A stretch of DNA of 64,000 nt from Dehalococcoidia bacterium (GTDB lineage Bacteria > Chloroflexota > Dehalococcoidia > Lucifugimonadales > UBA3495), in NCBI GenBank assembly GCA_965203435.1, contig CBDBCU010000005.1, positions 202,977 through 266,976 on the forward strand. Direction: 5' to 3'. Each line of letters begins with the position of its first letter. Positions within the stretch are counted from its first letter, which is position 1. Below are positions 1 through 64,000 of the stretch, one piece after another. The notes below the pieces were generated by a model that was not told where the DNA came from, ran no database searches, and worked only from the letters and a program-made list of their open reading frames with translations. Both the position numbers and the translations under genes were made by a program.

Positions 1-116
1 CATTGACGATCTGCTGGAATTGTACGCCGGGCGGGAGTAGCGGCCGGTGGTGATACTGCTGGATTCCCGCTGGCGCGGGAAGGACGGTAGGGGCGGCGGG
101 AAAGGCGCTTTACCCC

Positions 117-974
117 CTACCCGGAAGCATCCTCACGGTGTTCGTGGACAGCGTAACCCTCCTCCTCCAGCATTTGCTCCAGCCGCCGCATGGTGTCCCG
201 GCTGTGACGCAGTTCCAAAATCAGCTGCTCCCGGGTCGGCCCCAAGCGCCGGTCGACTTTGCGCTGATGCTGCTCCCGGATTTCCTCCAGGCTGTTGACG
301 ATGATGGCGACGAAAAGGTTGATAACCACAAAGGTGCCAATGGAAATGTAGCTGACATAGAACACCCAGGCCAGGGGGGTGGCCGCCATATCGTTGCCCA
401 TAATCTTGGTCCAGTCGTCCAGGGTCAGGATGCTGAACAGGGTCAGCACCGACAAGCCCAGGCTGCCCCAGCTGTCCGGGCTGCTTTCCCGGAACAGCTG
501 ATTGCCGATAATGGCGTAGATATAGACGAAAATGCTCAGCAGCATAATGACATGAAAGACGCTGGGCAGGGCGTGCATCAGGGCCGAGGCAATCAGCCGC
601 AGTTCCCGCACCGTGGAAATCAGGCGGATGATGCGGAGCATCCGGGCCAGGCGGCCGATGGTGGCGAACTGGCCGGTAGTGGGAATCAGCGACAGGACGA
701 TGACCAGAAAGTCAAAGACATTCCAGCCGTCCCGAAAGTAGCGGTGGGAACGCGGCGCCAGGGCCAGCATTTTCAGCAGAGCCTCGACGATAAAGATGCC
801 GAGGACGACCCGATTGCCCAGGCTGATGTATTCCCCATAGGCCCGGGCCTGGGGGAAAGTCGCCAGTCCCAGCAGGACGGCATTGAACAGAATGACCCCG
901 ATGATGGTGTATTCGAAAGCGCGGTGGTGTACCAACCCGTCCGCCAGCCGCGAAAAGCGCGCCAACTGATTCAT
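117..974 (-). CDS. Single-domain voltage-gated cation channel (BacNav/NaChBac family), pore filter TLDDW
   Basis: Tracked ORF 117..1547 trimmed to ATG at 972-974 (MNQLARF...). S4 has Arg at every third position (GRLARMLRIIRLI). Pore loop is LTLFSILTLDDWTKIM, followed by a charged helical C-terminal tail. The discarded 5' part is antisense to the rhodanese gene. Confidence 0.85.
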   Translation of the reverse strand: MNQLARFSRLADGLVHHRAFEYTIIGVILFNAVLLGLATFPQARAYGEYISLGNRVVLGIFIVEALLKMLALAPRSHRYFRDGWNVFDFLVIVLSLIPTTGQFATIGRLARMLRIIRLISTVRELRLIASALMHALPSVFHVIMLLSIFVYIYAIIGNQLFRESSPDSWGSLGLSVLTLFSILTLDDWTKIMGNDMAATPLAWVFYVSYISIGTFVVINLFVAIIVNSLEEIREQHQRKVDRRLGPTREQLILELRHSRDTMRRLEQMLEEEGYAVHEHREDASG

Positions 975-1217
975 CCCGCCTTGCTCATCCCTTCCTTTGC
1001 TGAAAATGCCCGGCCCTGAAATGCCCGGCCGCCGGGCTTGGGGTAGCCGGCGGATATGATAGCATATTGTTGTTGCGGCGTCATTTCCGGTTCGGCCGCC
1101 GGTTCCATCCTTCAACCCGTTCAGGATAAGCGGATGGGGCAGTTGCCCGCGGAAACTCTTGCCCTTTTCCGCGCCTTGCCCTACAATGGCCGGGCAAGGA
1201 GAGCAGGGAGCGGCGTT

Positions 1218-2069
1218 ATGGACGATTTTGCCCACCCGGAATATCTGATTTCCCCGGCGGAACTGCAAGCCGAATTGCACACCGGCTTGACCGCGCCGGA
1301 GCTGGTTATGGTGGATCTGGATTCCGCCGCCGGCTATCAGCGCGGCCATATCCCCGGCGCAGTGCCTCTGGCCGACAGCTACGAGCGAAATCCGGCTACC
1401 GGATGGGTTAATACCCTGCCGCCGGAAAAGTTCGCCGCCGTTTGCCAGGGCCTGGGTATCGGCGATAATACGGCGGTGGTGGCTTACGATAACAATATGA
1501 GCCTGTACGCCGCCCGTTTCTGGTGGACGCTGCGCTACTACGGCCACCGCAATATCCGGGTCTTAAACGGCGGTTGGCGGGCTTGGATTGCCGCCGGCGG
1601 GCCGGTCAGCTTTGCGCCGCCGCCAGCCGTTGCCGCATCCGAAGTCCGCTTTACGCCGCAGGTTGACCCGTCCCTTATTGTCGGCATTGACGCCGTCCGG
1701 GCCGGCTGCAACTTGGCGGACCCGGTGATTTGGGACACCCGCAGTGCCGGGGAGTATTCCGGGGTGGTGAACCGGGGCAATCGGCGGGCCGGCCATATCG
1801 CCGGCGCCATCCATTTGGATTGGCTGGATTTGATGGAACGGGATACGCACCGATTCAAGCCGGCGGCGGAAATCCAAACCATCCTCAACGAAAAAGGCAT
1901 CACCCCGGACAAGGCGGTATTCGCCTATTGACAGGCCGGCCTCCGTGCGGCGCACGGCGTCTTTCTGCTCAATCTGCTGGGCTATGCCAACGCCCGCAAC
2001 TATGATGCCTCGATGTTCGAGTGGGCCAACCGGGAGGACACGCCCATGGCTGCCGGGGGCAGATTCTAA
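1218..2069 (+). CDS. Two-domain rhodanese-type sulfurtransferase with in-frame TGA at the catalytic Cys position (candidate selenoprotein, U238)
   Basis: ATG at 1218 with a GGAG-type SD upstream. The tracked ORF ends ...KAVFAY-TGA (1929-1931). The same frame stays open to TAA 2067-2069 and reads QAGLRAAHGVFLLNLLGYANARNYDASMFEWANRED. The TGA therefore occupies the Cys of the CxxGxR active-site loop. Confidence 0.7.
1943..1957 (+). promoter_or_regulatory. Hairpin 11 nt downstream of the in-frame UGA (candidate minimal SECIS)
   Basis: CCGUGC-GGC-GCACGG. The identical 15-mer sits at the same offset in the paralogue (2906..2920). It also encodes the conserved RAAH, so its conservation is not independent evidence. 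Confidence 0.3.
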
Positions 2070-2171
2070 CATGGATTAACAGGATATACAGGATTTTGTT
2101 GTCTGCTAGGAACGGTTATTGACGGCCAGTACCGTTCTAATCAGATGCAAAAAAATCCTGTCTATCCATGT
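2068..2171. mobile_element. MITE-like element, family A (terminal inverted repeats AACATGGATAGACAGGAT / ATCCTGTCTATCCATGTT)
   Basis: Inverted termini flank a core of about 70 bp (..GAACGGTTATTGACGGCCAGTACCGTTC..). It sits between the two rhodanese genes. Related copies lie at 4475, 16101, 28746, 54089 and 54601, with half copies at 31021 and 43055. Confidence 0.7.
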
Positions 2172-2189
2172 AAATTAAGGGGGGAAACT

Positions 2190-3020
2190 ATGGTTATGGC
2201 TGAAGGCTTTGCCCACCCGGAGTTTCTGGTGGATGCCGCGTGGGTGGCGGCGCATCTGGACGATCCCCAGGTGGTGATAGTGGACGGGGATGTGGAGGCC
2301 GGCTACCTGCGCGGCCATATCCCCGGCGCGGCGCTGGTGCCGGACAACTACGAAAAGGATCCGGCTACCGGCCGGGTGCATATCCTGCCCCCGGAACCCT
2401 TTGCCGCCATGTGCCAGAACCTGGGCATCGGCGACGACACCCTGGTGGTGGCCTACGACAACAATCAGAGCCTTTACGCCGCCCGGCTGTGGTGGGCGCT
2501 GAATTACTACGACCACACCCAGGTCAAGGTGCTGGATGGCGGCTGGCGGCGCTGGGTGGCCGAGGGCCGCCCGATCAGTTTTGACCGCCCCACGCCCCGT
2601 AGTGGCGCAACTTTCACTCCGGCCATTGACCCGTCCCTTATGGTCCAGGCGGACGAACTGAAAGCGGCCTGCGCCTTGCCCGACGCCGTGCTGTGGGATG
2701 TGCGGAGCGACGGGGAATACCGCGGGGCCAACGACCGGGGCAATCGGCGGGCCGGCCATATTCCCGGAGCCGTCCACCTGGAGTGGCACAATGTGATGGA
2801 GCGGGACAGCCACCGTTTCAAGCCGGCGGCGGAAATCCGGCAGCTGCTGACCGACCACGGCATCACCCCGGACAAGGCGGTCTTTGCCTATTGACAGGGC
2901 GGCATCCGTGCGGCGCACGGCACCTTTCTGCTGAAAATGCTGGGCTATGCCCGGGCCAAAAACTACGATGCCTCCATGGGCGAATGGGCCAACCGGGAGG
3001 ATACGCCGCTGGAAATTTAG
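2190..3020 (+). CDS. Two-domain rhodanese-type sulfurtransferase, second tandem copy, same in-frame TGA at the catalytic Cys position
   Basis: ATG at 2190 after GGGGGG. The tracked ORF ends ...KAVFAY-TGA (2892-2894). The frame continues QGGIRAAHGTFLLKMLGYARAKNYDASMGEWANREDTPLEI to TAG 3018-3020. Confidence 0.7.
2906..2920 (+). promoter_or_regulatory. Hairpin 11 nt downstream of the in-frame UGA (candidate minimal SECIS)
   Basis: Same CCGUGC-GGC-GCACGG as at 1943..1957. Confidence 0.3.
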
Positions 3021-3049
3021 GGCGGCCAAATGCCAAGCCATCCCCGCAA

Positions 3050-3148
3050 CCGTCATTCCCGCGTAAGCGGGAATCCCGACGCTATTGCCTTATAATGCCG
3101 CAATCTTGGCAAGCCACCGCGGGATTCCCGCTTACGCGGGAATGACGG
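3050..3148. repeat. Interspersed repeat family B (about 100 bp; inverted ends CCGTCATTCCCGCGTAAGCGGGAATCCCG, each end itself a hairpin)
   Basis: The inverted pair flanks a variable core. The same architecture occurs at 19375, 25257, 26797, 26915, 30913, 43103, 47227 and 55690. It produces the FPLTRE / IPAYAGMTV pseudo-ORFs in the track. Confidence 0.8.
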
Positions 3149-3237
3149 TTGCGGCGGCGGGACATGACGGTAGGGTGATGGCGGGAATGACGGTAGCGGG
3201 ATGGCGGCAAAGCCGGCTGTCCGGGATAGGCCATTGG

Positions 3238-3281
3238 CAAAAGCCAAGCCCCCGGACAACCTATCCGGGGGCTGACTTTTT
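3238..3281. terminator. Bidirectional intrinsic terminator
   Basis: AGCCCCCGGA-CAACCTA-TCCGGGGGCT has TTTTT on the + side (3277-3281) and CTTGGCTTTT on the - side. It lies 34 nt downstream of the stop of the 3315..3908 gene. Confidence 0.6.
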
Positions 3282-3314
3282 GTCCGTTCCGGGGGTTATC
3301 CCGGCCGGCGGCGG

Positions 3315-3908
3315 CTAACCGCCGTTCAGGTGCAGTTGCGCCACCTGTTCCGGGGAAATGACATGGGACAGGATGAAGTGGGCCACATCCCGGCGCATCG
3401 GGTCTTCGAGATCGCAGTCCCGCAGATAGCCGAACTCCGGGTAGAACTCCTCCATCATTTTCTTGACCCGGGGCGGCCCGTGCCGGGAGGCCACCAGATA
3501 CTCCACGCTGCCCGGATCCCGCCCCATCTTGGCCTGTTCCCCCTCGGCAATGGCCAGTTCGGCCTCGTAGTCCACCCGATCCACCACGGCCAAGTGTTCC
3601 GTGGCGTCCTTGCGACAGCCCTCAATCTCCTTGAACAGGTTGTAGAGGGAGGAGACCATGGTGGAGATTTCCTCCAGCATCTGGGGGACGCGCTCCTGCT
3701 TGGCGATGGCGGCGTTCATCCGCCGCTGGGCTTCCTCCATGGCGTTCTTTTTGGCCCGATCCCAGGCGTGCTGCTGCTGGGCCTGGGCCAGTTCCTGCCG
3801 CAAGTGCGGAGCCTCCATCGCCAGGGAACCCAGCTCCCGCACCTTGCTCTCCGCTTCCTCCGCCTGCCGCAGGCGTTCCTGCAATTCCAAGTTCACACGG
3901 CTGACCAT
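3315..3908 (-). CDS. Hypothetical protein (coiled-coil N-terminal half)
   Basis: 197-aa ORF with a strong SD (GGAAGGAGACGGAAGTT-ATG) and a terminator downstream. I recognise no family. Confidence 0.7.
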   Translation of the reverse strand: MVSRVNLELQERLRQAEEAESKVRELGSLAMEAPHLRQELAQAQQQHAWDRAKKNAMEEAQRRMNAAIAKQERVPQMLEEISTMVSSLYNLFKEIEGCRKDATEHLAVVDRVDYEAELAIAEGEQAKMGRDPGSVEYLVASRHGPPRVKKMMEEFYPEFGYLRDCDLEDPMRRDVAHFILSHVISPEQVAQLHLNGG

Positions 3909-4474
3909 AACTTCCGTCTCCTTCCTTTCGTATCGGTTAGGGAAAATCTGACGCCGCCATTAGCCGGCTTTGACCGGCCGGGGCAACAGGATGCCGGTGC
4001 GGACGGGGATTAAATCCCTTGTGCCGCGCCGGGAACCGTTCCCGGAGACGCCCTTTCCCCAGAATAAGGTTGGCGCCCGGATGTAAGGAGCGGATTTGAG
4101 GTTTGGCGGCGGTGGCTGACGGAGCCCCGATAAAAAGGGGCGGTCGGCCGGGAATAGAAAGAAAGATGATTGCTGTTTGCGCCGCAGAACCCTTATTTGC
4201 GCTGCCTTTGCCCCCGAGCGCCAAAGTCCAGGGGCGTGGGCCATTTGGCCCGAATAAGTTGCCGGTCGCGCACCTCCTTAAAACTGATTCCTCAAAATCC
4301 GCAGCCGCCGCTACTGTCCACCCCACCAAAAATGCGCTTAACGCTGCGGCCGATATTGGGGCCGCGATCCCGGGCTGCTTTTGAGGTGCGGTCATTAAAC
4401 CCCACCCAGGGGAAAAGTTGCAAGGCATTTTGGCGGCGAAAAATGGGGATTTTTGAGAAAATGGCGGTTAAATT

Positions 4475-4585
4475 AACATGGATAGACCGGATTAACAGGA
4501 TTTGAGGTTTGATTAGAACGGTACTGGCGGTCAATAACCGTTCCCATCAGATACAAAAATCCTGTCCATCCTGTCTATCCATGTT
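4475..4585. mobile_element. MITE-like element, family A
   Basis: AACATGGATAGACCGGATTAACAGGA ... ATCCTGTCCATCCTGTCTATCCATGTT, immediately downstream of the stop of the 4601..7414 gene. Confidence 0.7.
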
Positions 4586-4600
4586 GGAATCCGCCGGGGG

Positions 4601-7414
4601 TTAACCCAGCCCGCCCACCAGGGCATCCCCAGTAAAGGTTTTGCCGGTGATGGCCGGCTCGCTGGCCAGGGCGATGCGGGCCTGCTCCATTGCCGCCGCC
4701 GGGATCCGCAAGGCGGCGGCGACCGCCGCATCCAGCTCTTTGCGGGTATCGCAGGTCAGCATATAGCGCAGTTCCTGAAACTCCCGGCCGCAGAGTTTGT
4801 CATAGGCCGCCGCCAACGCCCGAACCTGCCGGGGCGGCAGCTTTCCCCAATCCGGGAAAGGGATTAAGTACCGGTCATCTACCGACCAGTTGGGATAGAC
4901 AATCTTTTTGTTCGAGGTTACTCCCAGCAAGGCGGTAATGCCCAGGGTGCTGTTCAGATAGGCAACCAGGGCTTTCTGGACGGCTACCCGGTTATGCCGG
5001 CCCGGCTCCGGGTGGTACGGCGCAAAGGCATTGCCCATAATGGCTTGCTCAGAGAACACGGCGGTTACGCGGGTGTTGGGCGTACTCAACCGGGTAGGCA
5101 GCAGGGAATGGCTGCGCTGCGCCCAATGTTCCTCGGCCAGCTTTTCCTTGCCCTTTTTCGGCGCGATATAGACATCCGGCGCGGCGGCCATATACCGACG
5201 GAGGTCGCTCTTATGGTCTTTCAAGGCGCGGTAAAGCGTGCTTTCGTCTTGGGTTACAAAAGCGCTTATGAAATCCCGCGGCCCCTGTTCGCCGGCGGCC
5301 TTGCCGGTGCGGACGGGAAACCATTTCCCGGCAATAATGCCTTGATAGGTTTCCACTAACTCAGCCCGGACGAATTGGGTGGGAAACCAGTCCCCCTCAT
5401 TCATTCGGGACTGCGGCCAAGGGGTGATGCGGTAATCCGGAGAGTTTTCGCCGCGCAGGATGGCCTCGCCCATCGCCTTGGCCTGTACCGGCGTCGGGGG
5501 CTTGCTCAGGATTTTGACAAAAATCGTTTCCGCCGTCGCGCGGACTTCATCCTTTTGCCAGGGGCGGGCAATTACCAGCATTTCCCCAATGTTCGTATTT
5601 TCGGAGAAAGCCATGCCCTGGGGGTCTTTCAGGGCAACGACATATTCCACGTGCATATCCTTGCCCAGGAACTGACGGATGGGCAAAGCCGACTTGGCCT
5701 GCGCCATAGCAATCGGATATATCGAGGCAATGCGCCCCGCCGCTTTCAGGTGTCGCTGGGCCAGGACGGTAAAGGCATGGGTGCCGCCGGAACGATGGGC
5801 GACCGTGTCTTTCAGCAGCTCCTCCTCTTTGCTTTTGATCGCTTTCTCCTCGGCGGCGGTGAACTGATCGTAGCGGAGGCTATCCCGGGCAAAGGGCGGG
5901 TTCATAATGAACAAGTCGGCCGGGGCCAGGCGCGGGGCCTTTTCCAGTTGCGTCTCAATCTGCTCGCTGGCCTTGTATTCCGGCCACTTGACCAGCATGG
6001 GCTTGCTTTCCAACCACTCCAGACTGCCCACCTGCGCCGGCAAAACCGGCTTGCCCTCGGCAATTAGCGGCGGCCCCAGCCGCGTCCGGTGGACATTCAT
6101 ATTGCTGAATTGAGTGGTGGGGGACATCAGCCCCAAAGTGGTCGCCGCCATGTGGGTGGCGGTCAGGTTGATGTCGTACAGATGCAATACCTTTTCCACC
6201 AGGATGGCCGACAGCTGCTCTTGGTCGACCCCGGCGGCCAATTCCCTAATCCGGGTAGCGGCGGCGATGGGCAAGGTGCCGGTGCCGCAGGCCGGATCCG
6301 TAACATTCACCCCGGCGATAGCGTCAAGACTGTTCCAATCCCGATCCTCCGGCCGGATTGCCAAAGTAGCCAGCAGGGTGGCCCCGGCGGTGCCGGTGTA
6401 AAAGGAGCCATCATAGGGGGCGGTGTCCAATACCCGATGAAAGATGCGCCCCATCACATCCTGGCGGCCGCCGGCCAAATCGCTCGCCAGGTTGCCGGCG
6501 GCGTCGGCAATCAGCCGCAGCCCGTCCCGCCAATTGCGGTCATCCGCCGGGGCTTTCAGGCCGGCAATGGCGGTCTGAAATACCGGCTTGTAATCCAAGG
6601 CCAGGATAATATCCCAGGCCCGGGTCAAGGCGGCAACGATGTCGGCGGCGTCTTTGCAGTGGCTCAGGGGAGCCGGCGGCCACGAGCCGGAATAGGGCGT
6701 CGGCTCCGGCTCCCGGGCATCATAAACCGGTTTGTCCTCCGGTTTCAGATAGGAATCCAGCCGGGCGTGAAACATCATGGCGCTGGCGATAACCAGGCAG
6801 CCGCGAATGGCGGCGGTGTCGTACCTGGCCTTTTCCCAATGAGCCAACCGGGGGGCATACTCCGCGGCTTTGAGACTGCCCCTTTTCGGCTGCGGCGTTG
6901 GCGGCAAATCCAGGGCTTGGGCCAAACTTTCCTTTTGCGCCGGGGACAGGTTAGCCAGGACCTTGTCCAGCTCCCCGCGCAGTCCGTTGGCGGCGATGTC
7001 GGCGTTGCCCATTTGGGCCGGGGCCATTTTGAGGGCATTGCCCAACTCCCGGGGCGTGCCGGCCAGCCAGGGCGGGTTCTGCTGGTCGGTATCCAGGAAG
7101 GCGTAAAGCAGGGTGGATTCCAGAAAAGTCGGCTGGTCGGAGACGCCGAGGGGATAGCAGACCGCTACCGCCGCGGTGCAATGGCCGTTTTTCAGCCGCT
7201 TGCGGCAGTCGGCCAAGGCATCCTCCCGGTCTTGGCTTTCCTGCCCGTGCTTGGCCTCAATGATGACCGGCTGATTGCGGATTTTGACCAGGGCATCGGC
7301 CCAGCCTTTGCCCTTGCCGCGCAGCCGCACCTGGGTATCGGCATCCAACCCCTGGAGTTTCAGCTCCTGGATCAGAAAAACGGTCAGGGTGTCCTCTTTC
7401 TTGCCTTTAGGCAT
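4601..7414 (-). CDS. Type IIG (MmeI-like) restriction-modification fusion: N-terminal PD-(D/E)xK nuclease motif, N6-adenine methyltransferase, C-terminal specificity region
   Basis: Start moved to ATG 7412-7414 (MPKGKKED) behind GGAAAGGAAAGG. Nuclease motif is D-x12-EAK (WADALVKIRNQPVIIEAKHG). SAM motif I is VTDPACGTGTLPIAA and motif IV is FIMNPPFA. About 350 aa follow the methylase core. The P/R-rich first 108 codons of the tracked ORF were discarded. Confidence 0.75.
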   Translation of the reverse strand: MPKGKKEDTLTVFLIQELKLQGLDADTQVRLRGKGKGWADALVKIRNQPVIIEAKHGQESQDREDALADCRKRLKNGHCTAAVAVCYPLGVSDQPTFLESTLLYAFLDTDQQNPPWLAGTPRELGNALKMAPAQMGNADIAANGLRGELDKVLANLSPAQKESLAQALDLPPTPQPKRGSLKAAEYAPRLAHWEKARYDTAAIRGCLVIASAMMFHARLDSYLKPEDKPVYDAREPEPTPYSGSWPPAPLSHCKDAADIVAALTRAWDIILALDYKPVFQTAIAGLKAPADDRNWRDGLRLIADAAGNLASDLAGGRQDVMGRIFHRVLDTAPYDGSFYTGTAGATLLATLAIRPEDRDWNSLDAIAGVNVTDPACGTGTLPIAAATRIRELAAGVDQEQLSAILVEKVLHLYDINLTATHMAATTLGLMSPTTQFSNMNVHRTRLGPPLIAEGKPVLPAQVGSLEWLESKPMLVKWPEYKASEQIETQLEKAPRLAPADLFIMNPPFARDSLRYDQFTAAEEKAIKSKEEELLKDTVAHRSGGTHAFTVLAQRHLKAAGRIASIYPIAMAQAKSALPIRQFLGKDMHVEYVVALKDPQGMAFSENTNIGEMLVIARPWQKDEVRATAETIFVKILSKPPTPVQAKAMGEAILRGENSPDYRITPWPQSRMNEGDWFPTQFVRAELVETYQGIIAGKWFPVRTGKAAGEQGPRDFISAFVTQDESTLYRALKDHKSDLRRYMAAAPDVYIAPKKGKEKLAEEHWAQRSHSLLPTRLSTPNTRVTAVFSEQAIMGNAFAPYHPEPGRHNRVAVQKALVAYLNSTLGITALLGVTSNKKIVYPNWSVDDRYLIPFPDWGKLPPRQVRALAAAYDKLCGREFQELRYMLTCDTRKELDAAVAAALRIPAAAMEQARIALASEPAITGKTFTGDALVGGLG

Positions 7415-7458
7415 TAGCTGCCTTTCCTTTCCCCGGAGTTTCCCGCCCGGATTTTCCC

Positions 7459-7487
7459 ATTGTAAGGATGACCTAAGGAAATGGCAA
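7459..7487 (-). promoter_or_regulatory. Putative sigma-70-type promoter of the RM fusion gene
   Basis: On the minus strand: TTGCCA, 17 nt, TACAAT, about 45 nt upstream of the ATG. Confidence 0.4.
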
Positions 7488-7556
7488 TTTGCCATCCCTG
7501 CCATCCTTATCCCGCAATCCTCCAGCCGGGGGGCGCCGGTTTCCTTTCCCGCCCGA

Positions 7557-8525
7557 TTAGGGGTAGGGGACGATGAAAGTTGCCACATCCTGGTCGGCGG
7601 CCTGGGCGCGTTGGGCCTCGTCCAGGTAGGCGGTGATGACGGCCGGGGTCGCCGTCCCGCCGGTAGCCGCCGCCAGGTAGTCGGCCCGGCGGCGGGCCCG
7701 GTTGATGTCCTCCTCCCCGGCGGTGATGGATACTTCAATCACCACATGGCGGTTGTCCGCGCCGGAGAGGATGAGGTCGGTGTCATACACTTCCGAGGAC
7801 TGATCCAGGGAGAGGATGCCGCTGCTGAGGGCCCGGGATATGGCGCGGTGCAGCTGCGGGGCGGCCTGCCCGTCCTGGGTCAGGGCGATGTAAGGCTCGG
7901 TCAAGCCCAACCTATGCTGGGCGCGAAACAGGGCCTTGGCCCGCACATTGCGCTCGTAGGCGCTGCCCTCTACATTGCTCAGCCGCCCCTCCATCCGATC
8001 CATCCGGGCGTGGAATCCATCCATCCGAGTATGGAATCCATCCATCCGGTCGCCGTGCTGGGTCTGCACCTCGCTGATCTGGGTCAGCTGCTCGCCGTGC
8101 TGGTCCTGCACCTCGCTGATCTGCGCCAGCTGCTCACTGTGTTGGGCCTGCGTCTCGCTGATCTGCGCCAGCTGCGCGGTATGCTGGGCCAGCTGGGCGC
8201 TGTGTTGGGCCAGCTGGGCGCTGTGTTGGGCCAACTGCGCGGTATGCTGGGCCTGCACCTCGCTGATCTGGGCCAACTGCGCGCTGTGCTGCGTCAGTTG
8301 CGCGTTGTGCTGCCCCAGCAACTGCCGCTGCTGGGCCAATTCCTCCCGGACCTGCCGGTTGTTCTCTTGAGAAACCTGGACGAACTCGGCCAGCTGGGCC
8401 GGCAGGTTCAGCAGTTCCTCGCCCAGCAGGAGGCCCCGGATGGTGTCCGCCCATTCCGGTTGCTCCCGCAGGATGCGGGCCAAATCGCCGATGTTGTTAA
8501 TCGTTTGCGTCGTCATAACGGCCAT
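7557..8525 (-). CDS. Heptad-repeat coiled-coil protein with a C-terminal restriction-endonuclease-like domain (uncertain)
   Basis: Start at MAVMTTQT (8525). The centre is made of AQLAQHS / AQLAQISEVQ heptads. The C-terminal region reads DTDLILSGADNRHVVIEVSITAGEEDINRA, an acidic-x(n)-E-V-S pattern. The Lys of a canonical (D/E)xK motif is not evident. Confidence 0.7.
   Translation of the reverse strand: MAVMTTQTINNIGDLARILREQPEWADTIRGLLLGEELLNLPAQLAEFVQVSQENNRQVREELAQQRQLLGQHNAQLTQHSAQLAQISEVQAQHTAQLAQHSAQLAQHSAQLAQHTAQLAQISETQAQHSEQLAQISEVQDQHGEQLTQISEVQTQHGDRMDGFHTRMDGFHARMDRMEGRLSNVEGSAYERNVRAKALFRAQHRLGLTEPYIALTQDGQAAPQLHRAISRALSSGILSLDQSSEVYDTDLILSGADNRHVVIEVSITAGEEDINRARRRADYLAAATGGTATPAVITAYLDEAQRAQAADQDVATFIVPYP
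7986..8315 (-). repeat. In-frame imperfect 21-nt tandem repeats (heptads) inside the 7557..8525 gene
   Basis: Units such as CTGCGCCAGCTGCGCGGTATG / CTGGGCCAGCTGGGCGCTGTG recur. They translate to about 15 heptads of QH(S/T)AQLA / QISEVQ(A/D/T). Confidence 0.75.
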
Positions 8526-8589
8526 TATACACCGCCGGCGGGCGCGGCGCAAGGGCGGCGGCGCTGATTTCCTTTCTTGCCCCCTACCC

Positions 8590-9705
8590 CTACCCCTCAG
8601 CCGCCGCTTGCAGCACCGCCAGGGTTTCCTGGGCCGCCCGCCGCCAAGAAAAACGCGCCAGGTTGGCATAGCCCTCCCGCACCAGCCGCGCCCGCAATTC
8701 CCCATCCTGCCGCAATTCCAAGAAAGCTTTGGCAATGCTTTCCACCGACAGGGCATCGAAGTAAAGAGCCCCCGGCCCGCATACCTCCGGCAAACTGCCG
8801 TAGCGGGAGGCCGCCAGCGGCAATCCGCAGGATTGGGCCTCCAGGGCCGGCAGGCCAAAGCCTTCGTACAGGGACGGGAAAAAGTAGGCCAGGCTGTTGC
8901 GGAGAAAGGCAATCTTTTCCCCGTGGGAAATAAAGCCGGTCGCCACTACCGCATCGCCCAGGCCGGCCCGCTCCAGATAGGTTTTCACTTCCCGATCCAG
9001 CTGATGACCCACCAAGACCAACTGCTCGCCGCCGGGGGCTTTCTGTTGCGCCGCCGCAAAGCCCTCGGCCAACCGCCGGATATTCTTGTACGCCTCGCCG
9101 CTGGAAATGGACAGGAAACAATCGCCGCGGATGCCGTACTTGCCCTTTACCGCCGGCCAATCGGCCGCCGCCATCGCCCCGTCGGTCAGCCCGCCGCCAT
9201 AGACCACTACCGCCCGGCCGCCCTCGTCCCCCAACGCCCGCTCAATCCGCTCCTTGGCGAACTGGGAAACGGTGATGACCCCGGCGGCGGAACGCACCGC
9301 CCGGGGAGCCAGCAGATTGTAAATCAACCGCCGGCCCGCCGAAACGGTTTCGGGAATATCCCGGAAGTTCATATCGTGCAGGATGACCACCGTGGGCAGG
9401 CGCGGGGCCATCGGCGACAGGTAGCCCGGACAGAGCAGGGCATCGCCGCCCAGCTTGGCCGCCAGGGCGTTCATTCCCAACTGCTGATACAGGATGCGGA
9501 AGGGCCGATTGCCGCCGCCGACCGGCGTCCGGTGGCAGGGCAAGCCCAACTCCTCGGCGTAATAGCGGTGATTCCGCCGATTGGTCAGGCAGACCAGCTC
9601 CAGCCCCGGCAATTCCCGCAGTTCCGGCAGCAGACTGTCCACATAAGTCTGCGTCCCCCGATTGCGGCCGGGGACGATGAAAAGCAGATCGACGATGACT
9701 TTCAC
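8590..9705 (-). CDS. Glycosyltransferase family 4 (GT-B, group 1)
   Basis: C-terminal EGFGLPALEAQSCGLPLAASRYGSLPEV signature. The GTG start overlaps the upstream stop (GTGA, 9702-9705). Confidence 0.9.
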   Translation of the reverse strand: MKVIVDLLFIVPGRNRGTQTYVDSLLPELRELPGLELVCLTNRRNHRYYAEELGLPCHRTPVGGGNRPFRILYQQLGMNALAAKLGGDALLCPGYLSPMAPRLPTVVILHDMNFRDIPETVSAGRRLIYNLLAPRAVRSAAGVITVSQFAKERIERALGDEGGRAVVVYGGGLTDGAMAAADWPAVKGKYGIRGDCFLSISSGEAYKNIRRLAEGFAAAQQKAPGGEQLVLVGHQLDREVKTYLERAGLGDAVVATGFISHGEKIAFLRNSLAYFFPSLYEGFGLPALEAQSCGLPLAASRYGSLPEVCGPGALYFDALSVESIAKAFLELRQDGELRARLVREGYANLARFSWRRAAQETLAVLQAAAEG

Positions 9706-11297
9706 GATTTTGCCCTCGCCGCTGCCGCGACCCGGCCGGCGGCTACTCCCCGGGCCGATTTATCCCCGGCCGGCGGCGGCGCGGCCGGGCGGACTCCGGC
9801 CGGAGCCGCCCTTTGCCATTGCCAACTTTCTACTCCGGCGGCAAAGGCCAGGACAATCCAAAAGTAACGGTCGCTGCTGTGATTGTCAACCAGGTTGATG
9901 GTCAGCATCGCGATAAAGGCGCTCAAAAAAACATTCCGCCACCAAATAGCCGACGCCGCCAAGCCCGCCCGCCGGCGCAGCATTATCCCCAAGGCAAAGG
10001 TCAGCAGCGCCAGAAAAGGCAGCGTTCCCAGCAATCCCGTTTCCGACAATACTTTAAGATAGCCGTTGTGGACGCCGATGGTGATGGTGCCGGGGAAATG
10101 CGCTGCCGCCGCTCCCTGAAAAGTCCGAAATCCGTTGCCGCCGGCCGGATTGGCCGCAAACAGGTCGATCGCCAATCCCCAATTGCGAATTCGCCGTTCA
10201 TCCGAGGACAGGCGGGTGCGGGTTTCCCTTTCCCGGCGGACGCCGGTCAACGCCGAGGATTGTTCCCGAGGCAACCTTTCCCGCCGGACGGCATCCTCGG
10301 CCAGCAGCCCGGCAAAAAAGCGTTCATAAGCCGTCAGGCGCTTATCCGCCAAGCGGTCAAAAGCCGTTTTGCCGTAGGGCAGCGTCTGCAACAGCGCAAA
10401 GACTCCCACCGCCACCGCCGCGCCGGCCAGCAGCAGCGGCAGGGCCATCCGCGGCAAAGTCAGCGCCGTCAACGCCGCCAGGATCGCAAACACCAATAGC
10501 GCCGCCAGAGCGCCGGAGCGGGAGCCGCTGACGATTACTCCGAAAATTACCAGAATGACCAGCCCTCCGGCCACCAGGCGGCCGTAGCGGCCGGCGGTCA
10601 GCATCAGCCCCCAGCCCACGGCCCCGGCCAGCAAGCCGAACAAGGCCAGCCGGCTGATGCCGTAGCCCTCCGCCAGAACCGAGGCGTTCAGCGTTCCCCC
10701 GGCCACGCCGAAATCGTCCGCCTTGTCGCCCAAGCGGAGCAAACCGGCCCAATGCCAGCCGGCCATCTTGCGCGTAGCGCAACGTTCCACATCGGCGCAT
10801 TCCAGGCCCACCGCATCGCTGCCCCAATAAAACTCCACGAACACCAGCAGAAAGACCAGGGAAACCCCGCCCAGGATGGTCCAGGCAAAGGAACGCAGCC
10901 GTCCCTCCTCCCGCAGCCCTTCCACTACCATCGCTATTATCACCAGATAAGTGGGCAAGCGCAACAGGGCCAGCAGGGAACGCGCCGAATGGTCGCCCCA
11001 CAGGAAAGAGAGCATCATCCCCAGGATGAACAGGAGGGCCAGCCGCTGCGTCCAGGTGGCGGTGAACCGCCGCGCCAGGGCCGCCAATCCCCCGGCGGCC
11101 AGGTGGATCCCCAGAAAGGCGGTCAGAATGGCGACAAAGAGGACGACTTCCAGGGCTTCCGACCAGGTTTTGAGCAGAAACTGCAAGGCGGTCTCGACCA
11201 GCAGGGCATAGACCAGCAGCCAAGAACGGCCCTGAAGGGTTCGCAGCCAATCCCCGGCCGTCGCCCGGAAAGCCCTGATGCGTCCGACTCCGGTCAC
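9702..11297 (-). CDS. O-antigen ligase / Wzy-like polytopic membrane protein
   Basis: Multi-TM protein with the Wzy_C-type loop (..VSGSRSGALAALLVFAIL..). It has GTGA start/stop overlaps with both neighbours (11294-11297 and 9702-9705). Confidence 0.75.
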   Translation of the reverse strand: MTGVGRIRAFRATAGDWLRTLQGRSWLLVYALLVETALQFLLKTWSEALEVVLFVAILTAFLGIHLAAGGLAALARRFTATWTQRLALLFILGMMLSFLWGDHSARSLLALLRLPTYLVIIAMVVEGLREEGRLRSFAWTILGGVSLVFLLVFVEFYWGSDAVGLECADVERCATRKMAGWHWAGLLRLGDKADDFGVAGGTLNASVLAEGYGISRLALFGLLAGAVGWGLMLTAGRYGRLVAGGLVILVIFGVIVSGSRSGALAALLVFAILAALTALTLPRMALPLLLAGAAVAVGVFALLQTLPYGKTAFDRLADKRLTAYERFFAGLLAEDAVRRERLPREQSSALTGVRRERETRTRLSSDERRIRNWGLAIDLFAANPAGGNGFRTFQGAAAAHFPGTITIGVHNGYLKVLSETGLLGTLPFLALLTFALGIMLRRRAGLAASAIWWRNVFLSAFIAMLTINLVDNHSSDRYFWIVLAFAAGVESWQWQRAAPAGVRPAAPPPAGDKSARGVAAGRVAAAARAKS

Positions 11298-12652
11298 GGC
11301 CCGCCCTCCGCCGCCGGCAGCTGATAAGTCTGCCGGAAAATCCGCAGGGCCGCCGGCAGAATGACCGCCGCAAAGACCAGGGCTTGAACGGTAAAGGCGA
11401 TGGCCGCGCCCTCGGCCCCTTGCCCCCGGGCCAGCCAGAAAATGACCGCCCCTTGGGCCGCCACGGCCGCCAGCAACGCCGCCAGATGCGGCCCGGCCCG
11501 CCCGGCCGCCGCCGGCAGCCCATACAAGGCCGACAGGCCGGCCAGAACCGCCGCCCCCGGCAGCATTATCAGCAACGAACTCCCGGCCGCGGCGAACTCC
11601 GGGCCGTAAAGCAGGCGGATAATCGGCTGATGCAGCAGAAACAGCAATCCATATCCCCCAACGGCCGCCACGACCGCCAGCAAGGTAAAGCGGCGGGACA
11701 GGCTCCGCAACACCGCCCCGTTAGCCCCGAACCACTGCCGGCTGTATTCCGCCTGCACCCCATAGGCCAAGGACCGGAAGGGCAGCACGGCGGCGTCAAT
11801 CACATAGCGGGCCGCCCGGTACAAACCCACCTGCGCCGGCCCGGTCAATCCCGCCAGCAGCAGGACATCGGCTTGAGTATGCAGGGCCTCGACCGAGGAA
11901 CGGCCAAAGGCAGCCAACTGAAAGCGCCGGATGTCCCGCGGCGCCCTTACCGACCAGGAGCGCAGCAGGCCCGGGATGCCGGCCGCCCCAGCAAAAACCG
12001 CCGCCAATAGCAGCAATCCGCCGCCCAACACGGCGGCCTTGACCACCGAGGCCAGGGCTACCGGCAACAGTCCGCCGCCGGCCAGGCCCACCCCCAGCAG
12101 CGCGATTACGCCGGCCAAAGCGCTGGCGGCGACCACCCCGAAACCCCAGCGCAATCGGTCGGCCAAGCGCAACACCGCCATGCTTTCCCCGGACACCGCC
12201 GTCAAAATTCCGGTAAGGCTGTAAATCAGCAGTACCGGCCCATAGGCGGCGTCGACCCAATTCAGCCAGCCGGCGGCGATCACGGTCAGCAGAGCAATCA
12301 GTCCGTAGGCCAGCAACCGCAAGCCCAACGCCGCGCCCAGCGCCAGCCGCAGCACCTGCCCGGCCTCCGCCCGCCGTCCGGCGGCAATGCTGCGCGTTAC
12401 ATAGGTGGTAATGACTTCCTCCCCCGGCATCGTCGCCAAGCCGAAAATCAGCGTAGCCGCGGCGATGATGATGACCAGTACGCCAAAATCCTCCGGCCCC
12501 AAAATCCGCGCCGCCAACGAAAACTGCGCCAGACTGCCCAGGGTCTGCGCCGCCGTCATTCCCCCCAGCCACAGGGTCTGCCGGGCGGCCCGCCGATTGG
12601 ATGGGGGCAAAAGCCGCTGGAGCAAATCGGCTGCGCCGTTTTTCAAGGCCAT
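11294..12652 (-). CDS. Polysaccharide flippase (MOP/Wzx superfamily)
   Basis: 452-aa protein with about 12-14 TM segments and typical Wzx-like hydrophobic composition. It is the first gene of the overlapping flippase-Wzy-GT4 operon. Confidence 0.75.
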   Translation of the reverse strand: MALKNGAADLLQRLLPPSNRRAARQTLWLGGMTAAQTLGSLAQFSLAARILGPEDFGVLVIIIAAATLIFGLATMPGEEVITTYVTRSIAAGRRAEAGQVLRLALGAALGLRLLAYGLIALLTVIAAGWLNWVDAAYGPVLLIYSLTGILTAVSGESMAVLRLADRLRWGFGVVAASALAGVIALLGVGLAGGGLLPVALASVVKAAVLGGGLLLLAAVFAGAAGIPGLLRSWSVRAPRDIRRFQLAAFGRSSVEALHTQADVLLLAGLTGPAQVGLYRAARYVIDAAVLPFRSLAYGVQAEYSRQWFGANGAVLRSLSRRFTLLAVVAAVGGYGLLFLLHQPIIRLLYGPEFAAAGSSLLIMLPGAAVLAGLSALYGLPAAAGRAGPHLAALLAAVAAQGAVIFWLARGQGAEGAAIAFTVQALVFAAVILPAALRIFRQTYQLPAAEGGP

Positions 12653-12809
12653 CTACTCCGTCGGTGTTTCCCGTCCCGCCGCCGCCATTCCGGGGCGCGG
12701 CATTGGGGATGCCCTTTTTATACCACAACTAAACCGCCGCTGCCACTAACCCCCGGCGGCAGATTCGGGCAATGGCGCAAAATACCCGTCCTTCCCGCCG
12801 CCCTCTCTA

Positions 12810-13076
12810 CCGTCCTTCCCGCGTACGCGGGAATCCCGCGCCGGCCTACCGTCATTCCCGCGTAAGCGGGAATCCCGCCGCCCCGCAACCATCAATCCCG
12901 CCGCCCTTTCTACCGTCATTCCCGCGTAAGCGGGAATCCCGCCGCCCCACAACCATCAATTCCGCCGCTCTTTCTACCGTCATTCTCGCGTAAGCGGGAA
13001 TCCCGCCGCTGCTGACGGATTCTGCGGTATCATAAGGCAATACCGTTCAGGATTCCCGCTTACGCGGGAAGGACGG
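12810..13076. repeat. Tandem array of family B repeat ends (four direct copies with a period of about 61 bp, plus one inverted copy)
   Basis: CTACCGTCATTCCCGCGTAAGCGGGAATCCCGCCGCC recurs. The intervening 25-bp segments are themselves similar to one another (CCGCAACCATCAATCCCGCCGCCCTTT vs CCACAACCATCAATTCCGCCGCTCTTT). Confidence 0.8.
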
Positions 13077-13099
13077 TAGCAAAGCCGCAACCACCCTAC

Positions 13100-13194
13100 T
13101 ATGTCATTCCGAGCGTAGCCGAGGAATCTAAAGATCCTGAAATGGATTCAAGGTCGGGCATTTCAGATTCCTCGGCTACGCTCGGAATGACATA
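13100..13194. repeat. Interspersed repeat family C (palindromic ends TATGTCATTCCGAGCGTAGCCGAGGAATCT)
   Basis: Near-perfect inverted ends flank a core of about 35 bp. Other copies lie at 25444..25537 (core inverted) and 47025..47118. Confidence 0.8.
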
Positions 13195-13228
13195 AGGGCG
13201 GAGTCGGCAGGCCATTGCCCCCTCGCCC

Positions 13229-15985
13229 TCACCGTTCTACCAGCAATTCCGCCGCCCACACTTCCCCTTGCCCCGGAACATACTGGCCGGTGCGAATTGC
13301 CTTGATGGGATAGTCCGGCAAAGGAATGGCGGCCAAGCATTTGCCATCGAAAAGGCCGCCGCGGCGGGCAAAGGCAAAGTCTAAATTGGCAAAGCCGGCG
13401 GCTTGCCGTTCTGCCGGCAAATCAGCCACATCCTCCGGGATAATGTGCAGGAAAAAGGCGGCCGCCGTATCCGCCGCGGCGCAGGTTTCCCGCAAGTAAA
13501 GCAGCCGGTCGTCTTGCCGGTACAGGTCAAAGACTGCCCGGGCCGCCGGGGGACGATCGGACAAAGCGGCGTAGGCCGCCCGCAGGATGCCGGGGTCGGC
13601 CGGCGGGTAGAGGTTGACCGCCCACCTCCCATCCTGCCCGGTGTGGATTTCCGCAAGGGGATAGTCGGGCAGGGGTACTATTGCCACGCACTCCCCACTG
13701 GGCCGTCCGCCATAATCCGACAGTCTGAAATCCCGGCTTTCGTAACCGCCGCCGCCTTGATAATCCGCCGGCAAATCGAACAACCTTTCCGGGTAGAGCC
13801 GCAGGGTTAGGCCGGTCGCATATTCAGCATCGGAGCAATCCCTTTTGGCGTAGAGCAGGCGGGGGCGGCCGGCAGTACCCCGGTCGAGGAAAACCTCAAA
13901 GGAATCCGGGCCGGCCGGCGGATTTTGCCGCCGATATTCAGCAATCAATTCCCCCAAGCCGGGCCGGGACAGGCTGTAAAGTTCCTCCCATAAAGGCAGA
14001 CCTACCGGCCCGAAGTTGCCCAAGTTGCGCTGACTCAGGATAAGATTGCCCGACACATAATCCGGCAGTTGGATAACCGCCAGGCAAAGCTCCCCCAAGC
14101 GTACCCGGTGATTGCTGAAAAGGTCATCGGCCCGGGAGCCGCGGAAAGGCAGCTGCCGGCTTTCCGCCGGCCGGGGCAGAACCTTGACGCCAAACCACCT
14201 ATCCCTTTCCGCCGCCGGGCAGTTTTCCCGTACAAAGGTCAGCCGTTGGCCGTAGCGATAAACCTTGTAATCAGCGCGGATAATGGGTTCGTTGGCAAGG
14301 GCATCGCGGTACAATTCCCGATAGGCGGCTTGGGCGGCGGCGGTCATCCGGGCGGCGTCCAGCGGCCGCAGGGCTATCAAGGTATTGTTATAAAAGCGGC
14401 GGGGATACGCCGAATTAAAAGCCACATCCGGGCGGCTGGAATCCAACTGATAAATCAGTTCATAATCGGCGTTGCGGCCGCCGTCGGCGGTAAGCAACCG
14501 CCGCCGCGCTTCCGGCGGCAGAACTTCCAATTGCCACCGCTGGGCTACCCGCGCGGTCAAGGTTTCCTCGGGATGAAGTTCGGTCAGATATTCCAATCCC
14601 TCCCGATGCGCCACGCTTACCGTGTCAATAAAATACTGCGTCCGCAGCTGTTCCGGGGTCGTCCGATCCGCCAGAAAGTTGAAATATACCTGCTGAAAGG
14701 GATGAATTTGCGCCATCGAGAGCAGTATCAATCCCAATCCCAAGCCGGCCAGCCCGTACACCCCGGCCAGCCCGATGCGCCGCCGGGCCAGGGCGGTCGT
14801 CATCCAATGCAGCCCCCCGGCCGCCAGCAGGCAAAAGGGCGCATAGATAAAATACAACTGCCGCCAGCCGATAGTCTGATTGGGGTTCAGCAGGGCGGCC
14901 GCCAGCAGCGGCAGCAGAAAGCAAGCCAGCAACACCAGTTGCAAGCGCAGCTTGGTATTGCAGAAAGCCGCTCCGGGCCGGCGGCAAATCCCGGCCGCGG
15001 CCGCCGCCATTCCTATAAAGCCCAGCAGCAATATCAACGGCGGCGTGGTGATGCCGAACCAGACCGCATTGTAATGCGGCGGCAGTTCATCGGACGGAAT
15101 CAATTCCCCCTGGAACAGCTGCGGCCAGACGGTGGGATGATTGACCGTCAAGTTAAGGCTGGTCGCTATATAGTCCACCGGGTTGGCCCAAGCGTAGGGC
15201 GCCAGAGCATACACCGTCAGCCCGCCGGTCAACAAGAACAGCCCGGCTGTTAATAGGATTCTTTTCCGTTGCGGCCCAGCTCCGGCATAAAACCAGTCCA
15301 TCCCGCGCAGGGCGATAACGGCGGGAAAGAGCATTATCCCCATAATCCGCAGGTTGGTCAGCAATCCCACCGCCACGCCCAGCAGGACAAAAGCCGCGAT
15401 AGTATCCTTGCGGAAAGCCCGTTCCAGCAGGTAAAGGGCAATCATCAACATACTGAGCAAGGGCAGGTCTTTGCTGTTGAGGTAGGAATTGACATAGATG
15501 CGGGGGTGCAGCAGGAAAAGCAGCAGGGTCAAAAGGGCAATCCCGCGGCTGCCGGTAAGCCGATAAGCCAGCCGCCAGCAAAAGAAAGCCCCAACGATAA
15601 AGAACAGGTGGGTAAGGGTTAAGCGGAGGCGGTGGGCATAGTAATAATCCTCCAATCCCAGCGCCTGCTCGGTCAACAGCAACGGCAGCTCAAAGGCAAT
15701 GCCGTAAAAGCGGTCGGAAGGTACAATCTGCCGGTCGTCCCCGGCGGTCTTGAGCCGGAAGTCGTCATAATCGGCGCGGCCCAATATATAGTCCAGGTTG
15801 GCCCGGGCGATTTGACGCTGGATCTGTTCATCGATGCCGCTGCCATAATCCCCAGCCAGGATAATGCCGGCCAGCAGAAAGAGGGCGCAGATAAGCAGGC
15901 CGCCGCGGTCGGCCAGGAAGTTCAACGCCGCCGCCCGGCCCCCGCCGGCCCAGGGCGGGGCTATATGACGCAGCGGCGGCAGCAT
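13229..15985 (-). CDS. GT-C fold (GT39/ArnT/PMT-like) membrane glycosyltransferase with three C-terminal Cys-pair repeat modules, paralogue 1
   Basis: Start set to MLPPLRH (15985) by alignment with the paralogue N-termini. First-loop acidic motif is GDYGSGIDE. Conserved block is LTHLFFIVGAFFCWRLAYRL...LLHPRIYVNSYLNSKDLP. The C-terminal half has three modules of the form ..(R/K)(E/D)xC..F(L)HI.P..DLP..DF.F..G.C.A..PLPDYP...I.TGQ. Confidence 0.85.
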   Translation of the reverse strand: MLPPLRHIAPPWAGGGRAAALNFLADRGGLLICALFLLAGIILAGDYGSGIDEQIQRQIARANLDYILGRADYDDFRLKTAGDDRQIVPSDRFYGIAFELPLLLTEQALGLEDYYYAHRLRLTLTHLFFIVGAFFCWRLAYRLTGSRGIALLTLLLFLLHPRIYVNSYLNSKDLPLLSMLMIALYLLERAFRKDTIAAFVLLGVAVGLLTNLRIMGIMLFPAVIALRGMDWFYAGAGPQRKRILLTAGLFLLTGGLTVYALAPYAWANPVDYIATSLNLTVNHPTVWPQLFQGELIPSDELPPHYNAVWFGITTPPLILLLGFIGMAAAAAGICRRPGAAFCNTKLRLQLVLLACFLLPLLAAALLNPNQTIGWRQLYFIYAPFCLLAAGGLHWMTTALARRRIGLAGVYGLAGLGLGLILLSMAQIHPFQQVYFNFLADRTTPEQLRTQYFIDTVSVAHREGLEYLTELHPEETLTARVAQRWQLEVLPPEARRRLLTADGGRNADYELIYQLDSSRPDVAFNSAYPRRFYNNTLIALRPLDAARMTAAAQAAYRELYRDALANEPIIRADYKVYRYGQRLTFVRENCPAAERDRWFGVKVLPRPAESRQLPFRGSRADDLFSNHRVRLGELCLAVIQLPDYVSGNLILSQRNLGNFGPVGLPLWEELYSLSRPGLGELIAEYRRQNPPAGPDSFEVFLDRGTAGRPRLLYAKRDCSDAEYATGLTLRLYPERLFDLPADYQGGGGYESRDFRLSDYGGRPSGECVAIVPLPDYPLAEIHTGQDGRWAVNLYPPADPGILRAAYAALSDRPPAARAVFDLYRQDDRLLYLRETCAAADTAAAFFLHIIPEDVADLPAERQAAGFANLDFAFARRGGLFDGKCLAAIPLPDYPIKAIRTGQYVPGQGEVWAAELLVER

Positions 15986-15992
15986 AGGCCGG

Positions 15993-16001
15993 ATTATAGC
16001 A
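15993..16001 (-). promoter_or_regulatory. Extended -10 (TGCTATAAT) 7 nt upstream of the ATG: leaderless-type promoter
   Basis: Minus strand reads TATGCTATAATCCGGCCT-ATG. The same arrangement precedes all four paralogues. Confidence 0.55.
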
Positions 16002-16100
16002 TAAGGGGATGGCGGTTCGGTTGCGGCCGCTTCATCCTTCAACCAGTTCAGGATGAGCGGAAACCCCGCCGTCACCCTTTTACCGTCCTTCCCAAGCCGC

Positions 16101-16228
16101 GGGGACGGATTCAAACATGGATAGACAGGATTCTCATATCTGATTAGAACGGTACTGGTCGTCAACCACCGTTCTACAGCTACCCAAAATCCTGTCTATC
16201 CTGTCTATCCATGTTTGAATCCGTCCCC
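16101..16228. mobile_element. MITE-like element, family A (long version of the inverted termini)
   Basis: GGGGACGGATTCAAACATGGATAGACAGGA ... TCCTGTCTATCCATGTTTGAATCCGTCCCC, between GT-C paralogues 1 and 2. Confidence 0.75.
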
Positions 16229-16237
16229 CCGCCCGCC

Positions 16238-19200
16238 TCAGGGGGACACCGGCAAAGTCACCACCCACAACTCCCCCTGGCCGGGGATGTGCTGGCCGGT
16301 GCGGATCGCTTTGACCGGGTAGTCGGGCAGGGGGACTGACGCCAGACACTTGCCGTCGATATGGCCGCCCCAATGGTCAAAGGCAAAATCCCGGTTGGCA
16401 AAGCCGGCGGCTTGCCGTGCCGGGGGCAAATCGGCGGTATTTTCCGGGATGATATGCAGGATAAAGCCGGCCGCCGTATCCGCCGCCGCGCAGGATTCCC
16501 GCAAATAAATCAGCCGGTTGTGGCGCAGATACAAGTCATAGACCGCCCGGGCCGCCGGCTCCCGCTTGGCTAAAGACTGATATACCGCCGCCAAGCGGCC
16601 CGGGTCGGCCGGCGGGTACAAGTCCGCAGCCCATACTCCGGCCTGCCCGGTGCGGATTGATGCGATGGGATAGCCGGGCAGAGGAACTGCCGCCAGACAC
16701 TTGCCGTCAAAAGAGCCGCCCCAACGCTCAAAAACAAAATCCCGGTTGTCAAAGCCGACCGGCCGCCGTTCCTCCGGCAATACGGCGGCATCCTCCGGGA
16801 CTATGTGCAGGAAAAAGCCGGCCGCCGTGTCCGCCGCCGCGCAGGATTCCCGCAAATAAATCAGCCGATTATCCCGCAGATACAGGGCAAAGGCGGCTTG
16901 AGCCGACGGTTGACTTGCGGACACGGCGGCATAGACCCCTTGCAAGACGCCGGGGGCGGCCGGCGGATACAAGTTGACTTCCCAACCCTCCTCTTGCCCG
17001 GTGCGGATGGCGGCTACGGGATAATCGGGCATCGGGACGGCCGCCAGACATTCCCCATCCAACCGGCTGCCATAACGCGCCAGAGAAAAATCCCGGTTGT
17101 CCTGGCCGCTTTTCCAGAGGTAGAAAGGCAAATCCGCCGGATTTTCCGGGTAGATATGCAGGAATACCGGGGTTTCGTATGCGGCGGTAGAACAGTCGCC
17201 TTTGGCGTAAAGCAGGCGCTGGCGGCCCGCCGCCCGGTCAAGGAAAACGGCAAAAGCCTCCGGCGCGGCCGGATCCGGCCGCCCTTGCGCGCTCAGTTCC
17301 CACAGGCCGGGTTGCGACAGGCTGTAAAACTTTTCCCACACCGGATCCCCCTCCGGCTCGTATTGGCCCAGGTTGCGCCGGGACAGGATGATGTCGCCGC
17401 CGGCCGCCGCCGGCAGTTGGATAACCGCCAGGCAAAGCTCCCCCAGCTGTACCCGGTGATTGCTGAAAGATGCCGCGGGGCCGGGCTGCCACCAATCCGG
17501 CGGCGCGGTTTCCGGGGCCGGCGGAAAGGGCCGGACGCCAAACCAGGCCTCGGGAGCCGCCGGGGGGCAGTTTTCCTTGACCAAAACCAGCCGATGGCCC
17601 TGACGATAAACATTATAATCGGCGCGGATAATGGGTGCATCGGCTAGGGCTTGCTGATATATTTCCCGGTAGGCGGCTAGGGCGGCGGCGGTCATCCGGG
17701 CGGCGTCCATGGGCCGCAAGGCGACCAGGGGATTGGCATAGCGGCGGATATAACGGGCATTAAAGGCCAAGTCGGGCCGGCTGCGGTCGTTCCCTTGCTC
17801 CACCAATTCATAATCGGCGCGGCGGTCGGGGCCGGCAATAAGCAAATCCCGCCGGGCCGCCGCCGGCAGAATTTCCCAATGCCGCGCATAGTCCATCCGC
17901 ACCGCCAGCGTCTCCCCGGGATGCAATTCCCGCAGATATTCCAACGCATCCCGGTGCGCCAGCTGCCAGTAATCCAAATCATACTGCGCCCCCAGCGCCC
18001 CCGGCGTAGTCCGATCGGTCAGAAAGTTGAAATAAACCGGCTGCAAAGGATGCAGTTGTATCAGCTGCAACAGCAGCAATACCAAGCCGGCCGCCGCCAG
18101 CCCGTACATCCCCACCCGCCAACGCCGCCGCCGGGATAGAGCGGCCGCCAGCCAACCGCCGCCCAGGGCCGCCAGCAGGCAGAAAGGCGCATAGAGGAAA
18201 TAGAAATGCCGCCAACCGTCGTACTGATTGGCATCCAGCAGGATGGCCGCCAGCGGCGGCAGCAGGAAAGCGGCCAACAGCAGTAGCAGAAAGCGCATCC
18301 GGCCGTTGCGGAAAACCGCCCCGGGCCGGCGGATACCCTCTACCGCTACCGCCGCCATCCCGACCAGTCCCAGCAGCAGAAACAGCGGCGGCGTGGTGAT
18401 AGCAAACCAGGTGGCGGCGTAATGCGGCGGCAGCTCGTCGGAAAACAGCCATTCCCCCTGGAATAGCTGCGGCCAGATAGTCGGATGATTGACCGTCAAG
18501 GCAAAGTTAGCGGTCAGATAGTCAATAGGATTAGTCCAGGCGTAGGGCGACAGGGCGTACACCGTCAGTCCGGCGGTCAAGGTGAACAGCCCGGCGGTCC
18601 GTAGGATTCCTTTCCGTTCTTGCCAAGTCCCGGCGTAAAACCAATCCAATCCCCGCATTGCCAAGACCGCCGGCAGCAGCATTAGCCCCATAATCCGCAG
18701 GTTGGTCAGCGCTCCCACCCCTATCCCCAGCAGCAGGAAAGCGCCAATCGTATCCCGGCGGAAAGCCCGTTCCAGCAGGTAGAGGGCTATTGCGAACAGG
18801 GTGAGAAAAGGCAGGTCTTTGGAATTGACGAAAGAATGGCCGTAGATGCGGGGATGCAGCAGGAAAAGCAGCAGGGCTAACAGGGCAATCCACCGATTGT
18901 TGAACAGCCGCCAAGCCAGCCGGTAGCAACAGAAAGCCCCGACGATAAAGAACAGGTGGGTCAGCGTTAGGCGCAGCCGGTGGACATAATGGTAATCCTC
19001 GATCCCCAAGACGCGCTCGGCCAATAGCAGCGGCAGCTCCAAGGCCATGCCATAAACCCGGTCGTGGTAATGGTAGATATTCCGATCCAGGCGGTCGGCT
19101 TGCCCCCGGATATAGTCCAGATTGACCGCGGCCGTTTGCCGCTGATTCGGCTCATCGGGGCCGATGCCGTAATCCCCGGCCGTGGCCAAGCCGACCAGCA

Positions 19201-19306
19201 GAAAAAGGGCGCAAAGCAGCAGGCCGCTGCGGGCGGCAAAAAAGTTCAGCGCCGCTTGTCTCCGGCCGGCCCGTGGCAGGGATATGGAAAGCGGCGGCAG
19301 GAACAT
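16238..19306 (-). CDS. GT-C fold membrane glycosyltransferase with four C-terminal Cys-pair repeat modules, paralogue 2
   Basis: Start at MFLPPLSISLPRAG (19306). The architecture matches paralogue 1. One extra copy of the LIYLRESCAAADTAAGF(F/I)LHI.PE module accounts for the greater length. Confidence 0.85.
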   Translation of the reverse strand: MFLPPLSISLPRAGRRQAALNFFAARSGLLLCALFLLVGLATAGDYGIGPDEPNQRQTAAVNLDYIRGQADRLDRNIYHYHDRVYGMALELPLLLAERVLGIEDYHYVHRLRLTLTHLFFIVGAFCCYRLAWRLFNNRWIALLALLLFLLHPRIYGHSFVNSKDLPFLTLFAIALYLLERAFRRDTIGAFLLLGIGVGALTNLRIMGLMLLPAVLAMRGLDWFYAGTWQERKGILRTAGLFTLTAGLTVYALSPYAWTNPIDYLTANFALTVNHPTIWPQLFQGEWLFSDELPPHYAATWFAITTPPLFLLLGLVGMAAVAVEGIRRPGAVFRNGRMRFLLLLLAAFLLPPLAAILLDANQYDGWRHFYFLYAPFCLLAALGGGWLAAALSRRRRWRVGMYGLAAAGLVLLLLQLIQLHPLQPVYFNFLTDRTTPGALGAQYDLDYWQLAHRDALEYLRELHPGETLAVRMDYARHWEILPAAARRDLLIAGPDRRADYELVEQGNDRSRPDLAFNARYIRRYANPLVALRPMDAARMTAAALAAYREIYQQALADAPIIRADYNVYRQGHRLVLVKENCPPAAPEAWFGVRPFPPAPETAPPDWWQPGPAASFSNHRVQLGELCLAVIQLPAAAGGDIILSRRNLGQYEPEGDPVWEKFYSLSQPGLWELSAQGRPDPAAPEAFAVFLDRAAGRQRLLYAKGDCSTAAYETPVFLHIYPENPADLPFYLWKSGQDNRDFSLARYGSRLDGECLAAVPMPDYPVAAIRTGQEEGWEVNLYPPAAPGVLQGVYAAVSASQPSAQAAFALYLRDNRLIYLRESCAAADTAAGFFLHIVPEDAAVLPEERRPVGFDNRDFVFERWGGSFDGKCLAAVPLPGYPIASIRTGQAGVWAADLYPPADPGRLAAVYQSLAKREPAARAVYDLYLRHNRLIYLRESCAAADTAAGFILHIIPENTADLPPARQAAGFANRDFAFDHWGGHIDGKCLASVPLPDYPVKAIRTGQHIPGQGELWVVTLPVSP

Positions 19307-19313
19307 AAGCCGG

Positions 19314-19322
19314 ATTATAGCA
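19314..19322 (-). promoter_or_regulatory. Extended -10 (TGCTATAAT) 7 nt upstream of the ATG: leaderless-type promoter
   Basis: Minus strand reads TATGCTATAATCCGGCTT-ATG. Confidence 0.55.
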
Positions 19323-19374
19323 TACCCTCTTACCGTCCTTCCCGCGCCTTTCCAATGTATTCCCGCGGCCCCCA

Positions 19375-19474
19375 CCGTCATTCCCGCGTAAGCGGGAATC
19401 CCGAAATGCCTTGCCGCAAGCCGGCTTGTCTGACGCAGTACCGTCCTGGATTCCCGCTTACGCGGGAATGACGG
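19375..19474. repeat. Interspersed repeat family B
   Basis: CCGTCATTCCCGCGTAAGCGGGAATCCCG ... GGATTCCCGCTTACGCGGGAATGACGG, between paralogues 2 and 3. Confidence 0.8.
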
Positions 19475-19535
19475 TAGGGGGAGTACGGTAAAGGCATCGG
19501 GAAGGACAGGGTTTTAATGCCTTTGCCTGCCCGCC

Positions 19536-22277
19536 TCAGTGCCCAACCCTCAACTCCGCCGCCCACACCTCGCCTCGGCCCGGAACATATTGCCCCGTCC
19601 GCAGGGCGGCGATGGGATAGTTGGGCAAGGGAATAGCGGCCAGGCATTTGCCCTCAAAATGCCCGCCCCGGCGGTCAAAGGCAAAATCCATATTGGCAAA
19701 GCCGGCATCCCGCCGCTCCGGCGGCAAATCGGCGACATCCGCCGGGAGGATATGCAGGAAAAAGCCGGCCGCCGTATCCGCCGCCGCGCAGGATTCCCGC
19801 AAATAAATCAATCGGTTATCCTGAATATACAGGTCAAAATCAGCCCGGATCTGAGGTTGCCGGTCGGACAAGGCGGCGTACGTGGCCCGCAAACGCTCCG
19901 GGGCGGCCGGCGGATATAAATTGAATTCCCACAATCCGGCCGCGCCGGTATGCAGGGCAGCGATGGGATATTCGGGCAGGGGAACTAGCGCCAGACAGCC
20001 CCCGCCGGGCTGGATGCCGTAACGCGCCATCGGAAAATCCCGGTTCTCCTGCCCCCCGGCCCAGCGGTAAAAGGGCAGGTCGGCCCGGTTCTCCGGGTAG
20101 ATATGCAGGAAAATCCGGCGGGCAAAATCGGCGGGGGAACATTCCTCTTTGTCATAAAGCAGGCCCGGCCGGCCGGCATCGTCCCGGCCCAGGAAAACGG
20201 CAAAAGCGTCCGGATCGGCCGGCGGCGGCCGCCGCCGCCCCTGGTCGAGCCATTCCCCCAAGCCAGGGCGGGTGATGCTGTAGAGTTCATCCAGCCATAC
20301 CGGTTTTTCCCCCGGCCCGGGCGGGCCGGAGCCGCGCTGACTCAGGATTAGCTCGCCCTGAGTGGCGGCCGGCAGTTGGATAACCGCCAGGCAGACCGCG
20401 CCCAGCCGCACCGGTTGGCGGTGGTAGGAGGTATGGAAGCCGGGTTCCCATAAACCGGTCGGCAGAATTTCCTGGCGGGGCGGGAAAACCTTGACGGTGA
20501 ACCAGACCTCGTCCCGTTCCGGGCGGCAATCCTCCCGCACAAAAGCGATCCGGCCATCCTTAAAATAAACATCATAATTGCCGCGGATAATGGGTTCTCC
20601 GGTTAGGGCTTGCCGGTAAATTTCTTGATAGGCGGCCCGGGCCGCCGCCGTCATCCGGTCGCTGTCCCGCGGCTGCAGGACGGCCAGGGTGTTGTTATAA
20701 AAGCGGCGCGGATAGGCCGAATTAAAGGTCAAATCCGGCCGGCTGGGCTCCGGCTGATGGGTCAGGTAATAATCGGCGCTACGGCCGCCGGCTAGCGGCA
20801 ATCGCCGCCGCGCCGCCGGCGGCAGCGCGCCCCACAGCTCCCGATACTCCGTCCGCACCGCCATGGTTTCGCCGGGGTAGCGCGCCAGCAGATATTGCAA
20901 CGCCGGCCCTTGCGCCGACTGCCAGTAGTCCATTTCATACTGCGCCCGCAGCCCTTCCGGGGTCGTCCGATCCACCAGAAAGTTGAAATAAATATGCTGC
21001 AAGGGATGGAGCTGAGCCATCTGGAGCAGAAGCAACCCGAAACCCAATCCGGCCAGGCCATACATCCCGACCCGGAATCGCCGCCGTTGCCGGGCCAGGG
21101 CGGCGGTCAGCCCGCCCATACCTCCGGCCGCCAGCAGGCAAAAGGGGGCGTAGCTGAAATAAAGATGCCGCCAATCGTCGTACTGATTGGATCCCAACAG
21201 GGCGGCGGCCAGGGCCGGCAGCAGGGCAGCCGCCAGCAGCAGCCCGGCAAAGCGCAGCCGGCCGTTGCGGAAAGCGGCCCCGGGCCGGCGGCCAACCCGC
21301 GCCACGACCACCGCCGCGCCGATGCCGCCCAGCAAGGGAATCAAGGGCGGCGCCGTAATCAGAAACCAGGTCGGCAAGTAATGAAAGGGCAATTGATCCG
21401 AGGGAATCCGCTGCCCCTGGAACAGCACCGACACCACGGTGGGATGATTGACCGTCAAGTCCAGACTGCCGGCCAGATAATCTACCGGGTCAGGCCAGGC
21501 ATAGGGGGTTACCGCATACCAGGTCAGCCCGGCCGCCAAGAGGAATATCCCGCCGGTCCGCCATATCCCTTTTCGTTCCGGCCCGCTAGTCGCATAAAAC
21601 AAATCCAATCCCCGCATCGCCAGCGCCGCCGCCAACAGCATTACCCCCATAATCCGCAGGTTGGTCAGCAATCCCACGGCTATTCCCAGCAGGACAAAAG
21701 CCCCGACCGTGTCCCGGCGGAAAGCCCGTTCCAGCAGATAGAGGGCTAGCACAAGCATACTGAGAAAGGGCAGGTCTTTGCTGTTGATAAAGGAATGGGC
21801 GTAGATGCGGGGGTGCAGCAGGAAAAGCAGCAGAGCCAGGATAGCCAGCGGCCGATTGCGGAACAGGCGGTAAGCCAGGCGGTAAAAAAAGAAAGCGCCG
21901 ACAATAAAGAACAGGTGGGTCAGGGTTAAGCGGAGCCGGTTGACATAGTGCAAATCCTCCCAGCCCAACGCCCGCTCCGCCAGCAGCAGCGGCAGCTCAA
22001 AGGCTATGCCATAAAACCGGTCGGAGGATACCAGAGCATCCCGGCCGTTAAAGACCAGGATGCCGTCGGCCCGGCCCAAGATATAATTTACATTGGCCTC
22101 AGCAATCAGGCGCTGGGTTGCCTGGTCGGCGCCAATGCCATAATCCCCGACCAGGGCCAAGCCGGCCAGCAGAAAAAGGCCGCAAATCAGCAGGCCGCTG
22201 TGGGCGGCCAAGAAGTTCAGCGCCGCCCGGCCCCGGCCGGCCCGTGGCAGGGATATGGAAAGCGGCGGCGGGAACAT
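19536..22277 (-). CDS. GT-C fold membrane glycosyltransferase with three C-terminal Cys-pair repeat modules, paralogue 3
   Basis: 913-aa ORF starting MFPPPLSISLPRAG, with the same conserved blocks as paralogues 1 and 2. Confidence 0.85.
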   Translation of the reverse strand: MFPPPLSISLPRAGRGRAALNFLAAHSGLLICGLFLLAGLALVGDYGIGADQATQRLIAEANVNYILGRADGILVFNGRDALVSSDRFYGIAFELPLLLAERALGWEDLHYVNRLRLTLTHLFFIVGAFFFYRLAYRLFRNRPLAILALLLFLLHPRIYAHSFINSKDLPFLSMLVLALYLLERAFRRDTVGAFVLLGIAVGLLTNLRIMGVMLLAAALAMRGLDLFYATSGPERKGIWRTGGIFLLAAGLTWYAVTPYAWPDPVDYLAGSLDLTVNHPTVVSVLFQGQRIPSDQLPFHYLPTWFLITAPPLIPLLGGIGAAVVVARVGRRPGAAFRNGRLRFAGLLLAAALLPALAAALLGSNQYDDWRHLYFSYAPFCLLAAGGMGGLTAALARQRRRFRVGMYGLAGLGFGLLLLQMAQLHPLQHIYFNFLVDRTTPEGLRAQYEMDYWQSAQGPALQYLLARYPGETMAVRTEYRELWGALPPAARRRLPLAGGRSADYYLTHQPEPSRPDLTFNSAYPRRFYNNTLAVLQPRDSDRMTAAARAAYQEIYRQALTGEPIIRGNYDVYFKDGRIAFVREDCRPERDEVWFTVKVFPPRQEILPTGLWEPGFHTSYHRQPVRLGAVCLAVIQLPAATQGELILSQRGSGPPGPGEKPVWLDELYSITRPGLGEWLDQGRRRPPPADPDAFAVFLGRDDAGRPGLLYDKEECSPADFARRIFLHIYPENRADLPFYRWAGGQENRDFPMARYGIQPGGGCLALVPLPEYPIAALHTGAAGLWEFNLYPPAAPERLRATYAALSDRQPQIRADFDLYIQDNRLIYLRESCAAADTAAGFFLHILPADVADLPPERRDAGFANMDFAFDRRGGHFEGKCLAAIPLPNYPIAALRTGQYVPGRGEVWAAELRVGH

Positions 22278-22284
22278 AGGGCGG

Positions 22285-22293
22285 ATTATAGCA
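22285..22293 (-). promoter_or_regulatory. Extended -10 (TGCTATAAT) 7 nt upstream of the ATG: leaderless-type promoter
   Basis: Minus strand reads TATGCTATAATCCGCCCT-ATG. Confidence 0.55.
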
Positions 22294-22300
22294 TAAGGGG

Positions 22301-22476
22301 GCGGGCGGATCTTTTCCGCTCATCCTGAACTTGTTGAAGGATGAGCGGAAAAGATCCGCCCGCTTATCCTTAACCGGCAAGGATGTTACCACTATCCGCC
22401 CATCCTGAGCCGGTTGCAGGATTGGCAGTGATTTTCCGCTCATCCTGAACTTGTTGAAGGACGAGCGGAAAATCAC
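22301..22476. repeat. Interspersed repeat family D (core CCGCTCATCC-TGAACTTGTTGAA-GGATGAGCGG), two copies embedded in long palindromes
   Basis: 22301..22325 pairs perfectly with 22339..22363 (25-bp stem, 13-nt loop). 22428..22445 pairs with 22459..22476 (18 bp, one mismatch). A degenerate copy lies between them. Confidence 0.8.
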
Positions 22477-22484
22477 TTCCAACC

Positions 22485-25205
22485 CTACCTTTCCACCCTC
22501 AACTCCGCCGCCCACACCTCGCCCTGGCCCGGAACATATTGCCCCGTCCGCAGGGCGGCGATGGGATAGTCCGGCAAGGGAACGATGGCCAGACATTTGC
22601 CGTCAAAAGCGCCGCCATAGCGGGCAAAGGGAAAGTCCAAGTTGGCAAAGCCGGCCGGCCGCCGTTCCTGCGGCAAATCGGCAATATCCTGCGGGAGGAT
22701 ATGCAGGAAAAAATCGGCCGCCGTATCCGCCGCCGCGCAGGTTTCCCGCAGGTAAATCAGCCGATTATCCTGGAGATACAGGGCAAAATCCGACAGGGCG
22801 GCCGGGATATGGTCGGACAGGGCGGCGTAAGTGGCCCGCAAATCATCCGGGTTGGCCGGCGGGTATAGAGTGGCCGCCCACATCCCGGCTTGGCCGGTGC
22901 GGATTTCGGCGATGGGATAGGTCGGCAGGGGGATGGCGGCGATACAATCCCCGCCGGGCCGGCCGCCATAAACATCCAACAGAAAATCCCGATTGTCAAA
23001 GCTGTTGCCCCGGTTGTAGGCCGGCAAATCCGCCAAATCCGCCGGGGTGATATGCAGGGTTACGCGGGTTTCGTATTCGGATTGAGTGCAACCCGCTTTG
23101 GCATAAAGCAGGCGCGGCCGGCCGGCGGCATCCCGGTCGAGGAAAACCGCAAAGGCATCCGGATTTGGCGGCGGCTGTTGCTGCCGCAACCGGGCCATCC
23201 GTTTCCCCAAGCTAGGGCCGGCCAAGGTATAAAGTTCCTCCCACAAGGGCCAATCCGCCGGCCCGAAGTTGCCCAAATTGCGCCGGGTAATAATCAAATC
23301 GCCCGCAATATCCGGCGGCAGTTGGATAACCGCCAGGCAAACCTCGCCCAGTCGTACCCGGTGATTGTAGTAAGGGGCATAAAACACCGCTTGCCGGGAA
23401 TAGGGCGGCAAGGATTTCGCCGCCGCCGGGAAGGGCTTGACGCCGAACCACTCATCCCGGCCGCCCGGCGGACAGTTTTCCCGAACAAAAGTCAGCCGGT
23501 TATCCGCCAGATAAACCTTATAATCGGCGCGGATAATGGGTTCGCCGGCTACGGCATCACGGTAAATTTCCCGATAGGCGGCGATAGCGGCCGGCGTCAT
23601 CCGGGCGGCGTCCAGCGGCCGCAGGGCTATGATGGTATTGCTGTAAAGGCGGCGGCGGTAAGCCGTATTAAAGGCCAAATCCGGCTGGAAAGATTCCAGC
23701 GGATAAATCAGTTCATAATCGGCGCTGCGGCCGCCGGTGGCTGGCAGCAGCCGCTCCCGGGCCGCCGCCGGCAAAATGCCCAGATGCCGCTGCCCGACCC
23801 GCACCGTCAAGGTTTCCTGGGGATGCCTTTGCCGCAGATATTCCAATCCCGCCCGGTGCGCCAGCTGCATATAGTCCAGGTCATACTGCGTCCGCAGCCG
23901 CTCCGGCGTCGTCCGCTCGGCCAGAAAGTTGAAATAGACCGGCGGCAAGGGATGAATTTGCGCCATTTGCAGTACCACCAGCCCCAAGCCCACGCCGGCC
24001 AATCCATACATCCCGGCGGCTCGCCGCCAGCCTTGCCGGTACAGAGCGGCCGTCAGACCACCCATGCCCGCCGCCGCCAGCAGGCAAAAGGGGGCATAAA
24101 TGAAAAACAAATGCCGCCAGCCCTCGGATTGATTGGAACCCAGCACGGTAGCCGCCAGCGGCGGCAGCAGAAAGCAAGCCGCCAGCAACAGCAGCAAGCG
24201 CATCTTGGTGTTGCGGAAAACCGTCCCGGGCCGGCGGATTCCCCGGGCCGCTACCAGCGCCATCCCGATAAATCCCAGCAGCAAAATCAGCGGCGGCGTG
24301 GTAATGCCAAACCAGGTGGCGGTGTAATGCGGCGGCAGTGCGTTGGACAGCAGTAATTCCCCCTGAAACAACTGCGGCAACACCGCCGGATGATTGACCG
24401 TCTGGCCCAGGCTGGTGACCAGGTAGTCCACCGGATTAGCCCAGGCATAGGGCGTTGCCGCGTACAAAGTCAGACCGGCGGCCAAGGCGAACAGGCCGGC
24501 GGTCCACAGGATTCGCTTTCGTTCCGGCCAATGCCCGGCATAAAAGCAATCCAATCCCCGCATTGCCAACGGCGCCGCCACCAGCATTAGCCCCATAATC
24601 CGCAGGTTGGTCAGCACGCCCACCGCTGCGCCCAGCAGCAGGAAAGCCCCGAGGGTGTCTTTGCGGAAAGCCCGTTCCAGCAGGTAGAGGGCAATCAGGA
24701 ACATACTGAGAAAGGGCAAGTCTTTGAAGTTGACGAAAGAATGGCCGTATATGCGGGGATGCAACAGCAGGAACAGCAGGGCCAGGATTGCCAGCGGCCG
24801 ACTGCCGAACAGCCGATAAGCCAGCCGATAGCCAAAGTAAGCGCCGACAATAAAGAACAGGTGGGTCAGGGTTAAGCGCAGGCGGTGGATTTGGGAATAA
24901 TCCTCCAATCCCAGGAGCCGCTCCGCCAGCAGCAGGGGCAGCTCAAAAGCCACGCTATAGACCCGATCCTGATACAGGTCGGTGGCAATGCGGTCGGAAT
25001 GGCCCCGGATGTAGTCCAGATTGGCCCGGGCAATCCGCCGCTGCGGCCATTCATCGTAGTTAATGCCATAATCCCCGGCCGCAGCCAGTCCCACCAGCAG
25101 AAAGAGGATACAGACCAGCAGGCCACAGCGGGCGGTCAAAAAGTTCAGCGCCGCCGGACTGCGGCCGGAAAGTTGCCGGAATATGCGGCGCAGCGGCGGG
25201 AACAT
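22485..25205 (-). CDS. GT-C fold membrane glycosyltransferase with three C-terminal Cys-pair repeat modules, paralogue 4
   Basis: 906-aa ORF starting MFPPLRRIF, with the same conserved blocks. Confidence 0.85.
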   Translation of the reverse strand: MFPPLRRIFRQLSGRSPAALNFLTARCGLLVCILFLLVGLAAAGDYGINYDEWPQRRIARANLDYIRGHSDRIATDLYQDRVYSVAFELPLLLAERLLGLEDYSQIHRLRLTLTHLFFIVGAYFGYRLAYRLFGSRPLAILALLFLLLHPRIYGHSFVNFKDLPFLSMFLIALYLLERAFRKDTLGAFLLLGAAVGVLTNLRIMGLMLVAAPLAMRGLDCFYAGHWPERKRILWTAGLFALAAGLTLYAATPYAWANPVDYLVTSLGQTVNHPAVLPQLFQGELLLSNALPPHYTATWFGITTPPLILLLGFIGMALVAARGIRRPGTVFRNTKMRLLLLLAACFLLPPLAATVLGSNQSEGWRHLFFIYAPFCLLAAAGMGGLTAALYRQGWRRAAGMYGLAGVGLGLVVLQMAQIHPLPPVYFNFLAERTTPERLRTQYDLDYMQLAHRAGLEYLRQRHPQETLTVRVGQRHLGILPAAARERLLPATGGRSADYELIYPLESFQPDLAFNTAYRRRLYSNTIIALRPLDAARMTPAAIAAYREIYRDAVAGEPIIRADYKVYLADNRLTFVRENCPPGGRDEWFGVKPFPAAAKSLPPYSRQAVFYAPYYNHRVRLGEVCLAVIQLPPDIAGDLIITRRNLGNFGPADWPLWEELYTLAGPSLGKRMARLRQQQPPPNPDAFAVFLDRDAAGRPRLLYAKAGCTQSEYETRVTLHITPADLADLPAYNRGNSFDNRDFLLDVYGGRPGGDCIAAIPLPTYPIAEIRTGQAGMWAATLYPPANPDDLRATYAALSDHIPAALSDFALYLQDNRLIYLRETCAAADTAADFFLHILPQDIADLPQERRPAGFANLDFPFARYGGAFDGKCLAIVPLPDYPIAALRTGQYVPGQGEVWAAELRVER

Positions 25206-25212
25206 AGGCGGA

Positions 25213-25221
25213 ATTATAGCA
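25213..25221 (-). promoter_or_regulatory. Extended -10 (TGCTATAAT) 7 nt upstream of the ATG: leaderless-type promoter
   Basis: Minus strand reads TATGCTATAATTCCGCCT-ATG. Confidence 0.55.
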
Positions 25222-25256
25222 TAAGGGGGGCCAGCAACCGTCCTTCCGCCTCCCGA

Positions 25257-25356
25257 CCGTCATTCCCGCGTAAGCGGGAATCCCGAACGGTACTGCCTTA
25301 TAATGCCGCATCCCCGGCAAGTCACCGCGGGATTCCCGCTTACGCGGGAATGACGG
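25257..25356. repeat. Interspersed repeat family B
   Basis: Inverted CCGTCATTCCCGCGTAAGCGGGAATCCCG ends. The core (..TGCCTTATAATGCCGCA..) resembles the copy at 3050. Confidence 0.8.
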
Positions 25357-25443
25357 TAGGGGCGGCCGGGATGACGGTAGAGTGGACGGGAAGGACGGTA
25401 AGGGGGCGGCGGGAAGGACGGTACTAGGGGCGCAACCACCCAC

Positions 25444-25537
25444 TATGTCATTCCGAGCGTAGCCGAGGAATCTGAAATGCCCGACCTTGACTCCATTTCA
25501 AGACTTTTAGATTCCTCGGCTACGCTCGGAATGACAT
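25444..25537. repeat. Interspersed repeat family C
   Basis: TATGTCATTCCGAGCGTAGCCGAGGAATCT ... AGATTCCTCGGCTACGCTCGGAATGACAT. Confidence 0.8.
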
Positions 25538-25667
25538 CCTTCAACAAGTTCAGGATGAGCGGAAAGGGAATAGCCTATCCGGGACAACGGCAAAAGCCGC
25601 CACCCCCCGCCCAAGCAAGGAATGGCGGCAAAGGGTTTTCCGGTGGGCAACCGGCGGTTGCGCCCCC

Positions 25668-34269: not shown

Positions 34270-34788
34270 ATGCCTATGGCTGTTATCTTTGACGCCAACG
34301 CCCTTATAAATCTGCACCAAGCCGGCTTGCTGGCGGCGGTGCATAGCCATCAGGATTGCCTAATCACCGCCGAGGTGTACGACGAAGTAGTGGGACGGGG
34401 GCAACGGGCCGGACATCGGGACGCTTATGAAATAGCCGATATTATTGGCTTGAGCGCCGATTTCCCTACCGAAATTCTGCCCGGGTTGAACCATTTTGGA
34501 ATTGGCGAAGCGTCAGTCCTGAGCCGATATGTCGCCAGGCAAAGCGGCGCGGGTTCGGAGGCCGATGTTATAGTCAGCGACGACCGTCAATTTCTGAACT
34601 ACTTGCGCCGTAAGATGGAGCAGGAGGGCGTAGAAATCCGGTATCTGACCACGGCCGGCTTTATAGCCTGGTTAGCTATAGAGGGCGTCTTAGCTAAGCC
34701 CTTGGCCTTGGAATCCCTCGAAAGCATCCGGGCCAGAATCCGCGAAAGCGATTATCAGGCAGCCCGTCAGATTTTGGAGGGGGTATGA
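34270..34788 (+). CDS. PIN-like nuclease domain protein (DUF3368-type)
   Basis: Acidic residues in PIN-like positions (VIFDANALI.., ..GEASVL.., ..IVSDD). ATGA overlap with the downstream UPF0175-like gene. Confidence 0.65.
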   Translation: MPMAVIFDANALINLHQAGLLAAVHSHQDCLITAEVYDEVVGRGQRAGHRDAYEIADIIGLSADFPTEILPGLNHFGIGEASVLSRYVARQSGAGSEADVIVSDDRQFLNYLRRKMEQEGVEIRYLTTAGFIAWLAIEGVLAKPLALESLESIRARIRESDYQAARQILEGV

Positions 34789-35126
34789 CTACAAAACCAA
34801 CCCCAGGGGTAGCCGGCCTCCTGCCGGATATTTCCCCCGGCCTGCTGCAAGCCGCCGACCTTTGCGGCGATTTGCAGCGCGCCGACCGCGCCGCCATCCT
34901 GTTGGAATGGCTGCGCCAAGGGGCCGAGCGGGAACTGCTGCAACTAGTCAGCGCCGGAGAGTTGAGCGCCGGGAAAATGGTCGAACTCCTGGGCATTACC
35001 TACTACGATGTCCCGGCTCTGGCCGCAAAGTACGGACTGGAAATCGGCGCTACCGGCGAACAGTCCCGCTACGCCCTGGAGCAGTTCGCCAAAACCCCCA
35101 ATTCCGGCATCCGTTTCCTTGATTAA
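34785..35126 (+). CDS. UPF0175-family putative antitoxin
   Basis: 113 aa with ..GELSAGKMVELLGITYYDV.., the UPF0175-like HTH. Translationally coupled to the PIN gene. Confidence 0.6.
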   Translation: MTTKPTPGVAGLLPDISPGLLQAADLCGDLQRADRAAILLEWLRQGAERELLQLVSAGELSAGKMVELLGITYYDVPALAAKYGLEIGATGEQSRYALEQFAKTPNSGIRFLD

Positions 35127-35160
35127 CCGCCGCCCATCGGACAAGGGAGGTTAGCCCCCA

Positions 35161-35577
35161 ATGGCCCAGAAACCCTACATCGACTTTAACCAGGCCCAGG
35201 CCGCGATGCAGGCCGTCATCGCCGAAGTAACCAAGCCCGGCGGCCTGCCGGTCGCCATTGCCATCGTGGACGATGCCGGCAATATGGTCGCCTACGCCCA
35301 GATGGACAATGTGCGCCTTTACGCCCGCCGCCACGCTTTCCGCAAAGCCTACACCGCCGCCGTTATGGGCATGGACACCGGCCCCCACGGCGAGCAGCTC
35401 AAGGAACGCGGCCGCACCGTCAGCGACTACGGCGACCCCAACCTGACCCCGGGCATCGGCGGCGTAGTCGTCCGCTCTCCGGAGGGCGTCATTATGGGCG
35501 GCATCGGCGTCGGCGGCTGGCTGGCCCGGGACGAGGAACTGGCCCAAATCGGCCTGAACGCTATGGAAGTGGGCTAA
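35161..35577 (+). CDS. GlcG/HbpS-like haem-binding protein (DUF336)
   Basis: ..VAIAIVDDAGNMVAYAQMD..A.RKAYTAA...GGIGVGG.. signature. Confidence 0.8.
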   Translation: MAQKPYIDFNQAQAAMQAVIAEVTKPGGLPVAIAIVDDAGNMVAYAQMDNVRLYARRHAFRKAYTAAVMGMDTGPHGEQLKERGRTVSDYGDPNLTPGIGGVVVRSPEGVIMGGIGVGGWLARDEELAQIGLNAMEVG

Positions 35578-35601
35578 CCGGCGGCCGGCTGCTCCGGCCG
35601 C

Positions 35602-35889
35602 CTACACCCCTTCGACAAACAGGACATTAGTATCGGCCGCCGCCAGCCGCAGGGCCTTGGGGCCGGCATATTCCTCGGAGTAATACCACGCCTTGGCCTG
35701 CGCCACGCTGGCAAACTCCACAATAACCAGCCGGGACGGATTCCATTCCCCCTCCACCGTCTCCGTAGCACCGCCCCGGACCAAATAGCGGCCGCCATAA
35801 GCCGCAATCGTCGCGCTGACCTGCTGCTGATACTCCCCAAACCCGGCCGGGTCGGTAACGGTTACTTCGGCAATCACATAACCCGCCAT
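35602..35889 (-). CDS. DUF1330 domain protein
   Basis: Start trimmed to MAGYVIAEVTV (35889). ..YGGRYLVRGG..E.VEG.W.P.RLVIVEF.S...A..WY.S.EY.. is typical DUF1330. Confidence 0.8.
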   Translation of the reverse strand: MAGYVIAEVTVTDPAGFGEYQQQVSATIAAYGGRYLVRGGATETVEGEWNPSRLVIVEFASVAQAKAWYYSEEYAGPKALRLAAADTNVLFVEGV

Positions 35890-35948
35890 AAAAAGACCTC
35901 CAAGAATCCGTCCCCTCGGAATTCGTTGCCGGGTGAATCCCCAACCCA

Positions 35949-36365
35949 TCACCCCCTCAGCGGCGTTACCGCCACCGGCCCGCCTTCCTGCATATCCACC
36001 GTCAACCGGCAATGTTCCAGCATCGCCGTACCCAGTAGCGGCCGGGGGTTTTCCGTCTGATACACCAGGATGTCAATCTGCCGGCCTTGCCATTGCGCCA
36101 CGGCCTCGAATGTTGGCATCCAGATTACCTGGTCATTGGCAATTCGCACCTGCCGGCGCTGGTAAAGCTGGAGATTCAGCTCCCGAACCGCGACTTCGGG
36201 CAGAGTCAGCCAGCCGGAAAACCCGGTATCGATCACGACTTCTACTTCCCAAAACTCCAAGCTGGGGCCGGCCACCGCCACCGTAATCCGCGCCTCCAGA
36301 ATGTTGACCGGCTCTACCCGGCCCGCCAGCACCACTTCGCCGTGGACGCCCCTAGAGGTACTCAA
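35949..36365 (-). CDS. Clan AA retropepsin-like aspartic protease, DTGF type
   Basis: ..VEVVIDTGFSGWLTLP.. active-site motif. The tracked TTG start overlaps the upstream gene by 14 nt. An alternative GTG at 36335 cannot be excluded. Confidence 0.8.
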   Translation of the reverse strand: MSTSRGVHGEVVLAGRVEPVNILEARITVAVAGPSLEFWEVEVVIDTGFSGWLTLPEVAVRELNLQLYQRRQVRIANDQVIWMPTFEAVAQWQGRQIDILVYQTENPRPLLGTAMLEHCRLTVDMQEGGPVAVTPLRG

Positions 36366-36924
36366 GAGTCATCCGGGAACGGAACGGGGCGGCCGCGCCC
36401 TCCCCGCCGATACTGCGCCCCCAATTCAACGCCTCGGGATGCTGCGCCAACATCCGCAGCGTAGCCGTCAGCTTATCCTCGGCAACGACATAATCGCCGC
36501 TGCGGACATCGATGACGACGACTTGGCCGCAACACTCTGCTTCCAGCCGCTCGGCCAGCCCCGCGTAGATGGCTTCCCCCTTTTGGATCAGCTCCTCCCG
36601 CTCCTTCTTTTTCTGGTGTTCGTAGTACGCCAGAGTAATCGCCGGGCTCATCTGAGCCACCGCCCCGTCCCCGCCAACGCTGCGCCCCCAATTCCAGCGA
36701 TTGGGATGCAGCTTACTCATGGCCTGCGTAGCCTCCAGGTCGTCTTTCCCGAGGACATAGTCGCCGCTAAGCACATCGATGACGACGACCTTGCCGTAGT
36801 GTTCGGCTTCCAGCTGCTCCGCCATCGCCTCGTACAGAGCTTTCCCCAGGGCATCGACCTCCTCCGGGGACAATTCCGCGGTACGTTCAGCTTCCGTCTT
36901 GACCCGTTCCCCTGCCGAAACCAT
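36352..36924 (-). CDS. Partner protein of the DTGF protease: two tandem copies of a ~75-aa domain (..LEAEH.GK.VVIDV.SGDY......L.A.......P.A..WG...G..)
   Basis: ATG behind GAGGAGG. There is an internal duplication (..EAEHYGKVVVIDVLSGDYVLGKDD.. and ..EAECCGQVVVIDVRSGDYVVAEDK..). The same gene pair occurs at 59514..60531. Confidence 0.75.
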   Translation of the reverse strand: MVSAGERVKTEAERTAELSPEEVDALGKALYEAMAEQLEAEHYGKVVVIDVLSGDYVLGKDDLEATQAMSKLHPNRWNWGRSVGGDGAVAQMSPAITLAYYEHQKKKEREELIQKGEAIYAGLAERLEAECCGQVVVIDVRSGDYVVAEDKLTATLRMLAQHPEALNWGRSIGGEGAAAPFRSRMTLEYL

Positions 36925-37142
36925 AGCCCACCTCCTCTAAAATCGTCCCGCTCCCGCCATTGTAAAACCCCGGCCGCCCCGGTTTCAAGACAAAAGCTAC
37001 CCCTCTAAATCTGCTTTTGGAACACCGCTTATCCTCAACAAGTTGAGAGGGCGGCCGGTGCTGGCCGCCGGGCAGAAACTCCACGCCGAAAAATGATATA
37101 ATACCCTCAATTCGTCCCGCCGCACTCCCGGAGGTTGCAAAT

Positions 37143-38222
37143 ATGACCCCGCCGACCAGCCATCCGGCGCCGGCCCCGGCCTACACCAACGCCGCCGCCG
37201 AATATCGCGCCGCCCTTGAAACCGCCGCCCTCTACGACCACTCCCCCGCCGGCCGCCTGCGCGCCGAGGGCGACGATGCCCTGGATTTGCTCAACCGCCT
37301 TTCCACCAACCGGGTGGACAATCTGCCGCCGGGCCACGGCGCGCCCACCATCCTGACCACCGATCGCGGCCGCATCCTGGATCTGCTGCTGGTAGTCAAC
37401 ACCGGCCCCTATGCCCTGCTCTTGACCGGCCTCGGCAGCCCGTCGGCCGTTATCGCTTGGCTGGACAAATACACCATTATGGAGGATTTGACCCTAACCG
37501 ACATTACGGCGGACACCGCCCAATTTACCCTCTGCGGCCCCGCCGCCGGCCAACTTATCGCCGCCGCCGGCCTGGCCGATAGCAGTCAATTGGCCGAACT
37601 GGAACCCTACGCCGCCTTGGATGCCAACCTTGCCGGCCAGGAAATAATGCTGATCCATCATCCCATAGCCGACTTGCCGGCTTGGGATTTGATGCTGGCG
37701 GATAATTCCGCCGCCCTGAGGGTATGGGAAATCTTAACCGCCGCCGGCTTTATCCCTATGCGGCAAGATGCTTGGGACGCCCTGCTGGTCAGTAAAGGAA
37801 TCCCCCGCTACGGGCGGGAATTGGGGGATGATTTTAACCCTCTGGAGGCCGGCCTGATTGGCGCCATTGACTTTGCCAAAGGCTGCTACATCGGCCAAGA
37901 AGTCATCGCCCGGCTGGACACCTATCAAAAGGTGCAGAAACAGCTGGCCCTGCTGCGTTTCCCGGCCAATATCCCGGAAACCGCCGGCGCAGAACCAACC
38001 GCCGCCATCCCAGTTGTCGAGGGCGCGGAACTGACCGATGGCAGCCGCAAAGTCGGCCAAATAACTTCCCTGGCCGCCCAACCTGATACCGGGGAAATGC
38101 TGGCCCTGGCCTACATCCGCGCCGCCCACGCTCAACCCGGAAAGCAGTTAACCCTGGCCGCCCCCCATCAGGGCAATGCCGAAATAATCCGCTTGCCCCA
38201 GCTATTCGGCCCGGGGGAATAA
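37143..38222 (+). CDS. ygfZ: Folate-binding YgfZ/GcvT-like protein
   Basis: GcvT-like N-terminal domain and the KGCYIGQEVIARL signature. TGATATAAT promoter-like box at 37094..37102 and a GGAGG SD. Confidence 0.7.
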   Translation: MTPPTSHPAPAPAYTNAAAEYRAALETAALYDHSPAGRLRAEGDDALDLLNRLSTNRVDNLPPGHGAPTILTTDRGRILDLLLVVNTGPYALLLTGLGSPSAVIAWLDKYTIMEDLTLTDITADTAQFTLCGPAAGQLIAAAGLADSSQLAELEPYAALDANLAGQEIMLIHHPIADLPAWDLMLADNSAALRVWEILTAAGFIPMRQDAWDALLVSKGIPRYGRELGDDFNPLEAGLIGAIDFAKGCYIGQEVIARLDTYQKVQKQLALLRFPANIPETAGAEPTAAIPVVEGAELTDGSRKVGQITSLAAQPDTGEMLALAYIRAAHAQPGKQLTLAAPHQGNAEIIRLPQLFGPGE

Positions 38223-38251
38223 GAGGGAATAACCCCCCCATCCTTCCCCCT

Positions 38252-38818
38252 TTAGAAAACCGCCGGGTGAATTTCCCCCCGTTCATCCGCAGCCAGCAAA
38301 GCCGTAAAATCGTAGCCGCGGCGGCGCAGTTCCGCGCTGCCGCCCTCCTGCCGATCCAGAATTGCCAGCGTCTTAACTACCGAACAGCCAGCCGCTTCCG
38401 CCGCAGCAACCGCCTGCAACAGCGACCCGCCGGTGGTGCAGGTGTCATCCACAATAGCCACCGGCCGCCCGGCCGGCAGCGGCCCCTCGACCAACTGGCC
38501 GGCCCCGTGCGTCTTGGCTTCCTTGCGGACGATAAAACCCGGAATCGCCGGCCCGCCGTCCTGGTAGCTGGTCAACGCCACCGCCGCCACTATCGGATCC
38601 GCCCCCAAAGTCGGCCCGCCAATAGCTTCCGCCCCGGCCGCCCGCAGCAACGGCAGCAAGGCTTGACCAATCAGATAGGCCCCCTCCGGCTCCAGGCTCA
38701 GTAGCCGTCCGTCAAAGTAGTAACCGCTCTTGCGCCCCGAGGTCAGAGTAAAATCCCCATAGCGCAAAGCCCCCTTAGCCAGGGCCAGTTGCAGCAAACG
38801 CTCCGCCAGTTCTTTCAA
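38252..38818 (-). CDS. pyrE: Orotate phosphoribosyltransferase
   Basis: ..GDFTLTSGRKSGYYFD.. and the PRPP motif VAIVDDTCTTGGS. Confidence 0.9.
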   Translation of the reverse strand: MKELAERLLQLALAKGALRYGDFTLTSGRKSGYYFDGRLLSLEPEGAYLIGQALLPLLRAAGAEAIGGPTLGADPIVAAVALTSYQDGGPAIPGFIVRKEAKTHGAGQLVEGPLPAGRPVAIVDDTCTTGGSLLQAVAAAEAAGCSVVKTLAILDRQEGGSAELRRRGYDFTALLAADERGEIHPAVF

Positions 38819-38824
38819 GATTGC

Positions 38825-39445
38825 CTACCCCCCTTTATAAAGCCCCTTCTCCCCAATATACTCCCCCACTGCCGCCGGCGTACGGTAGCGGAGGGATTGG
38901 TCGACTGCAGCCCGCCGCCGCAAATCCGTGGCGCTGATTGCCACGCTTGCCACCGCCAAGACAGTTATGCGGTCGGCATAAGCGGGATAGCGGGATTTTA
39001 TGCCCGCGACAATATCATCCCCATCCCCCTCAGCAACATAGCCCGGCCGGGGTACTACCGCCAGGTTTGCCCACTGCAATATCCGTTCCGGGTCTTTCCA
39101 GCGGGGAAAATCGGCCAGGGCATCCAGGCCCAAGATGAAATGCATTTCCGCCGCCGCGCCCCATTCCCTTCGCAGCCTTTCCAAAGTGTCCACCGTGTAG
39201 CTGGGCCCGGGCCGTTCCACTTCCCACCGCAAAACCTCAAAATGGGGATTGTCCGCCGTAGCCAGTTCCACCATCCGTAGGCGGTGAATGGCGGCGGTCA
39301 ACGGCTGGCCCGCCTTGAGCCAAGGTTGGCCCGCCGGCACAAACAGAACCTGGTCCAATGCCAGGATTTCCCGACCTTCCTCGGCCAGCAACAGGTGGCC
39401 GAAATGTATCGGGTCAAAAGTCCCACCCAAGATGCCGTACCGCAT
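38825..39445 (-). CDS. nadD: Nicotinate-nucleotide adenylyltransferase
   Basis: Start trimmed to MRYGILGGTFDPIHFGHL (39445), 1 nt after the obg stop. Confidence 0.9.
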   Translation of the reverse strand: MRYGILGGTFDPIHFGHLLLAEEGREILALDQVLFVPAGQPWLKAGQPLTAAIHRLRMVELATADNPHFEVLRWEVERPGPSYTVDTLERLRREWGAAAEMHFILGLDALADFPRWKDPERILQWANLAVVPRPGYVAEGDGDDIVAGIKSRYPAYADRITVLAVASVAISATDLRRRAAVDQSLRYRTPAAVGEYIGEKGLYKGG

Positions 39446-39446
39446 C

Positions 39447-40811
<1,365 letters not shown>

Positions 40812-40877
40812 CTATCTGCCCTAGCCGGTTTCGCCGTGGATAGTTGCCATTATAACACGGATAAGCAAGGGTGGGAA

Positions 40878-41019
40878 TGTGGATAAGAGGCAGTTAATTG
40901 TGGATAATTTTTACTGACGCTGGGGTTGAGACAGGTTGGGCGGCGGTTAGGTATAGTTTATTGGGGGGTTATCCACTAACCCGAACGGGTTATCCACGAA
41001 ATCCGGCAAGTTATCCACG
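40878..41019. promoter_or_regulatory. Cluster of five DnaA boxes
   Basis: TGTGGATAA at 40878-40886 and 40899-40907 are perfect reverse matches to TTATCCACA. TTATCCACT at 40969-40977, and TTATCCACG at 40990-40998 and 41011-41019, each have one mismatch. A weaker CGTGGATAG lies near 40837. The region is locally AT-richer. Confidence 0.6.
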
Positions 41020-41063
41020 GTGTTATGTAAGGGCGGGATGCGGGATTTGGCCCGGATGCCGGT

Positions 41064-41092
41064 TTGCATTTCCTGCCGGAAAGGAGTAGAAT
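41064..41092 (+). promoter_or_regulatory. Promoter TTGCAT-17-TAGAAT ending 6 nt before the ATG (leaderless-type)
   Basis: An identical arrangement lies at 50706..50734 upstream of the paralogue. Confidence 0.55.
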
Positions 41093-41098
41093 AGCGGT

Positions 41099-41656
41099 AT
41101 GCTGGGACGAAAAGGGCGGCGATTTCTGCGGTCGCTGAAAGAGGGCGGGAAAGTTCTGCTGTCCAGCCTGATCGGCGTCCTGTCGCTGGCGGCGAACTTT
41201 TACTTGGTATGGATCCGGTGGGACTGGAGCGTCCAGTCCTACTATGACTTCTACAAGGAAGTCATCACCACTACGGCGGCCACGGCGGCCGTGCTGATTG
41301 CCATAGTCATCTACAGCCCGGAGGTGGTCAAGGTGTTTGGAGAAACCTTTCTGGCAAAACGGTTCGCGGCCGGCCGCGAGGAGGGCCTGGAGGAGGGGGT
41401 GGTCAAGGGTCGCGAGGAGGGTCGCGAGGAGGGTCGTGAGGAGGGCGTGGTCAAGGGGCGTGAGGAGGGTCGCGAGGAGGGTCGTGAGGAGGGCGTGGTC
41501 AAGGGGCGCGAGGAGGGGGTGGTCAAGGGCCGGGGAGAGCGGGACGCGGAGTTGCTAAAGCTCCTCGAGGAAAGCCCGGAAGTTACGCTCGACCATCTTA
41601 AGGACCTTCTGCGTAGTGGGGACGCGCCGAGCAACGGCAAGGAATCCGGGCAGTAG
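41099..41656 (+). CDS. Membrane protein with GREEG-type repeats
   Basis: Two predicted TM helices are followed by FLAKRFAAGREEGLEEGVVKGREEGREEGREEGVVK..., which derives from tandem 45-nt units, and an ..ELLKLLEESPEVTLDHLKDLL tail. The paralogue is at 50741..51286. Confidence 0.7.
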   Translation: MLGRKGRRFLRSLKEGGKVLLSSLIGVLSLAANFYLVWIRWDWSVQSYYDFYKEVITTTAATAAVLIAIVIYSPEVVKVFGETFLAKRFAAGREEGLEEGVVKGREEGREEGREEGVVKGREEGREEGREEGVVKGREEGVVKGRGERDAELLKLLEESPEVTLDHLKDLLRSGDAPSNGKESGQ

Positions 41657-41696
41657 CGGTAGGATTAGCCGGTGACTCGAAGCCGGCCGGCTTGAG

Positions 41697-41981
41697 GTGG
41701 CGACGGTGTTTGGAGACGAATTTCTGGCAAAACGGTTCGCGGCCGGCCGCGAGGAGGGCCTGGAGGAGGGCGTAGTCAAGGGGCGCGAGGAGGGCCTGAT
41801 CAAGGGGCGCGAGGAGGGCCTGATCAAGGGGCGCGAGGAGATGCGCGCCGAAGTTCAGGCGGAGTTGCGGCGGCTCTTGGCGGAGAACCCGGAAACTTTT
41901 GCCGACCAGGTCAAAGACTGGCTGGGCAATGGGGACGCGCCGCGCAACGGCAATAAGCCCGGGGAATCGCGGCGGGATTAG
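41697..41981 (+). CDS. GREEG-repeat protein lacking the membrane domain (partial duplicate of the upstream gene; may be a fragment)
   Basis: GTG start. VFGDEFLAKRFAAGREEGLEEGVVKGREEGLIKGREEG.. repeats the C-terminal part of 41099..41656. Confidence 0.35.
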   Translation: MATVFGDEFLAKRFAAGREEGLEEGVVKGREEGLIKGREEGLIKGREEMRAEVQAELRRLLAENPETFADQVKDWLGNGDAPRNGNKPGESRRD

Positions 41982-42008
41982 TCCCGCCGCCCTGTTTTAC
42001 CGCCATCC

Positions 42009-42980
42009 CTACCAGCCCGTGGCGCCGCTTACCATTACCGCTACGAACAGCAGGCCCAGGTACAGCAGGGAATAGAGGTAGAGTTTCCGGGCGTTGGCCG
42101 CGCTTTCCTCCCGTTTCAGCCGCCAAGCCAACCAAAGGAATATCCCGCCTAAAAACAGGGCGGCGGCGGCGTAAAGCCAGCCCACCGCATCGGTCAAGGC
42201 GAACATGGCGGTCAATCCCACCAGGGCCAGGGAGTAGAGGAATATGCTGCCGACGGTGAAATGGCGGGTGGATACTACCGGCAGCATTGGTACGCCGGCC
42301 CGTTCATAATCCCGCTGAATCAGCAGGGCCAAGGCCCAGAAGTGCGGCGGCGTCCAGAAAAAGACGATGGCAAAAAGATAGACCGCCGGCAAATCCACCG
42401 ACCCGGTTACGGCGGCCCAGCCGACCATCGGCGGAAAGGCCCCGGCCGCCCCGCCGATGACAATGTTTTGCGGGGTGGTGCGTTTCAGCCACAGGGTATA
42501 AATCAGCACATAAAACAGGGTGGCGGCCATAGTCAGCGCGGCGGCCAGCCCATTGACCCCCACCGCCAGCACCAGGGCGGCAATCAGGTTCAGTCCGATG
42601 CCAAAGAGCAGGGCATGGCTTGGCCGGATGCGCCGGGTTGCCACCGGCCGCTGGCTCGTGCGCCGCATCAATCCGTCAATGTCCCGGTCAAAGTAGTGGT
42701 TCAGGGCATTGGCTCCGCCGGAGGCCAGCGCGCCGCCCAACCAGACCAATCCCAGCAGGGTCAAGGATGGGACGCCGCCGCCCAATTGACCTTGGGCCAG
42801 GAACATCCCCCCGGCCGCCGTTACCAGCAGCAGCATTATGATGGGCGGCTTGGTCAGGGTGATGTAGTCGTTAATCACCCCCCACACGCCGGGCGGCCGC
42901 CGGGTTTCCGCCGGCCCGGCGGCCGTTTCCGCGGCGGCGGCCGGCGGCGGCGTATCGGTCAGGGATTGGGGTTCAGCCAT
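42009..42980 (-). CDS. ctaB: Protohaem IX farnesyltransferase (haem O synthase, UbiA family)
   Basis: ..ITLTKPPIIMLLLVT.., ..NHYFDRDIDGLMRRTSQRP.., polytopic. Confidence 0.9.
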   Translation of the reverse strand: MAEPQSLTDTPPPAAAAETAAGPAETRRPPGVWGVINDYITLTKPPIIMLLLVTAAGGMFLAQGQLGGGVPSLTLLGLVWLGGALASGGANALNHYFDRDIDGLMRRTSQRPVATRRIRPSHALLFGIGLNLIAALVLAVGVNGLAAALTMAATLFYVLIYTLWLKRTTPQNIVIGGAAGAFPPMVGWAAVTGSVDLPAVYLFAIVFFWTPPHFWALALLIQRDYERAGVPMLPVVSTRHFTVGSIFLYSLALVGLTAMFALTDAVGWLYAAAALFLGGIFLWLAWRLKREESAANARKLYLYSLLYLGLLFVAVMVSGATGW

Positions 42981-43054
42981 CAGTTAATTCCTCAACAAGA
43001 CGGGCGGTCAAGCGGCTGCCGCCCATTATAGCATTTTTCCCCGGGAAAGGGGGA

Positions 43055-43100
43055 GACGGATTCAAACATGGATAGACAGGATTAACCGGATTCTTGCTCC
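43055..43100. mobile_element. Half copy (one terminus) of MITE family A
   Basis: GACGGATTCAAACATGGATAGACAGGATTAACCGGATTCTTGCTC. It is the mirror of 31021..31058. Confidence 0.6.
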
Positions 43101-43102
43101 CA

Positions 43103-43201
43103 CCGTCATTCCCGCTTACGCGGGAATCCCCACGGTCGCCTGTCGACAATACCATCCTAATGCAGTACGGTTCGGGATTCCCGCTTACGCGGGAATGACG
43201 G
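43103..43201. repeat. Interspersed repeat family B
   Basis: Near-identical inverted duplicate of 30913..31011. Confidence 0.8.
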
Positions 43202-43259
43202 TAGAGGGGCATCGAAAATCACCCAAAAAATAAAAATTTCGAATTCGCCCCCCAACCCC

Positions 43260-43288
43260 TTGCAATTCCCCAAACCCTGTGCTAGACT
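43260..43288 (+). promoter_or_regulatory. Putative promoter of family copy 3
   Basis: TTGCAA (43260-43265), 17 nt, TAGACT (43283-43288). Confidence 0.5.
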
Positions 43289-43299
43289 GAATGCACATA

Positions 43300-43339
43300 A
43301 GTCCGGGGCTGAATCGCCGAGGCGATTCAGCCCCGGACT
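43300..43339 (+). promoter_or_regulatory. Perfect 19-bp stem hairpin in the 5' leader of family copy 3
   Basis: AGTCCGGGGCTGAATCGCC-GA-GGCGATTCAGCCCCGGACT followed by CTGTTTCTGG and the GGGAGG SD. Confidence 0.6.
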
Positions 43340-43370
43340 CTGTTTCTGGGGCCTCTTGGGAGGTTCCCTT

Positions 43371-44312
43371 ATGCCCAAGTTCCTTATGGGAAGTATCGCC
43401 CTTTTCCTAGTGCTGGCCGCCGCCGGCTATGGCCTGACCACCCTCCAAGCCCGCTCCGTCCCCTGGGACTGCTCCGACTGGCAAGCCTTTGCCCACGCCG
43501 ACCGGACTACGTCCATCCTCGAGTCCCTGGCCGAGAACCGGGGCAAGACCCTCTACTGCGGTGTCGACCAGTCCGACACCTTTACCAAGGCGGAGACCTG
43601 GGAGGCCGGCAAGGACCGCAACGAGCGGGATGACACCGTCTATTTCGGAGAACGCGGCCAGTTCCGGGGTTTCATCGCCGCCCAAGAGGGTTATCTGACC
43701 GACGGGGAATCCGGCATCACCGGCGTCAGCATCGACCGCATCTTTGAGTTTCCCCGGGAACCCAAGAAACGCCGGCGCAAGAAGCCGCTGCCGCGGCCGA
43801 ACCTGGTGTATGGCGGGCAGTATAACGCCAACAATCCCCACTACAGCGGCAACGGCGGCGTGAGCGGACATCCTTACTATTGCGCCGGCGGGGATATTTT
43901 TGACCCCAGCACGGATCCCGGCACGGCCGGCACGCGGATCCAGGGGCGCAACGGATATGTTACGACCCAAGGCCCGCCCGGCGAGGAACGGACTACTATT
44001 CCGGCGGCCCGGGAATCGGCCAAGGCGGCCTTTGAACAGGGCGTTACCCGGAGCCAGTTGAAGGCTTGGGCCCGGGATGGCGGCCCGATTACGAGCAAGG
44101 GCGCTTGCGAGGCGGCCACCGGCGCCACCGGGGAGTGCCAATCCCTGCGCGACGAAAACGGGGAGCAGCTCTACACCGGGACGCCGCGGATAATCCAAGT
44201 GTGGCTGGACGATAACTATACTTACGGCGGCGACCCGCCGCGGGTAACGCCCAGCAATTATCGCTATAACGCGAATAGGGTTCTTTACTACACCGCCTAC
44301 TGCCGCCGCTAG
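43371..44312 (+). CDS. Secreted or membrane-anchored protein, modular family copy 3
   Basis: MPKFLMGS... The N-terminal module differs from copy 2 at about 9 of the first ~128 residues. The linker is PKKRRRKKPLPRP. I could not align the C-terminal module (..GGQYNANNPHYSGNGG.., tail YYTAYCRR) to copies 1 or 2. Confidence 0.8.
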   Translation: MPKFLMGSIALFLVLAAAGYGLTTLQARSVPWDCSDWQAFAHADRTTSILESLAENRGKTLYCGVDQSDTFTKAETWEAGKDRNERDDTVYFGERGQFRGFIAAQEGYLTDGESGITGVSIDRIFEFPREPKKRRRKKPLPRPNLVYGGQYNANNPHYSGNGGVSGHPYYCAGGDIFDPSTDPGTAGTRIQGRNGYVTTQGPPGEERTTIPAARESAKAAFEQGVTRSQLKAWARDGGPITSKGACEAATGATGECQSLRDENGEQLYTGTPRIIQVWLDDNYTYGGDPPRVTPSNYRYNANRVLYYTAYCRR

Positions 44313-44354
44313 GTAGGGGCGGCGCAACGGGCGGTTGCCTAGACGGCGCAAAAT

Positions 44355-44399
44355 CCTCCCCCGGCTGGTGGATGGCGGGGCGGGGGAGGGCGGCTTTTT
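44355..44399 (+). terminator. Intrinsic terminator of family copy 3
   Basis: CCTCCCCCG ... CGGGGGAGG followed by GCGGCTTTTT. Confidence 0.5.
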
Positions 44400-44426
44400 G
44401 CGGCCCCTGGATAGCCTATCCCCTTT

Positions 44427-44537
44427 CCGCTCATCCTGAACTGGTTGAAGGATGGCCGGCCCCTTTCCGCTCATCCTGAACTGGTTGAAGGATGGGAAGG
44501 CCGCCATTCCGTTCATCCTGAACATCGTTGAAGGATG
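44427..44537. repeat. Three direct copies of repeat family D
   Basis: TCCGCTCATCCTGAACTGGTTGAAGGATGG occurs twice, plus a diverged third copy, with a period of about 44 bp. Confidence 0.8.
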
Positions 44538-44606
44538 GGAACGGCGGCGGGAAAGGTCGGAGGGGACGGAATAGCGGCCGGCCGCTTAATCCGCATCCTC
44601 CGGCAA

Positions 44607-45134
44607 CTAGGGATCCTCCGGCGGCGGGGGCGGATAGTCTATTTCCCACCGCGCCGCAATTTCCGCCTCCGTCAAGCGCAGGCGGCCGATGGCCCGTTCC
44701 TGTTCCGGATCCGGTACGAAGTCGGGATTCGGCTCCCGCGCCAGCAAGCCGGTAAAGGTCGCCAGCAGGCCGGTTATCCGCTCCAGATGACGCCGCACCT
44801 CCCAATCGTACATCAAATCCTCGTAAAAGTTGTTGTGCAGCTGGTCGGCGGCGTCCTGCAACGCCGGCAAGTCCGGCAGCTTGTACTCTACGGCCAGCAG
44901 ATTTACAATCCGCCGGCGGTAGTTATGGGAATCGCTCCGCCAGTAGCGGGATTCGGCCACGGCTTTAACCCCGTGGGCAACGGCCCCGGAGGCTTTGTCG
45001 CAAGCCTGCACCCGGTCGCCGCGCTTTTCCAGTTCGTAGCGGGCCTGGCGAATCAGCCGCCCGCTGGTTTTGCGGTGATGTTCCACGCCGGGCAGGGCAG
45101 CGCCGCCGGCGTTGCTATCAGGATTGACCGTCAT
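44607..45134 (-). CDS. PaREP1-like (HEPN-type helical) protein
   Basis: ..YELEKRGDRVQACDKASGAVAHGVKAVAESRYWRSDSHNYRRRIV.. matches the PaREP1-type ..ASEK.WGA.AHA.KA.A..RG....SH.. pattern as I remember it. Pro-rich C-terminus. Confidence 0.65.
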   Translation of the reverse strand: MTVNPDSNAGGAALPGVEHHRKTSGRLIRQARYELEKRGDRVQACDKASGAVAHGVKAVAESRYWRSDSHNYRRRIVNLLAVEYKLPDLPALQDAADQLHNNFYEDLMYDWEVRRHLERITGLLATFTGLLAREPNPDFVPDPEQERAIGRLRLTEAEIAARWEIDYPPPPPEDP

Positions 45135-45289
45135 AAGTTTTGACTCCTCCGGTTTGCGGTTGGGGCTTATTGTAGTATATTTCCGGCGCCTTTCTACCGT
45201 CCTTCCCGCTCAGGCGGGAATCCCGGAAGGCGTTGCCCTATGCCGCCGCGGGATTCCCGCTTACGCGGGCAGGACGTGTAGGAGGATGA

Positions 45290-45847
45290 TTACATCCCCT
45301 CCGGGCCATCCTCCGCATCCTCCTCGTCCTCTGGCGGCACAAAGGGCGGCAGGGGCGGCGGATAGTCAATCAGCGGCAGGGCGGCGGCCTCCTCCTCAGT
45401 CAAAAGCAACCGCGCAATGGCCCGCTGCTGTTCCGGGCCGGGCGTATAGTTCGGATCCGGCTCCCGATCCCGAGCGGCCAGCAGGAAATCGACCAAGCCG
45501 GTTACCCGGGTCAGCCGTTCCCGGATTTGCCAATCGTGCAGCAAATCCTCGTAAAAGTTGTCGTGGAGCCGGTCGGCGGCATACTGCACATCGGGCAATT
45601 CCGGCCGGTCAAACTCGAGGGCCAGCAAGTCCACAATCTGCCGGCGCAGGTTGTGGGAGCCGTTGCGCCACTGCCGGTCAAAGGCGATGGCTTTGACTGC
45701 GTGGGCTACGGCGCCGGAGGCTTTTTCCGAGGCTTGCAGGCGGTCGCCCTTTTTGTTCAGTTCGTAGTGGGATTGGGCCATCAGCCGCCGGGCATCGCCG
45801 GCGCGGCGGTCGCCGATTTCCGAGAGCATAAGGGAACTCCTTGCCAA
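45290..45847 (-). CDS. PaREP1-like (HEPN-type helical) protein, tandem paralogue
   Basis: ..YELNKKGDRLQASEKASGAVAHAVKAIAFDRQWRNGSHNLRRQIV.. The start may instead be the internal MLSEIG. Confidence 0.65.
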   Translation of the reverse strand: MARSSLMLSEIGDRRAGDARRLMAQSHYELNKKGDRLQASEKASGAVAHAVKAIAFDRQWRNGSHNLRRQIVDLLALEFDRPELPDVQYAADRLHDNFYEDLLHDWQIRERLTRVTGLVDFLLAARDREPDPNYTPGPEQQRAIARLLLTEEEAAALPLIDYPPPLPPFVPPEDEEDAEDGPEGM

Positions 45848-45918
45848 GCTTGCGGTGGTTGGGTTGATTATACAACATAGACCAAGAAAAGGGAATTGGG
45901 CGGCGGGCCGGACGGTTT

Positions 45919-46932
45919 TTATGCAGCGGCCGCCGCCATCGGCCTACTGCTCAGCAGGGCCAGGCTTGCCATTACCGCCCACACCGCCGTGGCCAGGGCT
46001 ATGTGCAGGGCGCGCAGTTCTACCGGGAAACCCGTCCATACAGCGATGCCGCCAACCAATAGCTGCGCGGCGAATAGGATCAGGCCGGCCAGGGATAAGG
46101 CGCGGATGATGCCGTTGCCGCCGCCGCTTTTCCGGCCGCCGCGCCGTAAGCCCAAGTGCAGGGTGTAGATTATCAGCAATCCCAGCAGGGCGGCTACCAG
46201 GCGGTGGAACATATTTACCGCCGGCAAATGGTCGAAGGGCCAAGTCCAGCCTTGACAGAGCGGCCAATCGGGACAGGCGGCCAGGGCGCCGGGCGTGGCG
46301 GTAACATAGGCCCCGGAAAGGATTAGCAGGTAGGTGGCTAGGGCTGACAGCATGGCCCAACGGGGGAAACGGGCGGCCGCCATCCATCCATTTGTTGCCG
46401 TGGATTTTGCAAGGGCAGCCGGGCGGTTGTCCGCTATCGAGGGGATGGCAGCGGCAGCCGGGCGGCGGTAGGCGGCGACCAGGATCAGCAGCAGGCAGCC
46501 GAGGAGGGCTTGGGCCAGGGCCAGATGCGCCGCTACGATGTGGCCGGGCAGTTCGGTCAGCACGGTTACGCCGCCCAAGCCGCCCTGCATCAGCAGCAAG
46601 ACTACGGCCACGGCGGCGGATACACTCAGCCACCGCTCCCGGCGGAAACGCAGTAAAGCTACGGCGGCAGTGGCGATGATCAGCGGGCCGACAATCGCCG
46701 AGGCGACCAGGCGGTGGCTGTATTCGATGATGTCGGCGGCGGTCATTGCCGGCAGCAGGCGGCCATCGCACAGCGGCCAGTCGCCGCCGCAGCCGAGGCC
46801 GGAGCCCGTAACCCGCACTACGCCGCCGAGGATTATCAGGGCAAAGGCGGATATTACCGAGGCCCAAGCCAGGCCGCGCAGCCAGCGGCGGGATAGGGGC
46901 GTCTTTAGGTTATGGGTTTCCGAAGTTGCCAA
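45919..46932 (-). CDS. ctaA: Haem A synthase (COX15/CtaA family)
   Basis: ..GGVVRVTGSGLGCGGDWPLCDG.. and a second ..CPDWPLCQG.. half. The start is uncertain. TTG at 46932 is preferred because the tracked N-terminus (to 47022) runs through a family D repeat. Confidence 0.8.
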   Translation of the reverse strand: MATSETHNLKTPLSRRWLRGLAWASVISAFALIILGGVVRVTGSGLGCGGDWPLCDGRLLPAMTAADIIEYSHRLVASAIVGPLIIATAAVALLRFRRERWLSVSAAVAVVLLLMQGGLGGVTVLTELPGHIVAAHLALAQALLGCLLLILVAAYRRPAAAAIPSIADNRPAALAKSTATNGWMAAARFPRWAMLSALATYLLILSGAYVTATPGALAACPDWPLCQGWTWPFDHLPAVNMFHRLVAALLGLLIIYTLHLGLRRGGRKSGGGNGIIRALSLAGLILFAAQLLVGGIAVWTGFPVELRALHIALATAVWAVMASLALLSSRPMAAAAA

Positions 46933-47024
46933 GTTGACCGCCTGATGTGATGGGTTGCTGTGCCGGGTAACTGGTTTCCGCTCATCCTGAACTTGTTGAA
47001 GGATGCCTTGCCGAGCGTACATAC

Positions 47025-47118
47025 CATGTCATTCCGAGCGTAGCCGAGGAATCTAAAAATCGAGTAAGGAGTCAAGGGCGGGCATTTTAGATTCCTCGGC
47101 TATGCTCGGAATGACATA
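47025..47118. repeat. Interspersed repeat family C
   Basis: CATGTCATTCCGAGCGTAGCCGAGGAATCT ... AGATTCCTCGGCTATGCTCGGAATGACATA. Confidence 0.8.
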
Positions 47119-47226
47119 GTGGAGGGGGTTGCGGCTCTGATACCGTCATTCCTACCCCACTCTGCCATCATGCCCGGCTTTATTGCCGCCATTCCCGCCG
47201 CTCTCTACCGCTTTTCCCATCCCCTA

Positions 47227-47325
47227 CCGTCATTCCCGCGTAAGCGGGAATCCAGGAATCCTTGCCGGCAACCGGCGGGTCTTTTCCGGTACCGTTCGGG
47301 ATTCCCGCTTACGCGGGAATGACGG
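47227..47325. repeat. Interspersed repeat family B
   Basis: Inverted CCGTCATTCCCGCGTAAGCGGGAATCC ends. Confidence 0.8.
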
Positions 47326-47407
47326 TAGAGAGCCGGGAATGACGGTAGAACGGCCGGAAAATGGTTTTATAGCCGCCGGACTTTGTGCTATAATTGCCAA
47401 TGTTATC

Positions 47408-48358
47408 ATGTCTGACGCGATTCGGGTAGCTGGTCTGGTTAAGAAATTCGGCTCTTTTACGGCGGTGGATGATATTTCCTTTGCCGTGGGGGCCGGAGAG
47501 ATTTTTGGCATCCTGGGGCCGAACGGGGCCGGCAAGACCACTACCCTGGAAATCATCGAGGGATTGCAAAGGCCGACCGCCGGGCAGGTCAGCGTCTTGG
47601 GAATGGAAATTCCCCGGGATGCTGTCCGCATCAAGGCCCGCATCGGGGTGCAGCTGCAATCCTCGGCCTATTTCAGCTATCTGTCCCTGCGGGAAATCCT
47701 GAATCTGCTGGGCAGTTTCTATCCCCGGCGGCTGGCGGCCGACGACCTGCTGGAACAGGTGGGCTTGACCGAACAATCCGGCCGGCCGGTCAATCAGCTA
47801 TCCGGGGGGCAACGGCAGCGGTTCACCGTGGCGGCCAGCCTGGTCAACGACCCGGAACTGGTCATCCTGGACGAACCCACGACCGGCTTGGATCCCCAAG
47901 CCCGGCATAACTTGTGGGATTTGATTCGGGAAATTCACGGGCGGGGGGTAACGGTGGCCCTGACCACCCACTATATGGAGGAGGCCCAATCCCTGTGCCA
48001 ACGGCTGGCGATTATGGATCGGGGGCAGATTGTCGCCATTGACACCCCGGACAACCTGATCCACCGCATCAAAACCACTTACACGGTCAAGCTGGTAACG
48101 GCGGAGCCGCTGACCGAAAATCAGTCCCTGGCCCTGGGCTGGGGGGCGGCGATCGGATTGCTGAGTCAGCAGGAGGCGGCGGCCGGCACGGTCGAGGGCT
48201 GCCCCTATTTGCTGCGGTTGGACAACAGCCCGGAGGCGTTGAACGGAATCCTGGAGGGCATTGTCCGCAGCGGTATCGGCTTGAAACACCTGGAAATTGT
48301 GCCGGCTACGCTAGAGGATGTGTTTCTGGAATTGACCGGGAACGAGCTGCGGGATTAG
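47408..48358 (+). CDS. ABC transporter ATP-binding protein (ABC-2/drug-exporter type)
   Basis: Start trimmed to MSDAIRVAGL (47408). Walker A is GPNGAGKTT, the signature motif is LSGGQRQR, and Walker B is LVILDEPT. Confidence 0.9.
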   Translation: MSDAIRVAGLVKKFGSFTAVDDISFAVGAGEIFGILGPNGAGKTTTLEIIEGLQRPTAGQVSVLGMEIPRDAVRIKARIGVQLQSSAYFSYLSLREILNLLGSFYPRRLAADDLLEQVGLTEQSGRPVNQLSGGQRQRFTVAASLVNDPELVILDEPTTGLDPQARHNLWDLIREIHGRGVTVALTTHYMEEAQSLCQRLAIMDRGQIVAIDTPDNLIHRIKTTYTVKLVTAEPLTENQSLALGWGAAIGLLSQQEAAAGTVEGCPYLLRLDNSPEALNGILEGIVRSGIGLKHLEIVPATLEDVFLELTGNELRD

Positions 48359-48394
48359 GGTAATTGTCGACACCCCGGATAATCAATCCCCTAT

Positions 48395-48559
48395 CCGCTC
48401 ATCCTGAACTTGTTGAAGGATGGGGTAATCCACTATGCTCGAAATGGCATCCTTCAACGAGTTCAGGATGAGCGGACACGGCGGCGGGCATCCTTCAACG
48501 AGTTCAGGATGAGCGGATAAGCGGCGGGTATCCTTCAACGAGTTCAGGATGAGCGGAAA
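48395..48559. repeat. Four copies of repeat family D (one forward, three reverse)
   Basis: CCGCTCATCCTGAACTTGTTGAAGGATG, then three copies of CATCCTTCAACGAGTTCAGGATGAGCGGA. Confidence 0.8.
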
Positions 48560-48564
48560 CGAAA

Positions 48565-49635
48565 ATGCTGGCCTTGACTTTTGCCAATCTGAAAATGCTG
48601 GGGCGCAACCGGCAGACCACTTTTTGGGCGCTGTTCTTTCCGCTGATTCTGGTGGTGGTGTTCGGGCTGTTTGATTTCAGCGCTCTGGGGCGGGCGCGGA
48701 TTGCGGTCATCGACGGGGCGCAAACGCCGGCGTCGGAGGAAGTAGTGGCCGGGCTGCGGGACATCGCCGCCCTGCGCTGGGCCGAGCCGCCGGAAAGCCC
48801 TATGGCCGGGCGGGAATTGATTGCCGCCGGAGACTTGGACTATCTGCTGGTCATCCCGGAGGGCTTTGTCGTGGGCGGGCCGGCGGCGCCCATTTCCCTT
48901 ACCTTGACCGATGCCAACCGGGAACGCAATCAGCTGATTTTGGGATTGCTGCGGCAGCGGGCCGGCGCGGCGGTCGCCGAGGAAAGCGTGATGGAGCCGC
49001 CGCCCTTGGTAGTGGAACGGCGGCTGGACTTGCATCGGCCCTCGTACTTTGACCTGGTGCTGCTGGGCCTGGTGGGAATGGGCGTGATGACCAACGCCAT
49101 CATATCGGTGGCGGTACGCCTCAGCAACTATCGCAACCTGTCCATCCTGCGGCGACTGCTGGCGACGCCGCTGCCCATCTGGAAGTTCTTTGCGGCGGAA
49201 ATCGCGGCGCAGCTGGTCTTGGCCCTGGCCCAAGCCGGCATCATCCTGGCGGTAGGGGTATTTATATTCGGGGCGCAGCTGCCGGGCAATTGGCTGTATC
49301 TGCTGCCGGTGGTGCTGCTGGGCAGCCTGATTTTCCTGAACATCGGCTTTATCCTGTCGGCGTGGGCCAATACGCCGGCGGCGGCCTCCGGAATGGGCAA
49401 TGCGATAGCCTTTCCGATGATGCTTTTTGCCGGGGTATTTTTTCCGACCTCGGCCTTGCCCTGGCTGCTGCCCTACGCCGCCGATGCCCTGCCGCTGGCC
49501 CCGATGCTGACCGCCCTGCGGGATATTGCCCTGCAAGAGGCGGCGTTGTGGGAAGTGTGGCCGCAGTTGGCGATTTTGGCGGGATGGGCGGCGGCCACGG
49601 CGGTAATGGCGGTGCGGGTGTTTCGGTTCAGTTAG
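48565..49635 (+). CDS. ABC-2 type transporter permease
   Basis: 356 aa, polytopic, directly downstream of the ATPase gene. Confidence 0.8.
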   Translation: MLALTFANLKMLGRNRQTTFWALFFPLILVVVFGLFDFSALGRARIAVIDGAQTPASEEVVAGLRDIAALRWAEPPESPMAGRELIAAGDLDYLLVIPEGFVVGGPAAPISLTLTDANRERNQLILGLLRQRAGAAVAEESVMEPPPLVVERRLDLHRPSYFDLVLLGLVGMGVMTNAIISVAVRLSNYRNLSILRRLLATPLPIWKFFAAEIAAQLVLALAQAGIILAVGVFIFGAQLPGNWLYLLPVVLLGSLIFLNIGFILSAWANTPAAASGMGNAIAFPMMLFAGVFFPTSALPWLLPYAADALPLAPMLTALRDIALQEAALWEVWPQLAILAGWAAATAVMAVRVFRFS

Positions 49636-49832
49636 GGATGGCGGTGCGGGTTCATCCTTCAACAAGTTCAGGATGAGCGGATAGCTGTGAGTTCATCCGG
49701 CAACGATTTCGGGATGAGCGGAAAGGCATTGGCGGCGGTGCTGGTTCTCCGGCGATGATTTCAGGATGAGCGGAAAGGCCCCGGGATGTTGCGGGTTCAT
49801 CCTTCAACAAGTTCAGGATGAGCGGATAGGAG

Positions 49833-50624
49833 TTGGCATTGGCGTCCTTTCTGGCGGCGGTCAGCTTTTTAACTATCCTGCCGGCGCGCTGGCCCGGCGG
49901 GTTCAGTCCGCAAGCGATCAGCAACTCCCGGGCCTGGTTTCCGCTAGTGGGCCTGCTGCTGGGCTTGCTGCTGCTGGGCGTGGAACGGGGGGCGCGGGAA
50001 GTTTTTCCCGTCGAGCTGACCGCCGCCCTGCTGACGGCGCTGCTGATAATTCTGACCCGGGGGCTGCACCTGGACGGGTTTATGGATGTGTGCGATGGCG
50101 TGTTCGGCGGCTACACCCCGGAGCGGCGGCGGGAAATTATGCGGGATTCCCGGGTCGGCGCTTTTGCGGTAGCCGGAGCCGGCGGATTGCTGTTGCTGAA
50201 GTACGCCGCCCTGGTGTCCCTGCTGTCGTTGGACGGGCCGGGCAAAATAGGGATGCTGCTGCTTTTTCCAATGCTTTCCCGATGGACGATGACGCTGCTG
50301 CTGGCGGCGTTTCCCTATGCCCGCCGTCAAGGACTAGGCTCTCCCTTTCATCAGGGCAAAGCGCATTGGGCTACGGCGGCGGCCGGGGTTATGGCGGCGG
50401 CTGGGGCACTACTGCTGGGCGGTTACGGCGGCTTGGCGCTGCTGGCGGGCCTGTCGGCGCTGGCTTGGCTGTTGGGTTGGCTGCTATCCCGGCTGCTGGG
50501 GGGATTGACCGGCGACTGCTACGGGGCGGCTAACGAGGCGGCGGAAGTGTTGGCGCTGGTAGCAGGGGTGGCGCTGGCGGGATATGGGTGGGTGATTCCG
50601 GCTTTCGGGAGGGGATGGTTTTAG
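49833..50624 (+). CDS. cobS: Adenosylcobinamide-GDP ribazoletransferase (cobalamin synthase)
   Basis: ..FLTILP.., ..TRGLHLDGFMDVCDG.. The tracked start is TTG at 49833. The next TTG (49839) has better SD spacing. Confidence 0.85.
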   Translation: MALASFLAAVSFLTILPARWPGGFSPQAISNSRAWFPLVGLLLGLLLLGVERGAREVFPVELTAALLTALLIILTRGLHLDGFMDVCDGVFGGYTPERRREIMRDSRVGAFAVAGAGGLLLLKYAALVSLLSLDGPGKIGMLLLFPMLSRWTMTLLLAAFPYARRQGLGSPFHQGKAHWATAAAGVMAAAGALLLGGYGGLALLAGLSALAWLLGWLLSRLLGGLTGDCYGAANEAAEVLALVAGVALAGYGWVIPAFGRGWF

Positions 50625-50705
50625 GGCGGCCTTGCCGAGGTAAAAGCAGGGGCAATCCGGCCCGCCGGCAACGGGGAAATCTCGGTTATTCCCGGCGGGG
50701 CCGGT

Positions 50706-50734
50706 TTGCATTTCCCGCCGGAAAGGAGTAGAAT
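50706..50734 (+). promoter_or_regulatory. Promoter TTGCAT-17-TAGAAT ending 6 nt before the ATG (leaderless-type)
   Basis: Same sequence context as 41064..41092. Confidence 0.55.
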
Positions 50735-50740
50735 AGCGGT

Positions 50741-51286
50741 ATGCTGGGACGAAAAGGGCGGCGGTTTCTGAGGGCTCTGAAAGAGGGCGGGAAAGTTCTG
50801 CTGTCCAGCCTGATCGGCGTGCTGTCCCTGGCGGTGAACTTTTATCTAGTGTTTATCAGCTGGGACTGGAGCAGCCAGTCCTACTATGACTTTTACGGGA
50901 AAGTCATCACCAACACCGCCGCCACGGCGGCGGTGCTGATTGCCATAGTCATCTACAGCCCGGAGGTGGTCAAGGTGTTTGGAGAAACCTTTCTGGCAAA
51001 ACGGTTTGCGGCCGGGAAAGAGGAGGGGTTGGAGGAGGGGGTAGTCAAGGGCCGCGAGGAGGGCCGGGAGGAGGGAGTGGTTAAGGGCCGCGAGGAGGGC
51101 TTGGAGGAAGGCCGTGAGGAGGGTCGCGAGGAGGGCGTAGTGAAGGGCCGGGGAGAACGGGACGCGGAGTTGCTGAAGCTCCTCGAGGAAAGCCCGGAAG
51201 TTACCCTTGACCAGCTTAAAGACCTGTTGCGTAGTGGAGACACGCCGCGCAACGGCAAAGAATCCGGGCAGTCGTGGCCGGATTAG
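50741..51286 (+). CDS. Membrane protein with GREEG-type repeats, paralogue
   Basis: 181 aa. The N-terminus is nearly identical to 41099..41656 (MLGRKGRRFLR.LKEGGKVLLSSLIGVLSLA). Confidence 0.7.
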   Translation: MLGRKGRRFLRALKEGGKVLLSSLIGVLSLAVNFYLVFISWDWSSQSYYDFYGKVITNTAATAAVLIAIVIYSPEVVKVFGETFLAKRFAAGKEEGLEEGVVKGREEGREEGVVKGREEGLEEGREEGREEGVVKGRGERDAELLKLLEESPEVTLDQLKDLLRSGDTPRNGKESGQSWPD

Positions 51287-51314
51287 CCGGTGGATCTACG
51301 CCGGCCCTCTTGAG

Positions 51315-51702
51315 GTGGCAGTGGTGTTTGGCGACGAATTTCTGGCAAAACGGTTCGCGGCCGGCAAAGAGGAGGGCTTGGAGGAGGGGGTAGTCAAGGG
51401 TCGCGAGGAGCGGGACGAGGAGATTCGGGCGGAATTTCGTCGGCTCTTGGCGGGGTTCTGTTGAATTTTGCTGGGGGAAATTTTACCCAAATCGGAAAAC
51501 TTTCCGAAATCGGTAAAATCCCCATAGGAGATTTGTTGCAAATCGGAAAACTTTCCGCAGCGCAACAAATCCCCCCCAGCAAAATTCAACAGAACCCTTG
51601 GCGGAGAACCCGGAAACTTTTGCCGACCAGGTCAAAGACTGGCTGGCCAATGGGGACGCGCCGCGCAACGGCAAGGAATCCGGGCAGTCGCGGCCGGATT
51701 AG
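51315..51702 (+). pseudogene. GREEG-repeat gene (counterpart of 41697..41981) interrupted by a MITE
   Basis: VAVVFGDEFLAKRFAAGKEEG...AEFRRLLA is broken at 51453/51454. The reading frame resumes after the MITE as ENPETFADQVKDWLANGDAPRNGKESGQSRPD. Confidence 0.7.
51454..51596. mobile_element. 143-bp MITE derived from the adjacent IS6-family element
   Basis: The termini GGTTCTGTTGAATTTTGCTGGGGG are the same as the IS ends. The 8-bp direct duplication CTTGGCGG lies at 51446-51453 and 51597-51604. Confidence 0.85.
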
Positions 51703-51858
51703 CCGGAGGAGCTACGCCGGCCCCCTTGAGGGGGCAGCGGTGTTTTGGGACGACGACTTTCCGGCAAAACGGTTCGAGGCCGGCCGCGCGGAGGGTCTGA
51801 TAAAGGGCCGGGGAAAGCGGGTATGCGAAGGGTTCTGTTGAATTTTGCTGGGGGAAAG

Positions 51859-52677
51859 TCACAAACGGAGATTCCCAATCTTTTCCGGCTCCACCATCAA
51901 CTGCCGTTCCAGGTGATTCAACGCATTATTCAGGTACAGGGGGGACGCATCCACCCCCCGAAACTCCTTGCCCAGATCCTCGGCCGCTATTGCCATTTCC
52001 CCCGACCCCATAAAGGGGTCATAAATCCGTTCCGCAAAGAAACTGGCCGACAAAATTTCCCGCAACAGCGGCAACGGTTTCTGCGTGGGATGGATCTTTT
52101 TGCCCGGCGGCACCCGGCTATGCCGCAGCACATTGCTCGGTACCGTTTCCGTCCGTTTTGCCTGTCCATTAAGGCCGCTAATCAGAGCAGCGTTCCTGCC
52201 GGCCAGCATAATCAACTCATGCTGCGCCTTGAAATAGCTGCCCGGAGCGTCCTTTTTATCCCACACCAGCATATTGCAGAGGCTATAGCCAATCAAACTG
52301 ACTACATCCTCCAGCGTCGACCACATCCGCCAATCCGTAAAGATATACAGACCCGGCGGATGCGTCACCATCAGCAAAGGCCGGAACATTTCCCGCATCA
52401 TCACGGTGTAGCCCCGCGCCGACAGTCCATCGCTCAACAGCAAGGGAAATTCATCGGCCCGCTCGCCGACAAGGTGATAACTTCCGGTTTTTTTCTTGGC
52501 GTCCTGCATACCGCCGGAGCAGTAAGGGGGATCGGTGAACAGCAAGTCCGGCGTCCAGCCGTCCATAAGCCGCACTACCAATTCCGGGTCGGAGTTGTAG
52601 CCGCAGGCCAACCGATGCCGGCCCACCTGCCAGAGGTCGCCGGGCTGAACGCCAAAATCTCGGTGGTTCTCAATCAT
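51859..52677 (-). CDS. Beta-class N6-adenine (or N4-cytosine) DNA methyltransferase, IS passenger
   Basis: Start at MIENHRDFG (52677) behind GGAGGGG. Motif IV (LLFTDPPY) precedes HPTQKP and motif I (IYDPFMGSGEMAIAA). The start overlaps the transposase stop (ATGA). Confidence 0.8.
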   Translation of the reverse strand: MIENHRDFGVQPGDLWQVGRHRLACGYNSDPELVVRLMDGWTPDLLFTDPPYCSGGMQDAKKKTGSYHLVGERADEFPLLLSDGLSARGYTVMMREMFRPLLMVTHPPGLYIFTDWRMWSTLEDVVSLIGYSLCNMLVWDKKDAPGSYFKAQHELIMLAGRNAALISGLNGQAKRTETVPSNVLRHSRVPPGKKIHPTQKPLPLLREILSASFFAERIYDPFMGSGEMAIAAEDLGKEFRGVDASPLYLNNALNHLERQLMVEPEKIGNLRL

Positions 52678-53522
52678 TTCCCCTCCACTTTGACCGCAGC
52701 CACATCCGACCAATCCTGGAAAGGAATTTCCGCCCCGGCCGCTTGGGCCGGCCGTTTGTTCCCCAGCGCCTCGTGCGGCCGGAAATAATTGTAATGCAAG
52801 ACCAGGCCGTCCACATACGCTTGACCGGTATCCAGTTTTTTCAAGCCACGCAAGGTTTTGTCCCGGTCGCGGATTGTCCCCTGCAATCTTTCCGACAGGT
52901 TATTGTTGATTTCCGCTCGGATACCCTGGCTTACCGTATGCTTGACCACGCGGGTTGGGAAAGCCCGGGGCAAGGCCCGGCGGTAAGACGCCAAGCCATC
53001 CGTTTTGATTTCCTCAGGATGGGTTGCCGACCTTTCCCGCGCCAGGCTCAATGCCGTTGTCGCGGCCCGTAAGTTGCGCTCAGGGGAAAGATAGGCCGCC
53101 AGCAGGAAACGGCTTTCGCTGTCCATTACATTGAATAGCCAGTAATTCTGCCCGCCGACATTGACCACGATTTCATCCGCAACCCAGGTCTTGCCGGTGT
53201 TGACCGGTATAGGCCGCAGCACTTCATCCGCTTTCCCGGTCAATTCCCGCACCCAGTTATAGACGCTGGCCGTGTCGGTTTTGCGTCCGAAGTAAGTTTC
53301 CATATTGCCGGCCACCCGGCGATAGGAAAGGCCGTCAAAATACATATCAACGGCCGCCCCCTTTTCGTGCGGCGTAGCGTGGGGCCGCTTGCCCTCCGGC
53401 TTGACCGGCTTGCCATTAGCGTCAAGGATGGCAACCCGCGCCCGGCCGCTACCAGACCGGCAGGTATCGCAGCGTTCCCCCGTCCGCCGCTTGCAATGCG
53501 GCGATGTGCATTTGTGTCCCAT
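52674..53522 (-). CDS. IS6-family DDE transposase with N-terminal Cys-rich zinc-finger-like region
   Basis: ..WVADEIVVNVGGQNYWLFNVMD.., ..YLSPERN.., ..NNLSERLQGTIRDR.. are IS6-type D, D, E regions. ATG at 53522 is preferred; the tracked TTG at 53552 lies inside the terminal repeat. TTGAAT-17-TATCAT in the IS end could be its promoter. Confidence 0.8.
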   Translation of the reverse strand: MGHKCTSPHCKRRTGERCDTCRSGSGRARVAILDANGKPVKPEGKRPHATPHEKGAAVDMYFDGLSYRRVAGNMETYFGRKTDTASVYNWVRELTGKADEVLRPIPVNTGKTWVADEIVVNVGGQNYWLFNVMDSESRFLLAAYLSPERNLRAATTALSLARERSATHPEEIKTDGLASYRRALPRAFPTRVVKHTVSQGIRAEINNNLSERLQGTIRDRDKTLRGLKKLDTGQAYVDGLVLHYNYFRPHEALGNKRPAQAAGAEIPFQDWSDVAAVKVEGK

Positions 53523-53584
53523 ACCGAAGTATGATACACTTTCCCCCAGCAAAATTCAACAGAACCATGCGAAGTCATCCAGCC

Positions 53585-54070
53585 CTAACCCATCACCAGC
53601 CCTATAACCGCCCGTACCCCGTTCAGCAGAGCCGCCGCATACAGGCCGGCCGCCGCATCATCGGCCATTATGCCCCAGCCGCCGGGCAGGTTTTCCAGCC
53701 GCCGGGCCGGCCAGGGTTTTACGATGTCAAAGAGCCGAAACAGGATAAAGGCGGCCAGCAGCCAGTACCAAATCGGCGGCAGCAGCAGGCAAGCAATCCA
53801 CATCCCGACGAACTCATCCCACACCGCCCGGCCCGGGTCATGGTCGGCGGCGGTGCTGAGCAAGCCGGTGGCCCATACCCCCAGGGGAAAGCCGACCACT
53901 ATCAATCCCAACAGCAACCCCTGCCGGGCCGCCGGATTGTCCGGCGGGATAAGCAGCGTCAGCAGCCAGTAAATAACTACGGCGGCCAGGCTGCCCGCCG
54001 TGCCGGGGGCCATCGGCGACAACCCGCTGCCCAAGCCGAGGCCAATAACCCGCCCCGCCGCGTTCAACAT
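53585..54070 (-). CDS. pgpA: Phosphatidylglycerophosphatase A
   Basis: Start trimmed to MLNAAGRVIGLGLGSGLSPMAPGTAGSL (54070). ..RLFDIVKPWPARRLE.. Confidence 0.85.
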   Translation of the reverse strand: MLNAAGRVIGLGLGSGLSPMAPGTAGSLAAVVIYWLLTLLIPPDNPAARQGLLLGLIVVGFPLGVWATGLLSTAADHDPGRAVWDEFVGMWIACLLLPPIWYWLLAAFILFRLFDIVKPWPARRLENLPGGWGIMADDAAAGLYAAALLNGVRAVIGLVMG

Positions 54071-54088
54071 CCGCTTTGTTCCTTTATT

Positions 54089-54204
54089 TACATGGATGGA
54101 CAGGATAGACAGGATTTGGTTGTCTGCTAATCCGGGTTCTATCGGCAAAGAAAGAGTCCTACAGAGCAGATACAAAAATCCTGTCTATCCTGTCTATCCA
54201 TGTT
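54089..54204. mobile_element. MITE-like element, family A (subfamily with ..TTGTCTGCTAATC..TCTATCGGCAA.. core)
   Basis: TACATGGATGGACAGGATAGACAGGAT ... ATCCTGTCTATCCTGTCTATCCATGTT. Confidence 0.7.
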
Positions 54205-54208
54205 AATT

Positions 54209-54580
54209 TCAGCCGTAGCCGAGGCGGTGCAGGTCGTCCTCGTCCAGGCCCAGGTAGTGGCCTACTTCGTGCCACAGGGTAATGCGGATTTCCCGGGCTA
54301 CGGCGGCGCGGGTGGGGCAGCTTTGCAGGATGGGCTGGCGGTAAAGAGTAATGCGGTCGGGCAGGATGGGGTCGCCGCCCACCCGGTCGGTCAACGGGAC
54401 GCCGTGATAGAGGCCGAACAAAGTTCCGCCCTCCTCGGCCAGCAAATCCTGTTCCGCCGGGCCGGGCCATTCCTCGACCACCACATCCACATTTTCCAAC
54501 GCCCGGGCCACGGCCGGCGGCAACTGCCGGTACGCCCAGCGCGCCAGCTGCACAAACTCCGCCCGCGTCAGTTCCACCAT
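54209..54580 (-). CDS. Zincin-like metallopeptidase family protein (HExxH)
   Basis: Start trimmed to MVELTRAEF (54580). C-terminal ..ITLWHEVGHYLGLDEDDL.. motif. Confidence 0.7.
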   Translation of the reverse strand: MVELTRAEFVQLARWAYRQLPPAVARALENVDVVVEEWPGPAEQDLLAEEGGTLFGLYHGVPLTDRVGGDPILPDRITLYRQPILQSCPTRAAVAREIRITLWHEVGHYLGLDEDDLHRLGYG

Positions 54581-54600
54581 TGCGCCCTTTCCGGATTCAA

Positions 54601-54726
54601 CGGATTCAAACATGGATAGACAGGATTAACAGGATTTTGGATTGTCTGCTAATCAGGGTTCTATCGGCAAGGAAAGAATCTGACAAAGCAGATACAAATA
54701 TCCTGTCTATCCGGTCTATCCATGTT
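54601..54726. mobile_element. MITE-like element, family A (same subfamily as 54089)
   Basis: CGGATTCAAACATGGATAGACAGGATTAACAGGAT ... ATCCTGTCTATCCGGTCTATCCATGTT. The nfo stop codon lies in its right end. Confidence 0.7.
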
Positions 54727-55579
54727 AATAACACCCCACCTGTTGGCGGAGGGTTTTCAGGATTTCTATGTTGCGGGCGTCGGGGCCGTTGCCGTCAAAG
54801 CCGGGGACTTCCAGAAAGAACGGGACTTCCCGAAAGGCCGGATGCGCCATTATGCCGGCAAAACCCGCCTCGCCGATATGCCCTTCGCCAATGTTGTCGT
54901 GGCGGTCGACTCCGGAGCCGCAGAGCTGCTTGGAATCGTTGGCGTGAACCGCCGCCAGCTGTTCCGCGCCAATCGCCGCCGCAAACTGGTCAATCATCCC
55001 GGCCACGCCCTCCGGAGTGGTCAAATCGTAGCCGGCGGCGAAACTGTGCTGGGTGTCCAGGCAAATCCGCAGGCGGGGATTATCCACCGCCCGCAGCAGG
55101 CCGCCCAATTCCTCAAAGCGGGCGCCGATATGCTGCCCCATCCCGGCCATATTTTCCAGGCACAGATACGGCCCCTCCGGGCTGTCGTCCAGCACCCGGT
55201 TGATGGCGGCGACGACCTGGTTAAAGACGGCGTCAAAGCCCTGCCCTTTGTGGCTGCCGGGATGAAAAACCACCCCGTCGGCGTCCAGGGCGGCGGCCAG
55301 GCGCATATAGTTGGTCAGGGACTGGACGCCCTTTTGCACCAATTCCGCCTTGGGACTGCCCAGGTTAATCAGATAAATGGCGTGGAAAAAGACCGCGCCC
55401 ATGCCGGTTTCGGCCCGCCGCTCCTTGAAAGCGGCGATTTCCCCCTCCGACGGCATCTTGAAAGCCCAGCCGCGGGCCGAGGAGCCAAACAGCTGAATGG
55501 CCTCGCAGCCAATTTCCAAGCCGCGGTCAATGGCCTTGCTTACCCCCCCGGCCGACGATACATGAGCGCCAATCTGCAT
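54725..55579 (-). CDS. nfo: Endonuclease IV (AP endonuclease family 2)
   Basis: MQIGAHVSSAGG..AIQLF..., ..LCLENMAG.., ..ICLDTQHSFAAGYD.., ..HANDSK.. Confidence 0.9.
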   Translation of the reverse strand: MQIGAHVSSAGGVSKAIDRGLEIGCEAIQLFGSSARGWAFKMPSEGEIAAFKERRAETGMGAVFFHAIYLINLGSPKAELVQKGVQSLTNYMRLAAALDADGVVFHPGSHKGQGFDAVFNQVVAAINRVLDDSPEGPYLCLENMAGMGQHIGARFEELGGLLRAVDNPRLRICLDTQHSFAAGYDLTTPEGVAGMIDQFAAAIGAEQLAAVHANDSKQLCGSGVDRHDNIGEGHIGEAGFAGIMAHPAFREVPFFLEVPGFDGNGPDARNIEILKTLRQQVGCY

Positions 55580-55689
55580 AATCCCCCCTTTTGATTAGGG
55601 CGTTGTTCCCCCGGTTTATCGCCGCCCGATATAATCCGGTTTCCCTACCGTCATTCCCGCCCCCTTACCGTCCTTCCTGCCGCCCCCTA

Positions 55690-55789
55690 CCGTCATTCCC
55701 GCGTAAGCGGGAATCCCGCGGTTGCTTGACAAGGGTGCGGCATCCTGAGGAAGTACCGTTCGGGATTCCCGCTTACGCGGGAATGACGG
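55690..55789. repeat. Interspersed repeat family B
   Basis: Inverted CCGTCATTCCCGCGTAAGCGGGAATCCCG ends, between nfo and secF. Confidence 0.8.
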
Positions 55790-55816
55790 TAAGGGGTGCT
55801 GCGAACCCTCCCGGCA

Positions 55817-56782
55817 TTAAGCCGCCGCGGCGGCCCGGCGGCGACGCCACCAGAGCAGGCGGCCGAACTCTCCCCGTTCCCAGATGACGATGAACTGGCT
55901 GGCAATGAATATGGAACTGTAAGTTCCCACAATCACGCCGATGGCTACTACCAGCAGCAACTCCCGAATGCTGGCCCCGCCAATCAGCAGCATCGCCAGC
56001 AGCACCGTAAAGGTGGTAAAACTGGTGTTGATGGAGCGGCCGACCGTCTCCACAATGCTCAGGTTGACCACCGAATCCAGCGGCCGGTCCGGATAGCGGA
56101 TGACATTCTCCCGGATGCGGTCAAAGATGACGATAGTGTCGTTGACGCTGTAGCCGGCCACGGTCAAGATGCCCACGATGAACATGGAATTGACTTCCAT
56201 CCCCAGGAAACGGCCCAGCAGGGAAAAGACGCCCAGCACCAGCAGGGTGTCGTGGATCAGGGTAAGGATGGCGCTGATGCCGTAGCGGTAAGCCCGCGGC
56301 ACCCGCCGAAAGGCGTACCAGATGTAAAGCAGGATGAATACCGAGGCGGCGGCCAAAGCAATGACGGCGTTCCGCACCGTTTCCTGGGCCACGATGGGCG
56401 AGGTGGAGTCAAAATTAGCCGCCACCACCGGGGCCACCGTGCGGGTCAGGTCGTCCTCAATCTGCTGCCGTTCCGAGCGGCCGCCGCCCAGATCCTCGGC
56501 CAGCACTTTGGTGCGGACCAGCAGGCTGCGGCTGCCGGTGCGCTGCACCAGGGCCTCCGGATGGCCCAGGGCGGCCATCCGTTCCTGCACCTGGGTCTGG
56601 TCCACCGACCGGTCAAAGGTGATGTCCAGGACGGAGCCGCTGGTAAAGTCGATGCCCGGGCGCAGGCCGGAGCCGCCGACTACCCAGCCGCCGGGGGGGG
56701 CCAGCAGGGACAGCAGGCCCGGCAAAATCAGCAGGGCGGAAAAGAGAAAGTACCAGCCCCGTTTGGCTACGATGTCGTACAT
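55817..56782 (-). CDS. secF: Protein translocase subunit SecF
   Basis: 321 aa with typical SecF blocks (..GIDFTSGS.., ..SINTSFTT..), downstream of secD. Confidence 0.9.
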   Translation of the reverse strand: MYDIVAKRGWYFLFSALLILPGLLSLLAPPGGWVVGGSGLRPGIDFTSGSVLDITFDRSVDQTQVQERMAALGHPEALVQRTGSRSLLVRTKVLAEDLGGGRSERQQIEDDLTRTVAPVVAANFDSTSPIVAQETVRNAVIALAAASVFILLYIWYAFRRVPRAYRYGISAILTLIHDTLLVLGVFSLLGRFLGMEVNSMFIVGILTVAGYSVNDTIVIFDRIRENVIRYPDRPLDSVVNLSIVETVGRSINTSFTTFTVLLAMLLIGGASIRELLLVVAIGVIVGTYSSIFIASQFIVIWERGEFGRLLWWRRRRAAAAA

Positions 56783-56790
56783 TGTTGCAG

Positions 56791-58920
56791 CTACCTCCCC
56801 TCGGCCCGGCGGGCGCGGCCGGGACTGGCCGCCGCGGCGCGGTTATCCTCGTTAGGCCGCGGCGGTTTCTCCGGCGTGAACAGGAATATGCGGCGGCCCA
56901 AGCCCAGCCAGGCGGACAGCTGCAACAGATTGCGGCTGACCACGATGGCGGTGAACATACTGGCCGCCACGCCGATAAACAGGGTAAAGGCAAAACCGGT
57001 TACCAGGTCATCGGCGGTGCGGCTGCCCAGCCACAGCAGCACCAGACAGGTTATCAGCGTGGAAAAGTTGCCATCCCGAATGGCCGGCCAAGCCCGCCCA
57101 AAGCCCACTTCCATCGAGGAGGACAAGGTGCGCCCAATGCGGATTTCCTCTTTCATCCGCTCGAAAATCAGGATGTTGGCATCTACCGCCAAGCCGATGG
57201 ACAGGATGAAAGCGCCAATGCCGGACAAGCCCAGAGTCACCGGCACCAGCTTGAATACCGCCAGCACAATGACGGTGTAGAAAATCAGGGCCAGGGCCGC
57301 CACAATGCCGGCCGCCCGGTAGTAGGCCACCATAAAGACCAGCACCAGGCCCAAGCCGATAATGCCGGCCATCAGGCTGCGTTCCAGCGAGGCCGAACCC
57401 AGCAGGGCATCCACATCGCTTTGCTGAATCAGGCGCAGCGGCACCGGCAGGCTGCCCGATTGCAGTTGAATGGCTAGAGTGCTGGCCTCCTCCCGGCTGA
57501 AATTGCCGGTGATGGAACTGCGCCCATCCCGAATCCAGGCCAGGGAAACCGGGGCAATCAGCAGTTCCTCATCCAGAAAGACGGCAATGCGCTTGGTTTG
57601 TACGCCGACGATGCGCTGGGTCAAATCGCCGAAAATTTCCGAGCCCCGTTGGTTAAAGCTAATGTTGACTTCCCATTCCCCGGTATTGGGGTCGGTAGTG
57701 GGGAAGGCATCGTCCAGGTCGTCCCCGGTCAAGCCCAGGTCGGCATCGGTAAAGGTGGCGCAGGTAAGGTCGGAACAGGTGCGTTCCTTGAACACCAGTT
57801 GCGCTGTCTGCCCAATCAGGGCTTTGGCCGCCTCGATGCCGCCGGTCGTGGCAAAGGCGTTGACCGCGCCCACGCCGCCGGCCAGGGCGTCTTGCAGTTC
57901 CTGCTGCTGCTGCACATTGATGGAAACGGTGCGGATTTCATAACGCCGCTCGCTGTTATCCAGCGGCGTCACGGTAAAATCGGCAAACCCCTGGCCTCGT
58001 ACCACGCCCTCCACTTCCGGGATGCCGGTGGGATCGCTGAACTCTACCGCGCTGATGGAGCCGCTGGCTCCCGGCAGCTGGACGATAACCCGGTCGTCGC
58101 CGAACAGCTGAATAATCGGCTCCTCCGTGCCGAACTGATTGACCCGGCGACTGATGATGTCCAGCACCCCGGCCATCTGGTCGGCGGTAGGATCCAGGAT
58201 TTCGTTCAGTTCGTAGCTGACGATCGTGTTGACCGGCGTATGCGTCACTACCTCCAGCTCGGTTACTTCGCCGTCCTCCTCAGCCACGGCGGCGGCCAGG
58301 GCATCGCGCAGCTGTTCCTGTAGGGCATCCTCCAGCGGCGTGTCGGTAGCCAGGCGGACGCGGTTGACTTCCCCTTCCCGATTCCACAGGGATACTACCC
58401 GGTTTTCCAGTTCCAGGGGGTCGGCGGCGGCGGAAACAATGGATACCAGGTCGGGCTTTTGCACCGGCTCCGGGAACAGGAATTGCACCAGGGCGGCGTT
58501 ATCGGCCGGCAGCTGCATCCCGGTAGCGGCGGCCGCCAATTCCGCATTGATCGCCGGCTGCAAACCCTCTTTAACCGCATCCGGCAGCAGGCCGGCGGCA
58601 ATCAGATAAGAGCGGTCATCCTGGGCGGTAACGGTGTAGTCGGTTACGGCCAGGGAATCCAGGGCCGCCTCGATCCGGGCGGCGTCCTCCGGTTCGGCAA
58701 AGGCCAGGTTAAGGCGGGAGCCGGTGTCGGCTTCGTAGAGCAGCTGGCCGCCGCCGCTCAGATCCAGGCCCAGGCGCAGCCCCAGCGGCCCGTCGCCGCC
58801 GCGTACCAGGGCGGGAAAGCCGGGCAGGTTGATGTTGATGCTGGGGAAAGCCAGGGCGACCCCGGAAAGGGCCAGGATGAACAGGATGACTAGGGATAGC
58901 CGGATGCTGCGCCCGCGCAT
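56791..58920 (-). CDS. secD: Protein translocase subunit SecD (long periplasmic domain)
   Basis: 709 aa. ..LGLDLSGGGQLLYEA.., and a C-terminal TM bundle with ..GIGAFILSIGLAVDANILIFERMKEE.. Confidence 0.9.
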   Translation of the reverse strand: MRGRSIRLSLVILFILALSGVALAFPSININLPGFPALVRGGDGPLGLRLGLDLSGGGQLLYEADTGSRLNLAFAEPEDAARIEAALDSLAVTDYTVTAQDDRSYLIAAGLLPDAVKEGLQPAINAELAAAATGMQLPADNAALVQFLFPEPVQKPDLVSIVSAAADPLELENRVVSLWNREGEVNRVRLATDTPLEDALQEQLRDALAAAVAEEDGEVTELEVVTHTPVNTIVSYELNEILDPTADQMAGVLDIISRRVNQFGTEEPIIQLFGDDRVIVQLPGASGSISAVEFSDPTGIPEVEGVVRGQGFADFTVTPLDNSERRYEIRTVSINVQQQQELQDALAGGVGAVNAFATTGGIEAAKALIGQTAQLVFKERTCSDLTCATFTDADLGLTGDDLDDAFPTTDPNTGEWEVNISFNQRGSEIFGDLTQRIVGVQTKRIAVFLDEELLIAPVSLAWIRDGRSSITGNFSREEASTLAIQLQSGSLPVPLRLIQQSDVDALLGSASLERSLMAGIIGLGLVLVFMVAYYRAAGIVAALALIFYTVIVLAVFKLVPVTLGLSGIGAFILSIGLAVDANILIFERMKEEIRIGRTLSSSMEVGFGRAWPAIRDGNFSTLITCLVLLWLGSRTADDLVTGFAFTLFIGVAASMFTAIVVSRNLLQLSAWLGLGRRIFLFTPEKPPRPNEDNRAAAASPGRARRAEGR

Positions 58921-58973
58921 TTAAGTTAAGTTCTCCTTTGTATTAAGGCCGCTGTATTAAGGCCGGCCGGGTT

Positions 58974-59036
58974 TCAGCGCGGCCGTTCCGCAATAACTAC
59001 CGGCCCGCCGTCCCAAGCGTCCACCGTAAGGCGGCA
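58974..59036 (-). pseudogene. 3'-terminal remnant of a DTGF protease gene
   Basis: About 63 nt match 59514..59576, the stop-proximal end of the intact protease gene, with 2 visible substitutions. Two family D repeats (59041..59130) replace the rest of the gene. Confidence 0.7.
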
Positions 59037-59112
59037 GTCCTGCAACAAGTTCAGGATGAGCGGAAAAGGCCATCCCCGGCCGCCCGCCATAAGGCGGCAT
59101 CCTGCAACAAGT

Positions 59113-59427
59113 TCAGGATGAGCGGAAAAGGCTAGGCCCGGCCGCTAATCCCGGCCGTACCGGTTGCGCCCGGCGGGCCGGCACTGAGTACGCCCGCCCC
59201 ATAAAATAGGGCGCGCGGCAACCTACCCGTTCCCCCCAGGTCAGGGCGGCCGGCCGCCGCTCAAAGAGGCGCAAAGTAGCGGTCAAATCATCATCGGCAA
59301 TTTCGTAATCGCCGCTGGTCACATCGATGACCACCATCTTGCCCCAATGTTCAGCCTCCAGCTGGGGGCGGAGCCGGGCGTACATCCCTTTCCCGAGGGG
59401 GGCAATATCGGCTTTAGCCACGGCCAT
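59113..59427 (-). CDS. Single-domain partner protein of the (decayed) DTGF protease module
   Basis: Start at MAVAKADIAPLGKGMYARLRPQLEAEHWGKMVVIDVTSGDYEIADDD (59427) behind GGAGG. The C-terminal end diverges and runs into a family D repeat. Confidence 0.6.
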   Translation of the reverse strand: MAVAKADIAPLGKGMYARLRPQLEAEHWGKMVVIDVTSGDYEIADDDLTATLRLFERRPAALTWGERVGCRAPYFMGRAYSVPARRAQPVRPGLAAGPSLFRSS

Positions 59428-59513
59428 TTTACACCTCCCGGGCCTTATAAGCCCTGGGCCGACCGGTATTATACTATACACCGTTAGCGGGATTGGGTTA
59501 AGGGCCGCCGGAT

Positions 59514-59912
59514 TCAGCGCGGCCTTTCCGCAATAACTACCGGCCCGCCGTCCCAAGCGTCCACCGTAAGGCGGCAACCGGACAGCAGGGCCATGCCAAT
59601 CAGGGGACTGCCCTCAGACTGGATAGCCGTCGTCCACCGCAGGACGTCGTGCCACGCCAGCAAGACCCGATACAGATACGACCGGCGGGCCTCGTTATTA
59701 GCCATGACGGTGAGCCGTCGACCGTGACTGACCAAGCCCAAGTCCTGAATGATGGCGGTAGGCAGAGTCAACCATCCGGTAAAGCCGGTGTCCACATCGG
59801 CTGCGACGGTTCGAAAAACCCGGTCGGGGCCGGCGATTGCGATGGGAATGCGGGCCACCAGATAATCCCGTTCCTCGTCCCGCTCCACCGCGACTACTTG
59901 GCCGCTAATCAC
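59514..59912 (-). CDS. Clan AA retropepsin-like aspartic protease, DTGF type
   Basis: ..VAADVDTGFTGWLTLP.. The GTG start overlaps the partner stop by 8 nt (GGTGATTAG). Confidence 0.8.
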   Translation of the reverse strand: MISGQVVAVERDEERDYLVARIPIAIAGPDRVFRTVAADVDTGFTGWLTLPTAIIQDLGLVSHGRRLTVMANNEARRSYLYRVLLAWHDVLRWTTAIQSEGSPLIGMALLSGCRLTVDAWDGGPVVIAERPR

Positions 59913-60531
59913 CAGAGTCCCCGTTGGGGCGGCCGGGCAGGATTTGCGGCCGCATTTGCATATAGTACGCCGCCGGGTAGCCTACCCGTTCCCCCCAAGT
60001 TACCGCCTCCGGCCGCCGTGCATACAGCCGTCGGGTAGTGCTACAGTCGCCATCGCCGATTTCGTAATCGCCGCTGTTCACATCGATGACCACCATTTTA
60101 CCCCAATGCTCGGCTTCCAACTGGGGGCGGAGTTCCTCGTACCGGGCTTTCCCGATCCGCGAGATGTCGTCCTCCTCCTCCTCGGCCCAAAACAAAGCCT
60201 TGCCGTCTTGGCCCCCCTTGCTGTCGCCGGTTTCCGCCGGCAGCAGTTTCCGGAGATCCGTGCCGGGGCCGAGCGGCAGGATGTTGGGCCGCCAGGAAAA
60301 AAAGTACGCCGCCGGGTAGCCTACCCGTTCCCCCCAGGTCATCGCCTCCGGCCGCCGCTCCAACAGACGCATCGAGGCCGTCAAGTCGTCGGAGCCGATT
60401 TCGTAATCGCCGCTGTGGACGTCGATGACCACCATTTTGCCCCAGTGTTCCGCCTCCATTTCGGCGCGGATTTCCGCATACCGGGCTTTCCCGACCCGCT
60501 CGATGTAGTCGCCATCCTCGCCGCAAGCCAT
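59905..60531 (-). CDS. Two-domain partner protein of the DTGF protease
   Basis: ATG behind AAGGAGG. Two copies of ..ARY.E.R...EAEHWGKMVVIDV.SGDYEIG..D........RRPEA.TWGERVGYPAAY.. are joined by an acidic linker. Confidence 0.75.
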   Translation of the reverse strand: MACGEDGDYIERVGKARYAEIRAEMEAEHWGKMVVIDVHSGDYEIGSDDLTASMRLLERRPEAMTWGERVGYPAAYFFSWRPNILPLGPGTDLRKLLPAETGDSKGGQDGKALFWAEEEEDDISRIGKARYEELRPQLEAEHWGKMVVIDVNSGDYEIGDGDCSTTRRLYARRPEAVTWGERVGYPAAYYMQMRPQILPGRPNGDSGD

Positions 60532-60899
60532 CGCCCTGCCTCCTTAATGCGCTTTGCCCGGCCCCGCATTATACACCCTTAACGGCCGCCCTGCCGCTAA
60601 CGGCAATTGCCAATAAGGATGATTTTAACCGTTATTATTGTAACACTTCCGACGCCGATTCGGGAAAGGGATGGCAATAGCCTTTTAACCGGATAAATTT
60701 TCGGCCAGCAATCGCCCGCCCCACCGGCTCTTTTCCCTTGGGCCGGGCAGCCGATTTTAAGGCTTGTTTCCCGGCGCCGCAAGTTCCCGGGTCTTTGCCC
60801 TCTACCCTTTGCCCTTTCCCCCGGTTTGGGCTATAATTTGCCGGCGCGATTGTGCAATGCAATCAAAATGCGATTGAAACTGCCGGGAGGTAGCCCAAC

Positions 60900-61460
60900 T
60901 TGGCCCTGCTCACTATGCGCCGCGTTCCCGACCCCATCCTGCGGGAACAGGCCCGCCGCATCGCCCAAATCCCGCCCCAGCTGGCCCGCTACGCCGCCGA
61001 TATGGTGGAAACCATGCACGCCGAACACGGGGTCGGCTTGGCCGCCAATCAGGTCGGCGGCCGCCAGAAAATCGCCGTCATCCAACTGCCCGATTGGGAC
61101 GAGGCCCTGGTGCTGATTAACCCGGAAATCATCCGCCGGGAGGGGGAACGGGAAGTCGAGGAGGGCTGCCTCAGCCTGCCCGGCTATCGCGGCACGGTCA
61201 AACGGGCGGAACGGGTGCGCGCCCGGGCCCGGGACTTGAACGGCAAGCTTATCCGCATTAAAGCCGAGGGGCTGCTGGCCCAAGCCTTGGAACACGAAAC
61301 CGACCACCTGAACGGCATCCTTTACATTGACCATCTGGTTTCCAGGGATAGCCTGTATAAGATAACCTACGAACCGGCCGATCCGGAAAATGGGGATGAG
61401 GATGCTCAATCCGCTCAAGAGGAACCGGTAGCGGACACCGCCGGGAACAGTCGTAGTTAG
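60900..61460 (+). CDS. def: Peptide deformylase
   Basis: ..GVGLAANQVG.., EGCLSLPG, HETDHLNG. TTG start behind GGGAGG. A TATAAT box lies at about 60832. Confidence 0.9.
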   Translation: MALLTMRRVPDPILREQARRIAQIPPQLARYAADMVETMHAEHGVGLAANQVGGRQKIAVIQLPDWDEALVLINPEIIRREGEREVEEGCLSLPGYRGTVKRAERVRARARDLNGKLIRIKAEGLLAQALEHETDHLNGILYIDHLVSRDSLYKITYEPADPENGDEDAQSAQEEPVADTAGNSRS

Positions 61461-61471
61461 GAGCGGCCGCC

Positions 61472-63019
61472 ATTCTTACCGAACTGGCCCAATTCTTTGC
61501 CGCCGCCCGGCTGCCCGAGGGCGGCCGGGCTTATCTGGTCGGCGGTTTCCTGCGGGACGCCCTGCGCGCCAGCGGCCGCAGTACGATTGACAGCTCGCCG
61601 CCGGCCGCCCATGACCTGGACTTGGCCGTCCCCCTGCTGGGCGCTGCCTTGCAGAACTTGGCCCGGGAATTGGCCGACCAATTGACCGGCGCCTATGTAG
61701 CCCTCAGCCCGGCCCGCAATGTGGCGCGCATTGTGGTCAATGCCAATGCGCCGGGACAACCGCAACAAGTCATCGACCTGGCCGGCTTTCCGGGCGGCTG
61801 GTTTCATGGCGATGACTTGACCGCCATCCACGAGGATTTGCAACTGCGGGATTTTACCGTCAACGCCCTGGCCTTGCCGCTGGACGAATGGCGGCCGGGG
61901 CCGGTTTCCGATTGGGCCGACCGCATTATCGATCCCAACGGCGGGCGGGCTGATTTGGCGCAAAAGCGGATCCGCGCTGTCCATCCCGAAGTATTCCGGC
62001 ATGATCCGGGCCGGCTGCTGCGCGGCGTCCGCTTGGCCGGGCAGTTGCAGTTTCGCCTGGAACCGGAAACGGCCCGGCAAATCCGCGCTGATGCCCCCCT
62101 GCTGGCGCGGGTTTCCCCGGAACGGGTGCGGGATGAATTGCTGCAAATCCTGGCCGCCGACCAAGCCCGGGCGCAGCTGGAAGTGCTGGATCGGCTGGAT
62201 TTGCTTTGCCGCCTTATCCCGGAACTGGCTTTGACCAAGGGCGTTGAACAGCCCCGGGCCTATCATTATTGGGATGTGTGGCAGCACCTGTTGCACACGG
62301 TAGAATATGCGGAACGGATTACCCGGGGGCATCAACATTCGGCTATCTACACCCTGGCCCCCTGGACGGCGGAGATGGCGGCGCACTTTGCCCCGGCCAC
62401 GGACGGCAGTCCGCCGCGCCGCGCCCTGCTGAAACTGGCCGCCCTGCTCCACGACATCGCCAAACCGCAAACCCGCAGCGTTGACGAGGCTGGTCGCATC
62501 CGTTTTTTCGGCCATTCGGAACAGGGGGCGGCTATGACCCGGGAACGGCTGACCCAACTGCGGCTCCCATCCCGCAGCATTGCCCTGGTCAGCAAAATGG
62601 TGGAGCTGCACCTGCGCCCGGCCCAATTGCGGCCGGGGGACGAAATGCCCTCCCGCCGGGCCATTTACCGCTACTTTCGGGATGCCGGGGACGCCGCTAT
62701 TGATACCATCTACCTGGCTTTAGCCGACTATCTGGCGGCCCGGGGGCCGGAGTTGGATGCTGCCGCTTGGGCCCATCACGCCGCAATGCTGACCTATGTT
62801 TTGCAGACCGGAACCGGCCAAATTTCCAATCGGCCGGCCGCCGGCCCGCCGCGACTGCTGAACGGCAACGATTTAATGCAGCATTTCGGCCTGTCGCCCG
62901 GCCCGCAAATCGGCCGCCTGCTGGCGGAATTGGCCGAGGCCCAAGCCGTCGGGGAAATAACCACCGCAGCGGCGGCGTTGGAACGGGCGGCGGCGTTGCT
63001 GGCGGCGGGTAAGGTGTAA
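61472..63019 (+). CDS. cca: CCA-adding enzyme / poly(A) polymerase family nucleotidyltransferase with HD domain
   Basis: The conserved N-terminus (..AYLVGGFLRDALR...HDLDLAV..) lies upstream of the tracked TTG (61622). The frame opens after TAG 61454-61456 and has no ATG, GTG or TTG before the motif. ATT at 61472 sits 8 nt after AGGAG (61459-61463). HD motif is LLHDIAKP. Confidence 0.7.
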   Translation: MLTELAQFFAAARLPEGGRAYLVGGFLRDALRASGRSTIDSSPPAAHDLDLAVPLLGAALQNLARELADQLTGAYVALSPARNVARIVVNANAPGQPQQVIDLAGFPGGWFHGDDLTAIHEDLQLRDFTVNALALPLDEWRPGPVSDWADRIIDPNGGRADLAQKRIRAVHPEVFRHDPGRLLRGVRLAGQLQFRLEPETARQIRADAPLLARVSPERVRDELLQILAADQARAQLEVLDRLDLLCRLIPELALTKGVEQPRAYHYWDVWQHLLHTVEYAERITRGHQHSAIYTLAPWTAEMAAHFAPATDGSPPRRALLKLAALLHDIAKPQTRSVDEAGRIRFFGHSEQGAAMTRERLTQLRLPSRSIALVSKMVELHLRPAQLRPGDEMPSRRAIYRYFRDAGDAAIDTIYLALADYLAARGPELDAAAWAHHAAMLTYVLQTGTGQISNRPAAGPPRLLNGNDLMQHFGLSPGPQIGRLLAELAEAQAVGEITTAAAALERAAALLAAGKV

Positions 63020-63101
63020 CCCCAGGACAAGTCACCATCAGTCAGAGTTCCCCGAATACGCCGATGGCTTGGGGATTGGCTGTAGGGGTGGAATGTATCT
63101 G

Positions 63102-63142
63102 GGAAATACCGGCGGCGGCCGGGGCTTGCCGCCGGTATTTCC
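63102..63142 (+). terminator. 15-bp stem hairpin downstream of the cca-family gene (no clear U-tract)
   Basis: GGAAATACCGGCGGC - 11 nt - GCCGCCGGTATTTCC. Confidence 0.4.
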
Positions 63143-63190
63143 ATTAAGGTATAGTGGTCGAAAGTAAGTAAGCGGCACGGGAGCGCAGCG

Positions 63191-64000
63191 GTGAAAATCG
63201 TTTCGGTAATCAACTACAAGGGCGGCGTCGGCAAAACCACCGTCGTTGCCAACCTTGCCGCTGAAATGGCGTGGCGGGGGGAACGGGTCTTGCTGATTGA
63301 CCTGGATCCGCAGGCCAGCCTCACCTTTTCTTTCCTTGATGTGGGCGTCTGGCGGCACAATTACGCCGACAACAGGACCATCCGCAACTGGTACGACGCC
63401 TATATCGACCAAGACTTGAACCTTGCCCTGCCCTCGCTTATTGTCCGGCCGCGGCCGATAAACCGGACTGTCAGTGAAAGCGAGACCCCGGGCAATGTTG
63501 ACCTGCTTTGCTCGCACTTGTCTCTGATTAACATAGACTTGGAGTTGGCGACTCGTCTTGCCGGTGCTGGCCCCCGGCAGAGCCGAAACAATTTCCTGCG
63601 ATTGCACGCCCGGTTGCGCGACGGGTTGGAGACCCCGGCGATCCAGGAAAATTATGATTATGTCCTGATTGACTGTCCGCCGAACTTCAACATCGTAACG
63701 AAAACGGCGATTGTCGCCAGCGACCGGGTGCTGATACCGACTATCCCGGATTATTTGTCCACGTTGGGCATTAGCCAGTTGGAGCGTCATATCGCCGAGC
63801 TGGTTAGTGATTTTAACGAATACGCCGGGCAAGCCGGCGCGCTGGACTACGCCCCCACGGCTCCGTCCATTATGGGCGTAATACCAACTATGGTGCAGAT
63901 CCATGCCGGCCGCCCGATTAACGCCCACTCCACCTTTATTGAGCGTATCCGGCGCACCGGATTGCCGGTGTTTGACCGGTTCATCCGCCGCGTTAATACC
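63191..64000 (+). CDS. ParA/MinD-superfamily ATPase (partial, runs off the window)
   Basis: GTG start. VKIVSVINYKGGVGKTTVVANLA is a deviant Walker A, followed by ..VLLIDLDPQ.. and ..YVLIDCPP.. It is absent from the ORF track because no stop is reached. The tracked antisense ORF 63038..63928 is discarded. Confidence 0.8.
   Translation, partial: MKIVSVINYKGGVGKTTVVANLAAEMAWRGERVLLIDLDPQASLTFSFLDVGVWRHNYADNRTIRNWYDAYIDQDLNLALPSLIVRPRPINRTVSESETPGNVDLLCSHLSLINIDLELATRLAGAGPRQSRNNFLRLHARLRDGLETPAIQENYDYVLIDCPPNFNIVTKTAIVASDRVLIPTIPDYLSTLGISQLERHIAELVSDFNEYAGQAGALDYAPTAPSIMGVIPTMVQIHAGRPINAHSTFIERIRRTGLPVFDRFIRRVNT

Follow-up and report, generated by a model that had tools for sequence, protein, structure and literature searches.

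Here we describe two tandem genes, rhodanese A and rhodanese B, in a 64-kb stretch of DNA (the window), which very probably encode full-length tandem-domain rhodaneses of the RhdA/TST type with selenocysteine (Sec) as nucleophile, inserted by SECIS-directed decoding of an in-frame UGA. The genes belong to a Dehalococcoidia (SAR202-type) bacterium of marine or sponge origin, and Sec almost certainly takes the place of the catalytic Cys in both enzymes. Candidate Sec sulfurtransferases had been proposed here in the initial annotation, and the proposal is now supported by a conserved TGA, a constrained extension beyond it, Cys homologues, a downstream hairpin and stop-codon usage. Comparison with relatives leaves Sec as by far the best reading of the UGA, and each of the tests applied to it gave a positive result.

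The open reading frame of each gene runs up to the TGA as ...PDKAVFAY and continues after it, in the same frame, as Q(A/G)G(L/I)RAAHG... (Table 1); the predicted extension includes the peptide NYDASMGEWANR. A tandem of two rhodaneses with TGA at the catalytic Cys codon, as first proposed, is confirmed by this gene structure and by the RhdA alignment described below. The 45 and 41 codons counted after the TGA also stand, whereas the product lengths given at the time (284 and 277 aa) were wrong and are 283 and 276 aa. The window's own 234-aa product was not on record in an exact look-up, and the relatives P0006 and P0003 stood in for it.

Table 1 Features of the tandem rhodanese locus (window coordinates)
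Feature	Coordinates	Strand	Description
Rhodanese A (QAGL type)	1218..2069	+	Two-domain sulfurtransferase, 283 aa, predicted Sec at residue 238; ATG 1218, 45 open codons after TGA, TAA 2067-2069
In-frame UGA, gene A	1929..1931	+	Predicted Sec codon; aligned to Cys230 of RhdA
Putative SECIS core hairpin, gene A	1943..1957	+	CCGUGC-GGC-GCACGG, 6-bp stem, GGC loop, 11 nt past UGA
Palindromic intergenic repeat	2076..2174		A-B spacer; arms 2082-2101 and 2148-2167, inner inverted repeat
Rhodanese B (QGGI type)	2190..3020	+	Two-domain sulfurtransferase, 276 aa, predicted Sec at residue 235; ATG 2190, 41 open codons after TGA, TAG 3018-3020
In-frame UGA, gene B	2892..2894	+	Predicted Sec codon at catalytic Cys position
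Putative SECIS core hairpin, gene B	2906..2920	+	CCGUGC-GGC-GCACGG, 11 nt past UGA
Bidirectional terminator-like hairpin	3247..3273		GC-rich, T runs; between gene B and convergent 197-aa gene
197-aa gene	3315-3908	-	Convergent to gene B; coiled-coil, no Pfam match

The read-through products have the architecture of tandem-domain rhodaneses (COG2897): each is matched twice by PF00581 (Pfam; E = 1e-32 and 3e-33) and aligns over its full length with 1e0c and 1uar. Their best structural relatives are tandem-domain TSTs, including 1e0c (E = 5e-40 over residues 1-277). When aligned with A. vinelandii RhdA (1e0c), the UGA coincides with the catalytic Cys of HCQTHHRS, and the residues past it align to the remainder of the catalytic domain in solved rhodaneses. 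The N-domain has an Asp, with AYDNN where RhdA has VYDDE. These alignments suggest that the N-terminal domain is inactive and that catalysis falls to the C-terminal domain, the nucleophile of which is predicted to be Sec and not Cys. An inactive N-domain (Asp for Cys) paired with a catalytic C-domain is shared with RhdA, Thermus 1uar and mycobacterial CysA/SseA, and an active-site loop of six residues, of the C-Q-x-x-x-R form, with RhdA. Unlike RhdA-type enzymes, the two proteins have a UGA-encoded nucleophile, and their C-domain loop reads UQGGIR or UQAGLR rather than CQTHHR. Two family assignments were tried and rejected: NF041203 (27.9 bits, below the curated cut-off of 115, matching N-domain residues 90-129, with no CxU motif) and 3-mercaptopyruvate sulfurtransferase (NF008557/SseA; 112.7 and 129.4 bits where 250 are required), whose CG[ST]GVT-type loop is not matched by the UQ[GA]G[IL]R found here. 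No curated NCBIfam model covers the two-domain Sec rhodanese form.

The orthologue set comprised 107 genes from 82 Dehalococcoidia/SAR202 loci in about 76 metagenome-assembled genomes (MAGs). TGA occupies the catalytic codon in all 107 genes, and Cys, TAA or TAG in none; in 80 Dehalococcoidia/SAR202 loci, tblastn alignments extend through the UGA and cover residues 1-276. Homologues of 40-50% identity read YCQ[AGS]G[VI]RA with their Cys aligned to the UGA, and [YH]CQ[AGS]G[VI]RA stands at the aligned site in P0133, P0141, P0143, P0149, P0150, P0155 and P0158. This alignment upholds the earlier claim that the UGA replaces exactly the catalytic Cys, and two marks of a selenoprotein are present, namely a Sec/Cys pair among homologues and a UGA conserved with downstream coding sequence across organisms. 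The order A then B is kept in 25 of the 82 loci, and other MAGs retain both paralogues unlinked; A-type orthologues with TGA occur both in these 25 loci and in several unlinked ones. Complete genomes with these rhodanese genes include OZ251531.1, OZ253548.1 and the CBDESR01 assembly. The duplicated pair had been thought unusual, which was not borne out: the tandem is a trait that the clade has conserved.

The 6-bp hairpin that had been noted 11 nt after each UGA is present at both positions (Table 1). According to the published bSECIS model, the loop has 3-9 nt with a G within its first two positions, the stem has 4-16 bp, the spacing from the UGA is 16-37 nt and the minimum free energy (MFE) is -7.5 kcal/mol or lower; the hairpin, with a GGC loop, a 6-bp stem, a 17-nt UGA-to-loop spacing and -8.0 kcal/mol, falls within every one of these bounds. 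The 62-nt hairpin regions, when folded alone, showed no gain in stability over shuffled sequence (z = 0.8 and 0.0), so the hairpin takes its significance only from comparison with relatives. There, the third codon positions within the hairpin are frozen (+15 C, +21 G and +24 G in 88/88, +27 C in 87/88 and +18 U in 85/88), and entropy at the third positions flanking it is 0.9-1.7 bits; pS drops from 0.62-0.64 in the flanks to 0.19 across the SECIS codons. Rare codons are used in the hairpin of gene A (CUC and CGU), CGU making up only 5% of the Arg codons in the window. In four relatives (L048, L075, L076 and L081), a compensatory double change from G-C to U-A preserves the stem but replaces Ala by Ser and His by Asn (RAAHG to RSSNG), and RAANS variants, in which the usual stem is lost, have an alternative 8-bp hairpin with a GUG loop (-9.6 kcal/mol). 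As these substitution patterns indicate, the hairpin is under selection at the RNA level.

Like the E. coli fdhF SECIS and the bSECISearch consensus, the element is a stem-loop within the coding sequence, after the UGA, with a small loop starting in GG, 17-nt spacing and sufficient stability; its 11-nt gap before the upper stem matches that of the minimal E. coli fdhF element. Unlike the fdhF SECIS, to which it has no sequence similarity, it has no evident bulged U and lacks a conserved lower stem. Single-sequence MFE folds did show a longer SECIS, in which a lower stem begins at the UGA, but the alignment gave it no support, as alifold retained only the 6-bp core. No SECIS family was matched in the Rfam scan of the window, and in permissive mode over positions 1100-3400 Rfam returned no SECIS, only spurious matches of miRNA models on long palindromes.

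In the decoding that we propose, the ribosome would arrive at the UGA in the loop U-Q-(G/A)-G-(I/L)-R-A, and the hairpin 11 nt downstream, with its GGC loop starting 17 nt past the UGA, would serve as the bacterial SECIS. It would recruit SelB-GTP-Sec-tRNASec, Sec insertion would compete with RF2, and translation would resume for 41-45 codons, completing the catalytic domain. The usual rhodanese double-displacement cycle would be expected of the enzyme: the selenolate would accept sulfane sulfur (or selenium) from thiosulfate or a persulfide, and the resulting enzyme Se-S(-) intermediate would hand the atom to a thiophilic acceptor. We infer SelB-dependent Sec insertion in the source organism, as we do the substrates and any chemical advantage of Sec. 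A different route past the UGA would be low-frequency read-through independent of SelB, in which a leaky UGA-C and the hairpin let a near-cognate tRNA (Cys, Trp or Arg) in. UGA followed by C is a weak termination context in E. coli, C stands directly after the UGA in all 88 distinct sequences, and read-through can be stimulated by downstream structures. We nevertheless regard this route as very unlikely: the enzyme would be active only with Cys or Sec, the position, loop sequence and stem of the hairpin fit the SECIS model exactly, and a strictly conserved TGA in a selenoprotein-rich lineage is what Sec would lead one to expect.

[quoted passage not shown] ARAGORN and Rfam scans of the window returned no Sec machinery, and ARAGORN returned no tRNASec in 81 related loci (a 96-nt 'tRNA-Gln' in L044 was a false positive inside coding sequence). 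E. coli SelA, SelB and SelD had no tblastn match in the window and the 81 loci (about 1.6 Mb), and Pfam annotation of 40 window proteins revealed no sel gene. One relative with the tandem pair (L019, contig MPMM01000002.1) is assigned to SAR202 bin22, for which SelA = 2, SelB = 1 and SelD = 1 are given in Supplementary Table S4 (PMC5649159); the link to Sec machinery is this published COG table for one relative. BSepDB includes Dehalococcoidia MAGs with 46-49 selenoproteins, and the 8/4-structure tRNASec known from Chloroflexi also speaks for Sec decoding.

The hairpin and SelB could also act with a tRNASec-like tRNACys, by which the UGA would be decoded as Cys and the mature enzyme would be an ordinary Cys rhodanese. 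Opal-suppressor tRNASec-like tRNACys (Mukai and colleagues) has been described in deltaproteobacteria, an 8/4-structure tRNASec has been reported from Chloroflexi (PMC5389517), and Sec and Cys at this site are indistinguishable from the present sequence data. Such a Cys-inserting tRNA has not been reported for Dehalococcoidia, however, and UGC or UGU would be a cheaper route to Cys, yet neither is used in any of the 107 genes. The SelA and SelD reported in bin22 and the large selenoproteomes listed for related MAGs also speak against Cys decoding, which we consider highly improbable.

Were translation to end at the UGA, either the 234-237-aa proteins would be functional without the catalytic loop or the genes would be decaying pseudogenes. 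Public annotation does stop there, as in the 234-aa 'sulfurtransferase' entries MYC29924.1 and MBM3943124.1: the best 120 database homologues all end at the same codon and have 232-237 aa, except for two (256 and 382 aa) that are longer only at the upstream end. More distant homologues (P0121-P0127 and others) have 231-241 aa. Some truncated product is to be expected in any case, because RF2 competes with SelB. Against termination, the 41 codons after the UGA keep frame and length in 81 genes, with a dN/dS of about 0.12 versus 0.16 in the 50 codons preceding the UGA; on these rates, purifying selection on the extension is as strong as on the upstream part. The extension, moreover, is what aligns to the remaining catalytic domain of solved rhodaneses, and an unconstrained stop should switch between the three stop codons, all of which occur at the true ends of 92 rhodanese genes (TAG 47, TAA 23 and TGA 22). 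Termination at the UGA is hardly credible as the fate of these messages.

Some small-genome bacteria read TGA as Trp or Gly throughout the genome. Such a reassignment is favoured here by the in-frame TGAs themselves and nothing more, and its probability is negligible: TGA ends 8 of 41 probable window genes and is the true stop in 22 of the 92 rhodanese genes, so it keeps its standard meaning, and an enzyme with Trp or Gly in place of the nucleophile would be inactive. The eight genes, which confirm the earlier statement that TGA is a genuine stop elsewhere in the window, include a HicB-like gene (33770-34228), and several have full-length Pfam matches. When the window was scanned on both strands for coding potential, the two rhodanese TGAs were the only ones with coding signal on either side, which likewise argues against reassignment, and no further selenoprotein genes emerged in the window.

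The A-B spacer (2070-2189), which contains the palindromic repeat, folds at -41 kcal/mol, and the ribosome-binding site of gene B (AAGGGGGG) follows the repeat. A second copy of the repeat lies at about 54090-54200, and related copies occur in the A-B spacers of two relatives (L002 and L006). Gene context was analysed by clustering the ORFs within 7 kb across the 82 loci. The 197-aa coiled-coil protein is the sole conserved neighbour, present in 23 close relatives, and no conserved neighbour in this set points to a substrate.

With Sec as the predicted nucleophile, genes A and B appear to be well-supported new members of the predicted, biochemically uncharacterised COG2897 Sec family. Under the name 'rhodanese-related sulfurtransferase' (COG2897/cd01449), this family was put forward as a predicted selenoprotein in 2005, from ocean metagenomes, and in 2008 (PMC1088965, PMC2398784), on the basis of 3 and 8 metagenomic reads or contigs, and is also listed as a predicted selenoprotein in PMC13188914. 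These sources bear out the remark in the initial annotation that Sec rhodaneses had been predicted from metagenomes without biochemical study; reviews include them as predicted only, none being characterised. The resemblance to the published family extends to the two-domain COG2897-type architecture, the UGA in place of the catalytic Cys, the marine origin and a SECIS just downstream. The UxxG motif of 'form 4' in the review is present as U-Q-G-G and U-Q-A-G in PF00581 COG2897-type proteins, the placement in this form being by motif and family description (published reference members AACY01016424 and MCY3690685.1). Our set goes beyond the published family with 107 genes in about 76 MAGs, a conserved tandem and direct evidence that the SECIS is under selection. 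The other Sec rhodaneses, namely the single-domain COG0607 forms 1-3, including NF041203 'rhodanese_LYCAU' (CxU), and the rhodanese/DsbD fusion TsoB, share the rhodanese fold with Sec but differ in architecture and Sec motifs.

Because two paralogues have long been retained and none of the 107 genes has reverted to Cys, Sec might even be obligatory in the rhodaneses of this lineage and not interchangeable with Cys, although we think this unlikely. If it were so, the enzymes would perform chemistry beyond the reach of a thiol, possibly the carriage of selenium as Se-Se(-) or Se-S(-) to selenophosphate synthetase for a very large selenoproteome or, alternatively, persulfide/polysulfide turnover under oxic conditions in which a Cys rhodanese would be lost to over-oxidation.

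The close public homologues examined are all 234-aa fragments without an active site, called 'sulfurtransferase' where named. SAR202 and Dehalococcoidia genomes are thus mis-annotated throughout for this family, and too little of their sulfur metabolism and selenium demand is counted. The Sec/Cys pairs are natural controls for what selenium adds to sulfane-sulfur transfer. As the SECIS overlies the codons just past the active-site loop, it is a clear case of RNA structure shaping protein sequence: the need for pairing holds synonymous sites fixed, imposes rare codons and, in one clade, makes amino acids change in pairs. The two genes add to the evidence for heavy selenium dependence in sponge-associated and marine Dehalococcoidia.

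Both rhodanese genes, A (QAGL type) and B (QGGI type), contain an in-frame TGA beyond which the frame remains open, encoding QAGLRAAHGVFLLNLLGYANARNYDASMFEWANREDTPMAAGGRF up to the TAA of gene A and QGGIRAAHGTFLLKMLGYARAKNYDASMGEWANREDTPLEI up to the TAG of gene B. The read-through products, in which TGA is read as a residue, share 63% identity, and each contains two Pfam rhodanese domains. Their closest solved structures are tandem-domain thiosulfate sulfurtransferases, RhdA from A. vinelandii (1e0c, E = 5e-40) and Thermus 1uar, and in these alignments the TGA lies exactly opposite the catalytic Cys (RhdA HCQTHHRS); in the N-terminal domain Asp replaces Cys, as is usual. On ORF reading and structure alignment, the initial annotation (TGA at the catalytic Cys, an open frame beyond it and a 6-bp hairpin 11 nt past each UGA) was right in all essentials; the full-length frames it described are present, with products of 283 aa (A) and 276 aa (B), each one residue shorter than it gave.

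When the read-through product of B was searched against 5.8 billion proteins, the 120 best hits showed 64–94% identity; all are cut at the same codon, and all but two are 232–237 aa long. At the genome level, scanning a single genome for each GTDB species yielded 80 loci, all in Dehalococcoidia, Chloroflexota or SAR202 MAGs, many of sponge or deep-ocean origin, and tblastn crossed the stop in every one of them (80/80; query residues 1–276, 58–88% identity). In the window, an ENA contig and the 80 loci together, the catalytic codon is TGA in 107/107 rhodanese genes of A/B type and TGC, TGT, TAA or TAG in none (0/107). The extension from the TGA to the true stop comprises 41 codons in 81 genes and 40–55 codons in the others, mainly of A type. 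Among the 81 B-type genes, pairwise Nei–Gojobori dN/dS is approximately 0.12 downstream of the UGA (codons +10 to +41) and approximately 0.16 in the 50 codons upstream of it, so the extension is translated, under constraint like that on the remainder of the protein.

Full-length homologues (274–292 aa, 40–50% identity), recovered by searching 1.84 billion cluster representatives exhaustively with HMMER, have the active sites YCQAGVRASHG, YCQGGVRAAL, YCQGGIRAAY, HCQAGIRAS and YCQSGVRAAF. The comparison with Cys-containing homologues proposed in the initial annotation thus places Cys in the same loop, at the exact position of the UGA. Selenoproteins are classically recognised by such a Sec/Cys correspondence. 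Further homologues from this search (P0121–P0127, P0131, P0134–P0136, P0147 and P0148; 231–241 aa, 35–53% identity) end one residue before that position, and the Sec form therefore probably extends beyond the Dehalococcoidia/SAR202 clade.

The hairpin region alone has no unusual stability for sequence of 62% G+C (z = 0.8 and 0.0), so the case for a SECIS element rests on comparison of relatives. Third codon positions within the hairpin are nearly invariant among 88 distinct sequences (counted after the UGA: +15 C, +21 G and +24 G in 88/88, +27 C in 87/88 and +18 U in 85/88), whereas those immediately outside have entropies of 0.9–1.7 bits; synonymous divergence is 0.19 over codons +1 to +9, compared with 0.62–0.64 in the flanks. 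The stem is formed by codons disfavoured in the window (CGU, 5% of Arg codons; CUC, 7% of Leu codons), and the RNAalifold consensus is exactly the 6-bp stem. In four genes (L048, L075, L076 and L081) G-C is replaced by U-A on both sides of the stem and RAAHG becomes RSANG or RSSNG, such that the protein sequence gives way and pairing is kept. In the RAANS variants (L037, L042, L043 and L045) the stem is broken, and an alternative 8-bp hairpin with a GUG loop (−9.6 kcal/mol) lies a few nucleotides downstream. The bacterial SECIS model (PMC13188914) specifies a loop of 3–9 nt with a G in its first two positions, a stem of 4–16 bp, a UGA-to-loop distance of 16–37 nt and an MFE no higher than −7.5 kcal/mol; the window hairpin (loop GGC, 6 bp, 17 nt, −8.0 kcal/mol) falls within all of these limits. 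No Rfam family matched it. The codon preceding the UGA ends in U in all relatives (UAU in 87/88 distinct sequences, otherwise CAU or CUU, every Tyr being UAU); since UAU and UAC are about equally frequent elsewhere in the window, this suggests that decoding of the UGA has a −1 nucleotide context requirement.

The window contains no tRNA genes and no homologue of SelA, SelB or SelD (tblastn with the E. coli proteins; Pfam annotation), and no Sec machinery lies within 10 kb of a rhodanese gene in any relative. ARAGORN called two over-long tRNAs among the relatives' loci: a 96-nt 'Gln' in L044 (14869–14964), which is a false positive inside a formyltransferase-like coding sequence, and an 88-nt 'Glu' in L070 (15583–15670). 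There is a good circumstantial case for the machinery. SAR202 cluster bacterium bin22, whose sponge host is Aplysina aerophoba, has the same tandem pair (locus L019, contig MPMM01000002.1; UGAs at 9753 and 10703), and the paper describing the bins lists two SelA, one SelB and one SelD for it (Supplementary Table S4, PMC5649159). Two Dehalococcoidia MAGs, with 49 and 46 selenoprotein genes, are among the most selenoprotein-rich bacteria in the 2026 BSepDB paper (PMC13326102), and Chloroflexi are reported to have tRNASec species with an unusual 8/4 structure (PMC5389517), which may explain tRNASec being missed by standard tRNA finders.

The best-supported reading of these sequences is SelB- and SECIS-dependent insertion of Sec at residue 238 of A and residue 235 of B. 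Four alternatives are unlikely even when taken together: insertion of Cys by a tRNASec-like tRNACys, read-through that does not depend on SelB, genuine termination at the UGA, and genome-wide TGA reassignment. Reassignment is refuted by stop-codon usage: TGA terminates 8/41 probable genes of the window, bearing out the earlier claim that it is a genuine stop there. The true stops of the first 92 rhodanese genes examined are TAG (47), TAA (23) and TGA (22), and a codon-usage scan of both window strands found coding signal on both sides of only two TGAs, the in-frame ones of A and B.

The order A then B recurs in 25/82 loci, with spacers of 17–135 nt or about 0.7–1.1 kb (one further spacer was set aside as a start-calling artefact), and in other MAGs the paralogues lie on separate contigs (L026 with L057, L037 with L058, L045 with L059). 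Judged from this arrangement, the duplication is old and both copies have remained Sec forms. Across the 82 loci no neighbouring gene is conserved except one for a convergent 197-aa coiled-coil protein, present in 23 close relatives, and the genomic context thus gives no hint of a substrate. By Pfam annotation the window is ordinary chromosome (ion channel, DNA methylase, glycosyltransferases, four large PMT_2 paralogues, luciferase-like monooxygenase, molybdopterin oxidoreductase, GcvT, Obg, NadD, CtaA, CtaB, ABC transporter, CobS, SecDF and CCA-adding enzyme). PMT_2 is a dolichyl-phosphate-mannose-type glycosyltransferase domain; the four paralogues adjoin genes of Wzy-like, flippase-like and GT4 type, pointing to a large gene cluster for glycosylation of the cell envelope. 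The PaREP1/PaREP8 family is unusual in a bacterial chromosome.

Two repeat families occur between genes. A REP- or MITE-like family with the core GTCATTCCCGCGTAAGCGGGAATC has 27 matches in the window, where chance would give 0. Most of them are arranged in convergent pairs, separated by about 70 nt, and so make up long perfect palindromes, which account for spurious Rfam miRNA matches. A second palindromic element (ATGGATAGACAGGATTTT ... AAAATCCTGTCTATCCAT) occupies the A–B spacer (2070–2189, folding at −41 kcal/mol) and those of L002 and L006; because relatives' spacers are otherwise unrelated, it appears to be an inserted mobile or REP-type element rather than a conserved regulator.

Coordinates of the features of the window
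Feature	Position	Strand	Details
Gene A	ATG 1218; TGA 1929–1931; TAA 2067–2069	+	pre-TGA part MDDFAHPEYL...ITPDKAVFAY
Gene B	ATG 2190; TGA 2892–2894; TAG 3018–3020	+	begins 120 nt downstream of A
Codon −1	1926–1928; 2889–2891		
Hairpin CCGUGC-GGC-GCACGG	1943–1957 (A); 2906–2920 (B)	+	11 nt after each UGA
GTCATTCCCGCGTAAGCGGGAATC repeats	62–85; 3044–3154; 12812–13074; 19377–19472; 25259–25354; 26799–27009; 30915–31009; 43105–43199; 45199–45275; 47229–47323; 55692–55787		pair directly past B: 35-nt arms 3044–3078 and 3120–3154
ATGGATAGACAGGATTTT ... AAAATCCTGTCTATCCAT element	2076–2174; about 54090–54200		
PMT_2 paralogues	13229–25205	−	four consecutive; 978, 1047, 913, 906 aa
PaREP1/PaREP8 matches (PF05942)	44607–45134; 45290–45847	−	adjacent; archaeal family
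Paralogous proteins	41099–41656; 50741–51286	+	~180 aa; sole Pfam match a short Yae1_N motif
IS240/IS6-type DDE transposase gene	52674–53552	−	

By analogy with rhodanese chemistry, A and B would be RhdA-like sulfurtransferases with a selenolate as nucleophile, cycling between E-Se(-) and E-Se-S(-). Sec might benefit the enzymes by combining a low pKa with high nucleophilicity, and by resisting irreversible over-oxidation. A function in selenium trafficking is possible; substrates and physiological role are inferred rather than a result.

Sargasso Sea sequences led in 2005 to the prediction of a Sec 'rhodanese-related sulfurtransferase' of COG2897 type (three sequences, SECIS drawn; PMC1088965), and GOS led to it again in 2008 (cd01449, eight Sec sequences; PMC2398784); a 2026 review, which counts five predicted forms of Sec rhodanese, includes it as 'form 4, UxxG' (PMC13188914). 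Genes A and B fit this description, and their kind is therefore already known. The tandem Sec pair is real and well supported, of a kind so far predicted and experimentally untouched. No NCBIfam model covers these proteins, and public databases still hold them as 234-aa fragments. To the earlier predictions we add quantified selection on both the SECIS and the extension, strict Sec conservation across 107 genes, a conserved paralogue pair, and a taxonomic home for the COG2897-type Sec rhodanese in SAR202-type Dehalococcoidia.

Follow-up and report, generated by a model that had tools for sequence, protein, structure and literature searches.

Tandem GT-C-fold glycosyltransferase paralogues of a SAR202 bacterium carry a C-terminal Cys-pair module of a large unannotated family

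A four-gene array with GT-C membrane domains

In the genome of an uncultured SAR202 (Dehalococcoidia) bacterium, four long intact ORFs follow one another head-to-tail on the minus strand, at positions 13229-25205 of the 64-kb stretch of DNA that we analysed (the window). What do four consecutive genes for apparent membrane glycosyltransferases encode, and what is the repeated domain with which their products end? The ORF list of the window gives spans of 13229-16165 (G1), 16238-19381 (G2), 19536-22277 (G3) and 22485-25205 (G4), of which the first two start too far upstream. Indeed, an identical extended -10 box, TGCTATAAT, ends 7 nt before an ATG in each gene (minus strand; 25213-25221 for G4, 22285-22293 for G3, 19314-19322 for G2 and 15993-16001 for G1), which places the likely start codons at 25205 (G4), 22277 (G3), 19306 (G2) and 15985 (G1). 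The TTG-initiated ORF listed for G1, reaching 16165, is a read-through of a REP-like repeat. Counted from the likely ATGs, the products are 918 (G1, 13229-15985), 1022 (G2, 16238-19306), 913 (G3, 19536-22277) and 906 (G4, 22485-25205) amino acids long, in agreement with the range of 906-1022 given in the original prediction, and are 62-67% identical over their full length.

The TGCTATAAT box occurs exactly six times in the window, where 0.2 occurrences are expected, and four of the six are those at the starts of G1-G4. TATAAT-N7-ATG recurs at family genes of the SAR202 relatives L002, L003, L012, L014 and L041. Since a scan of the array for consensus promoters and terminators gave nothing above chance, it is this conserved box that makes the argument for promoters; it suggests that each of the four genes has its own promoter and a leaderless mRNA.

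The N-terminal halves belong to the GT-C superfamily, as had been proposed, and profile, predicted topology and predicted fold agree on this. Pfam PMT_2 (PF13231) matches all four proteins above its cut-off of 26.1 bits (36.1, 33.0, 36.1 and 27.8 bits in G1-G4). A full-length AF2 model of G4 (pLDDT 82.8, pTM 0.75) gave 20 PDB matches at E<=1e-3 in Foldseek, 19 of them GT-C enzymes; STT3, PglB, ArnT, AftA and Pmt4 matched with E values of 2e-5 to 5e-4, and the best target-normalised TM-score, 0.53, was to Pmt4. Query-normalised scores were modest (~0.3), because the query includes the repeats. AF2 helices together with hydropathy predict 11 transmembrane helices, a cytoplasmic N-terminus and an outside location for the C-terminal 486 residues. 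In keeping with the positive-inside rule, K/R residues are frequent in the N-terminus and in every second loop, and external loop 4 (50 aa) has none. In G4 the transmembrane domain takes up approximately residues 1-420 (23946-25205), followed by a juxtamembrane alpha/beta domain (residues 421-536) and three copies of the repeated module.

The first external loop of GT-C enzymes is where the acceptor is activated and where the phosphate of the polyprenyl-phosphate-sugar donor is bound. The acidic motif that had been pointed out, GDYG...D51-E52, falls in the predicted first external loop, and both it and the LHPRIY..S..N.KDLP block are present in all four paralogues. D45 and D51 are invariant in G1-G4, and D51 is kept in 59 of 68 aligned family members. 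By analogy with characterized GT-C enzymes, G1-G4 would use a polyprenyl-phosphate-linked sugar.

The closest well-described systems are the ArnT/PMT_2-type GT-C_A enzymes (PF13231, CAZy GT83/GT39-like), such as Cupriavidus ArnT (5ezm/5f15) and fungal Pmt4 (9i5k). G1-G4 have in common with them the polytopic N-terminal domain, the first-loop acidic residue, the PMT_2 match, a superposing predicted fold and a soluble C-terminal part predicted on the non-cytoplasmic side. They differ, however, in family signatures: the ArnT equivalog NF009784 scored only in G3 in the NCBIfam search (10.5 bits against a cut-off of 567), and PMT (PF02366) reached 21.3 bits in G1 and 19.5 in G3, below its cut-off of 22.7, with no match in G2 or G4. 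They differ also in occurring as tandem arrays and in that their soluble part consists of three or four Cys-pair modules (2-10 elsewhere), found in no solved GT-C structure. A Pfam match of G2 to Subtilosin_A is spurious (19.8 bits against 25, with no stretch passing).

An alternative is protein O-glycosylation of the kind carried out by PMT or actinobacterial Pmt: the enzymes would modify secreted or S-layer proteins as they emerge from the membrane, and the modules would bind the protein acceptor, in the role that MIR plays in eukaryotic PMTs. The best Pfam families (PMT_2 and, just under threshold, PMT), the 11 predicted helices, a number shared with PMTs, the TM-score to Pmt4 and the D-E pair in loop 1 all speak for it. 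The sub-threshold PF02366 scores, however, speak against it, as does the absence of a MIR domain: Pfam gave no MIR match in G1-G4, and the corresponding loop (residues 251-300) has just ~50 residues.

The Cys-pair module and its family

A profile HMM of the last module detects four significant copies in G2 and three in each of G1, G3 and G4, as in the original prediction. They lie on the minus strand at 13232-14308 in G1 (m3 13232-13606, m2 13607-13918, m1 13991-14308), 16241-17650 in G2 (m4 16241-16615, m3 16616-16966, m2 16967-17275, m1 17312-17650), 19539-20603 in G3 (m3 19539-19913, m2 19914-20222, m1 20268-20603) and, in G4, at 22488-22862 (terminal copy, residues 782-906) and 22863-23561 (m2 22863-23174, m1 23226-23561). 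The extra module of G2 is a tandem duplication of the terminal type (TRF period 351 bp, 2.1 copies, 16316-17050). Alignment of the 13 copies reproduces the pattern described before, a unit of ~110 residues with two invariant cysteines and the motif FFLH.xPxDxxDLP...GFxNxDFxF...G...G.C.A..PLPDYPI..IRTGQ. The last module is, as claimed, the best conserved part (mean identity among paralogues 72%, against 68% for the transmembrane domain and 55-56% for inner modules).

The AF2 model of the terminal module of G4 (pLDDT 96.4, pTM 0.89) has one helix and eight strands, predicting a helix plus an Ig/FnIII-like beta-sandwich. The two invariant cysteines of each module probably form one disulfide. Foldseek found no match at E<=1e-3 in PDB or BFVD (best E=0.019 in BFVD); the best in PDB was the FnIII domain of EpoR (E=0.012, TM 0.47). 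The module has the general beta-sandwich topology of Ig/FnIII domains, including also the Ig-like domain of beta-galactosidase (best TM 0.44-0.49), but these matches are insignificant (E>=0.012), and the module has an extra N-terminal helix and a conserved motif of its own. Sequence searches agreed. Pfam-A 2025, Ig-like families included, matched neither the C-terminal halves of the four proteins nor, at E<=0.1, any of 78 diverse modules; NCBIfam 20 did not match the module; profile searches of PDB gave E=1.1 at best for the module and chance matches only for module and full-length profiles. We found no significant similarity of the module to a known carbohydrate-binding module or lectin. The module thus stays, as originally stated, unassigned to any domain family or structure of Pfam-A 2025, NCBIfam 20 or the PDB. 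We also considered a T9SS-type C-terminal sorting domain, and rejected it, because the module comes in tandem copies, belongs to polytopic membrane proteins and occurs in phyla that are not known to have T9SS.

How widespread is the module? An exhaustive profile search (E<=1e-3) found it in 2,137 representative proteins (clusters at 50% identity). Each of them has 2-10 copies, nearly always placed at the very C-terminus and ending within a few residues of the protein end. Both Cys1 and Cys2 occur in all of the 921 modules examined, and 918 modules have exactly two cysteines. An earlier one-module search had given a misleading picture of 'stand-alone' modules, with just 33 short, mostly fragmentary proteins; in the exhaustive search the dominant architecture is GT-C plus modules. 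GT-C fusions make up most of the representative proteins and approximately half of the module-bearing ORFs in module-selected loci, which were retrieved with a degenerate DNA pattern for LPDYPxxxxRTGQ. For family loci, a contig search worked with the four-paralogue alignment; with the single protein G4 it returned no matches. Tandem gene arrays recur, with up to ~7-10 copies. No homologue carried a name in the sources searched, and a literature search combining sponge with GT39, GT83, PMT_2 and COG1807 found no description of a module-bearing GT-C family.

Fusions of the module to arylsulfotransferase (ASST), GDSL/SGNH, Wzy_C and polysaccharide-deacetylase domains occur as well. The module is, therefore, not a specific feature of these transferases but a promiscuous C-terminal extracytoplasmic domain of a large family with several unrelated enzyme partners. 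These partners bear on the protein O-glycosyltransferase reading too, since SGNH, deacetylase and Wzy_C suggest substrates that are glycans, not proteins.

MAGs from at least eight phyla encode the module. The taxa include SAR202/Dehalococcoidia, Tepidiformaceae, Caldilineaceae, Binatia, Latescibacterota, Gemmatimonadota, Nitrospirales, Vicinamibacterales, Spirochaetia and several proteobacterial orders, a mix that suggests a sponge microbiome. The Obg protein encoded in the window shares 79% identity with its counterpart in a SAR202 bin from the sponge Aplysina aerophoba. A tentative reading, which we regard as possible though on balance doubtful, is that the module is a habitat-specific extracytoplasmic domain, exchanged horizontally between unrelated lineages of one host-associated community, that targets a surface-tailoring toolkit to a common ligand. 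This ligand would lie in the symbiont envelope or the host matrix; the toolkit would comprise the GT-C arrays, aryl-sulfotransferases, SGNH acyl-esterases/transferases, Wzy-like proteins and deacetylases, and together they might form a shared 'surface-disguise' system for living inside a phagocytic host.

The same distribution, the Obg identity, the fusion to unrelated enzymes, the Ig/FnIII-like predicted fold and the conservation of the terminal copy could instead mean that the repeat string is an adhesin-like device for interaction with host or matrix, common to the bacteria of one habitat. It would then tether surface enzymes or the cell to the host extracellular matrix and say little about the acceptor of the GT-C domain. 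We consider this improbable: the share of GT-C fusions among representatives and module-locus ORFs means that the link to GT-C is not incidental, and we found no similarity of the module to known adhesin domains.

Genomic setting and selection

Directly downstream of G1-G4 and on the same strand are genes for a Wzx-like flippase (Polysacc_synt, 32 bits against 28.2; 11294-12652, with a 97% identical orthologue in L041), a Wzy_C membrane protein resembling O-antigen polymerases/ligases (53.7 bits against 31.7; 9702-11297) and a cytoplasmic GT4 glycosyltransferase (Glycos_transf_1, 85.4 bits; 8590-9705), the genes expected of a Wzx/Wzy-dependent surface-glycan locus. An initiating phosphoglycosyltransferase was not among the window ORFs scanned. 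The context first described is thus accurate for the window, but the link goes no further than the close relative L041: tblastn found the Wzx/Wzy/GT4 adjacency at none of 39 other family loci. Directly upstream of the array (25668-26639) is a gene for a secreted Cys-rich protein, with homologues beside a family gene in L003.

The outer-face GT-C enzymes of multi-component extracytoplasmic glycan decoration, such as three-component GtrA/GtrB/GtrC-type systems, offer a second comparison (reviewed in PMC8035078, PMC11127046). As in these, an outer-face GT-C would add polyprenyl-phosphate-borne sugars to an exported surface polymer, with paralogous GT-Cs giving different decorations, and in the window a Wzx/Wzy cluster adjoins the genes. 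Unlike GtrC-type enzymes, however, G1-G4 carry a Cys-pair repeat domain, and neither a GtrA-like flippase nor a GtrB-like GT2 was found among ~50 window ORFs of at least 110 aa scanned with Pfam. The donor pathway is, therefore, not visible locally, and GtrA/GtrB-type components may lie elsewhere in the genome.

The genes are separated by repeat-filled spacers. The G1-wzx spacer (12653-13228) contains REP-like palindromic repeats, including a 64-bp unit in 2.6 copies, and the spacers at 15986-16237, 19307-19535, 22278-22484 and 25206-25667 are similar. They are built of at least four REP/MITE-like palindromic families with 25, 21, 6 and 14 hits across the 64-kb window. The spacers do hold repeats, as reported, but not a different family each: some families are common to several spacers, and the repeats, seen throughout the window, are genome-wide REP-like elements rather than gene-specific ones.

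L041 keeps orthologues of G1-G3 in the same order at 88-89% amino acid identity (89% for G3). Their dN/dS is 0.25-0.30 and well below 1 in every region; these genes are under purifying selection. The terminal module has the lowest dN/dS in G1 and G2, and in G3 it is close to the lowest (0.26 against 0.27 in the transmembrane domain). The original prediction suggested that the paralogues are a battery whose repeats could select different acceptors. GT-C enzymes with repeated modules they are, but the repeats are not singled out as the diversified, acceptor-selecting part, because the terminal module is the most conserved and, between orthologues, the repeats do not exceed the transmembrane domain in dN/dS, the latter evolving as fast.

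The dN/dS of the GT-C genes is, however, 3-4 times that of wzx, wzy and gt4 (0.06-0.11). This, and the mobile-looking repeats between the genes, would fit an array of decaying or redundant duplicates, one active gene with relics and no specialisation. Such an origin is hardly credible. No ORF of the four is interrupted, the catalytic-loop and Cys residues are conserved, each gene keeps the same promoter box, and selection acts on G1-G3 in their conserved order in another strain; orthologue clusters of G4, G1 and G2 at 84-92% identity occur in other assemblies. We rejected decay into pseudogenes on the intact ORFs and the low dN/dS.

A predicted role at the cell surface

The explanation that we prefer, with a probability of about 0.6 for the whole, is that G1-G4 are functional paralogous GT-C-fold glycosyltransferases, predicted to depend on polyprenyl-phosphate sugars and to decorate a glycan or glycoprotein of the cell surface; the modules would serve outside the cytoplasm for binding or as spacers. 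Working as ArnT, PglB, PMT and Aft/Emb do, each paralogue would take a lipid-linked sugar already flipped to the outer face and move it to an acceptor outside the cytoplasmic membrane, likely a cell-surface glycan or glycoprotein. In this lineage the adjacent Wzx/Wzy_C/GT4 genes may make that acceptor. After TM11 the chain would pass through the small alpha/beta domain into three or four beta-sandwich modules projecting away from the membrane; the last, conserved copy would bind a common ligand of the envelope or matrix, and the inner ones, which vary more, would set the reach. We infer a binding or spacer role from architecture, because other extracytoplasmic enzymes that modify glycans or the surface also end in the module, and the number of copies varies from 2 to 10.

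A comparable layout is known in mycobacterial Emb/AftD arabinosyltransferases, where a GT-C membrane domain is followed by extracytoplasmic beta-sandwich domains, and Emb, like AftA, is among the Foldseek matches of the G4 model. The C-terminal carbohydrate-binding modules of Emb/AftD are thought to hold the growing glycan. We found, however, no sequence relation to Emb/AftD and no significant fold match of the module to their carbohydrate-binding modules, and the number and regularity of the repeats, like the invariant Cys pair, set the module family apart.

Dehalococcoidia-type cells without peptidoglycan are expected to depend on protein surface layers, which would favour a protein acceptor. 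Sponge SAR202 genomes are reported to lack peptidoglycan genes (PMC6306507), and the secreted Cys-rich protein encoded next to the array could be read in the same way. With the Wzx/Wzy genes downstream, and the absent MIR domain and glycan-directed module partners noted above, we nevertheless hold protein O-glycosylation to be unlikely as the main function, and retain decoration of a surface glycan or glycoprotein as our reading. The missing peptidoglycan genes count for this reading too, as does the abundance of GT83-type GT-C enzymes, which are among the most abundant glycosyltransferase families of sponge Chloroflexi (PMC6306507).

The module defines a new, previously unannotated domain family of at least 2,100 clusters at 50% identity, with a confident predicted fold and an invariant Cys pair, and merits an entry in Pfam/InterPro irrespective of what it does. 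Most surface glycans of bacteria are built or decorated by GT-C enzymes, and the ligands of the extracytoplasmic domains of these enzymes are known for few. Module-bearing tandem arrays recur in uncultured lineages for which a lack of peptidoglycan has been reported. Should the modules bind a glycan or matrix, they would offer a way into the question of how such bacteria make and vary their surfaces. If the restriction to one habitat is true, the family would also bear on how sponge symbionts are distinguished from food bacteria.

Start sites of the tandem genes

We noted four long ORFs occupying positions 13229-25205 on the minus strand of the window, with pairwise identities of 62-67% across essentially their full length (BLASTP). 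All four share TGCTATAAT-N7-ATG, exactly where the paralogue alignment starts, and the N-terminal extension of the first ORF, G1, is a REP-like repeat in translation. For these reasons, the listed starts of G1 (TTG at 16165) and G2 (ATG at 19381) were rejected as too far upstream; the likely products from the revised ATGs are of 918 aa for G1 (13229-15985) and 1022 aa for G2 (16238-19306), while G3 (19536-22277) and G4 (22485-25205) encode 913 and 906 aa, all from the minus strand. The TGCTATAAT nonamer occurs exactly six times in the window, versus 0.2 occurrences expected by chance, and four of the six lie at the starts of these genes, as an extended -10 box 7 nt before the ATG (15993-16001, 19314-19322, 22285-22293 and 25213-25221 for G1 to G4, minus strand). 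The remaining two copies are at 43025-43033 (minus) and 47386-47394 (plus). TATAAT-N7-ATG is also found ahead of family genes at loci of SAR202/Dehalococcoidia relatives (L002, L003, L012, L014 and L041), and is absent from the family genes of more distant lineages, where the genes abut one another. The motif in the array and its recurrence in relatives suggest that G1-G4 may have separate promoters and leaderless mRNAs; a scan of the array for consensus promoters and terminators gave no added support for promoters.

At least four families of REP/MITE-like palindromic repeats occupy most intergenic spacers of the window and inflate ORF calls, as at the spurious N-terminus of G1. Their cores are TTCCCGCGTAAGCGGGAA (25 matches), CCGCTCATCCTGAAC (21 matches), CATTCCGAGCGTAGCCGAGGAATC (three inverted pairs) and GGATAGACAGGAT (14 matches, mostly inverted pairs with 75-95 bp spacing). 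Repeats fill the spacers around the array (12653-13228, 15986-16237, 19307-19535, 22278-22484 and 25206-25667), and others at 3049-3207, 26796-27012, 30849-31045, 43070-43202, 44420-44538, 47030-47346, 48395-48561, 49666-49825, 54094-54721, 55643-55790 and 59027-59145. Imperfect tandem repeats, GAGGAGGG-rich and with periods of 12, 24, 36 and 48 bp, lie at 41375-41840 and 51020-51136, within or beside the small ORFs 41099-41656 and 50741-51286.

A GT-C half joined to two-cysteine modules

The N-terminal half of all four paralogues exceeds the gathering score of Pfam PMT_2 (PF13231); the ArnT equivalog of NCBIfam scored far under its cut-off. G4 was modelled with AlphaFold2 from a 68-sequence alignment (mean pLDDT 82.8, pTM 0.75), and comparison of the model with the PDB returned 20 matches at E<=1e-3, all except one of them GT-C enzymes, namely STT3 of OST complexes, PglB, ArnT, AftA and Pmt4; Emb and DPY19 scored just below. 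Helix positions and hydropathy predict 11 transmembrane helices, and K/R residues are concentrated at the N-terminus and in alternate short loops, a 50-residue external loop being free of them. The helix count and this K/R distribution place the first loop and the entire C-terminal 486 residues outside the cytoplasm in the predicted topology. The first loop carries the motif GDYG...D51-E52, in which D51 is kept in 59 of 68 diverse family members, and the LHPRIY..S..N.KDLP block of the original prediction is indeed invariant in all four paralogues.

Protein O-glycosylation of the PMT type is the main rival to the best-supported reading given below. Eleven helices would suit it, and Pmt4 is the closest structure by target-normalised TM-score; the MIR domain, however, is missing, and the match to PMT (PF02366) stayed slightly under its Pfam score in the scan of G1-G4. 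The rival also draws on a predicted secreted, Cys-rich product whose gene immediately precedes G4 in the same orientation (25668-26639, minus). This ORF, of 323 aa, matches nothing in Pfam; it is hydrophobic over a segment at the N-terminus and contains several Cys. The closest relative genome has homologues of 47-51% identity at two places in L003, adjoining a family gene and roughly 7 kb away. The product could be a partner or acceptor protein.

Behind TM11, the G4 model continues through a disordered linker into a small alpha/beta domain (aa ~445-536) and then the repeats. With an HMM made from the terminal modules of all four proteins, 3, 4, 3 and 3 copies were detected in G1, G2, G3 and G4, and the alignment of these 13 copies reproduced the predicted module motif, both Cys, residues 42 and 90 in module numbering, being invariant. 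In each protein the module that comes first is degenerate but retains both Cys, and the fourth module of G2 is a tandem duplicate of the terminal type, with a 351-bp period. For one terminal module, a model built from 78 diverse sequences of the module (pLDDT 96.4, pTM 0.89) predicts an N-terminal helix and, after it, eight strands. Foldseek gave no significant match in either the PDB or BFVD; the best PDB fold match was the FnIII domain of the erythropoietin receptor (E=0.012, TM 0.47, not significant), and Ig-like domains of beta-galactosidase reached a likewise non-significant TM of 0.44-0.49. None of the 78 modules matched Pfam at E<=0.1, NCBIfam left the module unmatched, and a PDB profile search gave a chance match only. 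The modelled fold is thus a generic Ig/FnIII-like sandwich and, since none of these searches gave anything significant, its family is undescribed in Pfam, NCBIfam, the PDB and BFVD.

The module family in other genomes

A word-indexed search with G4 yielded homologues of 900-1,550 aa, at least 1,301 in number, to which no source gives any name. When 1.84 billion representative proteins were searched exhaustively with a profile, the module was found in 2,137 of them at E<=1e-3 and in 1,660 at E<=1e-10, with 2-10 copies per protein. Both Cys are present in 921 of 921 high-scoring modules, 918 of which have exactly two. The last module stops within a few residues of the C-terminus (301 retrieved proteins), and in full-length proteins the first begins at about residue 500-650, an arrangement of GT-C domain plus modules. 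Tandem arrays of the GT-C family recur in species-representative genomes, with 7 copies in 23.5 kb at L005, about 7 at L006, 6 at L012, about 10 across the overlapping L015 and L016, and 5-6 at L019, L031 and L033.

The module also serves as C-terminal domain outside GT-C proteins. Where loci were chosen solely by module DNA pattern, a GT-C domain is present in 87 of the 178 ORFs that bear the module. Other partners are arylsulfotransferases (ASST; L023 5207-7324 and 8976-10898, L181 404-2158, L199 2708-5509, L204 1054-2982), GDSL/SGNH proteins (L146 3688-7326, L153 445-2238, L154, L188), the Wzy_C protein P0154, which bears 10 copies, and P0271, which has a polysaccharide-deacetylase domain; many further module proteins have an N-terminal part without a Pfam match. 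Non-GT-C fusions were found in MAGs of Spirochaetia, Dehalococcoidia, Vicinamibacterales, Nitrospirales and Pseudomonadales. Judged by their domains, the fusion partners would all be enzymes acting on extracytoplasmic glycans or surface molecules. This pattern, together with variable copy number and the conserved distal copy, supports a putative role of the modules in targeting or reach.

Evolution, habitat and likely function of the array

At L041, orthologues of the three genes G3, G2 and G1 are arranged as in the window, with the flippase, Wzy_C and GT4 genes (wzx, wzy and gt4) next in line; the contig starts at the G3 orthologue, so a G4 orthologue, if present, would lie beyond its end. 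Between these two strains (window 8590-22277), amino-acid identity is 88-89% for the GT-C genes versus 96-99% for wzx, wzy and gt4, and dN/dS, compared at similar dS (0.14-0.28), is 0.25-0.30 versus 0.06-0.11; protein evolution in the array is thus 3-4 times as fast as in the adjoining genes. The raised dN/dS is distributed across the transmembrane domain and the repeats alike. In G1 and G2 the strongest constraint falls on the terminal module (0.17 and 0.22), and in G3 its value comes near the lowest (0.26 versus 0.27 for the transmembrane domain); among the paralogues this module is the most conserved region (72%), inner modules being the least (55-56%). These patterns indicate that G1-G4 are functional, fast-evolving and anciently duplicated genes, and the repeat region does not appear from them to be a special target of diversification.

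An ORF without a Pfam match (7557-8912, minus) has a counterpart after gt4 in L041 (82-89% identity) and holds 21-bp and 63-bp tandem repeats at 7993-8339 (12.8 copies of the 21-bp unit). Just downstream of the glycan genes, a 1045-aa ORF (4601-7738, minus) with an N6_Mtase domain at aa 603-717 is a candidate methyltransferase of a defence type, perhaps a large fused restriction-modification enzyme.

The window is chromosomal, and also encodes Obg, SecD/SecF, CtaA, CobS, a CCA-adding enzyme and a UbiA-family prenyltransferase, possibly CtaB. Elsewhere in it are a HicB-like antitoxin with an HTH domain (33770-34228, plus) and a 476-aa protein with Ion_trans and PKD_channel domains (117-1547, minus), apparently resembling a voltage-gated or polycystin-like cation channel, which looks unusual in a Dehalococcoidia genome. 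Obg is 89% identical to that of Dehalococcoidia MAG OZ251531.1 and 79% to that of 'SAR202 cluster bacterium bin22' (MPMM01), which comes from the sponge Aplysina aerophoba (PMC5649159). Family or module matches were found in MAGs of Chloroflexota (Dehalococcoidia, Tepidiformaceae, Caldilineaceae), Binatia, Latescibacterota, Gemmatimonadota, Nitrospirales, Vicinamibacterales, Spirochaetia and several alpha- and gammaproteobacterial groups. This mix of taxa is typical of high-microbial-abundance sponges, and the module may be restricted to that habitat and have spread horizontally. Bayer et al. (PMC6306507) report that sponge SAR202 genomes have no genes for peptidoglycan synthesis and that, among the GT families of sponge Chloroflexi, GT2, GT4 and GT83 rank as most abundant; the missing genes and abundant GT83 fit an expanded GT-C repertoire, and proteins of the G1-G4 type are not described in that paper.

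In the best-supported reading, each paralogue would be a putative polyprenyl-phosphate-sugar-dependent transferase at the outer face of the cytoplasmic membrane, with a surface glycan or glycoprotein as acceptor, and the repeat string may be an extracytoplasmic, disulfide-stabilised binding or spacer device. No GtrA/GtrB-type partner genes were seen among the ORFs scanned in the window, and adjacency of the GT-C genes to wzx, wzy and gt4 is confined to its lineage among the family loci compared. The original observation and its annotation-level interpretation were borne out; the functional idea has to be modified, the module being a widespread, promiscuous new domain and not a specificity determinant particular to GT-C enzymes. 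The novelty lies in the combination: enzymes of a familiar class carry domains of an undescribed family and are organized in distinctive multiple copies. Its interest would rise should the suspected restriction to one habitat and exchange between phyla prove true.
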